Assembly: GCF_020745735.1 (NCBI RefSeq)
Contig: NC_083447.1
Location: 16,944,035-17,008,034 of the forward strand
Direction of reading: 5' to 3'
DNA from: Hemiscyllium ocellatum
Lineage: Eukaryota
DNA: 64,000 nt
Shown: one piece after another, positions 1 to 64,000 of the stretch
How positions within the stretch are numbered: position 1 is the first letter of the stretch
Layout: every line of letters begins with the position of its first letter
Position numbers and translations under genes: made by a program
The notes under the pieces: model-generated
Told to the model about the DNA's origin: nothing
Databases searched by the model: none
Seen by the model: the letters and a program-made list of their open reading frames with translations, nothing else

Positions 1-526
1 ATGAGAAGGGAGTGTTGACCCAGCAACAGTGAATTCCAAGTCAGCATGGTGTGTGGCTTGGAGGGGAACTCTCACAGGTGGTGGTGTTACTATGCGTCTA
101 TTGACCTTGTCTTTCAAGATGGTATGTGTTGTGGGTTTGGTATCAAAGGTTAGCGGTGCAGCGATCTGTCCTTGTTCATGCTACAAAGTAACGTTTGCAG
201 TTTCAAGATAGCTTAAATAACACTTCTCTAATATGCACTGGCTTTTACATATAGTTTTCTTATTTTGTTCACTTTTTCAGGCAACTGTGATGCTGCACTT
301 CATTCATGACAGTCAGCTAGGGCCATAGACCTTCTGGTAAATTCTCACTATCAGAAGTCTTCTGCCTTGCTGCACACAAACTTTATGTAGAATAGTATCT
401 CAGTTTCTTATTGCTCTTTTTAATAATCTCTTCATGTTGTGCCTCATGCACTTGCTAAATAACGGTATTTTAATAGGATCAAGCCTACCTTCATATCGAC
501 ATGATTTCTGTTGTCATCCTTTGCAG

Positions 527-569
527 GTCATTCCCAAATAACTATTGGGACAAGTTTGTCAAAAGAAAG
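527..569 (+). CDS. RYR1: RYR1 exon (SFPNNYWDKFVKRK); gene starts upstream of window
   Basis: ttgcag|G...AAG|gtaagc, 43 nt; peptide matches the ryanodine receptor C-terminal region. Confidence 0.95.
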
Positions 570-864
570 GTAAGCTTATACTCTTGAAGAGTACTCACAA
601 ACATGCATCAAAATTTACTTGTCTTTTTCACAGATGCTGAATACCTGTTTCTCATAACAGTTTCTCTCTGGAATTAAACAGTTCTAATCAATTTCCATTT
701 TTCCAATGAGAAATGTTAAGTACAATATAACTTAGACTGATGTTTACCTTAAGTAATGGTGAAGGCTGTTTGGTATTTTGCCATGTTATGAATATGGCAA
801 ACATTCGTAAATCATTGCAAATAAATCTTGTTATAGAAAAGAAACAGCAAGTTTGAGTACTGCT

Positions 865-1345
865 GATTTGTTGCCCATCCAAAGTTGCCCTCAAACTGAG
901 TGGCTTGCTCAGCCATTTCAGAGGGCAGTTAAGAATCAGCCATGTTACTGTGGGTCTGGACTCATCTGTAGGGCAGAACAGCTAAGGAGGGCAGATTTCC
1001 CTCCCTAAAGGATATTCATGAACCAGATGGGTTTTTGTGACCATTGTTTCATGGTCATCATTACTGAGACTAGCTTTCAATTCCAGATTGATTAATTGAT
1101 TTTCAATTCCACCAACTTGCTGTCCAGTATACAGAGGGACTTCAATTATCCAGCATTCGATTTTCGGAATTTCGGATATCCAGCACGATCACAAGGTCCC
1201 AATGCTTGGTTAAACTGTGTTATCCAGCATTCAGTTATCTGAATTTCAATTATCCAAACAAAATAATCCTCGCCCATGACATTCAGATCATCGAGGTTCC
1301 TCTGTATTACAAGTTACTAGTCTAGTAACATTAACAGTATGACAC
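865..1345 (-). mobile_element. Shark SINE family 2 (L2/CR1-type tail), interrupted by a MITE
   Basis: Reverse complement of the gaaggaaa(t)ctgcc...gactccagacccacag motif also seen at 29510-29840, 30570-30800 and 34455-34705. Confidence 0.7.
1132..1304. mobile_element. Tigger/pogo-like MITE
   Basis: Imperfect TIRs CAGAGGGACTTCAATTATCC / GATCATCGAGGTTCCTCTG; TA on both sides (1130-1131, 1305-1306). Confidence 0.8.
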
Positions 1346-1380
1346 TGCTTTCCCATATCTGTTGTTTTCTGCTTTCCTAG

Positions 1381-1511
1381 GTACTAGATAAGTATGGTGA
1401 TATCTATGGCAGGGAGCGTATTGCAGAGCTACTGGGAATGGATATGAGTGCCTTGGATGTGACTGTGCCTCAGGAGAAAAAACCAGCAACTGACAACTCT
1501 GTTCTTTCATG
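1381..1511 (+). CDS. RYR1: RYR1 exon (VLDKYGDIYGRERIAELLGMD...VLSW)
   Basis: cctag|GTA...TG|gttagt, 131 nt; phase-compatible with neighbours. Confidence 0.96.
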
Positions 1512-2455
1512 GTTAGTTCCTGCTTTGTTTTACAACGAATATCTGGCAAAATTAGTTTTTCACTCACTTCATTCTGTCAAGACGGCTATAAATTTTGGTA
1601 TAATAATGCAATTGACAGTATGAAATCCAAAATACATATGTAGGGCTGCATTTGTTGGGCAAAGCGGTAGACCTGTTCAGCAGCCACAAAGTCAACGGTA
1701 CCTCGGTCTGGATTCTTATCACCTTCATAATGTAGAACCTGTCTCCGTGAGCTGTCAGCTAATTAAAGGGCAGGCAGTTCTTGAATACTGAGTGGCGTCA
1801 CCAGGAGCAGTGGCCAGAGCTTGAATTACAAAAGGTCCATTTGAGGAGCTATGTTGGAGGCTTGTGATCATGGAGGTCAGTGAGGGTCTCTTTCCCCAGT
1901 TTCCTGCATGTACACACCTCAACCCTCCAAAGCTTCAGTAAAGCCGCAGTTCTGCTATTAGTTGGCTTCTTTAGGGCCTCATTGCAGTTATGGGTGGAAA
2001 GGCCATTCTCAATTATCCCTGCTCCTGAGTTAATTGGGATTGGTGAACAAATAGGCTCTCCACCCCATACTTCCCAGCTAATTGATCTCGGATTCCTTGG
2101 ATGGCCTCAAGGAAGCATTACGTTCCACCCATGCGAATAGATTTTGGCTACGAAACTGCCAGATCAACCTGTTCATTATTGTAGTAGCAGATATTACAAT
2201 GATGAATCTATTACAACAAATGGTCTCAATGTCGTGCTATGTGTTTCTGTTTTCTGACTGTACAGATTAGTTTTGTACAGGTTTGATTAAAAAGACCGTA
2301 ATATCCAATCCCAAGGTGAAAGTTGTGAATGCTGAAACAAAAAAATGAGAAAATACGTTAAAGCTTTACATCTAAAGCATGACCCCAATGTTTTCTTCCA
2401 TATAACAGGAAAATTGTGTATTTCCAACATTTCCTTTCTTTCCCTTTGGTTATAG

Positions 2456-2516
2456 GATCACATCCTTAGACATCAAATACCAAATATGGAAGTTTGGGGT
2501 GATCTTCACTGATAAC
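2456..2516 (+). CDS. RYR1: RYR1 exon (ITSLDIKYQIWKFGVIFTDN)
   Basis: tatag|G...AAC|gtaagt, 61 nt. Confidence 0.96.
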
Positions 2517-2849
2517 GTAAGTAGACACACTGCACCTTTATAATTTGTAAAGTGAAACATAAAATATTTTGAATCAAACTCACTTTTATCCTTGATGGAT
2601 ATATAGACTGGAAACCAAAGCATGAATTAATCATGCAGGATTTGGAATAGTCATGTAAGAGCTTTACCTATCAGATCTTGTACTTCCTCTATCTAATTTG
2701 TACATGCAGAGATGAAGAAAGGGGAGGGAAAGTTTTGAAGGGAATGCATTTTATTCAATGCTTTTCATTTAAAGGGTTATTTTGAAGGGTTACTATTATT
2801 GAAGTGAAGTTAATGTATGATTGATTCTTTCTGTGGTTCCCAACTCTGA

Positions 2850-3047
<198 letters not shown>

Positions 3048-3160
3048 TAAACTTCAGATTAAGCATCTTAAAAGGAGCAGCTTATGTTTTCTGTGTCTTA
3101 CTTAATATGTTGATCTCTCCTGACACAGCCTTATACCTGTATCTCTCCCATTCTCTCTAG

Positions 3161-3358
<198 letters not shown>

Positions 3359-3399
3359 TAAGACCTGTTACCTGCAAAATAAAGCTTCACAAAAACATT

Positions 3400-3890
3400 A
3401 GACCTGATAGAAATAAGAACATGCTTGTGGAAAGCGGAGTGGGATGACTGAAGTGCTACATCTGGGTAAATAACTATAACAATGTGAAAATTGCTGTGTA
3501 AGCAAGACAGTAGAATAAAAATTAAAGGCAATAGAGGCATGTTTTCTGAAATGGACGTCAAGGCTTAGTTAGACAACACATATGACAATCAAGGAAGTTT
3601 TGAAGAAAGCAGGCCCACAAGAACTTTTACAGATGATCATCAAGAAGCAACTACAATTCTTTGAGCATATACTTAGGAGAGAGAAACTAGAAAGTCTGGT
3701 GATGCATGATGAAACTGAGGACAGTAGATACTTGGTGGGGGATTGGAGGGAGAACAAAAGAAGAACCATAGCAACAGATTAAGAAGCAGAACAGGTACAA
3801 AATTTGAGAATAACGCAAAGATGTTGGCTGTTATCAAGGAACATAAATGTTGGAGGGTCATGATTGTCGATGTAAAAGGTGGCAATTGAA
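3400..3890 (+). mobile_element. Degenerate RTE-type LINE 3' fragment in RYR1 intron
   Basis: ELLQMIIKKQLQFFEHILRREKLE resembles the RTE ORF2 C-terminus. Confidence 0.55.
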
Positions 3891-5156
3891 GTTGATTAGG
3901 TTTGTTTTACTTAAAAATAATGTCAAATCTTATATAAATTCCTGCTTGGAGATAGACCATTTGCTCAAACAGGTCTTTGCCAGTGTTCATACTGCACAGG
4001 AGCTTCCTGTCATCTTTCTTGTCACCTTCTTCACAAATCCTCCTATTCCTTTCTCCCTGTATTTAATGAGCTTCACCTTAGAGACGTTATATGCTATTCA
4101 CCTCAGCAACATCTTGTGATCCCAAGTTCTGCATTCCTAGTAAAGAAGTTTTTCCTGAATTCCTTAATGGATTTATTAGTAACTGTCTTCCATTAATGGT
4201 CCCCATTTTGGGCATGCCACAAATGGAAGCATCTTTTCTAAGTCAATTTTGTGTATGATTTTACCTGAATATCTGTATGACTAAAGCAGTAACATTACTA
4301 CTACTGAATGCTGACTTAGCTACTGGGAAGTGCGAAGCACTATTTCGTAACTCGAAATATTGTGGTCAGAACAATATTTTATCACAAGTGAAAACAGAAC
4401 AGGCAGTGGTGGCACAACCGGTTTATGTGCATGTGGAGTTGAAAGGACAAATTAGTGTGTCTGGTCACTGTTCCACAGATCAGATCTGTTAATCAGCTGC
4501 AGTAGATTAATACAGTAAAATGTTCAGTTAAGAATATTGATCATGAGCGTAAATGGGGTGAACTCTATTCCAGAAGTAGATATTGGTCTCATTTATCTGG
4601 GGCTCTTATGACATGGTGGCGCCAATGCCAGAAGGTCTGGATTCACATCCCACCTGCCGCCAAATTGGGTCATAAAACACATTGAATCATGTCTTTTTTA
4701 ACTCGCGTATCTTCCACCTAGACATAGATATTTTTGTCACAGATATACAGCAGATTAGATTTTCATTTTATAGCCAGATTTAAAGTTGCTACTGGCATGA
4801 TTTGCTTCAGCCCAGGCTGATGTGGGGACTGTGCAATAAATGCCCAGTCTATTTCTTCTTTCTGCCCACTCCAGGAATTGGTTTGATGAAGCTTTTGTTG
4901 CATCTGGTGATTTTCTGGTAATTTGTTTCGAAGCAGACTGCTTCATCTTTGCTCCCGTTAAAAGCGTTGGAACCAGAGTGTTTGAGTAACAAATATTATT
5001 TATGTGTCATCCATGCTTTGTTACTGTTATTCAAAACAAGTGTGATTTTGGAAGTACTTTAACAAGTGATGACAGAATCATCGGGTAAGGTGATATTTCA
5101 ATCAGTGTGACACTGACCTCATTCTGACAGATCTGTTCAAAAGTGAGATGATTTAA

Positions 5157-5468
<312 letters not shown>

Positions 5469-6343
5469 TGATTCTGAAGTTATCCTGTAGCCCTAGGGAA
5501 TAGCATGTCTAACAATGATGCCAATCCCAGCTTCAATCAGTTCTTCAACACTTCTAGCTCATTTTCTCCATTGAAACTGTCATCTTAACCGAGTCCTCTC
5601 CTGTCTCCTCAATCCTGCCTTCCGAAAACAAATGCATGGACTTCTTTGTCATAAAGATGGAAACTGTCTAATCAGCTGCCTTGCTGCTGCCCTCCTTTAT
5701 TCCAGTCCGCAAGCCAGCCAGCCTTCCAAGTCCCCCAGAGCTCCAGCCATAAAGTCACGCCTTTCTCCAGTTTGTCCTCTGTCCTCCTCATGCCTTCACA
5801 AAACTGCTGTCCCTGGTAACAGTTTGAGACCCTTTGCGCCACATCTGACCCCAGCCAAGATGAATTTCTGCTGATGTGCTCATGTAATCACCCAAGATGT
5901 CTCTGGGTTATTTAACTTTTGGAATGCATATATTTAAAACAAATTAAAGAAATATTTGGTGTAAAGCAACTGATCAGGTTAATCCTCCCTTCTATAGGTT
6001 ACTCATTTCTGAAGTCATAATACTTGTGTTTCAATGTGATTTGGAGAGCAAGGCCACCAGATAATTATGAATGACCAAGGCCATTTTACTCATCTTACTA
6101 AATCGCAGGAAGAAACATCAACATCCAGTTGTTTCATTAATGTTCCAAGGTTTCACCCAACATACACCAAAAGAAAAACAATTTCTTCTCTTGCGCACAT
6201 CAGTACCGATCCAGGAATGCCAAATTTCAAAGAGAGCAGTAAAGTATAATGCATGAGAAAAGGATGATGATTAGTTAGTAAGCCAAGTCTAATTGGTGTG
6301 GAGAATACACCAGGCAGTTGTGGAATTTTGGAATTCTTGTGTG

Positions 6344-6377
6344 TGTCCTGATGAGTGCAGGATGAAAAACTTCAACA
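6344..6377 (+). ncRNA. Decayed minimal hammerhead ribozyme motif in RYR1 intron
   Basis: TGTC-CTGATGA-GT-GCAGG-AT-GAAA-AACT-TC-AACA; a more decayed relative lies at 7422-7457. Confidence 0.55.
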
Positions 6378-7037
6378 GCAATTTCCATTTTAGCGATTAT
6401 AATTAGCATCCATCAATGAGAGAGTTTAATGCCTTTCTGAAGACCAGCACTTTATTTGGACCATGCAGTTATTGTCTTTTTGAAGAGTATATGCACATTG
6501 TGTGATTTCTTTTTAGGGCAGAATTTCCATGGAGGTCTGCCAACCCCTATGCCTTCACTACAGTAGATATTCCACTGGAATTGTGCTGTTCCTCAAACCT
6601 GGAGAATCTCAACAAAAACTCCATACAATTCTCTTTGATTTCGTACTTGCTTCTCTGTACCAGTCTATCAGCACACTGCATTACTCCTTGCTTCCAAGTA
6701 TTAGTCTTCACTGCACAGTCTGGCTCTTGTTTTATTTTCATTCCCTGCTAATGAGAAAATATCCAGTAGACCAGTGCAGTAACTGGGAATGCATAGGAGG
6801 GAAGGATATAAACACCAGCTTGCTTCCCACCACAATATATATATGTTAATGTATGTATGTTGTGTTAGTAGAATTTTAGAAAAAACATATAAATGCAGTA
6901 AATACCTTATAAATGAAAAGCTGTTTCATTCCAGAGAAAAGAAAAATAGGTTTTTGGTGAAGTGTTTTATCTCTGAATGCTAAATAGAGCTTTGTACGTG
7001 TGAAGGATTAACAGTTTGATATTGTTTCCTCCTTCAG

Positions 7038-7102
7038 GTTTGATTATTGACGCTTTTGGTGAGCTGAGAGATCAGCAGGAGCAAGTGAAAGAGGACATGG
7101 AG
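7038..7102 (+). CDS. RYR1: RYR1 exon ([22 protein letters not shown])
   Basis: ttcag|GT...GAG|gtagga, 65 nt. Confidence 0.97.
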
Positions 7103-8886
7103 GTAGGAATAGGATAAAGCAGCTTCTTTCTGAACACCCACATATTAACGAAACCATGTGTCGAACAAGAAATAGTAGAGGGAGCAGACGGCAAGTTAGA
7201 TCACGTAGGATAGCAGCACAGTGGCAAAGTTTATTATTTCTGGAGTTCTTCAGATGGTGCTATTCACAATCGTTTTCTGTTTGCAATGCAGTTAGGAGGA
7301 GTGGGGGAAAAGAGATGTCTTTTCTTCAGAAGGGAAACTGTTTCTATTATCAAATGACCATGTCATTAGCTAATGCAGAGTCTGAAAATTGACACGAAGA
7401 TTTGTCTTGCCACTTTTGTCTTTGTCCTGATGTGACTAAGACAATAAGCTTTGGCAACGCTGCAGTCATGGCAAACTAGTGCTTCAGCAGAGCGACAGAG
7501 AGCAATGACAACCGACTCGCAATTCTAGCCTTAGAGTCTGGTGGTAAATTGCAAATTAATCCCCAAGATTTCAAAAGCTTGGAAGAAAACAGTCTGCACA
7601 AAATGATGAGTTGTAGTGAAGAAAGAGCAAAGGAAACAATGAAGTCAGATGTTTTTATTGAGTTGACATTTCTTTTAAAAATCTGGTTACAATAAGTTGA
7701 AACGAAAATGCAGTTGTTTTGTTCCGGGCTCCTATTGATCATCATCGTCAGCGAGATCATGCACAGCAGCTTGCTGTAACCTAGGAACAGGATGCTGCAA
7801 ACAAACGCAGCAAAATGTCCTTGATCCAGTAAATGCAACTTTGCTACAAGGGACAAACAAATTTAATCACTGAAGGTATTTGAAGATGAAGTCCTACACT
7901 GTAGGCCAGTGTCATGGACCAGTCTTCAGCACAGCCTTCCATACAGTGTAATTTACTGAAAATAGCACAGAAGATGTTTTAATGTCACTCCTTGATTATT
8001 GAATTACATTTTCACATCTTCTCCAGACAGGACCCTCAGCCCATTACAGCTTTACTCATGAATTGGAATCCATGCTTCTGAGCTCTATCCCTGTTGGGAA
8101 AGAACATGAAATCTTCCCTGCGGAATGAGTTGGTCTTTGAAATATGTAATCTCATTTTTATTTTTAAAAACTCTTCCTTTCAATGGGATAGTTTTTCATG
8201 GTTGTGGAGACTTTGTGGAACAATGGGTAATGTCCCAGCCTCTGAGCCAGATGGCCCAGGAAGGTGCATTCCTAACTCAGCCAAGTAGGTTGATTTTCAA
8301 CCTGCAAATCTTTCTACTGAGTCTGTGGAAGTCACTAAGAAAAGTCTACATGTCAGCCGTGCTTGATGTGAACTCTCATCCCTTCAAGCAGTAGTCTGGC
8401 AATCTGTTTTCAGGGAAAAACAAAACTAGCCAAAAAAGACATGAACGTACCTGCCTCATTTGCCAAAATGCACTTAAAAAGACCCAAGACAGGAAATATC
8501 CACAATCAGCTGTGACAAGATTCTTACTGTTCCTTAGCTCATTTACAGGGAGAGGTAAATAATTCTGCCTGTGTTAAAGCCATGCTGGTTGGAAGCATAA
8601 ATTGGGACTATGGTATTAAGCTTATAACACACAGGCCTGGTTATCCTGCCACTTGTACACCAACAGGAGATTCTTGTGAAATGTCTATGTTGTCTGAGCC
8701 TGTAGGCGTTCCTTCATCCATTCATTTTCGACCTCCCATTAATCCCAACCATCAGAACATATGAAATGGATATCTATGATTGAATATTTTAAGCACCCTG
8801 AGTGTGATTGTTCTGTAAAAATGACACATACCTGTTGTGCAGTACTGCCCTTTTGATAGTCACTTCTTTGCCTCTGTTTGACTTAA

Positions 8887-8991
<105 letters not shown>

Positions 8992-10085
8992 TAAGTGATC
9001 AGCTTTGCATAGATCTCTGGTCGGCCTGAGATGTAATGTTAAAAATAATTTCATGCGATGCACCATAAAATCAGATAAACAGTAAAAGATTATTTATCTC
9101 AAGTCTATGTTGTTGATTCTGATCTCAGTTGTCTGTACTTTTTCATTTGCTGATTGCATTTTCAACTCCTTTTGTTCTGTGTTCCTTCAATTAATTATTC
9201 TTAAAAAATTGTCATGGATTTGGATTTTAGCCTGTACCCATCCTTGCATCTGGACATGAATGCAGGTAAAATCTGATCAGTTGTAAAAGGGTAAGGTACC
9301 CAGTAGCTCAATCAGCTTCACACTTATTGAGACCGTTAAAGAGGCCAATTATTGTCCAATATATGGTCACACTGCCTTTACTGCCGCAACACACTGAGCT
9401 GTGGAAACCAGGCAAGAATAGGAAGGTTGATATTATTTTTCCCCTAAGTTGGTGAAAGAGCAGGAAAGAAGGAAATATTACTACAGCAACTCCTGACCAC
9501 CTGCTCACACCCCTCCCTCAAGTTCTCTATCCCTCTCTTTTCAAAAACACCCGACTTCGCTATATCCAGAATCCTTGTTATCATCTTGGTGGAGATGCTT
9601 ATAGTCCCAGCAATAAGTCTGACACTGACTGGCAAAGATTCACCCCTCGGCTTGTTATGGCAGCACGGAGGGTAGCATCAATCCAGGGCAGCCTCCTCTT
9701 ACAGTCATTTGCTTACACCGTCCCATAATGTTCAGCCCATAATCTCTATCTCAGTTATGTCCCCAGCAGTGCATTCCAAAGTCTCACAAGCTTCCAAGTA
9801 AACAAAGTCTTCCTGTTCTCTGTTCAAACTCTCTCGCATTTATTCTTGCCTCTATCCCCTTCCTATAGACCCCTGAAGTAGTGGAAAGAGCAATCGAGCC
9901 AATTACAATCACTTTAAAAGGCACAGAGCCTAACTGTAAAGTGTACCCTTCAGGTAGCAGCTTCCAGTTGCTGTTCCCCAAGTCTGAGTTTTCTACCCCA
10001 GTTCCATGATCTTATGTGTATTCTGCCTGATTGTTACAGCCTGACTCACCTTCATATCATTTGTCGTACTTGTAATCTCTTTCAG

Positions 10086-10137
10086 GTTCTTCCTGATGTA
10101 CCTGATTAATAAAGATGAAACTGAGCACACGGGTCAG
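10086..10137 (+). CDS. RYR1: RYR1 exon (FFLMYLINKDETEHTGQ)
   Basis: ttcag|G...CAG|gtatgt, 52 nt. Confidence 0.97.
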
Positions 10138-12761
10138 GTATGTGGTTTTCCACATCTTGAGTGTATGAAATACTTACACCAGGATGACTTTAGCCCCCTC
10201 ACTGAAAACATTCTGAAATTTCTTCATTGACTCAGGAGGTTCATCTTCTTGAGTTCTCCTTCTGAAGGCGGGTCCTGAATCCACCCCGGCTGGACTGGAG
10301 GTCAAACCCCACCCTGTTGTCATCAATCTGATGAGACCAGCCATCTAGCCATGAGTACGCCCAAGGAATCAGAGTTGCTGTGGCAGCATACACTTTTCCA
10401 TCCACATTGTTGTCCAGAGCCATGGATAGATTAGTGCTAGAGGCTGCAACTTTCTCTCCATCACATGGCTGACCAGGAACTCTTTGAAATGGCCTCGCAA
10501 GCCACTCAGTCCAAGGGCAATTGGGGATGTGCGACAAATGTTGGTCTAGCCAGTGACTGCCACATCCAGTGAAAGAATATTTTTAAAATACTTTCTTCCC
10601 GTTTTTGTGTCTGTTTATCCGATTTCACGTTAAATGGGTCATGATTTGCCTTGTATACTTCCTTTGGCATCGGATTACACATTCCCAACTTTCTCTGAAT
10701 TTCTCTTTCACCCGGTTATCCCATAGTTTAAAACCAAAAATGTAAATACTATCAAAGTGAGAACTCAGTTCTTAAATTAAAAAAAATTGTCAGTCACTTT
10801 GAAATGAGGATCTTAAAGTTAGAGGAGGTGGTACGATTGAGATTCCATTCTCATTGTGACAAGTGAGGTGTTTTGATTCCTACGCATACCATTGTTGTGA
10901 ACAAAGCTTCCTACTTACTTGAACTCAGAAACACAATGCTGAGCGGTCACATTTGCAGATGAAACTAAAGTAGGAAGAATAGTGGATTCAAAAGCAGGCA
11001 GATTAATAATTAGATTGTTGGAGGGGGTAGGCAGGAAGGTGGTGCCTACATTCAAAATGGACTGAAGAAACAGCATAGAGAAAGACCTCGTAAGCCATCC
11101 ATTCTCCATAAATAGGCAAGCATCTTTAGTTGACTGAATACTTCACACATTCAGTCAATGTTCCAGTTATATTACAAAGACAAAGCAATAAGATTTAGAG
11201 GATAGATTACCCACACTACTAAATGCTCCAGTCAGACTGTAGCTTGAACGTTGTGTCTAGTTTTGTTTGCAAAGACAAAAGAAAGACAGTCAAAGACTGA
11301 AGTTAATTCAAAGAACCACAAGTCAGTGCTCCATCTGAGCTGCATCAGGACATGACCATGCAGCTATCAGAAACGTTGCTTGGTATTGATGGGCCACACA
11401 CGACCAGCGGTCCTTTCAAGATACATTTGTATACAACCAAGTAGGAGCTTGAAAGGATCTGACGACAGAATAAAACAGGCTGCCCACAATAAAAATGATG
11501 TTATGTTTCACTGAAAGAATGCGGTGAAACTTAGACCTCGCTATTCCCAGAGTCATCATAAAAGTTCCCAAATAAACCTGTCGTTTAGACAGGATGACAA
11601 AAAGCATGGAGCAGGTTTCTGGATTTGACAAACATCACTATCTATTCAAAAAAATAGATTCTACCTACAGATGAATAATTATGAACCGTCGATATGTAAC
11701 TCTACTAATTAAAATTCTCTCAATTACAAACCACCCTGCACCCCACCCCGATACACATTTGAACAAAGCAGCTCGAGGTCCAATGGTTTCTGAACCAAAC
11801 ATTCACCAACAAACACAGAACGCTGGTGTTGGGGATGGAAATAAATTATGCAGTGGATGATTCACTCGTAACCGTCTAATTTAGAAGTAACACGCCCCAA
11901 GCAAGCCTTGAGTATTGACTGGTTTATTCATGAGCACCTGGGGAGAGACAAGTCAACCAAATGATCACCAGTCACTCCAAAGAGATTTAAAGAGTTGCAT
12001 GATTACGTAAGTTACAATCATTTAACAATTAGCAAACTGTTAATTGCAGGATAATGATCCAGCTAAGCACATTGTCCAGTCATGTCTGGACAGTGTCGGT
12101 TATTAGCTGATAAGCAGGTGTTAGTATACACGAGGTCCTTGCAAAGAGAAGAATAGCCCCTACAAGGAAAGAATTTGTTTATCAGGTACCCATACAGCTG
12201 CAAGGCAAGCCATCTTAGCTGGGCATGGGAAAACACAGACTTTCATCAAGCAAGCACTAAGGTGAGATTCAAAATGGTTTCCAGGTTTTTAATGTGTGAC
12301 AAAATGGCTGCCACAAATCTAGCAATTCTCCCACAGCTGGAGAAACTCATTAGGTTCTGGCAACATCTGTGGAAACAGGAACAGTTAGTATTTTGAGTCT
12401 AGTATGACTCTTCTTTAGAACATGCGTAGTAACTTGGTGAAAGTTTGAGCTATCGGTGAGCATAGTGTATGCTCTTAGCTATGAAAAAAACTGCACCCAT
12501 TCCTGCTCCTCGATGGTCAACCTAAAGGATTGTTTCCCATTTACCCCTTAGCTTGCCTGCATCAGCTGGAACCCACTGGTTTCCCTATTCACTCCAAAGG
12601 TGTATAGCAGTTGTTTGATTAATACAGCTCCGACACGTCTGTGAAAGTGGACCATTTGCTCCAGGAGTGCAGTGGCTTCATCTTCACACCTCCCGCCCAT
12701 TGGTAGTGATCACACAAAAATCTCTCCACATGTCTTGAGAGTAAGCAGAAAGCTAATGTAG

Positions 12762-12878
<117 letters not shown>

Positions 12879-14412
12879 AGGAGTCTCTGGAACTAACACA
12901 GTGACTGTCATAATATTGCACTTGTAATGATCTTTGAATTTAACCTGGTTCCTTGCTAAAGTTCGTGAATTGTATGTCACTGCTTCTTGCTGTGAGACAA
13001 ATGTTTTGTTTTAAAAAAAAAGGACAAATACCTGAAGTGAATTTTATTACATAGACAGTGTTTTTTTTAAACAAAGTACCTGGACCGGTCTTGATAGTGT
13101 ATGAAAACTGGACATTGCTGCTTTTGCACACTTGGAACCAGTTAATGAGCCTTGATATAGATTTGTACTTTAGTATACAATGAAAAGCCTGGATAAATAT
13201 TTTGTCTAACATTTTTGTGAATGGGAAGAAAGGTTGAAAATAAGTGCCTTAGCCTTATCCTGTAATAAGTTATATTGAACGAAGGCCTTTTTATCTTTTC
13301 TTCTGCAAATTTTAGTAGCCTAGTCAGAGCCATAATAGCTGCCTCCAACTTTCAACTGTTACTTCAGTACTGACCACTGAAATAGCTATTAAATTTCGAG
13401 CAGTTGTTTTGTGCTTGCAATATTATTAATCATAATGATTTTTGGTGGAGTTCCCAAAATCTAATTACTGTCATCAAAAGACATGCCAAGTAGGGCAGGA
13501 AATGTTTTCTGAAAAGTAGTCAGAACGATGAGATATCTTCAACTCCTCTACCTAAAAGTTCCCATCTGGACATGTTTTCCATCACACCCTATGCAGTTGT
13601 TTATAACTGATTGCAAAAACAGTGACAAATACCAAAACTTGTAGCAAAGGTTCACCCTCATGAAGGCTGGAATGTATTTTTTTAATAAGTTTTGAAAATG
13701 TCTGCTCTAATTTTAAGTATTGCATTGGATTCCTGAAACAAAAGTTGAAATGATTATTCTAATTAATTTAACTTGTGAAGGTATCTTTAAGGTATCAAGT
13801 ATTTATTTAATTTGCTATTTGTGTTTGCTAATCTTTTGAGTTTATGTTCTGTTTGATGTAATTTATTGTGACAGTTTCATCGTGTGTATGAGAAGGGTGT
13901 GAGCGTTTTTCATACACCTTTCAAAAACAGCTGCAAAAGTTCCTTTGTCCTGATTGCTTCAAAAGGGATGATAACTATAGCACTTCCAAACCAGCCTCTG
14001 GTTTACAGTTTTCTCTCATACGGACTTTCTTCAAGGATCAGGAGACACATTTTTTTCCCCAAGTGATGTGTTTACTTCAAATTAAACATCTGTGAATCTC
14101 TTGACTGTTCCCCCTCGAAAGGTTAAAGCTATTGAGGAACAGCAGATGAGGACATTCCTCAAACAACCTGTCCAAGTAAACCCATTCTAAAGTTTATTTT
14201 TGTTAAAAAAGGAAGTGTTTATATGCTGGAAATGATGAATTATAGAAAAGCTCAATTACGATTAATTGCTATTAATGCACTTCACAAATAAGGCTGCACT
14301 ATCCATCTGTGGCCTTTTGTGTACATTATCCATGTCCAGTTCTTCACCCAATTCTGTTTGAGAAACATGAAAATAATGTAGGTTGAATTATGTGAATGCA
14401 CCTAAGTTGGCA

Positions 14413-14462
14413 AATAAAATCCAACTTGCTTAAACTGTCTCTGCTCATTATCATTCATTAAA
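14413..14462 (+). terminator. Candidate RYR1 polyadenylation signals (AATAAA 14413-14418, ATTAAA 14457-14462)
   Basis: Hexamers at the end of an AT-rich, repeat-free stretch of about 1.5 kb after the stop; ATTTA motifs near 13801. Confidence 0.55.
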
Positions 14463-16950
14463 GCTTTGTTCTGAGGAAGCCAACTCCTTTCCCATCCCGG
14501 CATGCACAGATACAACTAGTTTGCTCATCATTGTTCAAGCTGTGTAAGAAGGAAAATAACCAGGGCAGTAAATATGCCTCATGATTTAGAAAGAGCTTTA
14601 ATTGAGCAGAGATGTGTAATTCATGTCAGGCAATTTTGTTTCACGTTGTACTGAGAACTTTGGAGGAATGAGAGGCTCTTGTGAAGCAGGCCTGCACCTC
14701 AAAGCAGTGTTACAAACTGGTTAAATAAATTGGTTACATTCTGCAAACTCGTTTTCTACAGTATAATTATGTGATCTATTTGCAAGTTTATATCTGGATA
14801 GGCTGCCTTTAACCAGGGTGAACTTCTTCAATGGGATGCAACTTCTCATTGATAGCTTCTTGCAAATTCATGGACTGCACCACCATTTCCAGGTTCACCT
14901 TCAAATCCCCCACAATCTTAACTTGAACATACGTCATCGTTCCTTTATCACCACATGGACAAAATCCTTGGACTCTATACCTAATAACAGTGTGGGAGCC
15001 CTTTCACCACACACACACACACACACAGTGCAGGATTTCAAGCAGGTGACTCGCCACCACCTTCTTGAGAGACTAGGAATGGGCAGCAAATTATAGCCTT
15101 GGCAACAATGCCCATAATCCCATGAATCAAAAGAAGCAGGAGGTCTGCTACCATCTCAGGAGCAGACTGGCAGTGGGGGGTGGTGGAGGTTGTATGAGAT
15201 CCCCTGATTGATGTGGGACTCCAATGGCAGACTAGGACAGCTGTGGGCCAAATGGGATCTTAAATTGTCACTTTGAGGTCCCTTCCTGCTGTCACTGATT
15301 CCAGCTGAAGGCTGGGGTGGCTGCACCATGCCATGAGGTATATCCAAGCAACCTGAGCAGAGTTCTGCACTGTTTCGCCTGTCATGACTTGAAGAGGTAT
15401 CCCTGGTCTCTTGACCATCCCCTCACCATGGCATGGCCTGTTGTGTCACAGTCAGTATGCTTTTAAGAGACATGCTCATGACATCATAGCATATGGCCTG
15501 AGGGTATAATGATCTCATAGCTCATCTTACACAGAGCATTTGAAGCACAACACTCTAGTGGAAACTTACTTCTCTGTTGTAGATTTATAGTTCGACAATA
15601 GCCCAGACAAATATGTGCCTGAGGAATGTGGTATTTGTACATACGTTAGTTGCAATCAATGCCTGTTGAATTCCTCAGTAGCTCAGGATTCAATTCCAGT
15701 TTCCTATATTATTGGAGATAACATAAACATTGCTACATTAGGTAATACACCCTGATGGAGACGGGCTTAACCTTGCTGGGACTGAAGAGCTGCTGATTCT
15801 CTGATTCACCGAAGTAGGATTCCTTGCTATAAATGAGGTGGAAGCCATGTATTCAGGCAAATAATTACCGAAGACCATTAAAATCCAGTCATGACTCCCA
15901 AGGCCAGAAAAGATTGCCCATGACTTTTCAGTCAGTGAGTGGGGTCACTGCCTCTGCATTAAATTCTGATCACTAAGCCAGCTCTCTGCAACACTGAAGC
16001 CAAGGCACTGAGAGAGTCCAGATTTAGGGACACAGTTTAAAAACTGCCACACTTAGATTGGCTGTGATCTCATCATGTCTTGGAGCAGGCCTAAGGGGCT
16101 GAATGGCCTCAACCAAGGTGAATATCCAGGACACACCCAATGCACAGAGCTTTCATTGGGAAGAGGTGAAGGCCGTGCAGAAACCTTCAAACAGCCCAGT
16201 TACCCAGCACTTTAAGCACAACCCTGCTTCAGAATCGGCAGATTACACATTGGATTATCAACCATCGCCAAACCAGAGTGGGAACATGCCCCCTCAATCC
16301 TGAGGCACTGCCCACAAGAGACGTGAGAATGTAGAGCAGACCCAAACCTTATACTAATCCATTTTGTTCTTTTTCTAACTTTACAATTAAAGAAATGAAT
16401 TGAACAATGGAGAAATGTAGATTTATGACTTATCTGCATTAATGCTACTTGCAGAGTGTTTTGACAAGTGTTTAAAAATCTCATTTATACTGTAGAACAA
16501 TACAAAGATTTGCACTGTATTCTACACGTCCACATCCCTCCACCACCAATGCTTCAGTAGCAGCAGTGTGTACTATCTAAAGGATGCACTGCAGAAATTC
16601 TCTGAAGGTACCCAGACAGCACCTTCCAGACCCACAACCACTTCCCTGTTGAATATTATGGGTTGGCAAAGTTCATTGGGAATCTGAGAGGTTCTCTGGC
16701 TCTGATTTGTGATTCACCCTGTGCTTTCTGAGGGGCATAGGCCGGGCACAGGCTGTAAGCTTCTTCCTGGCAATATCCCACTTTTGATGCCCACTTATTG
16801 TTTCATTGCCCCCTTTCAGGGTCACTTTAACCTCCCCACAAAAGCCCAGTTTTCATTGTGCAAATCTGCCGAAGGTGCCCAAGAGCAATGAGCTCACTGT
16901 TCTTGGTGAGGGTTGCCTGGGTGATATACCACCCTTGGGTGGGCTGGCTC

Positions 16951-17569
16951 TGTTAGAAACAAAATTCAGTAAAATTTAGACGAGACCACCAAAGCTGGAA
17001 ACAAGACAATTTATTCTATGATCTTGCAAGAAAGGACCCCAATCGCAGAAAGCATTTGAAGTGATGATTATTCAAACTACTACACAGTTATACTTTTGAG
17101 CTGCGTGAGGTCACCTCTCCCGACTCCTGCATTACCCAATCTCTCTTAGTATTTTGCCTCTGCCCATCTATGCTCCACGCCCATTGCCCCCTTCCCCAGA
17201 TTGGCAACCTTCCTCTCTGTAAGTGCTGACATATTATTTTGTCGACAGTACATCAAGATTTGGTTTAACATTTTGTATCAATTCTGCTGGTACATTCCAT
17301 CCTCGGATATTTCATTAACTTGTATCATTTTGTATCGCCCAAGCATTTTGGTTATCTCAGCTTTTTGCTGAAAACATAATATTTAAAAAGAACTTATTTG
17401 CTATAATAATTACACACCAATGTTAGTATTTAATTAACCATAATTGTGCACTGAAAAGTAGAGATACTCTTCCCTAAATACCTGCAGAGTTAATATTTCT
17501 CTTGCTGTACCCCTTTTCGGTATGCTTTTTCTACATCTGTAAAAACAACACTTTTCCCCATTTCTAACA
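16951..17569 (-). mobile_element. Solo LTR
   Basis: TGTTAGAAA...TTTCTAACA termini; 4-bp target-site duplication GCTC (16947-16950, 17570-17573). Confidence 0.85.
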
Positions 17570-17606
17570 GCTCCAAACCAGATCCACAGAGGGTACTGGT
17601 CACCTG

Positions 17607-17867
17607 TTAGATTACTTACAGTGTGGAAACAGGCCCTTCAGCCCAACAAGTCCACACCGACCCGCAACCCACCCATACCCTTACCTAACACTACGGGCAA
17701 TTTAGCATGGCCAACTCACCTGACCTGCACATCTTTGGTCTGTGGGAGGAAACCAGAGCAAACACAGGGAGAATGTGCAAACTCCACACAGTCAGTCGCC
17801 TGAGTCGGGAATTGAACCCGGGTCTCAGGCGCTGTGAGGCAGCAGTGCTAACCACTGTGCCACCGTG
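17607..17867 (-). mobile_element. HE1-like tRNA-derived V-SINE
   Basis: tRNA-like head with A/B boxes, V-domain tgtggagtttgcacattctccc, CR1-type tail. Confidence 0.88.
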
Positions 17868-17981
17868 TTACTAGCCAAGCTAGACCTAACTCGATAGAAA
17901 GCATCTGTAAGACCATGAAAAAACTTTGCTCACCAACATTTGTCCCTATGGCAGCTTGGCATGTTAGTTACACAGAGCACA

Positions 17982-18250
17982 GCACATGGTGGCTCAGTGG
18001 TTAGCACTGCTGCCTCACAGCACCATCAGGTGACTGTGTGGAGTTTGCATATTCTCCCCATCTGTGTGTGGGTTTCCTCCCACAGTCCAAAGATGTGCAG
18101 GTCAGGTGGATTGGCCATGCTAAATTGCCCCATAGTGTTAGGTTCATTAGTCAGGGGGAAATGTAGGGGGTGAGTAAATCTTTAGAGGGTCAGTGTGGAC
18201 TTGTTGGGCCGAATGACCTGTTTCCACACTGTAGGCAATCTAACCTAATC
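17982..18250 (+). mobile_element. HE1-like V-SINE (internally deleted)
   Basis: Same family, head-to-head with the previous copy. Confidence 0.85.
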
Positions 18251-18604
18251 AGCAGAATCTTCTTTATGAGCAAATCCTGACTGTGGCATCACAAAAGCTG
18301 CTTCACAACATCATAAAGGGGCAGTGAAACCCCGTCGTCAAGCGAAGGTCTGTGTATGATTGAAGATTCTTACCTGTCCTTTTACTGACAGTGCAGGTAA
18401 AATGGAGAGGTTATCACGCACCACCACACGGTTTCCATCTCTCCTGTGAGCTGCTGCTGGTACATGTGACTGTTGATTGGCCATTTTCCAGCCCATGCTG
18501 TCCCCATCTCACTCCCTTCCCTCTCTATTGGACTCTGGAGCACCGTCAACTCTGGACATAGTGCACATTCTCCCCCCTAGGGTTGTCATCTGGACAGCCA
18601 CATG

Positions 18605-20105
18605 TCAGGTAGGATTGATTGGGTTTTTTGAGAAAGTGACAAAGATGATTGATGAGGGCAGAGCGGTAGGTGTTATCTACATGGACTTTAGCAAGGCCTT
18701 TGAAACATAGAAAATGGATGCAAGAGTAGGCCATTTGTACTTCTGAGCTTGCATCACCATTCAATACAATCATGGATAATCATGCAATGTCAGTATCCCA
18801 TTCCCGCTCTCTCCCCATGTCCTTTCATCCCTTTAGCTACACAGGCCATGTCCAGCTCCCTCTTAATGAACTGGCCCCAACAGCTTCCTGGGGGAGAGAA
18901 TTCCACAGGTTCACAACTCTCTGAGGGAAGAAATTCTTCCTCATCTCCGTCCTGAATGGCTTACCCCTTACTCTTAGACTGTGACCCTTCATGACAAGGT
19001 CCCTCACGGTAGGCTGATACAGAAGGTGAGGCTACATGGGATCCACAGTGAGCTAGTAAGATGTACATCAAACTGGCTTGGTCATAGAGGATAGAGAGTA
19101 CTGGCGGGAGAATATTTTTCTGACTGGAGATCTGTGCCTAATGGTGTTCCACAGGATTCAGTGCTGGGAACCCTGTTGTTTGTAATATATGTTATAACTT
19201 ATATATGATAATATATTGTTATATAAATGATTTGGAGGAAAATGTAAATGGCCTGATTGGTGAGTCTGCAGACAACACAAAAGTTGGGGGAGCTACTGGT
19301 AGTAAGGAAGATTGCCAGAGGATACAGATCGGTTGCAGACTCGGGTAGAGAATTGGCTTTGGCCCTTAATCTGGGCAGATACGAGGTGATGCATTTTGGA
19401 AGGAGGGAGTATTCAGTAAAAGGCAGAACTCCTAGAAACATTAACATACAGAGGGATCTCGATATGCAGATCTACAGTTCTCTGAGAGTTACAACACAAG
19501 TGGATAATGGTGGTCATGATGGCGTATGACATACTAACCTTATCAGTCAGGGTTTAGCGTTTACAAAAATTGTGTTGCAGCTGTATACAATTTAGTTAGG
19601 CCACATTTGGAATATTGCACACACTACCAGAAGGATGTGGAAACTTCAGAGAGTACAGAAAAGGTTTACCAGGATCTAGAATGTATGAGCCATAAGGAGA
19701 AATTGAATAAAGTTGGTTTGTTTTCACTTGAACGTCAGAGGCTGAGGGGTGATTTGATAGAGATTTACAAAATTATGAGAGACATAGATAGAATGGATTG
19801 TTGGAGTTTTTTTTTCAGGATGGAAATGTCAATTATGAGGAGAATGGATTTTAGGCAAAGGAGGAACGGTTAAAGGAGATGTGAAAGGCAAGTTTCTTTA
19901 CACAGAGGGTGGGATCTGCTACCAGAGGTGTTGGTGGTGGCAGGTACAATAGAAGAGTTTAAGTGGCATCGCAACAGATCTGTAAATAGGTAGGGAATAG
20001 AGGGATACTGACTGGATAGAAGCAAATGGTTTTAGTTTAGAAAGGCACCATGTGTCGATCCAGTCTTGATGGGCTGAAGGGCCTTTTCCTATGCTGTACT
20101 GTTCT
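18605..20105 (+). mobile_element. CR1 LINE ORF2 fragment with nested antisense CR1 3' end (18704-18991)
   Basis: FFEKVTKMIDEGRAVGVIYMDFSKAF, GVPQ.SVLG and RLRGDLIEIYKIM motifs; nested insert splits KAFDKV. Confidence 0.9.
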
Positions 20106-20384
20106 TCTTTGTTACTGATTCCTGGCCAGAGCCTGTGAATGATAAAAATATTTGGATTATGCTAGTTACCAAGCAGGGACTCTCGAAAGGAGTTTGAAAA
20201 TGATGCTGCGACCGTACGTTCTCTGAAATAACTATTCCATCTCGGCATAAGCTCGATTTATTTCTTAAACCTGTTCTCTTCAGCTGCACTCACTTGTATC
20301 TCTTTCATAATTCTCCCTCCCACTGTTGTCTCCAAATTGGTCTGTTTGCTCTCCCTCACTTCTCAACCACTCTCACAAGGACGA

Positions 20385-20770
20385 GAGGAAATCTAATTGA
20401 GATATGTAAGATGCTAAAGGGGGTTTAAAAAGTAGACTTGGACTGGATGTTACCTCCCTGTGGGGTAATTTAGAACGACAGGTCGTGGTTTAAGGATAAG
20501 GGCTGGCAGATTTAAAACTGAGATGAGGAGGAATTACTTCTTTCACAGGGTTGTGAACTGATGGAATTCACTTCCCTAGAGTATGGTAGACGCTGGGACA
20601 CTGAATATGTTGAAGAAGGAAATGAGTAGATATTTAATTAGTAATGGGTCAAAGACTCATGGAGAGCGGGCGAGAAAGTGGAGTTGAGGCCAAGATGAGA
20701 TCAGCCGTGGTCATTTTAAATTGCAGAGCAGGTTCAAGAGACTGAATTGCTCATTCCTGTTCTTAGGTTT
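20385..20770 (+). mobile_element. CR1 LINE 3' fragment
   Basis: agaggaaatctaattgagatatgtaag...gagatgaggaggaattacttc...tggaattca motifs. Confidence 0.8.
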
Positions 20771-20904
20771 AGAAAGTCTTTTCTTTGTTGACCCTTATTA
20801 CTTCCCCATGGCTACACCCTCAGTCGCTCACAATCCCCACACCCCCATGTCATGGGACCTCCAGCACTAGGTAGCAGTCATGGGAGGAGGTACTGAGCAT
20901 GGAA

Positions 20905-23900
20905 CACTTTTTCTTATTTCAAAACTATACTTTATTCATTCAAAAATCTTTCCGTACATTCACGTCACTGAAGCAGTTCAGTTCTGTACAGCCTTAGCAT
21001 ATTGAGAACAAACAGACATTGGAATTTGATTCTCTAGTCAGTTCTAGGCATTTCTGACTTATACACAATACTATTTACATGTACTTAAGGCACTAGGAGG
21101 ATCAGATAACTGAACGGTCTCCAGCTTACCTTCAGCAGGAAGTCATCAGACAGTGGTCTTTCCCCACCAGGCCTTGGCAGCAGCTGCCCCAGTCTTCAGT
21201 GGGCCCCTCAGTACATGGTCCTGGACCTTGGAATGTGTCAGTCTGCAACACTCGATCAAGGTCAACTCCTTGTTCTGGAAGACTGACAAGAATGCCTTTC
21301 ACTGAATTGATGGTCCTCCAGGTACAGTTGTTGTTTGTCTCAGTGTCTGTCCTGGACAGTAGTCCGTAGATCACAGAGTCCTGCACCATGGAGGTGCTCG
21401 GGACGAACCTCGACAAAAACCACTGCATCTTGCTCCAAACTTCATTTGCAAAGGGCCATTACAGAAGGAGATGTGACGGTCCCTACCCACCCACAGCTGC
21501 ATCAAGGGCAGCGTGCAATGGCGCAGACCAACCATAAAACACTCTCACAGACAGTGCCCTTCTCACCACCAGCCAAGTGATGGCTTGGTGCTTGTTGGGA
21601 AGTTCTTTGGGATGACTTTGACACTCTCTTCAGGGAACCATGCGATAGGATCCACTCTCTCCTTTTCCCGCAGGATCTCAAGGGCACTACGTGCTGACCA
21701 CTTCCTGATGGAACTTTGGTCAAAGATGCTTTTCTTTGCGAATTTCTCCGCAAAGGACAGGTGATATGGAACGGTCCAACTACTTGGTAGTGAGGACAGT
21801 TCCATCCTTCGCAATAACGGGGACAGTTGGAACATCAGTACATAGTGACACTTGGTGTCTACGCACCGACGGTCAATGCAGCTTGATGCAGCCAGACACA
21901 AAGGTGGCCTTCAGGGTGAGGGTGACATTGGGTATGTTCTTCTCCCCCTTATCCAGAGTTTTGCAAGTTAACTCCTTGCAGACACAGTCCATCTCAGACC
22001 TCCGGATGAAGTGGAAAACACCTCAGGCAACTGCAGCAGCACAGTTTTGTCGAATGGATCAGACCTGCACCATGCAGACCACAAGACATAGGAGCAGAAA
22101 TTAGGCCATTCAGCCCATCGGGTCTGCTCCACCATACAATCATGCCTGATAAGTTGCTCAACCCCATTCTCCTACTTTCTCCCTCTAACCTTTGATCCCC
22201 TTGATATACAAGAAACTATCTCAGTCTTAAATATACTCAATGACCTGGCCTCCACAGCCTCCTGTAGCAGTGAATTCCACAGATTCACCCCTCTGTGGCT
22301 GAAGAAGTTTCTCTTTATCTTCGTTGTAAAACCTTTTCCCTTTACTCGAAGGCTGTGCCCTTGGGTCCTAGTCTCTCCTACCAATGGAAACATCTTCCCA
22401 ACATCCACTGTCCAGGCCATACAGTATTCCCCTAAGTTTCAATTAGATCCCCCCACATCCTTCTAAACTCCAAGTATAGATGCAGGGTCCTCAAACATTC
22501 CACTTAAGTTAAGCTTTTGATTCCTGGAACCATTCTCGTGAACCTCTTCTGAACACGCTCCAAGGCCAGTACATCCTTCCTGAGATATGGGGCCCAAAAC
22601 TGCACACTATACTCCAAATCTGGTCTGACCAGAGCCTCAGAAGCACATTCCTGCTTTCATATTCAAGTCCTCTCAAAATCAATGCCAGCATTGCATTTGC
22701 CTTCCTGACTACTGACTCAAAGGTTTACCTTGATCGAATACTGGACTAGAACTCCCAAGTCTCTTTGTGCTTCAGATTTCTGAATTTTCTCCCCATTTCG
22801 AAAATAGTCCATGCCTCTATTCTTCCTCCCAAAGTACATGACCTCACACTTTCCAATGTTGTACTCCATCTGCCACTTCATTGCCCACTCTCCCAACCTG
22901 CCCAAATCCTTCTGCAGCCGCCCCTGCCTCCTCAATGTACCAGTCCCTCTACCTATCTTTGTATCATCTACAATCTTAGCCAGAATGCCCTCAGTTCTTT
23001 CATCTAGATTGTTGATGTATAAAGTGAAACATTGTGATCCCAACACTGAGCCTTGTGGAACACCACTCATCACCGGTTGCCACCCTGAGGGAGACCCTTT
23101 TATCCCCACTCTCTGCCAGGCTTTTATCCATGCCTGCCTGTGACTCCAGGGCCCTTATCGTATTCAGTAGCCTCCTGTGGAGCACCTTGTCAAAGGCCTT
23201 CTTGAAGTCCAGGTAGGTAACATCCATTGGCTCTCCTTGGTCCAACCTGCTCATTAGTTCCTCAAAGAATACTAGCAGATTTGTCAGGCATGACCTCCCC
23301 TTGATGAAACCAATAGAGAGAGTGCCTCACCCCCGATGACCAGGTTTTTACCTGCAATGGAGAGGGAGAGATGCTCCCCAAAGATCGATTTCCACCTTCC
23401 TTTCCCAATACACTCCTCGTAAGATTTTTGTGCGTGCACCCCCCACCACCCACCCCCACCCCCAAACCATATTCAGGTAACCTGTCCTGACAGTAAAGGG
23501 AATAAGGGATTGGTCAGCACAGTTCCTCAAGATCATGGCCTCACTCTTGCCTTGATTTACCTTGGCTCCCAAGGCCAGTTCAAATTGATCACAGATGCTG
23601 AATAGTCTGTGCACTGACAGTGAATCCGAGCAGAAAACGGCGATGTCCTCCATGTACAGGAAGGTTTTGACCTTGAGGCCTCCGCTGCCTGGGATAGTCA
23701 CCCCTCTCAAGCTCACATTCTTCCCAATGGACTGAGCAAAAAGGCTCTCTCTACAGCTCACAAACAAGGCCGGAGAGAGAGGCCAGCGCTGCCTTACTCC
23801 ACATCTGATCGGGAAGCTTTCTCATTCCCACCCATTGACTGAGACTGCTCTAACAATGCCGTGTAGATCCAGTTGCGAATTCCCTCCCCAAAGGCCATCT

Positions 23901-23930
23901 TGGAGAGCATACACCACATGTACGTGTGCA
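20905..23930 (-). mobile_element. Tx1/L1-like LINE ORF2 remnant, split by a CR1 insertion
   Basis: RT motif region ...PLSPALFVSC...LYMEDIAVF (23348-23800); C-terminal WRTINSVK; 3' end near 20910. Confidence 0.8.
22078..23310 (-). mobile_element. CR1 LINE 3' part nested in the Tx1-like element
   Basis: YLDFKKAFDKV, SGVPQGSVLG, DDTKIG, WQMEYNIGKCEV motifs. Confidence 0.92.
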
Positions 23931-23954
23931 ATGCCCTGTCAAAGTACTAGCCAC

Positions 23955-24740
23955 TTTGTTTTTATTTCAAAAATATACATTATTCGTTTAAAAAGAACTT
24001 GGTATACATACATAGTCACAAATGCAGTTCTATTCTGTGCAGGAGCATAATCAAGGAAACAAACATTGAAATTTGACTCTATTCGAGAAAACCAAAGACC
24101 TCTCTATGCATATAATATTTAGATGTACTTAAGGTACTAGGACAGTTAGATAACTGGACAGACCCCCATTTACCTTCAGCAGGAAGTTCTCAGATAGTGG
24201 TCTTTCCCTACATCTGCCCCAGGCTTCAGCGCATCCCTCAGCACTTGGTCCAGGACCTTGGAATGTGTTAGTCTGCAACACTCAGTCAGAGTCAACTCCT
24301 TGCTCTGGAAGACCAACACGTTTCAGGGAGACCAAACAGTGTCTTTCACCAAGTTGATGGTCCTCCAGGCGCAGTCGATGTTTGGCTTAGTGCACATCCC
24401 ATGGAACAGACTGTAGAGCACAGAGTCCCGTGTCACGGAGCTGCCTGAGACGATCCTTGACAAAAACCATTACATTTTTCTCCAAATTTCCTTTACAAAG
24501 GCCTATACCAACAGCAGATGGGTGACTGTCTCAACCCCTCCCCACCCCTCCTCCCCCTCCAGCAGCTGCTTCGTGTGGTGGTACAGACCAACCAGGCACA
24601 CATAAAGGATCTCACAGTTAGGGCCCTTCTCACCACCATCCAAGCAATTTCTTTGTGTTTGTTGGAAAGTTCTAGTGTTGAGACATTTGATCACACTGCC
24701 AGAGAACTAGACCCTGGGAATTCTTGTTACATAGGTCTGA
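23955..24740 (-). mobile_element. Second Tx1-like LINE 3' end
   Basis: Homologous to 20905-21600 (aggaccttggaatgtg(t/c)...gtctgcaacactc). Confidence 0.8.
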
Positions 24741-25179
24741 ATGAGTTCCTGCAAATTCAGCTTGCTGTTTGATTCAAAGGACCTCCATGTTGGGCATTGG
24801 GTACCAACACCTCAGGGTACGCTCTATGGGCAGATTAGGTGCTTGTTGGGAGTGTTGACTACTCCCTGTGTCGAAGCTCCCTCACCTTAATCAGTACAAA
24901 ATTCAACTCCAAACATAAAGGGCCATTTTTATGATAAGGCACATTTGATCTGAGTTATGGGTTCAGTTCAAAGTGGACAACACCCTTCAGTAAGAGGAGA
25001 CAGTACTGCTATGATAATGTCACTTGTCTTACTGGCCAGGCTAATGCTTTGAGGAGATGGGTTCCACAGCAGCTGGTGGAATATGAAATCAGGAATTGGA
25101 GGTTAGTTTCAGTAATGGTGACCAGAATAATTATTATCAATTGTCATTTTAAAACGAAACTAGTGCAGCCGCCAAAACA

Positions 25180-26460
25180 CCATAAGACGTAGTAGTGGAA
25201 GTAGACCATTCAGCCCATTGAGTCTGCTCTACCATTCAATGAAATCATGGCTGATCTGATAATCCTCATTCCACTTTCCTGCCTTTTCCTACAAACCTTG
25301 ATTCCCTTACCAATGAAAAATCTCTCTATCTCAGCCTTGAATATATTGAATGACCCAGCCTCGACAGCGCTCTGCAGTAAGAAATGCGATAGATTCACTA
25401 CCCTCCACATCGCTCTCTGTTAAATGGGTGTGCCATTACTCTGAGAGGATGTCCCCTCGACCTAGACTGTTCCACAGGGGAAACAACATTTTCGCATCTA
25501 CCTTGTCAAGTCCTTCATTAATCTTGCAAATTTGAATAAGTTCTCCTCTCATCTCATCCAACGAGTACAGGCTCAATCTACTCAACATCTCCTTATAAGA
25601 CAGTCCTTTCATATCTGTTCTCAGCCAAACGTACCTTCTCTGGACTGCCTCCAACGCCAATACATCTTTTCTTAAACTGTTCGCAGCATTCCAGTTGTGG
25701 GCTGACTGGTGCCTTGTACAGTTTTAGCAAAACTTCCTTACTTTTGCACACTATTCCCTTTGAAGTAAAGGCCAACATACACCTTTGCCTTCCCTGTTAC
25801 TTGGTAATGCTAGTTTTTTGTGAGACATTGATGAGGACTTACAATCCTTCTACTCTGCGATTTCCTGAAGTTTTTCTCCATTCAGTTATAATTCAGCTGC
25901 ATTACTCTTCCTGCCAAAGTGCATAACCTCATATTCTCACATGTTGTGCTCTAACTGCCAAGTATTTGCCCAATCACCTAACCTGTCCGCATCCCTCTGC
26001 AGACTGTCTGTCTCTTCCTCACCACTTGCTTTCCCATCGATTTTTGTGTCATCCACACACTTGGCTATAGTGCATTCATTTTCCTCATCCAAGTCATTAA
26101 TATGTACTACTGCGAATTGTGGCCCCATCACTGATCGCTGTGGTACTCCACTAGTTACATGTTACCAACCTGAAAATCACTCCTTAATCCCAACTGTGTG
26201 TCTTTTACTAGTAAGCCAATCCTCTACATTGTGCTAATATACTATCCCCAACACGATGGGCTCTCATTTTATAAAACGAATATGTGGCATCTTATCAAAC
26301 ACCATCTGAAAATTCAATATATTACATCCACTGCTTCCCCTTTATCTATTCTACTTGTTACATCCTCAAAGAATTCTAGTAAATTTGTCAGGCAAGATTC
26401 ATCAAGTTATACTGAATCTGTTTGATCAGAGAATGTACTTCGAAATGCTCTGCCACTATT
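25180..26460 (-). mobile_element. CR1 LINE fragment
   Basis: INDLDE...DDTKIDG, LKLYKA, MRGELIQICKI motifs. Confidence 0.9.
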
Positions 26461-27622
26461 GTCACAAAATCAGATTGCTACAATAAGCTGGCATGTTTCA
26501 GAGCGATGTCTTTTTTTCCGAGGCCAAGTTAACGTACACAAATAACATGGAGTCAAAGTGCATCCTTGTTAAGTTACCTGTTTTGAAATCTCTGAGAGAA
26601 TGGCATTGAGTGATAAAGCTGAAACCTGCCTTCGTTCGGAATGCCGCACGGTGAGGTCCTCTTACCAAATAAACACTTTGTTTTTTTTTCTCCAGGTTGT
26701 AAACAGTAGATTATTGGAAAATTGTACAAGGCTCCAGCCAGCCCACTACTGGAATGCTGTAAACAGCTCTGATGCCCTTAAAGGTATATTGGCATTGGAG
26801 GCAGTCCAGAGAAAGTACCTTTGGCTGATAACGGATATGAAGAGATTGTCTTATGAGGAGATTGGGCCTCCTAATTTTAGAATGTGTACGTGACCATATA
26901 GTCATACAACAAAGAAACAAACCTTTGCTCCAATTAGTCCACGCCACCCAGGGTTCCCAAACTAAATTAATCTGATTTGCCTGTATTTGGCTCATATCCC
27001 TTGAAACATTTCTGTTCATGCACCTGTCTATATGTCTCCTGATTGCTGTAATTGTATCTGCATCTACCACTTCTGCGAAGGGAGGATGGGTGACAAGTGA
27101 GTGAGGGGACGGAGGCACAGGGGGGCATGAGGTGACAGGACAGTGGATGAGGGGATGGGGAGTGTGGGGAGGGATAGTGAGGGGAGGAGGCAAGTAAGGG
27201 ATAGTGAGGGAAGGAGTCGGAGGAAGGGTTAGAGAGGGGGCGACTAAATAACTGCAAAAAGTTTGAAGGTTTAAAAAGAAAACTTCAATGTTTTAGTTTG
27301 AACGAAAAGTTGAACAAAAGAAGCTGCAAGTGCGTTTTGAGAGGATCTTATAATCTAGTCAATGAAAGGTCTACCCTACCCCCTTTAGGAAAAAAAGGTC
27401 AAATCAGCAGGAGATAAATTTTCGTCCTGAAATTGATTCCTTTTAATGCTTTTCAGAGAGATAGGTATATTTTTAATAGCTGTATTGCTAACTGGAGTAT
27501 TGTTTGTTCAAATCTAGTAAAGACTTTGTGTTAAAGTTGTGAACATTAACCGTTTCTTTCTCATAATTCTCACGTCTGAAGCTGTCAGGTGTAGAACTTT
27601 ACATCCGACAGAGAAGATTCAG

Positions 27623-27659
27623 ATGGCTGGGTGTTGGTGTGGAGACACCAATGAAATGG
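27623..27659 (+). CDS. Unannotated gene, putative first coding exon (MAGCWCGDTNEM)
   Basis: ATG with +4 G; donor G|gttagt in phase 1 matches the next exon; start could lie further upstream. Confidence 0.5.
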
Positions 27660-28287
27660 GTTAGTTCTTTACTGAACAGAGGAGGTTGCCTTGAGAATCG
27701 ATGGGTTTCGGAAACGGTGAGAGGTTTGGGCTGCAGGATTGGGAAAAGGAGCAGAGGGAAGCTGAAGGGGCCATCTTCTTTTATGAAATGAGTTGCTGTG
27801 ATCTTTCTGAGAGGTGGTGGGAGCAGATCCAGTGATAACATTCACAAGAACATTTGGACACGCGCTAGAGGTTGACAATGTCAGGTCAGTGGGACAAGCG
27901 TTGGGTGGAGACGAGCTTTTCAAATGCCTCTTTCAAACAGTTGGCAGGAAACAAATCTGTACATGTCTGTACGATTCTGTGATTGAACGTGCAGGACACG
28001 GGTCTGGGCTGAAGCAGATGAAGAAAGCATGTTTTGACTGGAAGGGTCTTAACTTTTCAGCTGACCTGTAGCTGTTCGGCGCTGATTCTAACATAGATGT
28101 TCATGGGGCTAACATTCCCCACAACTCAAGAAAGGGGATAGAATAATAGAAGCATGAATGGCCACAGCACAGGAGGCCATTCAGCTCGTCATTTCTACTA
28201 CAGCTTGCTATAAACACAATCAAGTCCCACTTCCACAACCTTGTCCATTGACGCCACTGAGTCTTTTTCTCTTCAGATGCTTATCAA

Positions 28288-28991
28288 GTGAACCTGCCTC
28301 CCCCCACACTCTCAGTCCATTCCACACCCTAACCCCTCGAGTGAACCTGCCTCCCCCACACTCTCAGTCCATTCCAGACCCTAACCCCTCAAGTGAACCC
28401 ACCTCCCCCCACACTCTCAGCCAGTACACTCCAGACCCCAACCCCTTGAGTGAACCCACCTCCCCCCACACTCTCAGACAGTCCCTTCCAGAGCCTAACC
28501 CCTTGAGTGAATCTGGATCAGTGGTGCTGGAAGAGCACAGCAGTTCAGGCAGCATCCAACGAGCAGCGAAATCGACATTTCGGGCAAAAGCCCTTCATCA
28601 GGAATAAAGGCAGGGAGCTGGAAGCTCACTGATGAAGGGGTTTTGCCCGAAACGTCGATTTCGTTGCTCGTTGGATGCTGCCTGAACTGCTGTGCTCTTC
28701 CAGCACCACTGATCCAGAATCTGGCTTCCAGCATCTGCAGTCATTGTTTTTACCCTCGAGTGAATCTGCCTCCCCCCCACACTCAGACAGTACACTCCAG
28801 ACCCTAACCCCTCTAGTGAACCCACAGCCCGCACACTCTCAGACAGTACATTCCAGACCCTAACCTCCTAGTGAACCTGCCTCCCCCACATTCATAGAGA
28901 GTACACTCCAGACCCTAACCCCTCTAGTGAACCTGCCTCCCCCCACATTCTCAGACAGTACACTCCAGACCCTAACCCCTCGAGTGAACCT
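28288..28991. repeat. Minisatellite (about 50-55 bp unit, gagtgaacctgcctccccc...ccagaccctaacccctc) interrupted by a palindromic element
   Basis: About four units on each side of the insertion. Confidence 0.9.
28512..28752. mobile_element. Palindromic Penelope-derived element with a hammerhead motif in each arm
   Basis: 90-bp inverted arms 28512-28601 / 28629-28718 with 3 mismatches; CTGATGAAGGG(C/G)TTTTGCCCGAAA(T/C)GTC. Confidence 0.85.
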
Positions 28992-29509
28992 GTGACGTCC
29001 GCTTGTCGGTCCAATTTCCAGTGGGAACGGTTTCTCCCTCTTCACCCTTCGAGACCCCAGACCACTTTGAATGTATTGATCAAATCTCCTCCTAACTTTC
29101 TCTTGTCCAAGGAGAACAGCCTCAGCTTCCTTTTGACCCACTTAAGCCAAAGTCTCTCATCCCTGGAGCCATTGTTGGAAATCTGTGCTCACACTCTGAA
29201 CAGATTCATGAACTAGCTTTCAAATATCACGTATAAAATTGGTCACAACATTCCAGTCGAGGCAGACCACTGGCTAACGGGTTCACCCATAACCTCCTGG
29301 TTTTTTGCAGCCCCTGGCTGTATTTATAAAGTCCAACATTCTGTCTGCGTTCTCAATGGTCTTCTCAACCTACCCTGCCAATTTACAGACCATTGCATGC
29401 CTGTCAATTCAACTGTTTCTGAACTCTTACAACTTAAATCATCTCGATACCGATTCCAACGTACTGAAGGGAAACATTATCGCTGGACTGTTCATCCAGA
29501 GATCAGAGT

Positions 29510-29840
29510 CCTCACTTTCTCCCTGTTCATTCAGAGACCCAGGAAACATTCTTGGGACCTGGGTTTAAATCCCTCCAGGACAGATGGTGGAATTCGAATT
29601 CGATAAAAATGTAGAATTAAGAGTCTAATAATGATCGTGAATCGATTGTTGGCAAAACCCATCCGGTTCACGAACGTCCTTTAGGGAAGGAAACTGCCAT
29701 CCTTACCTGGTCTGGCCTACACGTGACTCCAGACCCACAGTAAGGCAGTTGGTTCCTAACTGCCCCTGAGCCATTAGGGATGGGTGATAAATGCTGGGTC
29801 TCGTCAGTGACCCCCTCATCCCAGAAATTGAAAACGATGA
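29510..29840 (+). mobile_element. Shark SINE family 2
   Basis: gggtttaaatccc B-box-like motif; ttagggaaggaaactgccatccttacctggtctggcc core. Confidence 0.75.
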
Positions 29841-30200
29841 CCAAGAACAAGAGGACTCAGATTTAAAGTGATTTGCAAACTAAGTGTGGTAGATGCAGGT
29901 TCAATTGGAACAGTCAAGCTGGCCATTGGACAGAAATAATGTGCAAGGACATGGGGGAGAAAGCAAGAGATTGGCAGGCGATAATCGGATAAATAGGAAG
30001 GGGGTGGGGCTAGGGAGAAGGTAGCCAAGAGTACAATAGGTGGATGGAGGTGGGGATAAAGGTGATAGGTCAGAGAGGAGCCTAGGCAATAGTGAGGCTC
30101 ATTCGAAGAGCTGGTGCAGGCTCCATAGACCAATGACCTCCTTCTGTGCAGTAACAAGTCTGTGATTGGATGGCATAATATAACCCAGTTTCTCCAACAG

Positions 30201-30297
30201 CGAAGAACAATAAAGAGGAACAACCCAACGGAGCAGCGAGTCCGGGTGAAGGGTCGTCACAACCGAATAGGAAGATAAAGGAGAGGAAACGGAAAAG
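30201..30297 (+). CDS. Unannotated gene exon (AKNNKEEQPNGAASPGEGSSQPNRKIKERKRKR)
   Basis: tctccaacag|...AAG|gtatca, 97 nt, phase 1 to 2, open frame in a CpG-retaining unique island. Confidence 0.65.
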
Positions 30298-30569
30298 GTA
30301 TCATCAAGACAGCAGAGGTCAGGCACAACTGTCCGGGTCTGTGACGTAAATTCTCAACTCACCTTGTGTCCTAGTTCCCAGCTGCCCCCCTATTCCGGAG
30401 GCCTGGTCAGCATTGCCCCCTCTCCCCACCCTCAAGACCCTGCTCTTAAGATCTTGCTAACAATTGCCCAAGGCAACTTGTCCCTATTTCATTCACCCAG
30501 AGTTAGTCACCCTGACAGTTGGAGATCAGCAGCAGGAGGGACAAGAATAAAGAATAGACTCCCAATGCA

Positions 30570-31100
30570 GAGGCCTCAGGCTATTACTCCGGAAACATGG
30601 GTTCAAATCCCACCAGGCCAGATGCTGGACTTAAAATATCATTGTTAAATCTGAAACTGAAAGCCATCCGCAAGGACAGTGACCATAAAGCTCTCACCAA
30701 TTGTAAAGGCCCATTTGGTTTGCCCGTTTAGGAAGGGAAATTTGCCGTTCTTACCCAGTCTGGCCTACATGTGACTCCCAGAGCCCCCCAGCAATGGTGA
30801 CACAGTGACTCAATGGTTAGCACTTTGCCGCACAGTACCACAGACCTGGGCTTTCCATGGGTTTCCTCCGGATGCTCCGGTTTCCTCCCACAGTTCAAAG
30901 ATGTGTAGGTCAAGTAGATTGGCCATGTTAAGTTGCCCAAAGCATCCTGGAACGTGTGGGCTAAGTGGATTAGCCATTGGGAATGCAGAGTTAGAGGAAT
31001 AGAGTTAGGGGTCTGGGCCTGCTCTTCGGGGGGGGGGGGGGTTGGGGGGGGTCAGTGTTGACTCGATGGGCTGAATGGCCTTCTTCTTCACTGTGGTTCA
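30570..31100 (+). mobile_element. SINE family 2 fragment joined to a degenerate HE1-like SINE
   Basis: Both family cores present in tandem. Confidence 0.7.
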
Positions 31101-31897
31101 ACGTGACTGATTCCTACCCACTCACTGAAATGGCCGAACAATCCACTCGGCCCCAGGGCAGAGAGGGACAGGCAATAACCATTGGGAGAATGCAAGTGAT
31201 GCCCTGTGAAAGCATAAAGAGAAGAGATCAATTCTTTAGCACTTCCCAACCCCCCCCCCCACCCCCACCCTCCACCTCTTTCTCTCTCTCTCTCTATCTC
31301 TCTCTCTCTCTCTCTCTGCTGGCCTGTCATTTAATTGGTTGATATCTTTATGGTGACTTCTTCCTCCACTCTGTGCTGGTGCACACCAACTCACACATTC
31401 CTTTACTTGCTGGGACCTTCACATTGTTGACAAAGTAAAGGAAGCTCTGGCATTTCGCTAACACCTTTCATTCCCCTCCAACGTTCGACTATTCTACTCT
31501 GGGCCTGAGGTTGGTAGATGTTGCATGAATTTGTTGGTGTCAGCAAATCTGACCTTTTACTTAAGCATACAGGCGGTAGGAGAGGCAGGCACAGTAGATT
31601 CATTTAAGATACACCTGGACAGACACATGAGTAGGTGGGGAGCAGAGGGATACAGATCCTTAGGAATTGGGCGACAGGTTTAGACAATGGTTTTGGATCG
31701 TCCCAGGCTTGAAGGGCCGAACGGCCTGTTCCTGGGCTGTAAATTTTCTTTGTTCTAAGACACTAATCACATTCAGGTTGAGACTTCACCGCTACCAGGA
31801 GTTTGTTACAGAGAGTCCGAGCAGTCACATGATCTTCCATCACTTGGCAACGATGCTGTCAACGATCTTGTTCACATCTCACACTAACGCTTTACAC

Positions 31898-32345
31898 CAT
31901 GTTAAAAATCACACAACACCAGGTTATAGTCCAACAGGTTTAATTGGAAGCAAACTAGCTTTCGGAGCGTCGCTCCTTCATCAGGTGATAGTGGAGGGCT
32001 CAATCCTAACACAGAATTTATAGCGAAACTTTGCAGTGTGATGTAACTGAAATTATACATTGAAAGTCTGTTAAGCCTTTCATCTGTTAGAATACAGTGA
32101 TAGTCTCATTTCTTTCATGTGTAAATCACAAAACCCTTCTTTTTAAAGTTGCATTCTCGGGTTAGCTGCTAACAATGGTGATAGCTAGACAATATGTTGA
32201 AGGAGAAAATGAGGACTGCAGATGCTGGAGATCAGAGCTGAAAATGTGTTGCTGGAAAAGCGCAGCAGGTCAGGCAGCATCCAAGGAGCAGGAAATTCGA
32301 CATTTCGGGCACAAACCCTTCTTCAGGGAATATGTTGAAGGGTCG
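31898..32345 (-). mobile_element. Penelope-derived fragment (family B, hammerhead 31953-31987) with nested family A element 32204-32328
   Basis: Reverse complement CAC-CTGATGA-A-GGAGC-GAC-GCTCC-GAAA-GCTA; nested copy flanked by 13-bp duplication AATATGTTGAAGG. Confidence 0.8.
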
Positions 32346-32638
32346 ACATCTTTACACGATAGATACCTCAATGCACTCCATTGCTAAGAAACTCATTTTT
32401 GAACGTACAGTCCCTCCCTGCTCTATGTGTCATCCAATTTGCACACAGCAGTCTCCCACAAAAGCAGTGCGATAACGGTTTTACTTCTGCTTTTTTCTAA
32501 ATCGAATCAAAGGAAAAACAAACAAAAAAGAAAAAAAAACAATAAAGAAAACCAAAAAGAGCAAATATCTTCCCTGGAAAAGTGGGGGAAGGAAAAGAAA
32601 CTCCCCTCCTCCAAAACACAGAGTGTATCCGCAGGGAC

Positions 32639-32912
32639 ACACTGACTGTGGTCTAGCCAGCACAGTCTCGGTACACTGACTGCGGTCTAGCCAGCACAGT
32701 CTCGGTATACTGACTGTGGTCTAGCCAGCACAGACTCGGTACACTGACTGTGGTCTAGCCAGCACAGTCTCGGTACACTGACTGTGGTCTAGCCAGCACA
32801 GACTCGGTATACTGACTGTGGTCTAGCCAGCACAGACTCGGTATACTGACTGTGGTCTAGCCAGCACAGTCTCGGTACACTGACTGTGGTCTAGCCAGCA
32901 CAGTCTCGGTGC
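32639..32912. repeat. 34-bp tandem repeat, 8 copies, each with an internal hairpin
   Basis: Unit actgactgtggtctagccagcacagtctcggtac; GACTGTG/CACAGTC inverted repeat. Confidence 0.95.
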
Positions 32913-33021
32913 ACTAAACTGACGAGATTCTAAAGCTCTTGGTTATATACTATTTTTTTCTTTCTCACTCCCACACTGCCGCCTAACCACAGTAGTGCTT
33001 ATATTTTCCCCAGCCCCCATG

Positions 33022-33056
<35 letters not shown>

Positions 33057-33704
33057 TGAGACACAGTGAAAGACAATAGCTGTATCAATCTTTATTCAAT
33101 TTCCATCACCAGGAAAAAGGTGGCCAGTGAAAAGCAGTGCCCATCTCATCAAAGGGCAAGAGAGAATGGTTTTATTAAGGAGCGTCAATTGAAGACTGAT
33201 ATGAGGAGGAATTATTTCTCTCAGAGGATCGTAAGCCTTTGGAACTCCTTGCCCCAGAGAGTTCTTGTGTATGTTTAAGGCTGAGTTAGATAGACTCTTG
33301 ATCAGTCAGGGAATCATGGGATAGGGAAAGGGTAGGAAAGTGCACGTGAGGGATCTGGGATCAACTGGATCAGAATGGTGCAGCAGGCTTGAGGGGCTGA
33401 ATGGCCTACTCCTGTTCCCATTTGCTATGGTCTTATAATCCGGTTCGATGAAAAAGTCTCGGGGCTGGCTGTGCCGAGCATGAAGTTGATGAATTTTAAT
33501 GCTCTCCCCTCTCCCCACCCTTCCCAACTTCCACCTTCTCTTCTAATTCATCTGGGCCAGAAAATTCTGGAACATCATCTCCTTCCGTCTCCCCTCCTTC
33601 CAACAAGATAAAGGGTTTAGGGGATATTTAACCACATCAAAGGGGCTATACAAATACACATCGTTGTTGGTTGCCACAAGTACAAAAGGGAAAGAAGGGT
33701 AGCA

Positions 33705-34395
33705 AAGGGGAGTGGGGCACTGAGGGGAGGGGGCAGTGATGGGAGAGGGGAGGGGGCACTGAGGGGAGTGGGCAGTGATGGGAGAGGGGAGGGGGCACTG
33801 AGGCGAGGGGGATGATGGGAGAGGGGAGGGGGCACTGAGGGGAGTGGGCAGTGATGGGAGAGTGGAGGGGGCACTGAGGCGAGGGGGATGATGGGAGAGG
33901 GGAGAGGGCACTGAGGGGAGTGGGCAGTGATGGGAGAGTGGAGGGGGCACTGAGGCGAGGGGGATGATGGGAGAGGGGAGGGGGCACTGAGGGGAGTGGG
34001 CAGTGATGGGAGAGTGGAGGGGGCACTGAGGGGAGGGGGATGTTGGGAGAGGGGAGGGGGCACTGAGGGGAGTGGGCAGTGATGGGAGAGGGGTAGTGAT
34101 GGGAGAGGGGCAGCGATGGGAGAGGGGCAGCGATGGAGAGGGGAGGGGGCACTAAGGGAAGTGGTGCAGCGATGGGAGTGGGCACTGAGGGGGGGAGGCA
34201 GCGATGGGAGAGGGGAGGGGGCACTGAGGGGTGAGGGACAGCGATGGGAGAGGGGAGGAGGCACTGAGGGGTGAGGGGCAGTGATGGGAGAGGGGAGGGG
34301 GCACTGAGGGGTGAGGGCAGCGATGGGAGAGGGGAGGGGGCACTGAGGGGTGAGGGGCAGTGATGGGAGAGGGGAGGGGGCCGCTGAGGGGAGTG
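33705..34395. repeat. G-rich minisatellite (about 39-41 bp unit)
   Basis: gggcactgaggggagtgggcagtgatgggagaggggagg variants; source of the Pro/Ser-rich ORFs. Confidence 0.95.
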
Positions 34396-35070
34396 GAGAA
34401 TGGGATGACTATGGAAGAGCTGAAACACAGGGCACAAAATACATCCTGGGTATGTACATCTGGAGTCAGGTGTAGGCCGGACCAGGTAAGGATGGCAGAT
34501 TCCTTCCCTAAAGGACATTAGTAAAGCAGGTGGGTTTTTCCCACAATTGACATTAGACTCTGCTCATTTAATTCGAGATTATTCACTGAATTCAAATTCC
34601 ACCATCTGCTGTGACAAGATTTGAAGTTGGGTCCCCAGAACATTACCTGAGTCTCTGGATTAGCAGCGATAATACCAGCAATAATTAGCAGCGCAGTGAC
34701 AATACCATTTGGTCATGACCTCGGTGTGTTCTCTCAGAGATTCACTGAGATATTTCTTGAAGTGTAATGCCCAGAATTGACGACAACTTTCTGGCTGAAG
34801 TCTAACCAGTAATTTATAAAGATCTGGAAGCATCTCCTTGCTTTTATATTCTATTTTAAACACAAATATATCCTTCATTTCATTTTAACCATCTTAGTAA
34901 CGTGCCCTGTCATCTTAAAATGTTACACAAAGGTCTCACTGCTCCTCAATATTTTTCAGTGGGATTAAGAAGTATTTTAGGCGAGAGTCAAGTTACAAGA
35001 GCAGCTCAATTAACAACATAATCGTCTTTTTTTAAATTTCAAATTAATTACCAACTTTTCCTTCTTCTAG

Positions 35071-35137
35071 AATCCGACTTAAAATGCCCCCTGGCAGGAA
35101 ACGGGAGCCTGCTGTGGATAGTGAGGGGCAGGCCCAG
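35071..35137 (+). CDS. Unannotated gene exon (IRLKMPPGRKREPAVDSEGQAQ)
   Basis: ttttccttcttctag|...CAG|gtgaga, 67 nt, phase 2 to 0. Confidence 0.75.
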
Positions 35138-35276
35138 GTGAGACCCTTCCTCCTCCTGACACTCCTGGGGCAAGGCACTAGGTCACGTTCAGAGCTCAGA
35201 CAGGTCTGAATGGGGTTGGGTAAAGCTTTAGCTTCCTGGCAGAAACAAACAGTAGGAAATAACTGGCTTTTTGATG

Positions 35277-36557
35277 CCTTCCACCCTGACCTCAAGTTCA
35301 CCTGGATCATCTCGGACACCTCCCGCCCCTTCCTGGACCTCTCCATCTCCATTTCCAGTGACTGACTAAACATAGACCTCTGCTTCAAACCCGCCGACTC
35401 CCCCAACTACCTGGACTAAGCCTCCTGTAAAAACTCTATCCCTTACTCCCAAACCCTCCGCCTCTGCCACATCTACTCCCAGGAGGAGCATATCCACTCC
35501 AGAACATCCCAGATGCCCTTCCACTTCTAGGACCGCAATTTCTCCACCTACATGGTCAACAATACCCTCCAACCCATCTCCTCAACTTCCTGCAGCTCCA
35601 ACCTTGAAGTCACCCCTCTCAACGCAACAAGGATAGAACCACCCCCTCCCCGGTCATCTCCTTTCACCCCACCAACCTCCAGATACAGCTCATCATCCTC
35701 TGCCATTTTCGCCATCTACAGTCATGACCACACCACCAGAGACATATTTCCCTCCCCAACCCTATCAACATTCCATAGAGATCATTCTCTCCGTGACTCC
35801 CTCGTTAGGCCCACGCTCCCCACCAACCCCCCCCTCCATTCCCGGCACCTTCCCCTGCCACCGCAAGAGGTGTAAAACCTGCCCCCTCCCCTCCATCCAT
35901 GAGCCCAAAGGATCCTTCCGCATCCAGCAGAGATTTTCCTGCACCTCCCAACACCTCATCTACTGTATCTGTTGTTCTTGATGAGTCTCCACTACCTTGG
36001 GGAGACATGAAGCCAACTTATGGAATGTTTCAGGGAACATCTCTGGGATACATGCACCCAATAACCCCACCGCCCTGTGGCTGAACACTTCAACTCCCCC
36101 TCCCACTCCACCAAGGACATGTAAGTCCCGGGCCTCCTCCACCACTAAATCCTAGCCACCCAACACCTGGAGGAAAAACGCCTCATCTTCCACTTTGGGA
36201 CCCTCCAACCACACAGCATCAGTTTCAATTTCACCAGTGTCCTGATCTCCCCTTACCCCACCTCATCCCAGACCCAACCCTCTTGAACTGTCCCACTTGT
36301 CTAACTTTCTTCCAAACCTATCCATTCCACTATCCCCTCCGACCGATCACTTTCACCACCCAAAGTCATCCACCTATCCTATTCCCACTACCTTCCCCCA
36401 GCCCCAACTTCTCCCATTTACCTCTCGCCCCCTGGCCCCACTCTCCTCCTGCTGCACCCCTCCCCCACATTCCTGATGAAGAGTTTACCCCTGAAGCATT
36501 GACTCCTGCTCCTCGGATGCTGCCTGACCAGCTGTGCTTTTCCAGCATCACCCTTTG
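35277..36557 (+). mobile_element. Penelope-like element remnant (RT end, GIY-YIG, 3' UTR with decayed hammerhead at about 36470-36500)
   Basis: FHPDLKFTW; GTFPCHRKRCKTCP...QQRFSCTSQHLIYCICCS; its 3' end matches the family A palindromic elements. Confidence 0.85.
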
Positions 36558-36942
36558 TGATTATGGCTTTCTTCATGCACACTTGGAAATTGGATCCATG
36601 TCAACCACGATGACTGAATTGGGAAAGCTACTTCCTAATTGGAACTTTTAGATATTTTTACACCATTTATCCGCTCCCTTCTTTCTCTCTCTCGGTATAT
36701 AGCTCCTTATGTCTCACTATGTTTCTCTCTCTATATATATATTTATCCATCTCTCCTTATCTCTCACTATCTCAGTCTCTCCTGATATGTCTCCCGCTAA
36801 ATAATTCTCACTATCACTCTCGAAACGCCTCTTTCCCTCTGTATTTCTTTACCATAATTATGATGAAATGTCCTTCCAGTAACGTATGTTGGAGTCAACA
36901 TAAGCAAGAAACCTTCCTTTCTGAATGACATGCTGTTCACTT

Positions 36943-37226
36943 GTGGGTGGCATGATGGCACAGTGGTTAGCACTGCTGCCTCACAGCGCCAGAGACCTGG
37001 GTTCAATTCTCGACTCAGGCGACTGACTGTGTGGAGTCTGCACGTTCTCCCCGTGTCTGCGTGGGTTTCCTCCGGGTGCTCTGGTTTCCTCCCACAGTCC
37101 AAAGATGTGCAGGATGGGATGGATTGGCCATGTGAGATTGCCTATAGTGTTGGGGTATGGGTGGGTGGCGGGTCGGTGTAGACTTGTTGGGCCGAAGGGC
37201 CTGTTTCCACACTGTAGGTAATCTAA
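36943..37226 (+). mobile_element. HE1-like V-SINE, full length
   Basis: A/B boxes, V-domain and tail; possible duplication TCACTT. Confidence 0.9.
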
Positions 37227-37255
37227 TCACTTCCATTTCTTATGTTCCTTTTCAG

Positions 37256-37351
37256 GTTTTACACCCCCGCTTATCCCACTTTCGAAAGTCCATTGATAAA
37301 ATGATGGTTTTAACACAGGAGAAAATAGCCACTCAGAGCAGTGAGATACAG
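37256..37351 (+). CDS. Unannotated gene exon (VLHPRLSHFRKSIDKMMVLTQEKIATQSSEIQ)
   Basis: ttccttttcag|...CAG|gtaatg, 96 nt, phase 0 to 0. Confidence 0.78.
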
Positions 37352-37417
37352 GTAATGATGTGACCAATCCCGGCTGCTAAATTCAGCACCAAACAACTTG
37401 TTCCAATCTAGCACAAC

Positions 37418-37895
37418 CAGTCATTGTGTGATTGGTCAGTCACTGGAGGATCTGTCGGTCACTGTGTGATTGGTCAGTCACTGTGGGATCTGTCACTGTG
37501 GGATCTGTCAGTCAGTGTGAGATCTGTCAGTCATTGGGTGATCAGTCACTGTGGGATCTGTCGGTCACTGTGTGATCAGTCACTGCAGGATCTGTCGGTC
37601 ACTGTGTGATTGTTCAGTCACTGTGTGATCTGTCGGTCACTGCGGGATCTGTCAGTCACTGTGTGATCAGTCACTGTGTGATCAGTCACTGTGTGATCTG
37701 TCGGTCACTGTGGGATCTGTCAGTCTCTGTGTGATCAGTCACTGTGTGATCTGTCGGTCACTGTGGGATCTGTCGGTCACTGTGTGATTGTTCAGTCACT
37801 GCGGGATCTGTCAGTCACTGTGTGATCAGTTACTGTGTGATCGGTCACTGTGTGATCGGTCACTGTGGGATCTGTCGGTCACTGTGGGATCTCAG
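37418..37895. repeat. Compound VNTR (gtcactgtgtgatc / gtcactgtgggatctgtcg variants)
   Basis: Interleaved units of about 15 and 19 bp. Confidence 0.93.
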
Positions 37896-38760
37896 TTCCT
37901 GAGTGATCTGCTGGACACTGCATGTTCTGTCTTTCACAGCAAGTCTGGCCAATAGACCCCGGTGCCCTGCTTTGCTTTATCTATGTTACTGGAGTTTAAG
38001 TGAGGTTTTGAGCCTGAGGGATCTGATACCTTAGAAGACCCAGCAAAGATCATCTACCATTTCAACCATGGAAGTGCATTCAATCTGATGCTAATCTGCC
38101 ATCCACCAGCCAGCCTCATGCACTGGGCCCCCATCAGCTGTAACCGAGGCATCGATAGCAACAGGCATTTCAGCTAGGGAGGGCATCACAGCCATAACCT
38201 AATCTCACCAACGTCCCAAATTAGAGCAGCAAGATCTGCCCTTAATTTTATATACTCTTCTAACCAGTCAACTTGTGGGTGAGGTGAGTGTTAGGGTTAG
38301 CCCTTGTCTTAATCTTAGCACCTGGATGCTCTTGCTTACGGCAAGGAGGCTAATTCCTGAGGGAGGGGGGGAGCGGCAGTAGGGTCCTCCGGGGAGGTCC
38401 ACAGCTCATCTCTCCCTGCCTCACAGTCTTCAACAGTTGCTCCAAACGGCCTCCTGTTTTCAATTACAAGTTGTCAAATTCTCATTGTCCTTCTCAGTCT
38501 ATGTCCTTCTCATCATTATCCCACCACACCCACCTCCCTCAAACTTTAGCAACCTCTCAAAGCCTTTGAATTTGACCCTTTTCTTGATGATGTTTGCTAA
38601 CTACCTCTCCCCTCCCACGTGACCTGTCGCTCTGGTCTCTCCAACCCACCTTTTCCAGAACTACATTTTTCCTAAGGCCTCCAATCAAGGCAGTGAAAGC
38701 GATATCAGTCACAGATAGCTTTCAATCCTCATCTCTAATCTCTCTCTCTCTCTCTCTCAG

Positions 38761-38852
38761 CATCGGAAAATGGTGCTGTCAGACACAATGAGGAAGAAAT
38801 TGCAAAACACGCCGATACAAAATCTCCAGAGAAAGCTGCATGTCAAGGACAG
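38761..38852 (+). CDS. Unannotated gene exon (HRKMVLSDTMRKKLQNTPIQNLQRKLHVKD)
   Basis: ctaat branch site plus (tc)n tract, ag|...CAG|gtgaga, 92 nt, phase 0 to 2. Confidence 0.78.
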
Positions 38853-39669
38853 GTGAGAGATCAGGGTGGGTCACGGTCAATCCGCTGCACTGGGCTGGCC
38901 TGTGATGTCCCTAATATGGCACCCCAGTGCCCAGTTGTGTCAAAACACGTGCTTTCCAGGAAGATCCTCAAAGCCTCCCTGAAAGAAACGGGATGATTCT
39001 CGCCGCTGGGTGGGAATCTGTGAGACTGTCCAACGTGGAGAAGATGCAGCAGTGGAGGTGCCAACCACCTCCAACAGTCCCGGGAGGGTGAAAACCTGAG
39101 ACGTCCTCTCCCTATGCCCACTTCAGCAAACACCAACCCACCTCCTACCACCCCCACCCTCCCACCGCCACGTGTGACAGAGTGGCTGGCCCAGTTGTGC
39201 ACTGTTTACACACTTCAGGACCCATGACCCCAGGGCGGTAGAAATTCATCCTTGATCCCAAGAGACCGCCAAACAGGCCTAGATTAGAGAAGGTTAGAGA
39301 AGGGGCTAATTATGACACCAAGTTCTTGCTATCTGTGGGGGTACAGTCAACCACAGGATAAGAGAAACATGTGATTTTGCAAAGGATCAGACAATTAGGC
39401 CTGACCAGGCTTTCAGAAAATAAAAGGTGGCTCTGGGATTGGCTACACCAGTGTGTAGACCCACGGATAATGTGGAGAGAGTGGATTAGCAGAGTGAGGC
39501 TCTCCTGCAATTCTCTGCCCGCAGGCAGCTCCTACCCACTGTACCACCTCATTCCTCCATGGGACAGGTAAAGGGGCAAGTTCCAAACTGGCAGCAATTT
39601 GTCAAGCCAGTTATACTCCCTCCACCCGAAAAGGAGTCAGGGTTGCTATGGCAACGTAGACTTTTTTTG

Positions 39670-40220
39670 TGTGTTGGTGGACATCATGTGCTCCTTCTCC
39701 TGGGATATTCGGGCTTAAACATAAACTCTTGTTTTTTTTTCTTTTTTAAATGTTTTTTGTCTGTTTTATCCCCCCCCCCCCACATTCCCGCCTAACTGCG
39801 GTAGTGCTTATTTTTCCTCGAGCACCCATGGTGTGTGTGTGTGCAGGTGTGAGACACAGTGAGAGACACAAGGTGCACGAATCTTTATTCAGTTCTCACC
39901 ACCAGGAAAAAAGGAAATACCCGAGTGGCCAGTGACAAGCAGTGCCCTTCACATCAAAGGGCAATGCTGTGTGATCAAACAGTGAAGGGGAGGGCAGGGA
40001 CTAAATCAAAATAGAGTTGGAGGGGGAAATAATGCACTCCACTCCCTGCGGCGCCCACATCTCCCTGAACAACTCCAGGGTGTTGGTGGACACCATGTGC
40101 TCCTTCTCCAGAGATACTCGGGCTCTAACGTAACCGCGGAAGAGGGGCAGGCAGTCGGCCCTAACGACCCCCTCCACGGCCCGCTGCCTGGACCTGTTTG
40201 TGGCCAGTTAACGTACACAT
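39670..40220 (-). mobile_element. Tx1-like LINE 3' end (another family); 3' UTR also at 32945-33160
   Basis: RARVSLEKEHMVSTNTLELFREMWAPQGVECII read on the minus strand; shared UTR block. Confidence 0.65.
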
Positions 40221-40429
40221 TTTAGTGTAGCCGTGTCATTGGCTGTGTTATGAATGCACCGTCCTTGCTCATTAGGAACTCAACCTGGAGCTTCTGGTTC
40301 AGAGGCAGGGACACTACTCCTACTCCACAAGAACTCCTCATCAGAGTGAAACACAATTGCTATTAATCATTCACAGGGCTATAGAGATCAATGGGTGACA
40401 TGTGTGTACAACATTCTTTCTTTCCATAG

Positions 40430-40504
40430 CGTGCAGATCCCTGCTCATCTGAGTCCAAACGATTCTGGACTACCTGAGGAACTTCTCAAAGATGACACCC
40501 TCAG
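40430..40504 (+). CDS. Unannotated gene exon (SVQIPAHLSPNDSGLPEELLKDDTL)
   Basis: ttctttctttccatag|...CAG|gtatga, 75 nt, phase 2 to 2. Confidence 0.75.
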
Positions 40505-40568
40505 GTATGAGGAGCTCTGATCGCTGAAGTTTAGGTTTATTCATGTGGTGGTCAAACCCTGGGCTGTT

Positions 40569-40984
40569 CATAGAATCATAAATGCCTAAATTGAGTGTGG
40601 ACGCAGGCCATTCAGCCCATTGAGTCCACACTGCCCCTCCAAAGAGCATCCCTCCCAGCCCCAGCCCCAGCCCCAGCCCCAGCCCCAGCCCCAGCCCCAG
40701 CCCCAGCCCCAGCCCCAGCCCCAGCCCCAGCCCCAGTCCCAGTCCCAGTCCCATAACCCTGGATTCCCCATAACTAATCCACCTAGCCTGCACATCCATG
40801 GACACTATAGGTAATTTAGCAGGGCCAATCCACCTAACCTACACACCTTTGGACTGTGGGAAGAAACCGGAGCACCCAGGGGAAAGCTATGAAGACATGG
40901 GGAGAATGTGCAAACCACTCAAGGCTGGAATCGAACCTGGGTCCCTGGCGTTGTGAGGCAGCAGTGCTAACTACTGAGCCACTG
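40569..40984 (-). mobile_element. HE1-like V-SINE with internal (CCCCAG)n expansion (40653-40752)
   Basis: SINE head, V-domain and tail flank the hexamer array. Confidence 0.88.
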
Positions 40985-41852
40985 AAAATGGAAAAGATGC
41001 AGATTAAAGTTGGCTTTGCAGTGCTCTATCGCCACAGTGTATTGCATTCCAACTCCCACAATTTGAGTTGAGACTAACTGACATCCTCAAAGTTAACACA
41101 GGCACATGGATTGATGAGCCACAGAGAGACTGGTACATAATATTTACTGGTAAACACACTAATGAGGTTAGTATATGCAATGAGCAGAAGATGGTGACCA
41201 GTTATATTCCCAAGCGAATAAGTCAGCGCTTTTTATGCAAATAATTTTTCAGAATGGAAACAGACATTTCATAAAATCCCACCATGGCAGCTGATGAAAG
41301 GGATAATGACAAACCAAAACTAATGTTTGTAGTTTGTTGTGAAAACCCAATGTCCCATGGAGGAATGTGGTGGTACAGTGGGTAGGAGCTGCCTGCGGGC
41401 AGAGAATTGTAGTGAAAACCCTAACTGACCCCTGAAATGGCCCAAAAAAGTCCCTTAGTTCAAGGGCAATTAGGAATAGGCAATAAATGTTGGACCTTTT
41501 CAGCGATGCCCATATCCCATGAAAGAATTTTTTTTTTTTAAAATCTTACTACTTTAAGCAAGTTGTAGTGAGGTCAGCCAGGTGCGCCTAATAGAAGAGG
41601 AATTTCCTGACTGGGGCTGTTAACCTGATCCAATCAGGGAGCCCTGGCTGACAGAGATAAACAGGAGGATCAAAGATTCTGTTCACTCTGAGAGCACCAA
41701 CCCAGGTCAAGTACTATGCCCATGTAAATAAAGGGTGACTTGGTGACAGGATGCTGGCCTCTGTGGAAGTATTTAACGAACCCTCTGCACAATTCTGCCA
41801 CTCACTCCTTCTCTGAGAGAGATTGCTAACGAGGTCCAGAGCTTTCGGTATA

Positions 41853-42174
41853 CATAGAATCCCTACAGACTGGAAACAGGCCCTTTGGCCGAACGAGTCC
41901 ACACCAACCCTCAAAGAGTAACCCACCTAGACCCATTCCTTTACCCTATTATCTTAAATTTACCCCAGACTAATACATCTAACCTACACACCCCCATGGC
42001 CAATCCACCCTAATCTGCACATCTTTAGACTGTGGGAGGAAACCAGAGCACCCGAAGGAAACCCACATGGACATGGGGAGAATGTGCAAACTCCACACAG
42101 ACAGTCGCCTGAGGCTGGAATTGAGCCCGGGTCTCTGCCGCTGTGAGGCAGAGGTGCTAACCACTGAGCCACCC
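41853..42174 (-). mobile_element. HE1-like V-SINE
   Basis: Full-length reverse-complement copy. Confidence 0.9.
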
Positions 42175-43280
42175 ATTTGTCCCCCTTTCCCTTGAAAGGT
42201 TGCTGCCCATTCTTCTCAGCTAATTCCACGTGAGGCAAGTTATGGGGGAAGTAGTGTAGGGTATGCCTGGGGTTCCCAGGTGGTTCCAAAGATATGCTTA
42301 GGAGGAGGTGTCTCCCTGCACCCATAAATCAGAACTATTACAACAGGGAGTGCTCGAGGCAGCTAGGGCTGACTGTCCTGCTCTTGCTAATAATGGTCCC
42401 AGGACAAGACGAGACCTCCAAGGTCATTCCTTCTTTGTGACTCAGTTGCTTCTGATTTAGAATATTAGTTCAGTTCTGGGCACTGCTCAGGAAGGATATA
42501 ATGATCTTGGAAGAGACAAAGTGTAGATTCACTCGAACTATCCCAAGCATTAAATTCTAAGAGTGATGTCGTATGGTTCGTTTCATCTGTGTGTGATTAT
42601 GTTAGTCTGAGAATTGATCCTTAACCACTTGTTTGATTGCTTAAGCCTATGGATGGAGCGAGGGAGTTAAATACTGACCCCAGACTGGGAATATATCACT
42701 CCAAGATGGCGGTAGTGGAGTTGCAGCGTATTGAACCCAGGGTTTGTCTAGATCTATCTGCTTTTTTTTTTGTGTTTTGCTTTTGCTTTTCCTTTCTGTT
42801 TTTTTTTCTTTCAAGTCTTTTATCTTTCCTCCTGGGTTGCAGTGGCATTGGGGAGAGCAGGCCCCACGCAGAATGGCAGAAGAACATGGCAGCACAGGCC
42901 TGAGGAGTGGCGGGATCGAGTCAATGTTAAAGGAGGAGGTATCTGGTGATGGCGGCGGACACGGCTCTATCCCAGCCTGCGGTCTCCCAGCGAGCAAGGA
43001 GCAGATCCCAGGCTTAATACCTCCCCCACCACAGTTCAAACTGACAGGCTGAGCCAAGGCTCCAGATCTGCAGCTAGGCCCGGGCGTCTGATGGCTGAGG
43101 CAGCGGAGGCAGCGAGGCAGAGTCCTAGCACAAGATTCTGTGGCGTCGATGGCAGATGCATTGGGTGAGGTTGGTTTAGCATGAACTCATGGAGGCTGCA
43201 GTGTTGGTGGAGGCAAGATAGTGCCAGAGAATGGTGATGACTCTTGTTTCCAGCGGTGTGGCACTGCATGCCAATGAGGG

Positions 43281-43830
43281 CATCAGAAAGTAGCCTATTC
43301 CCAACTTGACCACCGAAGATAAGGAATGAACCAATAGAAGTGTTGATAGTGATACGAGGCTAAATCAAGAGCCACCATTCTCTTGGGTGGGCCAAACAGG
43401 GAATGAACATTAAAAATCAAGTCCGAGGTGATGTCAGGAAGCACTTCTTCACACAAAGAGCAGTGAAACTCCAGAACTGGCTTTCCCAAAAAAGCTATTG
43501 AGGCCTGGGGGAGTGGACGGTATTTTGTTTAATTCAAAGTTTTGAAACCAATATTGATAAATATTTGCCAGACAGGTACTTTTAGAGTTATGGAGCCACG
43601 GTAAGTAAATAGAGTTGAGATGCAGATCATCTGTGAAATCATTGAATTCAGGAAGGCTTTTGGGGCCCAATGACCTCTTCCTACTTCTCAGGGAATTTTA
43701 ATGTTAATTCCCTGTTTGGCCCACCCAAGAGAATGGTGGCTCTTGATTTAGCCTCGTATCACTATCAACACTTCCATTGGTTCAGTCCTTATCTTCGGGA
43801 CTCAAGTTGGGAATAGGCTACTTTCTGATG
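43281..43830. repeat. 135-bp inverted repeat pair flanking a CR1 3' fragment
   Basis: 43281-43415 vs 43696-43830, about 6 mismatches by eye. Confidence 0.92.
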
Positions 43831-44178
43831 TGTAAAATGAGTTTGTACACACTGATATCCAGTGGGAACTTCACATAGATATCGCAGAATTGTAACAACA
43901 TGGAAGATCATTTGACCCATCATGCTTTGTATTGTCAAGTGCCAATGCCCTGCCTATTACCCATCTCTGCATATCATCTCTGTTCCAATATCCATCCAAT
44001 GCCCCTCTTGAAAGCCTCAACTGAACCTGCCTCCAACACATTTCCAGGCACCACATTCCATAATCACTCGCTATGTGAAAACATTTTACTTCTTTAGGAC
44101 ATCATTTTAAATCTATGAACTCTCATTCTCGTTCCTTTTGCAAGTGGGAACAGCTTCTCCCTATTCACTTTATTCAGG

Positions 44179-44551
44179 TGTGCAAAGTTAAAAATCACAC
44201 AACACCAGGTTATAGTCCAACAGGTTTATTTGGAAGCACTAGCTTTCAGAGCGCTGCTCCTTCATCAGGTGGTTGTGGACTTTAAGATCGTAAGACACAG
44301 AATTCATGGCAAAAGTTTACAATGTTCTGGGATTTACATATGAAAGAACTGAAACCAACATGGTCATTCTAAAAGATGAGAGACTCAACAAACAATCCAG
44401 GTCTTTTTCAATGTATAATTTCAGTTACATCACACTGTCAATGTTTGCTATAAATGCTGTGTCTTACACTCTTATTCTCCACAACCACCTGATGAAGGAG
44501 CAGTGCTCTGAAAGCTAGTGGATCCAAATGAACCTGTTGGACCATAACCCA
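44179..44551. mobile_element. Penelope-derived inverted element (family B) with hammerheads at 44237-44271 (-) and 44485-44521 (+), inserted in CR1
   Basis: CCAC-CTGATGA-A-GGAGC-AGT-GCTCT-GAAA-GCTA-GTGG and its inverted partner; CR1 sequence resumes on both sides. Confidence 0.85.
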
Positions 44552-45300
44552 CTCATGATTTTGTAAAACTCGATCAGATCTCCTCCCAGCCTCTTCACGC
44601 CAAGAAGAACATTCTTGTAAATTGCTTCTGCAGTCTCTCTCCAATGCATCTGCATCCTTCCTATCGTCTGGTGTAACAACATTAATCCGGGGTGGGAATT
44701 CTCAGTGATATTTAATGTACTATATTTGAAGGGTTCTAAGCATATCAGTGGTATCTCACTGACTGTGTATGTCACAACCAGCAGACTCGGGCACAGATCA
44801 GTGTCAATTCGGAAACCCCTGATGTGCTTGGCTCTGTTGCCCATCGCCAATGCCAGCTGGGGCTCAGTGAATGATGCACTGCCATCTACATTGTGATGGT
44901 TGTAGCTTCAACTCCTGCGCTGGAGACTTCAATACAAATTCTACACTGATACTAGAGTGCAATATTGTAGCATTGGCTGAAATGACATCTTTTCAAAAGA
45001 TACCTTAAAATGAGGCTCTGGACTCGCTGGTGGATAAAAGATTTTTTTCACTCAATCTAGGGAAGATCTGGGCAATATCTTTCCATCACTAAAGTAGACT
45101 ATCAGGAAATTTATTTTATTGTTGGTTTCGGGAGTTTTCTGCCTCCAAATTGGCTGCATCTACATTAATATAGTGAGTATAATTACAAGCTGACTGTGAA
45201 GCATTTGTGAAAACCACAATAAGAGCATAAGACAGAGGAGTGGAAGAAGGCCACTTGGCCCATTGAGCCTGTTCCATCATTCAATAATCCTTAAATGATT

Positions 45301-45985
45301 TGTTATGAAGATGTGGGTGTACTTTAAGTGAGAGAAACACAACAGAACTACCAGCCACAGCACCAAGTGTTCTCAATAAGGTAACAATGGAACACTTGGT
45401 CAAACAACTTGATTAGTTCATTGCCTGGAGACAAAAACAAATCTGAATTCAGCCAATCAGTTTAAATTATACCCCGAAAAATACCAAACTCCAATCCAGT
45501 TTGAATTGAGTATATTGACTATCTTAAGAGCCAATGACACAATCCGATGTTTTGGGGGTATAAGACCGGGGAAAATTGAACAATTGAGAGGAGAACTGAC
45601 AAGCTCAGTATGTAAACAGACTGCCTGAAAATAGCGCTCTTAAAAGATATCTTTTCAATCAGTAACCGGTGATGCAGAAATTCCTAAGAAGAAGAAAAGA
45701 AGACACAGGAAGATCCAAATAGAAACACGAAAGCTCCCTGGTTTTGAGATAAGAAGGGTGGTTTTGTAAATCTTAATTGGGAGTCTTATCAGACTAGTAT
45801 TATAAAAGGGAAGGTAAATAATGATTAGTTAATTATTCTCTGGTATACTTTAAGAATTAAAGTTGTTAATTTTTATCTTTAAAAGTTCTTGGCCACTCGG
45901 ATTTTCACAGATTACTGCACGGGGTAAATCTTTCTTCTGTTGCTGGTTTTAAATTAAGCAGGAGGGTTTACCCCGTGTTGTAACA
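45301..45985 (+). mobile_element. Solo LTR
   Basis: TGTTA...TAACA termini; 4-bp duplication GATT (45297-45300, 45986-45989). Confidence 0.85.
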
Positions 45986-46044
45986 GATTGTATCTCTGCA
46001 TTTATGGCCAGATTTTAAGGCGCACACGTCTTCCTCTTTTCCAG

Positions 46045-46153
46045 CCATACCTTTGAAAATCTGATGCTAATGGTCATGGACGATGATGATGATCAGATGG
46101 GAAGTGCTGCACAGGGAATAACTGAGCTGCACCCTTCTCAAACACACCCCTGA
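46045..46153 (+). CDS. Unannotated gene last coding exon (SHTFENLMLMVMDDDDDQMGSAAQGITELHPSQTHP*)
   Basis: ttcctcttttccag|, phase 2, TGA at 46151-46153; donor AAG|gtaaca after 46176. Confidence 0.7.
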
Positions 46154-46661
46154 TGAATCCCGCCTCAGGGTGAAAGGTAACAGTGCTGCCGGATAATGCT
46201 AAACATTGAAACATTTCTTTCTTTTGAAATGTAAATTAAAATGGTGTTCGAACAGAGTGACTGCCTATCACCCTCAAATGATCCCTGTATAAGCACAGAC
46301 ACCATCTGTGACAATCCAGACCAATGGGAGCATCTGAGTCTGCATGGGCCCTTACACTGACAGGCCGGGGCTGGGGAGGCTGGGGTTTGAAGGGCGGGTG
46401 AGTTGCTGGAATGAACAGGCATAGGGAGGCTGAGTGGATGGACGCTCAAGGGCACTGGGGTGACGACTAGGCCAGGGAGCCTGGTCAGGAGGCTGGTGAT
46501 GAGCTGAGCCTAGGTGTGGGTGCCTGGAAGACTGGAGTTGAGGTGGGGGATAGGGGAGTGCTGGGACGAGGGGGAGGTGGCTGTGGAAGCTGGGGCTGAT
46601 GAAGTGGAGCTGTTCCCCTCTCTTGAGTTGGTCTACTCAATCACTGGCCCACAGGTCAGAG

Positions 46662-46978
46662 GACGCAACATTGAGTTCTCCAATTTCAAATAACCTCCCT
46701 TCCCATTCCCGACTCCCTTCCCAGCCCTCCTCATCCCTTCCACTCCTCCCAGCCACCTACCGGACTCATTGCTCTCATTGGCCAACCACATCATACCCTC
46801 TACCTGTCTTCACCTAACCCCACTTCACCACCCTGTCCCCTGCCAGCCCCTTTATCTGCAGCTCCCCCTAACACCCACCCCAAGTCCGAAGAAGGATTAC
46901 ACTCGAAACGTCGAGCTCTCCACCTCCTGATGCTGTCTGGCTTGCTGTGTTTTCCAGCCTCCTACTTGTCTGCTTTGG
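46662..46978 (+). mobile_element. Penelope-like 3' UTR fragment with decayed hammerhead (46883-46916)
   Basis: AGTC-CGAAGA-AGGATTACACTC-GAAAC-GTC-GAG; tail resembles family A. Confidence 0.65.
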
Positions 46979-47382
46979 GGGACTGGTAATCTGGCTGTTG
47001 GCATAGAATATACACATGGTCTTTTGTTTAACTCATGCATGTTGGCCCCATATAGTGTTTTGTTTGTGAGGAAATGTTGAACTGCTATTTTACACGTGCC
47101 AATATGTTCTGGTGCCTGTCTGGTTTACAATTGGCTGGGCATGAGTGTTGCAAGGACCTGTCTCGAGGAATTCAAGAAATGTCTCTACGCGTCTGTACGT
47201 GTTGGCTAAAGCATTCCCAGCATTCCTTGCTTTTCGGCTAATTTCTGTGCCCTGATAATTTCAGTTGTTGTGCTTGCATTTCTCGATTTCCATTTTTTTT
47301 TAATGAAGTTTGTTTTACTTGTGAAGTCACAGGCTGCTGCAGAAGAGTCGCTGTCGTAAAGTTGCAAAATGGTTTTGTAGGT

Positions 47383-47600
47383 ACAATAGACCCCCCCGGT
47401 ACCCATGGTCATACATTCCAAGACCTACCGCAGAAGCCCAAAACCATGGATAGGAGTGAACCCATTCATGTCAATGGGAAATAAACCTTCCTGTCAGCTT
47501 CCTGATCCCAGGTTCCTTATAATATGTTCAGGGCATGGTAATCCATGGGTAACTGAAACTGCGGAAAATGATTCCATGGATATGGGATTTGCCACCTACG
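47383..47600. mobile_element. Degenerate MER2/Tigger-like MITE
   Basis: caatagacccccccggtacccatgg ... ccatggatatggg imperfect TIRs. Confidence 0.55.
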
Positions 47601-47888
47601 TTAGAGTTGTGTTAGAGTTATCTTAAGTTATGTAAGCTAAAAGCTGGAAGGATTGAGCAGCAGAGTTGATCTGGAGCAGGAGTCCCAGGATCGATGTGAA
47701 GGACAAGCTGAAGTGGGCGTGCTGGCACGGGGGCACACAGACACAAAATGGCCACTGAGCCATAAGTTGGTCACTTAGCACACAAGATGGCCGCTGAGCC
47801 ATTACATGGAAAAGTACAGTGAAGCATACACAGATACTGCCTGAGGCCAACAGGATACCAGCACAATAGACACAGAACATCGATAATT

Positions 47889-48259
47889 TGTAAGGGAGTG
47901 GGGGAGCAAATACACATTAGTAACATCTATTGCCCACTGAGGTGTCTGAGTCCAGCCACAACCCTCAATAGGAACGTTAACTACCTGAGACTGCTGGTAT
48001 ACAAGTGTTAATACCTTTGGTTTGCAGTAATGGAAAACCACCTCGCTTCTCAGGAAGAATGATCACGACCAATTACTGCAGCAAGGGACTTCCGTGTAGC
48101 TGCTGAAACTGACAATGACTCTGTAATGTTTTCTGTAAACAAACCATGCTGCACAAACAAAGACTCGATATCTGGACCATTATACTGTAAAATGTATAAA
48201 TATCGTGACCTGTGCTCCGAGGGTGAGAGAAGGCTCCCAGCTGACAGCTGTGCTGCCGC

Positions 48260-48302
<43 letters not shown>

Positions 48303-48384
48303 TGGAGCTCTGGTTTCTTTGTCCAATAAACTCTGTCGATTAACCCTGACTCTGACTCCGAGACTGGTGATGTTCCCCACAACA
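47889..48384 (+). mobile_element. Possible solo LTR with (TC)n
   Basis: TGTAA...CAACA, TATAAA and AATAAA in the expected order; no matching duplication found. Confidence 0.4.
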
Positions 48385-49139
48385 AAGCCAATGTGCATCC
48401 TACCGTTCCTTGATGACTGAACTGTTCAGTATCAAACCTCATGCCCAATAAACATGATTAGTGTTTATTCTGAGTTAGATATTGCCCTTTTTGACAAGAT
48501 GGCTACCCCCGAACAAGAACGTTCAGGGTTCACATTAGAGTCCGAGTCCACATTGCAAAACCACAGCTTTCCATGTTCACGTTGTGAGGAAAATGGATGG
48601 TGACTCCAGGTAGATTAGGATAGACTGAGTGAATGGGCGGGAATGGCTGATGGAATGTAATATTATCCCGTTTTCACTGGAAGAACAGATGTGCCGGGTA
48701 TATCTTAAACGGTGAAAGGTTGAAAGGCGTAGATGCATCAAGAAAGCGAGGGGCCCTGGTCAGTGAGTCACTGAAGTAGGAACAGCACTTTGTAAGTACA
48801 CGGTGATGAACCTGTTGCTGTTTTCAGTCCCTTCCCTTCATTGCTGTCAGATGGAAAACACACCCTGGAAGGGGTGAGACTGATGGCAGAGCAGAGGCAG
48901 TCGCTAAATTAGGAAGTTGAGGATAATCTTGTTAACTGCCTATTGGCAGGGTCAAAGGTCACATTGACCGAAGCTGAGTTGCAGGACACTGTGCTGAATT
49001 GACAGTGAGGTCATGGTACGCTCAAGAAGGTAACTAGATATAGAAGAGTTTAAGGATGGGAGAAGATGGCCGAAAAGCGAAGAAACCGAGAATTTAAAAA
49101 AACACAATTATCAATGCTGATCCTTTGTAGATGCTGATA

Positions 49140-49145
49140 TTTATT
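49140..49145 (-). terminator. Candidate polyadenylation signal of the olfactomedin gene
   Basis: TTTATT on + is AATAAA on -, about 525 nt after the stop. Confidence 0.55.
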
Positions 49146-49669
49146 ATTAAATTTGTTAAGAATTCCAGAAACATCCAAACCATTATATCTGGCAATTGAC
49201 AGATTCAAGGAAGACAGAAAATGAATGAACGCACTAATCAGGAATGAGTTTCCCACCAATGGCATGTGATCCAGCTTGGATTATCATCCCAGATATTAAA
49301 TGAACCGTCACATCCAGAATTAATCACGCAGACAGAATGTTACCATTGTTCTAGAGATAAACCTCTTCACATTGACACGGTGTCACTTGAGAGTGTTAGT
49401 TACCTGAAAGCTCAGTTCAAATACAGCTCCACACAAGACCTGGCCTAACCCCTGAATGTTCATTGGTCAACTGGAATTTCACCAAGTCTGGGTTCAGTTA
49501 TTTACACCAAAGCTGTATACTGTGACAGTCACTTTCAGCTGGAACTGAGTTTGAAACCTGAGATAAATCTAACCTGAGATTCAAGCACAAACATTCCTCA
49601 AAGGATTTACAGCCCCCCACCCCACCATTATTTCCAGACCTAGTTGCTTGATTGTTAATTGCTAATTAC

Positions 49670-50502
49670 TCAATTGGCAATCCCACTGTTGCTCACTGGT
49701 GGTTCACGTCTGAAGATCACATCATAAGTCAACTGGTAGCCATCATTGTACACGTAGAGTTTGTGATTGGTTGGATTGTAGTTAACACTTGGCAGTTTTT
49801 CCAGGATCTTATCCATTGTTATAGAAATTGACTCTTCCTTCCCAGTTTTGGTGTCAAATGCATAGAAAATTTCCTCAGACTGTGGTTGCACAGGCCGAAT
49901 TGCATACAGAACCCCACATATTATAAAAGTATTGGACACACTAGGTTTGTAAAGCTTGGTGACCCATGTCTTTTCCACAGTGAAGGTGGCCTCATTAATC
50001 TTACCAATAACAGCATTCCCGGCATTTGCTTCAGGGCAGTAAATGACCCAAAGGCCAGATTCATCCACAGCAAAGTCTATGTCTTGGTATGTGACGCCCA
50101 CATAAGAATACTTGTTATTGTAAGCTGCATCTTTAAGAGTCTGGCTCTGTACTCTGCCTGTGTCTATGTGATACCTGCACATGTCTCTGGTATTGTAACA
50201 GTTGTAATACAAGAAATTATCGTACAAAACCATTCCACTTCCCTGTGCTATGAATGAACTTGGAAATGATTTGGTTATTCCATTTTTGTTAAGTAGCATA
50301 TCATTAAGTGAATAATAGACAATGAAGGAATACAGTGTTCGTGCATCTGTGTAGAGTGGTGCCACCCAATATAGCTCCTTTTTATCAGGGGGTGGAATTG
50401 AATCTTTGCCCCATGCTCCATATCGATAACCAAATCCATTATAGTTCAGTTGTATTACGGTAGGTTCGCTCAATTGGAGAAGGCCATTATGATCACAGCT
50501 TC
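49670..50502 (-). CDS. OLFM4: Olfactomedin-4-like exon 5 (OLF domain)
   Basis: GSCDHNGLLQLSEP...YGAWGKD...GSGMVLY...DIDFAVDESGLWVIY...FIICGVLY...YNPTNHKLYVYNDG; acceptor cag at 50505-50503. Confidence 0.95.
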
Positions 50503-51299
50503 CTGTTTGGGGGGAGAGAAATGTAAGCTCCAGTTTACCTTAGGGGAGTCACATTTTTCAAATTCAACTTCTGACCATTATAATGAAATCATTGAAGTCA
50601 TATACTGGCACAGATCTCCCAGTCTGGTCAGGGACTAACCCTTCCCTAGAAAAATGTGCTAACGGAATGTAAAGATCCCATGGGAATCTCTCAGAGTCTC
50701 CTGTCTTGATCCTACTGCCTACAATGCCCCCGCCACCCTAGCTATCTTGCCCACCTGCCACCCTAGCCATCTTGCCCACCCACCAATTTAGCCACCTTGC
50801 CAGTTGCGATCCTACACACCAGCTGGTCTACCCTCCCTGCCAACCTATAAACCTTATTTCACCAACCCAACCTCTTTACCTCATCTATGTGGCTTTTCAA
50901 TGAAGCCTCAGGGCAATTGATCCTTCCTTACTGGAGTACAGTATCTACTGCTTGGTTTCTTCCCACTCCTGTCTCGAGGATTGATAAACTGAGTTGATTC
51001 TAAAGGATCCTCCATTGGATGAACTCTCCGAAATTGTGGAGGAACTTAAGCATTCATTTATTTGCTGAATCAGAGTCGAAAATAGGATTTCCCAATCTTG
51101 AGGGCAAATCAGAGCCAGTACATCTTGGTTATGTTAAATTGTCTGTTTGTTCTAAACAGAAAAATACTATTTCTACCATTTCGATATGTTGAATATTTAT
51201 CATACTTTTTAGCTTCCTTATAAATTCGGAAACATGGATGAATTCTGAGTTCCATCTTGACAGTGGTTTCATTATATTGTGTGACTATTAAATACTCAC

Positions 51300-51450
51300 C
51301 GAAATCAATGGGAGGAAGGGTTGGTGGGGCTTGATTCTTCTCACAGTCAGCGAGCTGTTTCTTCAGCAGAGTAATTTCTTTGCGTATTGCCAGAGCGTTG
51401 TGTATGTCAAATGATTCCAGCTCATTGACAATACGGGATATATTTATAAT
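51300..51450 (-). CDS. OLFM4: Olfactomedin-4-like exon 4
   Basis: IINISRIVNELESFDIHNALAIRKEI...PPIDFG, 151 nt, cag / gtgagt. Confidence 0.93.
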
Positions 51451-52324
51451 CTGAAATACACAGGGCATTTAAAGAGAGCATTTGGAATGATCAAGATGGA
51501 AGGAGGCCATTCAGCCCTTTTGAGTAGGATTTGCCTTTAAATGAGACTGTAGGTGATCCATATTTCCATGGTCACTTACCAGCACTGATTACTCCTCTTT
51601 AGTGATAATAATCTGTCAAACCTTGGAAATGTTTAGCTGACCCACAACCTCAGCAACATTCTGAAGGAGAGGCCTCCAGACTTTCCCACCTGTTTGTGGA
51701 AAGTGCTCATTGACATGAACCCTGAACAGTCAATCTCCAATTTCAGATTATGGTCCCCTGTTGTGTTCCCCCTTAACCATACACCTGGACTTCTTGATCT
51801 CAACTGTAGGAGGAATTAAATTAAAACAGTCACAACGACGGGAGTCATGCAGTTGTTTGTGTTGTATGAAAACCAACACAATGAGTGCAATCATTCCTAA
51901 AACTCACGCGTGCACATAACGGTTAGTGCTATTTTTATTCTGACCCCCGGCCTTGTGTACATCCCAAATTTTCATTGCTACATCAAACTTTTGAAATTCC
52001 CCCTTAAACTTCATTTATCTCTCTCTAATACCACCTTTTAAGAGGTTCCTTAAACCCTATATCTCATCTTTGTGAATTTCTCTGCTCCTGTGAGGTGTCT
52101 TGGCCTGTTAGACTCCTTCGAAAGTTTTTAATAAAAGCACGTTTGGGAGTCAGAGTTACGTAGCATGGAAGCAGACTCTTTGGTCCAACTGAACCCCTCT
52201 GGTCAGACATCCTAAACTGCTCTCATCCCATTTACCAGCACTTAGCCCATATCCCTGTAAACCCTTCCTATTCATGCACCCATCAAACACATGAAAAGAA
52301 ATATTGGAGTTTGACTCTATCCTG

Positions 52325-52568
52325 GGCTGAAAATGTGTTACTGGTTAAAGCACAGCAGGTTAGGCAGCATCCAAGGAACAGGAAATTCGACGTTTCGGGC
52401 CAGAGCCCTTCATCATCCAACAAACAAGCGTACAGAAGTTCCTGGAGAAGGGCTTATGCCCGAAACATCAAATCTCCTGCTCCTTGGATGCTGCCTGATC
52501 TGCTGCGCTTTTCCAGCAACACATTTTCAGCTCTGATCTCCAGCATCTGCAGACCTCACTTTCTCCTA
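52325..52568. mobile_element. Palindromic family A element (both hammerhead cores mutated)
   Basis: Inverted arms gctgaaaatgtgtt.../...aacacattttcagc. Confidence 0.85.
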
Positions 52569-52905
52569 CAGCAGTTCCCACTTGTACAAGCCTATATTTA
52601 CTTGCATTTGAGGCACTGAGGTGTCTAATAACTGACCAAACTCATTTAATTTGGGCAGAAAGACCTCAGAGAGTGGTCTTTTCCCACCAACCTCCAAGTC
52701 TTCAGGGAAATATGCACCAGCCTATTCAGCCTCTCTATAGCACATATCACCTTCTGTGATGTTGTGACTGAAAACACTCCCCTCCATCAGATCAGATTAA
52801 TTAATCCAGCGTGTTTCTCTGGATATTTGTCAGTGCCCTAACACTGAGCCATTGTAGGATACAGAAATACAAGACAATGAAGAGAGCAATTTGTCTCTTC
52901 CTGAC

Positions 52906-53115
52906 CTCCATGTAGAGCTGATCGATGATGCTGTTGCTGCCATTGAGGGACTGCTTCAGCTGATTGGTGAGTGCCTCCAGCTCTTGGATCTCCAACTTCA
53001 ACAGCTCAAAGTCAAGCTGAGTGTAGCCGTGTTCAGTCTCCATCTTCTCCAGGCGGAGGGTCAGGTTCACCAGCTTGGAGGAGTGCACAGAAACAGCCCT
53101 CGAGTATTCCTGCAC
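52906..53115 (-). CDS. OLFM4: Olfactomedin-4-like exon 3 (coiled coil)
   Basis: VQEYSRAV...YTQLDFELLKLEI...IIDQLYME, 210 nt. Confidence 0.93.
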
Positions 53116-53757
53116 CTGAATGGAACATCACAGCACACGTATGGAGTTACAGCCATTTCCAGAGTCACGTAACTATCTCCACCTCACACCACACTGCACA
53201 GTTACCATACTCTAGTTTAGAGTGATGTGGACATGCTAACACTTCATAATGAACGCTCCACAAGTTTCTCATGACAACAGTAATTTTAAGTAAATATAAA
53301 CCCTGATTTCTTCACACACTGCAGGTAATAATGTAGAAAAATCTTATGTTAAGTCTAGTGGGAGTTATGTGAAGAGGAAATCTTCATTTAATAATAAAAA
53401 CCCACTTAATTGTGCATAATCCATGTATTATAATTGAAGTGCCTAACAGTTTTAAAAGTAAAAATTATTTTTGATATAAAAGCAGAACTTGCTGGAGAAA
53501 CTCAGGTCAAGAAGAGAGAAACATTTTAGAGTCTAACGGATAGCTGGATGTTGAAAGATTTGGGGCATATCAACAAATATTCTCCGTTGATAAACACCCA
53601 TCCATTTATGTCACTATAAAAATGTCATGGGACTGGTGAGGTCCTCCAACTAACTGTCTCACCATAGTTTTCACTCTAGTACAGGGCATTAAATCTAAGA
53701 GCTAAGTTATGAATGCAGTGTGAAAGTGACGAGCATTTATTACTGTAATAAGTATAC

Positions 53758-53910
53758 CTTGCTGATCTCCAGTTCCACTTTGCTCTTGAGCTCCTCGGTT
53801 GTTATTTCTAAATATTCCATTTTTTCCACTGGGAATGACGTATCAGGCAAAACCACGGAGCAGAGACAAACTCCTTCGTTGTTGATTGTCCCATTGACAT
53901 TGATGCCAGA
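53758..53910 (-). CDS. OLFM4: Olfactomedin-4-like exon 2 (CxC motif)
   Basis: SGINVNGTINNEGVCLCSVVLPDTSFPVEKME...EISK, 153 nt. Confidence 0.92.
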
Positions 53911-54769
53911 CTGTCGGGGCAGAAATTAGAATGAGTGCAACTTCAACACTGGTGAGAACGGGTAGAATTTCTTACCCTCTCCCAAATTAATAACACTCTG
54001 CTTTAGCTCCTTTCCTGTCAAGCTGATGCAGACAAAATGATTGCATTGTGGACACACGTGCTTATTATTCACCTCAGCTATCAAAAAGCCAAGTTACACT
54101 TGCCACCCAAGTGTACCTTCAGGTTTACAGTTTCTTCCTGCCTCCACCTGGAGGGAAGTTGGCCTCTGTTTCCAAAGTCCCTATGTTTTCAGGGATTCAA
54201 TAGAATTATAAACTCATACAGCCCATATAGAAGGACCATTCAGGTCATCATGTTCTTTGACATTTTCCTAATTAGTCTGCCTTAAGTATACCTTCTATGC
54301 AGTTAGAGTTTTGAGAATTCCATTTTTTTTAGACATTCCAAATTGTGTAAAATCAAATCCTCCTAATTTCCTCTCTCAATTTACCTTCAATCAGGATTCT
54401 TTGTGTTCCAATGTTCTTTACTGCGACAATTTCTCCCAGTTATGGATTCACTTTTTTACTCTATCTGTATAAATCTTCACAGAAAAATGTCATCTGTTTG
54501 TTCCAAAATGCTGATTGATCAATGCCTTCCAGTGATCTCTCATCCTTCACTAATGCAGCATTGTCACTGTGTGACTAGTCGACATTAGCGATCACTTCAC
54601 TAAGCTTGGGTACTCATGTGGAAGCGTCTCTGAACTGGAGTGAGCAACAAAGGAGCATGCTCTAGATTGCAGTTTTGCCTTCCACCCACAGACATGTTGA
54701 ACTGGAGGAAGAGGTACATTAAATGCCCCACAACACTTTTAATAGAGATTCTGAATCTCACACAGAAAT

Positions 54770-56060
54770 ATGGGAAAGAGAATTGGTGGGGTCATGGACA
54801 ATGAAGAAGATTAGGAGAAAGTGAGGACTAGAGACGGTGGAGATCAGAGTCGAAAAGTGTGACACTGGTAAACCACAGCAGGTCACGCAAAAACCAAGGA
54901 ACAGAAGAAGGGCTTATGCCAATAACATTGATTTTCCTGCTCCTCAGATGCTGCCTGACCTGCTATACTTTTCCAGTGCCACACTTTTCGACAAAGAAGA
55001 AGATCATCTCAGTACAACAGAACCTTGACCAGAACTTTGGCCAGTGGGCTGAGAAATGTCAGATGGAATTTAATTTCGATAAATGATAGGTGTTACGTTT
55101 TGGTAAGGCAAATCAGGGCAGGGCTTATACACAACAGTGGAGTCCTGCCACATGTTGCCAAATAAAGAGATATTGAGGTGCAGGTTCACAGTTTCTTGAA
55201 GGATAGCAAAGATGGTGTTTGGTACGCTTGCCTTTATTGGTCAGAGCATTGCATAAAGGAGGTTGGATGTCTTGTTGTGGCTGTACAGACATTGCTTAGG
55301 GCACTTTTGGAATACTGCATTCAATTCTGGTCTCCCTGCTATACAAACAATGTGAAACTTGCGACCAACGAAAAGATTTACAAGGATGCTGCTGGGGTTG
55401 GAAGATTTGAGCTAAAGAGAGAGGCTGAATAGGCTGGGGCTATTTTCCCTGGAGCATCGGAGGTTGAGGGGTGGCCTTATAAATGTTTATAAAATCATGA
55501 GGGACATGAATAGGGAGAATAGACAAGGTCTTTTCCCCAGGTTGGGGAGCCCAGAACTAGAGGTCATAGATTTAGTGTGAGAGGGGAAAGGTATCATAGG
55601 GACCTCTTCATTCCAACATTTTCATTCCGAGGGTTGTGTGTGCCTGGAGTTCGTTGCAATAGTAAGTCATGGAGGCTGACTTAATTCCAACATTTAAAAG
55701 GCACCTGGATAGGTACACAAATAGGAAGGAGTTACAGGGATATGGGCCAAGTGCTGCCAAATGGGACGAGATTAATTTATGATATCTCATCTTCATGGAT
55801 GAGTTGGACCAAAGGGTTAATGTTGAAAAATGTGTTGCTGGAAAAGTACAGCATCCAAGGAGCAGGAGAATTGACGTTTCAGGCATAAGCCTTCTTCAGG
55901 AATGGCTAATGCCCGAAACGTTGTTTCTCCTGCTCCTTGGATGCCGCCTGACCTGCTGCGCTTTTCCAGCAACACACCTTTCAGCTCTGATCTCCAGCAT
56001 CTACAGTCCTCACTTTCTCCAAAGGGTCTATGCCCATATTGTACATCTCTATGACTTTAC
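54770..56060 (+). mobile_element. CR1 LINE fragment with two family A insertions (54812-54989, 55818-56018)
   Basis: QWAEKCQMEFN, LEYCIQFWSP; insertions flanked by 15-bp (1 mismatch) and 9-bp (CCAAAGGGT) duplications. Confidence 0.88.
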
Positions 56061-57151
56061 GAGTAGGATATTTATCCCCATTGAGCCTCCATTGTCATTC
56101 AACTTGATCATGACACTTTCTCAACACTGTACGTCTGCTGTCTCCCCATGTCCCTAACACTCTTAAGACTCAATAAATCTTCCTGAAATACATTCCGTGT
56201 CTCAGCCTCCAGAGTTTTCTGGATGAGGGAATTACATTGGGAGACAACCTCAAAGTGAAGATATTTCACCTCACCTCAGTGTGGAATGGCCTGTTCTATA
56301 TCCTGACTCAGCTGGGGGTGAGTCAGGAATGAAGTTTCTATGAAGTTCTCACACTGCTACTTTCTTCAATCACCCCAGATATTGGGAGAAATTTGATGTC
56401 CAAAAACAAGAGTTCATCAGAAGAGGCATGTTGACCCTAGTGTAACACTTCCTTTAGCACAACATACTGTATTACCAACATGACATGCTAACATGATGAC
56501 AAACAGTTTTGAATATTTATGGCTCCTCATTTCTCAGATGTAGCCTGTGGGTCAAGGCAGACAATGCAGAAATTGATCCAGACTACTATTTCATTAAGGG
56601 TTCAGAAGTGTGGGATGAGCACTAACCAGGAACATGCTCCCATTTCCACCACTAATTGTCAGCACTGAGACTGTCAAACAAGGGGACAGTCCCTGCCCCA
56701 TGCCTCACACCGTTAGCATCAACAACTTGCATTTAATGAGAAACTTTCAGAACATCCCCAAGAATCATTGAAATACTTCTTAAGAGGAGATGTGTTAGTC
56801 AATTTGCAAAAAGATCAAATATACAATGAGATCAAATGCTTTGAATGCTGTTGGTTGAGGGACATTGGCCAGGGCACCAGGGAGAAACTGAACTGCTCTT
56901 CATTGGAACAGTGTCATTCCATGCATCAGAACAAGGGTTGATTTTGAACAAAAGTATCTCCAACCATGCAGCACTCCTTCGTGCTGTGCTAGACATGCAG
57001 TCTGGATTACATATTCAGGTCTCCAGAGTAGAGGTTGAAGAACTAGGATCTAACTGAGGGATAAGGGGCATTGAGCCACAGCTTACACAAACACACAACT
57101 GGAATACCTCAGAGTGATATGAAACTGATGCAAAATGAGAAGTAAACTCAC

Positions 57152-57193
57152 AGAAGGCAGGACAGTGGCCGCGATCAACAGAAGGAACAGCAT
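57152..57193 (-). CDS. OLFM4: Olfactomedin-4-like exon 1 (signal peptide MLFLLLIAATVLPS)
   Basis: AAG ATG start, hydrophobic stretch, gtgagt donor in phase 0. Confidence 0.85.
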
Positions 57194-57245
57194 CTTTGTT
57201 CTGTTTCCGAGCTCACTTCCAAGTTACTTGAGGAGGGGTTTGAGG

Positions 57246-57312
57246 TTTAAATAAAAAAAAACTCAGTAGAACTCCTCCCCTAATTGAGTGACATGTTCTT
57301 CTGAGAGCCAAT
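57246..57312 (-). promoter_or_regulatory. Core promoter of the olfactomedin gene (TATTTAAA box, CCAAT box)
   Basis: TATTTAAA on - at 57253-57246; GCCAATCAG near 57307-57315. Confidence 0.6.
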
Positions 57313-60300
57313 CAGAAAGAAACAGCCTTTCTAGTAATTTATTTTTATCATTAAAGTCAGATAAGTAAACTTGTCGGCTGGTTGCGTAATTATGTTAACA
57401 ATTCAAGGTAATTTTCAGTTTCATTCTTTTCCAATCTCGAAGATCATAGTCACCTTATGCTGTGGAAGCAGGCCGTTTATCCAGACCAGTTTATTTCCTT
57501 TGAACAATGCCTCAGATGTGTTGATTTTGTTTTGCAAAAAAATTTCTTTCCTGGTCTCTGTCTTTTTTTGTGTGCTTATGGTCACAGACTTTTCCATTTT
57601 CTGTTATCTTGCCAAGTGGAAGGAAGATTTATATCCATGTAATTCATAGTTTGTATTTATACAATTGTTCTGTGGCTGACAATCCAATCAATGACTAATT
57701 TATCTCCACTTTTGATGTCCTTCACTCCATGAAAACCGTGACACACTCTCACTATGACTGCTTCCCTGGCTTGGCCAGTATCTCACCCCCCCCCGCCTTA
57801 ACTCCAAGTGACCGAAACTTGGATATGGTGGAGAACTGGCTGAACCATTCACCAACCAAATTTGGCTAGACCGCACTGAAAACACTGTCAGATTCTGCTC
57901 TCATCTGCTAAACCGGATCACCATTCCAGAGTTGACCTAACACACAAAGACAACTCCCAGCTCCTATATCTCTGCTGACAAATTACCTTCTTAAAGGTCT
58001 TTCCCCTCCACTCTTACCTACAACGACAAACGCAAACAGGTTGTTGGAGATCGAGGTTGAGAAGATACGGTCAGCCTTCCCTCTTCCTTGCTCCAGCGAA
58101 GCAAGTTGCTCGGGTGCTTTACTCTGTCAAGGGTGCTATATGTGCACAGGTTGTTGATGGTGAAGTGTGGTTCACAGTTACAGGGCATTCCAAAGTGCTT
58201 CACAGTCCAAGAAGTATCTTCAATGTGGACCCACTGCTGTCACAGAGACAATTTACAGACTGCTGACCAGATCATTCATAGGAACTCTAAATGAGAATCG
58301 AGGCCATTCAGCCCATCGAGTCTGCAATGACCTTTTGAAGAACATCCCACCCTAATTCCGGCCTCCTACCCTGTCCCCAACACACCACATTTACGATGCC
58401 TAATCCAACCAGTCTGCACATCCTTTTGCACAAGGGACAAGTTAACATGGTCAAACTATCTAACTTGTACATCTTTGGCCTTCAGAGGTGTGTAATAATA
58501 TCTCTGAGCAGGTTGATTATAATAAAGTTGATGAGAAGAGGCTCTTGTGGAGTAGTGGTAGTGTCCATACTCCTGGACCAAGAAACTTTGGTTCAAGTCC
58601 CACCTACTCCAGAGGTGGGTCACAACATCTCTGAATAGGATGATTAGAAACATTAGTTAAATATGTTAAGAACAACTAGAAAGTGATAAAGTTATTACCT
58701 GGTGAAGTTCCAGGTGGACCCGTCATCAATTAAAGCCTCTAAGTAGTGAATTAATGGTTACTGAAGGGCCTCAACTCACCACCTGGTTGAATTTCTGCCT
58801 GGATGGTGTGTGAGAAAGGTGGCTGGTTTCCTGACAGAGAAATCAGTCTGCCAGTACTTTTGTAGAGAGATGTTTCCAATCTGAGGGCAGTTGGTGGCAT
58901 GGACAGATGGCCTTTTAAAGCCACCTTTTTCCCTTGCTTCTGACACTCCACCTGACCCAACACAAAATACAATATCCATCCCAATAGAGCTGAAAAGACC
59001 CTTTCCCTTTAAGAGGTGCAAGCTAACTTTAAGAGGTATCAGGAGCATAGGGCAGCAATCCCTCTCTGCAATGATCTGCCAATCAGCAGCAAGGTTTGTC
59101 TGTCAAAGGTCAATCACTCAATGACGTTGTTTGATATTTGACCTTTACATCGGATGTGGACATTGTGGACAAGGATTAATCACCCTGGAACGATAGTGAA
59201 AGTGGAAGCTGGGATGCAGAACAAGCATGTGGTTGAGGAACATGGAAAACCGGAGCAGGAGGCCATTCAGCCCTTCGAACCTGCTGTGTCAATCAAGATG
59301 ATCATGGTTGATCATCCACCTCAGCGGCCTGTTCTCCCATACCCTGTGATATTTTAAGCCCTAAACACGCATCGAATTTCTTTAAAATATTCAGAGTTTT
59401 GGCTTTAACCGCTTCCTGTGGCAGAGAATTCCTCAGGCTTGCCATTCTCTGGATGAACAAACTTGTCTTAATTTAACTCAATTTTCTTTATTGTGTATCA
59501 ATAGTCCCTCCAACTCTACTCACAAGGCCACCAATTAACCTTCCCACAGCCTAGAGTGCATCCTTGAGTGGTTGATCTGTCGAGTGAGACGTCTTTAACT
59601 CCAGGGTTGACTAGACCACTCTACCCTATTGATTGTGCTGACCCTGTCATACTCATGGTATGTGCAGTATACAGCCTGTCACTGAAGTTCATGCTCATAC
59701 CTTTGAAATGTTAGACAACACTAGCACATATATTAATCTAACCCTCCCTCACCTGAGATTTTTTACTTGAATGTATTTGCCCTTTCCCCTGTCATCCTGT
59801 GTCTTTTCCCCACCTTAAACCAGTTCCTTTTCCCAAGGTTTATTAAGAAGTCAGCTTTCAAATGGAAGATAACTTCAGCACTAATTACCAAGCCCTTCTT
59901 CAAAGCCAGTGTTCCCAGTTCTTACCTTGATGAGGAGGTGCCGGTGTTGGACTGGGGGAGGACAAAGTTAAAAATCACACAACATCAGGTTATCGTCCAA
60001 CAGGTTTATTTGGAAGCGTTATTTCTTATCAGGTCACACCCAGCGGTAAACATCAGGATCCTGCAGGTGTTCAGTGCAGACAAATATTTAACACTTGTCC
60101 CCTGTCCAACAAAGTAAAGTCTCAGGCTCTCTCTTGTACATGTTGTTAATTATTGCAGCCCTCCTCTCCTGAAACATACATTGTCTATTCTCATGCAATT
60201 GGTTTTAAAGTTGCGTGCACATCCACTTGGATCCTAAATTGGCTCGAAGGTAGGTGGTAGTCCAATTTTGGACTCCCCCATCCCACGTAAAAGACTTTTG

Positions 60301-60929
60301 TTATTCACCCGATCCAGGCCCCTCATGATTTTATAAACCTCCATTATGTCACGCCTCAGCCTCTGAAACTCCAGGGAGAATAGCCACAGCCAATTACCGA
60401 CGCTGTAGTGGGTTGTGGAGAATAATGGTCTGCACAGTCTAACTTTGATCCAGCGTCACTCCTTTAGGGACTTAAATCAGAAATACGATGACAAAGGAAT
60501 GCCTGAGACAGCTCGGGATGACTGTTCTGCTCTTGGTAATAAATGTCCCAAGACATGAAGATCCCTCCAGTGCCTTTTTCTCGTTGTGACTCATTTGCTT
60601 GCGATTTAGAAGATTAGTTCAGTTCTGGGCACCACTGCTCAGCATATGTTGACCTTGGAGGAGACAATGTTGACTAGAACTGCATCAAGCATTAAATTCT
60701 TAGTGTTCAATGGTTTATTTCATCTTTGTTTGATTATGTTAGTCTGGGAATTGATCCTAATCCACTTACTTGATTGCTTAAGCCTATGGATAGAGTGAGG
60801 GAGTTCAATACTGACACCAGACTGGGAAAGAAGATATTTTCTGTGTTTTAAGATGGCACCAGAGAGTGGAGACACTAAACAAGATGTTTCACCATATTTG
60901 TAATAAATGTACGTGACAATAAATAAATC

Positions 60930-62168
60930 TGTTGTTGTGGTTCTGTTCGCCGGGCTGGAAGTTTTTGTTGCAAACGTTTCATCCCCTGGCTAGGCGACAT
61001 CATCAGTGCTTTGGAACCTCCTGCGAAGCGCTTCTTTGATGTTTCTTCCGGTATTTATAGTGGTCTGTCCTTGCCGCTTCCGGGTGTCAGTTTCAGCTGT
61101 CCGCTGTAGTGGTTGGTATATTGGGTCCAGGTCGATGTGTTTGTTGATGGAGTTTGTGGATGAATGCCATGCCTCTAGGAATTCCCTGGCTGTTCTCTGT
61201 CTGGCTTGCCCTATGATAGTAGTGTTTTCCCAGTCAAATTCATGTTGCTTGTTGTCTGCGTGTGTGGCTACTAGGGATAGCTGGTCGTGTCGTTTCATGG
61301 CTAGTTGATGTTCATGTATGCGGATTGTTAGCTGTCTTCCTGTTTGTCCTATATAGTGTTTTGTGCAGTCCTTGCATGGTATTTTGTAAACTACATTAGT
61401 TTTGCTCATGTTGGGTATCGGGTCCTTTGTTCTAGTGAGTTGTTGTCTGAGCGTGGCTGTTGGTTTGTGTGCCGTTATGAATCCTAAGGGTCGCAGTAGT
61501 CTGGCTGTCAGTTCTGAAATGCTCCTGATGTATGGTAGTGTGGCTAGTCCTTTTGGTTGTGGCATGTCCTCGTTCCGTGGTTTGTCTCTTAGGCATCTGT
61601 TGATAAAGTTACGCGGGTATCCGTTTTTGGCGAATACCTTGTATAGGTGTTCCTCTTCCTCTTTTTGCAGTTCTGGTGTACTGCAATGTGTTGTGGCCCT
61701 TTTGAATAGTGTCCTGATGCAGCTTCATTTGTGTGTGTTGGGGTGGTTACTTTCATAGTTTAGGACTTGGTCTGTGTGTGTTGTTTTTCTGTGTACCCTT
61801 GTGGTGAATTCTCCGTTCGGTGTTCTCTGTACAATCACGTCTAGTAATGGGAGTTGGCTATCCTTTTCTTCTTCTCTCGTGAATCGGATGCCTGTGAGTG
61901 TGGCGTTGATGATCCGGTGTGTTTTTTCTATTTCCGTGTTTTTGATGATTACAAACGTGTCATTGACATATCTGACCCAGAGTTTGGGTTGAATTTGTGG
62001 TAGGGCTGTTTGTTCTAACCTTTGCATAACTGCCTCTGCTATGAGTCCCAAGATTAGTGATCCCATGGGTGTTCCGTTGATTTGTTCGTATATCAGGTTG
62101 TTGAATGTAAAGTGTGTAGTGAGGCACAAGTCCAGTAGTTTAAGTATGCCGTCTTTGTTGATAGGTTC
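60930..62168 (-). mobile_element. Penelope-like element 3' part: RT plus GIY-YIG endonuclease, with a hammerhead at 60970-61009
   Basis: YEQINGTPMGS, WVRYVNDTF, FTREEE; NVVYKIPCKDCTKHYIGQTGR...RIHEH...REFLE. Confidence 0.95.
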
Positions 62169-62169
62169 C

Positions 62170-63260
62170 GCCTCCTGTTTTCTGTTCTATTACTCTGCTC
62201 CTCCTCCTCCACTTTGAACATTGAGGGTATGACTGAAGTGCTGCCTCTGCCCACATGGGGCTTGCCTGCTGCTTTGAGGCTGGGAGTACTGCACATGCTT
62301 GGGGAGTATCGTATCAGTCGTGTGGGCGACATGCTCAGCCCATGGTAGCTGATCGAGGGTGGGCTGTCCCTCAGTACTGGGGATGTTGGCCTGGTCGAGG
62401 TCACTGGTGTTGGTGTGACTTTCTTCTCAATGGATTTAACAGGGTCTTGTATAGAGAGCTTTGGTGGGACTGTTCCAGTGCCTTGAGGTGTCTGCTATAG
62501 ACAGTCCACGCCTCAGAGCCATATAAGAGGGTGGGACCCACCACAGCTCTGTAAAATATGACCTTGGTGTCAGATCTGTTGTTGTTATTCTCAGCCCCGC
62601 TTTTCCTCAGATGGCTGAACGCTGCACTTGCACATTGGAGGCTACGATGGGTCTCTTCATCAAGAGCTGCTTTGGCCGACAGGACACTTCCAAGGTATTG
62701 GGAATGGTCAGCCTTCCCTAGGGGATCTCCGTGGACCTTGAAAATCACGTCCGTTGTGCTTCTCCGTGATGAAAGGCCACACAACAACTCCAGGAGGAGT
62801 TCCTCGGCCGCACGGAGGAGACAGTTGAGGATGATCTTGATGATCAACAGCAGGGAGATTCCCCTGTAGTTATCACAGTCGGACTTGTTCCCAATTTTGA
62901 AAGGATGACAGTGAGATCTCCTGAGATGCCATCCTTCCAGTTAAGGCAGACAAGGGTGTGTAGCTGCAGCCAGAGCCCTTTGCCTCTGTATAGATCAATA
63001 CCTCAGCAGGGATACCATCTGCTCCAGCAGCCTTGCTGTTGGTAAGCTGGCCGTCACTACTTTGTGCAAGTCTGGGGTGTTGTTAACCTCATGCTGCGGG
63101 ATGCTGTTCAAGGATGCTCTGATCAACAGCAGAGCCTTGGTTGAGGAGGTCTCTGAAGTGCACCCCTCAGTGTTTTTTTATGGCTTCTTTATTCTTGATC
63201 AGAGTCACTCTGTCCTTGGCCTGCAGTAGGGGTGGGGCCTTGGGTGCTTGGTCTACGTGT
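62170..63260 (-). mobile_element. RTE (BovB-like) LINE remnant
   Basis: NYRGISLL; YLGSVLS...ASAAFSHL...YRAVVGPTLLYGSEAWT. Confidence 0.88.
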
Positions 63261-63262
63261 GG

Positions 63263-63962
63263 TGTTATGGACCAGGTCAGACCCTCCCCCACCCCAAAAC
63301 AATTTAAGAAGGAGGCCAAGACTACTCCAGGAGGGACGCAGTTTGTCAAATCACTCGGGTTTTAAACAAAACCGAATTTATTTACACCCAAGCAAAAGAA
63401 AACCGAATTCAGAATACCATAACTGTTTGAAAATTCAACTGATGTGAAAATGCAACTTAACAAAGAGCTGCTCTGATTTCCTGCAATATCCCATAAACAC
63501 ATCCCTTGGCAAAAAGGTAAATTCAAACCCAGTTCTTACTGGAGACAGATCTCAAAGAGAGGGCGAGGATCAGCATGGAGCTGTTTCTCTGGGTCCCCAT
63601 CTCAAATCTAGAAAAAAAACCATGAACTGGGGAAATTGTCACAAAGCTCATTCCTGATGAAGCGTTTATGCTTGAAATGTTGATTTTCCTGCTCCTCGGA
63701 TAATGCCTGACTGTCTGTGCTTTTCCAGCACCACACCCTTCGACTCTGATCTCCAGATCTGCAGTCCTCACTTACTCCCCTTCAAGTGTTTTTTTTTTAA
63801 AATCGACCTGAAAGCCTTTTCTGATAGTTGACTTACGCTGCATCTGTAGCCATTATTAAAGTAGCCAGTTCAGACATTTTGGCACCTCTGCCTTTATGAC
63901 CCCTCTCAGGAAAACAAAAACCAGGGACAGAATAACCTTGTTAAAGCTGTAGCATTGTCACA
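63263..63962 (-). mobile_element. Solo LTR containing a family A fragment (about 63648-63778)
   Basis: TGTTA...TCACA termini; flanks GTGG / GTGA (3 of 4 match). Confidence 0.65.
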
Positions 63963-64000
63963 GTGATCTTGACAGTACAGAAGAAACCATGCACATCATA

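What the first reader, a model, noticed from the sequence alone, without database searches (positions are those of the whole stretch)
27623..46176. Hidden 7-exon gene of about 190 aa between RYR1 and the olfactomedin gene
Seen: seven short unique-sequence islands among transposons (27623-27659, 30201-30297, 35071-35137, 37256-37351, 38761-38852, 40430-40504, 46045-46153). Each has a GT donor, the six downstream ones have a pyrimidine tract plus AG, and their phases chain 1,2,0,0,2,2 into one open frame: MAGCWCGDTNEMAKNNKEEQPNGAASPGEGSSQPNRKIKERKRKRIRLKMPPGRKREPAVDSEGQAQVLHPRLSHFRKSIDKMMVLTQEKIATQSSEIQHRKMVLSDTMRKKLQNTPIQNLQRKLHVKDSVQIPAHLSPNDSGLPEELLKDDTLSHTFENLMLMVMDDDDDQMGSAAQGITELHPSQTHP*. 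I do not recognise the family. Inference: the CxC N-terminus could be palmitoylated, the basic cluster could be an NLS or membrane-binding patch, and the centre looks helical with an acidic tail. The first exon is the least certain.
Basis: partly seen in the sequence, partly recalled or inferred. Interest (0 to 1): 0.85.

Follow-up and report, generated by a model that had tools for sequence, protein, structure and literature searches.

The report
Small unannotated shark gene beside RYR1
A real, single-copy, small protein-coding gene of unknown family lies between the ryanodine-receptor and olfactomedin-4-like genes. Five of the seven proposed exons are backed by a matching predicted protein in another shark order; the first two exons, and so the 190-residue length, remain unproven.

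Summary
The seven intervals have GT/AG borders and phases 1,2,0,0,2,2, and they translate to the quoted 190-aa ORF.

Exons 3-7 are well supported:
- A phmmer search with exon 4 alone against 1.84 billion proteins found one hit, a 120-aa NCBI 'uncharacterized protein LOC144511078' of Mustelus asterias.
- That protein aligns without gaps to the end of exon 3 through exon 7, 83/120 identical.
- Similarity stops at the predicted donors of exons 4 and 5.
- Its only match in this 3.98-Gb genome is this locus.
- Its amino-acid differences are more conservative than simulated neutral change (P=0.004).
- The splice sites of exons 3-7 rank in the top 0.2-2.7% of sites in the region.

Exons 1-2 are not supported. 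Their splice sites are mediocre, and 27 internal and 41 first-exon alternatives fit equally well. The Mustelus protein starts inside the exon 3 equivalent. An ATG at 35084 would give 141 aa.

No Pfam, PDB, AlphaFold DB or ESM Atlas relative was found. AlphaFold2 predicts one long helix and a disordered acidic tail. Verdict: a real orphan-like shark gene of modest interest.

The parts
27623..27659 (+). Proposed exon 1 (ATG plus 12 codons): unverified
   Evidence: The ATG context has C at -3 and G at +4. The donor scores 4.7 bits, only in the top 10% of GT sites. The island is single copy. The orthologue gives no support, and 41 alternative ATG-first exons join exon 3 in frame. CpG observed/expected is only mildly raised here, and similar values occur at many other places in the region.
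30201..30297 (+). Proposed exon 2 (Lys/Arg-rich): unverified
   Evidence: The acceptor is in the top 7.6% and the donor in the top 14% of sites. 27 equally good frame-compatible candidates lie upstream of exon 3. The island is single copy. The only point in its favour is that its purine-rich 3' end continues the basic cluster that exon 3 begins (sequence).
35071..35137 (+). Exon 3, holding a candidate start codon at 35084-35086
   Evidence: Acceptor and donor are both in the top 0.3%. Its last 14 codons are the single best match to residues 1-14 of the Mustelus protein among 17,937 stop-free 42-mers: 12 minimum nucleotide changes against a mean of 25. The ATG at 35084 has A at -3. The island is single copy.
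37256..37351 (+). Exon 4 (N-terminal part of the long helix)
   Evidence: 26/32 residues are identical to P0001. phmmer E is 1.9e-08 against 1.84 billion proteins. Similarity ends at the donor. Splice sites are in the top 0.4% and 2.7%. The exon is single copy.
38761..38852 (+). Exon 5 (C-terminal part of the helix, basic)
   Evidence: 25/30 residues are identical to P0001. Similarity ends at the donor. Both splice sites are in the top 0.3%.
40430..40504 (+). Exon 6 (linker and start of the acidic region)
   Evidence: 18/25 residues are identical to P0001. The tblastn match covers 40425-40502. Splice sites are in the top 0.5% and 2.1%.
46045..46153 (+). Exon 7 coding part (hydrophobic patch, five Asp, species-specific tail, TGA stop)
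   Evidence: 9/19 residues are identical over the part shared with P0001. The acceptor is in the top 0.2%. The exon is single copy. The Mustelus protein ends 2 residues after the Asp run, while this one runs 19 residues further.
46235..46240 (+). Candidate polyadenylation signal ATTAAA, 82 nt after the stop
   Evidence: Sequence scan. No RNA data are available to confirm the 3' end.

Best explanation
This is a genuine, single-copy, protein-coding gene on the + strand. It lies 3' of the RyR1-type ryanodine-receptor gene and is convergent with an olfactomedin-4-like gene. It is conserved between two shark orders but has no recognisable family.

Shown: Inferred, structure: translation most likely starts at the ATG at 35084 in exon 3, giving 141 aa, because the only known orthologue also starts inside that exon. 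Since exon 3 has a very strong acceptor, at least one further 5' exon must exist.

Inferred, function (low confidence): the product is a small, mostly disordered adaptor.
- It has one amphipathic alpha-helix of about 55 residues (exons 4-5, net basic) that would dock onto a partner.
- It has a conserved C-terminal acidic-hydrophobic motif: [LI]PEELL.DDTLS..F..L, then a four- to five-residue hydrophobic run, then five Asp.
- From memory of published consensus motifs, that tail resembles SUMO-interacting motifs and acidic activation or LC3-interacting motifs.
- If the basic stretch around exons 2-3 is translated, it would act as a nuclear localisation signal.
For: 1. The exons chain exactly into an ORF with canonical sites.
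2. phmmer with exon 4 alone against 1.84e9 proteins gave one hit, P0001 (E 1.9e-08). This is NCBI 'uncharacterized protein LOC144511078 [Mustelus asterias]', 120 aa, gene span 9.7 kb.
3. P0001 aligns gap-free to model residues 54-171. Identity by exon is 5/14, 26/32, 25/30, 18/25 and 9/19.
4. By tblastn the similarity breaks off at the predicted donors of exons 4 and 5, with stop codons just beyond.
5. In this genome P0001 matches only this locus, and the exon islands tested are single copy.
6. The end of exon 3 is the unique best match to the first 14 residues of P0001 (P about 6e-5).
7. The 27 differences in the 105-residue core have a mean BLOSUM62 score of +0.48, against -0.36 +/- 0.32 for simulated neutral change at the same identity (P=0.004). 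Identity is also uneven between exons (Fisher P=0.00014).
8. The splice sites of exons 3-7 rank in the top 0.2-2.7% of 1811 GT and 2361 AG sites.
9. The window's olfactomedin exon is closest to Chiloscyllium (91%) and 68% identical to Mustelus. The two species therefore belong to different shark orders (plus textbook taxonomy).
10. AlphaFold2 on P0001 gives a helix at residues 9-62 with pLDDT above 90 and low confidence elsewhere.
Against: - No transcript evidence was obtained.
- Only one annotated relative exists in 5.8 billion proteins, although several other sharks' NCBI proteomes are in that database.
- The Chiloscyllium punctatum olfactomedin-4-like gene has no called gene within 10 kb.
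- P0001 is itself a computational model.
- Synonymous and non-synonymous rates could not be compared, because no Mustelus DNA was served.
- If shark neutral rates are very slow, 69% identity alone is weak evidence.
- The functional reading rests on motif resemblance and a single-sequence structure model. The helix has no clear heptad register.
Confidence: 0.72

Rival explanations
1. One reading: seven coding exons and 190 aa, starting at the ATG at 27623, with a Cys-x-Cys N-terminus and a long polybasic nuclear localisation signal spanning the exon 2/3 junction.
For: The frame is open through exons 1-3. Both islands are single copy. The Lys/Arg-rich end of exon 2 continues directly into the Lys/Arg-rich start of exon 3. 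The top-0.3% acceptor of exon 3 requires some upstream exon. Computational gene models often lack 5' exons, so the shorter Mustelus protein is not decisive.
Against: The exon 1 donor and both exon 2 sites are ordinary, in the top 8-14%. 27 internal and 41 first-exon alternatives fit as well. The orthologue starts in the exon 3 equivalent. There is no distinctive CpG or promoter signal at exon 1. There are no RNA data.
Confidence: 0.25
2. It is not a functional protein-coding gene. It is a non-coding or decaying transcript, or a prediction artefact, whose open frame survives in two slowly evolving genomes by chance.
For: No RNA support was found here. There is no annotated counterpart in other shark proteomes and no called gene next to the Chiloscyllium olfactomedin-4-like gene. 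About 30% of neutral simulations at this identity also keep the frame free of stops.
Against: The alignment is gap-free and frame-preserving across five exons between two orders. The replacements are conservative (P=0.004) and conservation differs strongly between exons. All eight splice sites are exceptionally strong. The gene is single copy and not transposon-derived.
Confidence: 0.1
3. It is a highly diverged member of a known family, for example related to the N-terminal part of complex I subunit NDUFB3.
For: The weakest of leads: phmmer and a profile search against PDB sequences list NDUFB3 at E 0.55-0.58 over about 35 residues.
Against: The E-value is not significant. Pfam shows no hit to any family. 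NDUFB3's C-terminal transmembrane helix (my recollection of its sequence) has no counterpart in the sequence here. Fold search gave nothing.
Confidence: 0.03

Closest known systems
NCBI 'uncharacterized protein LOC144511078' of Mustelus asterias (P0001, 120 aa, assembly GCA_964213995.1)
   Same: It is colinear with the end of exon 3 through exon 7, without gaps, and 83/120 residues are identical. The hits are reciprocal and unique. Both have the same long basic helix, the PEELL.DDTLS motif and the five-Asp run. P0001 lies on the same 63-Mb record as two olfactomedin-4-like genes.
   Different: The Mustelus model starts inside the exon 3 equivalent, 3 codons after this window's ATG at 35084, and ends 2 residues after the Asp run. 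The window's frame runs 19 residues further. Neither protein has a known function.
Small disordered adaptor proteins with C-terminal acidic-hydrophobic motifs (SUMO-interacting motifs such as the Daxx C-terminus, acidic activation domains, LC3-interacting regions)
   Same: A four- to five-residue aliphatic run is followed directly by five Asp at or near the C-terminus. An upstream F-x-x-L lies in an acidic and Ser/Thr context. Both features are conserved between the two sharks. This resemblance is recalled from the literature and was not tested.
   Different: There is no sequence homology to any such protein. In this window the aliphatic run is Met-rich. Binding was not tested.
NDUFB3 (complex I B12 subunit)
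   Same: About 12 of 35 residues match over the exon 5 region.
   Different: The match is not significant (E 0.55). There is no Pfam hit, and NDUFB3's transmembrane helix (recalled, not checked here) has no counterpart in this protein. It is not a member.

Membership tests
Orthologue group of Mustelus asterias LOC144511078 (uncharacterised) | Significant, colinear protein similarity over most of the length | tested here: met
   Exon 4 alone gives E 1.9e-08 against 1.84e9 proteins. The alignment is gap-free with 83/120 identical. tblastn matches exons 4, 5, 6 and 7 in order.
Orthologue group of Mustelus asterias LOC144511078 (uncharacterised) | Reciprocal unique best match (one-to-one orthology) | tested here: met
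   P0001 matches only this locus in the 3.98-Gb genome. The window's exon 4 and the profile A3 find only P0001 in the protein databases.
Orthologue group of Mustelus asterias LOC144511078 (uncharacterised) | Conserved gene neighbourhood (RyR1 and olfactomedin-4-like) | tested here: inconclusive
   P0001 and two olfactomedin-4-like genes lie on the same 63-Mb Mustelus record, but none is within 10 kb of another. No coordinates or DNA were served.
Orthologue group of Mustelus asterias LOC144511078 (uncharacterised) | Same intron positions and phases | not testable with these tools
The only indirect evidence is that similarity to the spliced protein ends at this window's donors.
NDUFB3 / NDUF_B12 | Significant match to the family profile or to solved members | tested here: not met
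   Pfam gave no hit for P0001 or the exon pieces. The PDB match has E 0.55 only.
Stathmin/SCG10-type palmitoylated helical proteins (considered because of the CxC N-terminus plus long helix) | Stathmin-like domain | tested here: not met
   No Pfam family matched at E up to 1-10. The CxC motif sits in unverified exon 1.
Canonical coiled-coil dimer | Heptad register of hydrophobic residues; predicted self-association | tested here: inconclusive
   The best register places a hydrophobic residue at only 8 of 20 a/d positions. The homodimer prediction gave no verdict.

The most novel reading that the evidence does not exclude
A shark-restricted orphan protein-coding gene that standard annotation misses in most shark genomes. 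It encodes a protein of about 140-190 residues with a single long helix and a conserved acidic-hydrophobic, SUMO-interacting-motif-like C-terminus, and it has no relative outside cartilaginous fishes.
Probability: 0.45. Interest if true: 0.4.

Novelty: new member of a known kind. Interest (0 to 1): 0.3.

Why it matters
It shows that a careful reading of raw sequence can recover a small, fast-evolving gene that homology-driven annotation seems to miss. Only one of the shark proteomes in the database carries a counterpart. If it is confirmed as expressed, it would add a taxonomically restricted gene to the shark catalogue and give a two-order alignment from which to study its origin. The protein has no domain, no known partner and no link to a standing question, so the finding is useful for annotation rather than surprising.

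Tried and rejected
RNA evidence:
- The first run search listed 'RNA?' contig runs holding 4-6% of the words of 37256-46176. Those shares track each run's size, and the same runs held 0.00 of the exon 7/UTR words, so they are not evidence of expression.
No junction could be tested.

Homology:
- No Pfam family matched any exon piece, and P0001's only Pfam row was an insignificant ApoO match (E 0.24, far below its cut-off).
- ESM Atlas: no usable hit.
- PDB sequences, single and profile: only NDUFB3 at E about 0.6, rejected as noise.
- Foldseek against AlphaFold DB/Swiss-Prot: E above 4.
- Word-indexed searches with P0001 and with profile A3: only P0001 itself.
- Alignments A1 and A2 misplaced the exon 3 and exon 7 pieces and were dropped in favour of A3.

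Other checks:
- Homodimer prediction on residues 5-75 of P0001, two copies: no verdict. It counts neither for nor against.
- CpG observed/expected as a promoter marker: values around exon 1 (0.50-0.59) are mostly above the regional 95th percentile (0.52), but similar values occur at many other places and there is no CpG island.
- Mustelus and Chiloscyllium DNA could not be fetched because the files were too large, so dN/dS and an intron-position comparison were not possible.

Full report
**Observation.** Each of the six donors begins with GT. Each of the six downstream exons is preceded by a pyrimidine tract and AG. The cumulative lengths give phases 1,2,0,0,2,2. The joined 573 nt translate exactly to the 190-residue sequence quoted in the finding, ending at a TGA at 46151-46153.

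**Context.**
- Ryanodine-receptor exons lie on the + strand. The pore exon, with the GGGIGDE filter, is at 5157-5468 (Ion_trans hit). The last coding exon ends at 12875 with ...[11 protein letters not shown].
- An exon at 1381-1620 matches solved RyR1 chains better than RyR2 or RyR3 (47 against 37 and 34 bits).
- On the - strand an olfactomedin-domain exon lies at 49673-50539 (PF02191, E 2.5e-76). Its relatives are named olfactomedin-4-like. The closest named one is from Chiloscyllium punctatum at 91% identity; Mustelus asterias is at 68%. The window therefore comes from an orectolobiform-like shark.
- The candidate gene is convergent with this olfactomedin gene. An ATTAAA lies 82 nt after its stop.
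- Reverse-transcriptase fragments lie on the - strand at 22.7-23.8 kb, between RyR1 and the candidate.

**Is it more than chance?** Three lines of evidence say yes for exons 3-7.

1. *An orthologue exists.*
   - A phmmer search of exon 4 alone (32 aa) against 1.84 billion representative proteins returned exactly one hit, P0001 (E 1.9e-08). P0001 is a 120-aa protein that NCBI calls 'uncharacterized protein LOC144511078 [Mustelus asterias]'. Its gene spans 9.7 kb on a 63-Mb record.
   - P0001 aligns without a single gap to model residues 54-171. Identity is 5/14 (end of exon 3), 26/32 (exon 4), 25/30 (exon 5), 18/25 (exon 6) and 9/19 (exon 7).
   - In a tblastn of P0001 against the window, similarity runs up to the predicted donors of exons 4 and 5 and is lost in the intron beyond, where stop codons follow. 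Exons 6 and 7 are matched at the predicted places.
   - The weakly similar N-terminus of P0001 was tested separately. The last 14 codons of exon 3 need a minimum of 12 nucleotide changes to encode P0001 residues 1-14. That is the unique best value among 17,937 stop-free 42-mers between 13 and 47 kb, whose mean is 25.
2. *The gene is single copy.* P0001 matches only this locus in the 3.98-Gb genome. The exon islands tested are single copy. None of the exons has another copy in the window, while 34% of the gene span does. The exons are therefore not transposon pieces.
3. *The splice sites are strong.* I used a simple position-weight matrix for vertebrate splice sites, with frequencies recalled from the literature, so it is approximate. 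The eight sites of exons 3-7 rank in the top 0.2-2.7% of all 1811 GT and 2361 AG dinucleotides between 13 and 47 kb.

**Selection.** No Mustelus DNA was served, so dN/dS could not be computed. As a substitute I mutated this window's own coding sequence at random until it reached the observed identity.
- The 27 observed replacements in the 105-residue core have a mean BLOSUM62 score of +0.48, against -0.36 +/- 0.32 in the simulations (P=0.004).
- 25 of the 27 replacements need only one nucleotide change.
- 70% of the simulations acquire a stop codon.
- Conservation differs strongly between exons 4-5 and the flanking parts (Fisher P=0.00014).

Together with the absence of any indel across five exons between two shark orders, this points to purifying selection on a protein.

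**The 5' end.**
- The exon 1 donor (top 10%), the exon 2 acceptor (top 7.6%) and the exon 2 donor (top 14%) are ordinary.
- In the 22 kb upstream of exon 3 there are 27 internal-exon candidates with sites at least as good as those of exon 2 and a frame compatible with exon 3. There are also 41 ATG-initiated first-exon candidates.
- No CpG island marks exon 1, and its mildly raised CpG content recurs at many other places.
- The Mustelus protein begins inside the exon 3 equivalent, three codons downstream of an ATG that this window has at 35084, with A at -3. Starting there gives a 141-residue protein.
- Exon 3 has a top-0.3% acceptor, so some upstream exon must exist.

I put the exact seven-exon model at about one in four.

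**What the protein looks like.**
- No Pfam family matches any exon piece, and P0001 gets only an insignificant ApoO row (E 0.24).
- The ESM Atlas gives no usable hit.
- PDB sequence and profile searches list only NDUFB3 at E about 0.6, which I treat as noise.
- Foldseek against AlphaFold DB/Swiss-Prot gives nothing.
- AlphaFold2 on P0001 predicts one helix over residues 9-62 with pLDDT above 90. The rest has low confidence, with short helices in the acidic region.
- The helix is net basic (exons 4-5, +8) and the tail is acidic (exons 6-7, -11).
- There is no clean heptad register, and a homodimer prediction gave no verdict.
- Both sharks conserve [LI]PEELL.DDTLS..F..L followed by a short aliphatic run and five Asp. 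From memory of published consensus motifs, this resembles SUMO-interacting, acidic-activation or LC3-interacting motifs. That is a lead, not a result.

**Distribution.** Two word-indexed searches of 5.8 billion proteins, one with P0001 and one with a profile including this window's exons 4-6, found only P0001. The same database holds NCBI proteins of many other sharks and rays. The Chiloscyllium punctatum olfactomedin-4-like gene closest to the window's has no called gene within 10 kb. Here the candidate's last exon lies 3.5 kb from the olfactomedin gene. The gene therefore seems to be missed by annotation in most sharks, so 'hidden' is a fair description. The searches were limited to proteins of 66-210 residues, so longer models would escape them.

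**Expression.** None could be shown. Putative RNA contig runs held 4-6% of the words of a 9-kb stretch, but those shares track run size, and the same runs held none of the exon 7/UTR words. This is the main gap in the case.

**Verdict.** This is a real, conserved, single-copy small gene of unknown family. It is the orthologue of an annotated but uncharacterised Mustelus gene. Exons 3-7 are well supported, and exons 1-2 (and hence the 190-aa length and the CxC idea) are unproven. It is a new member of a barely known kind, useful for annotation, and of modest interest.

Noticed in passing
window 44238-44519 (last intron, both strands): This stretch of about 280 nt matches Rfam MIR8562 on both strands (60.7 and 23.7 bits, far below the gathering score of 211). 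A match on both strands suggests a long hairpin or inverted-repeat element rather than a hammerhead. No Rfam family, hammerheads included, reaches its gathering score anywhere in the window.
   Followed up: partly
window 22720-23821 (- strand): Two open frames match reverse transcriptase RVT_1 (E 1e-7 and 3e-7). They are fragments of a retroelement in the 15-kb spacer between the RyR1 stop and the candidate gene.
   Followed up: partly
window 33706-34396, 37418-37910, 32639-32915, 40654-40753: Introns carry several tandem arrays: a G-rich 39/76-bp minisatellite (about 18 copies), a 19-bp array (about 28 copies) starting 67 nt after exon 4, a 34-bp array (8 copies, 95% matches), and a (CCCAGC)n run 150 nt after exon 6.
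   Followed up: no
window 49673-53127 (- strand): The olfactomedin-4-like gene has a coiled-coil exon at 52804-53127 and an OLF-domain exon at 49673-50539. The family is multi-copy in sharks: two or three 'olfactomedin-4-like' or 'olfactomedin-like' proteins each were listed for Chiloscyllium punctatum, Mustelus asterias and Scyliorhinus torazame.
   Followed up: partly
window 60993-62940 (- strand): Three long open frames (244, 153 and 179 aa) have no Pfam hit at E 0.001. That was not examined further.
   Followed up: no
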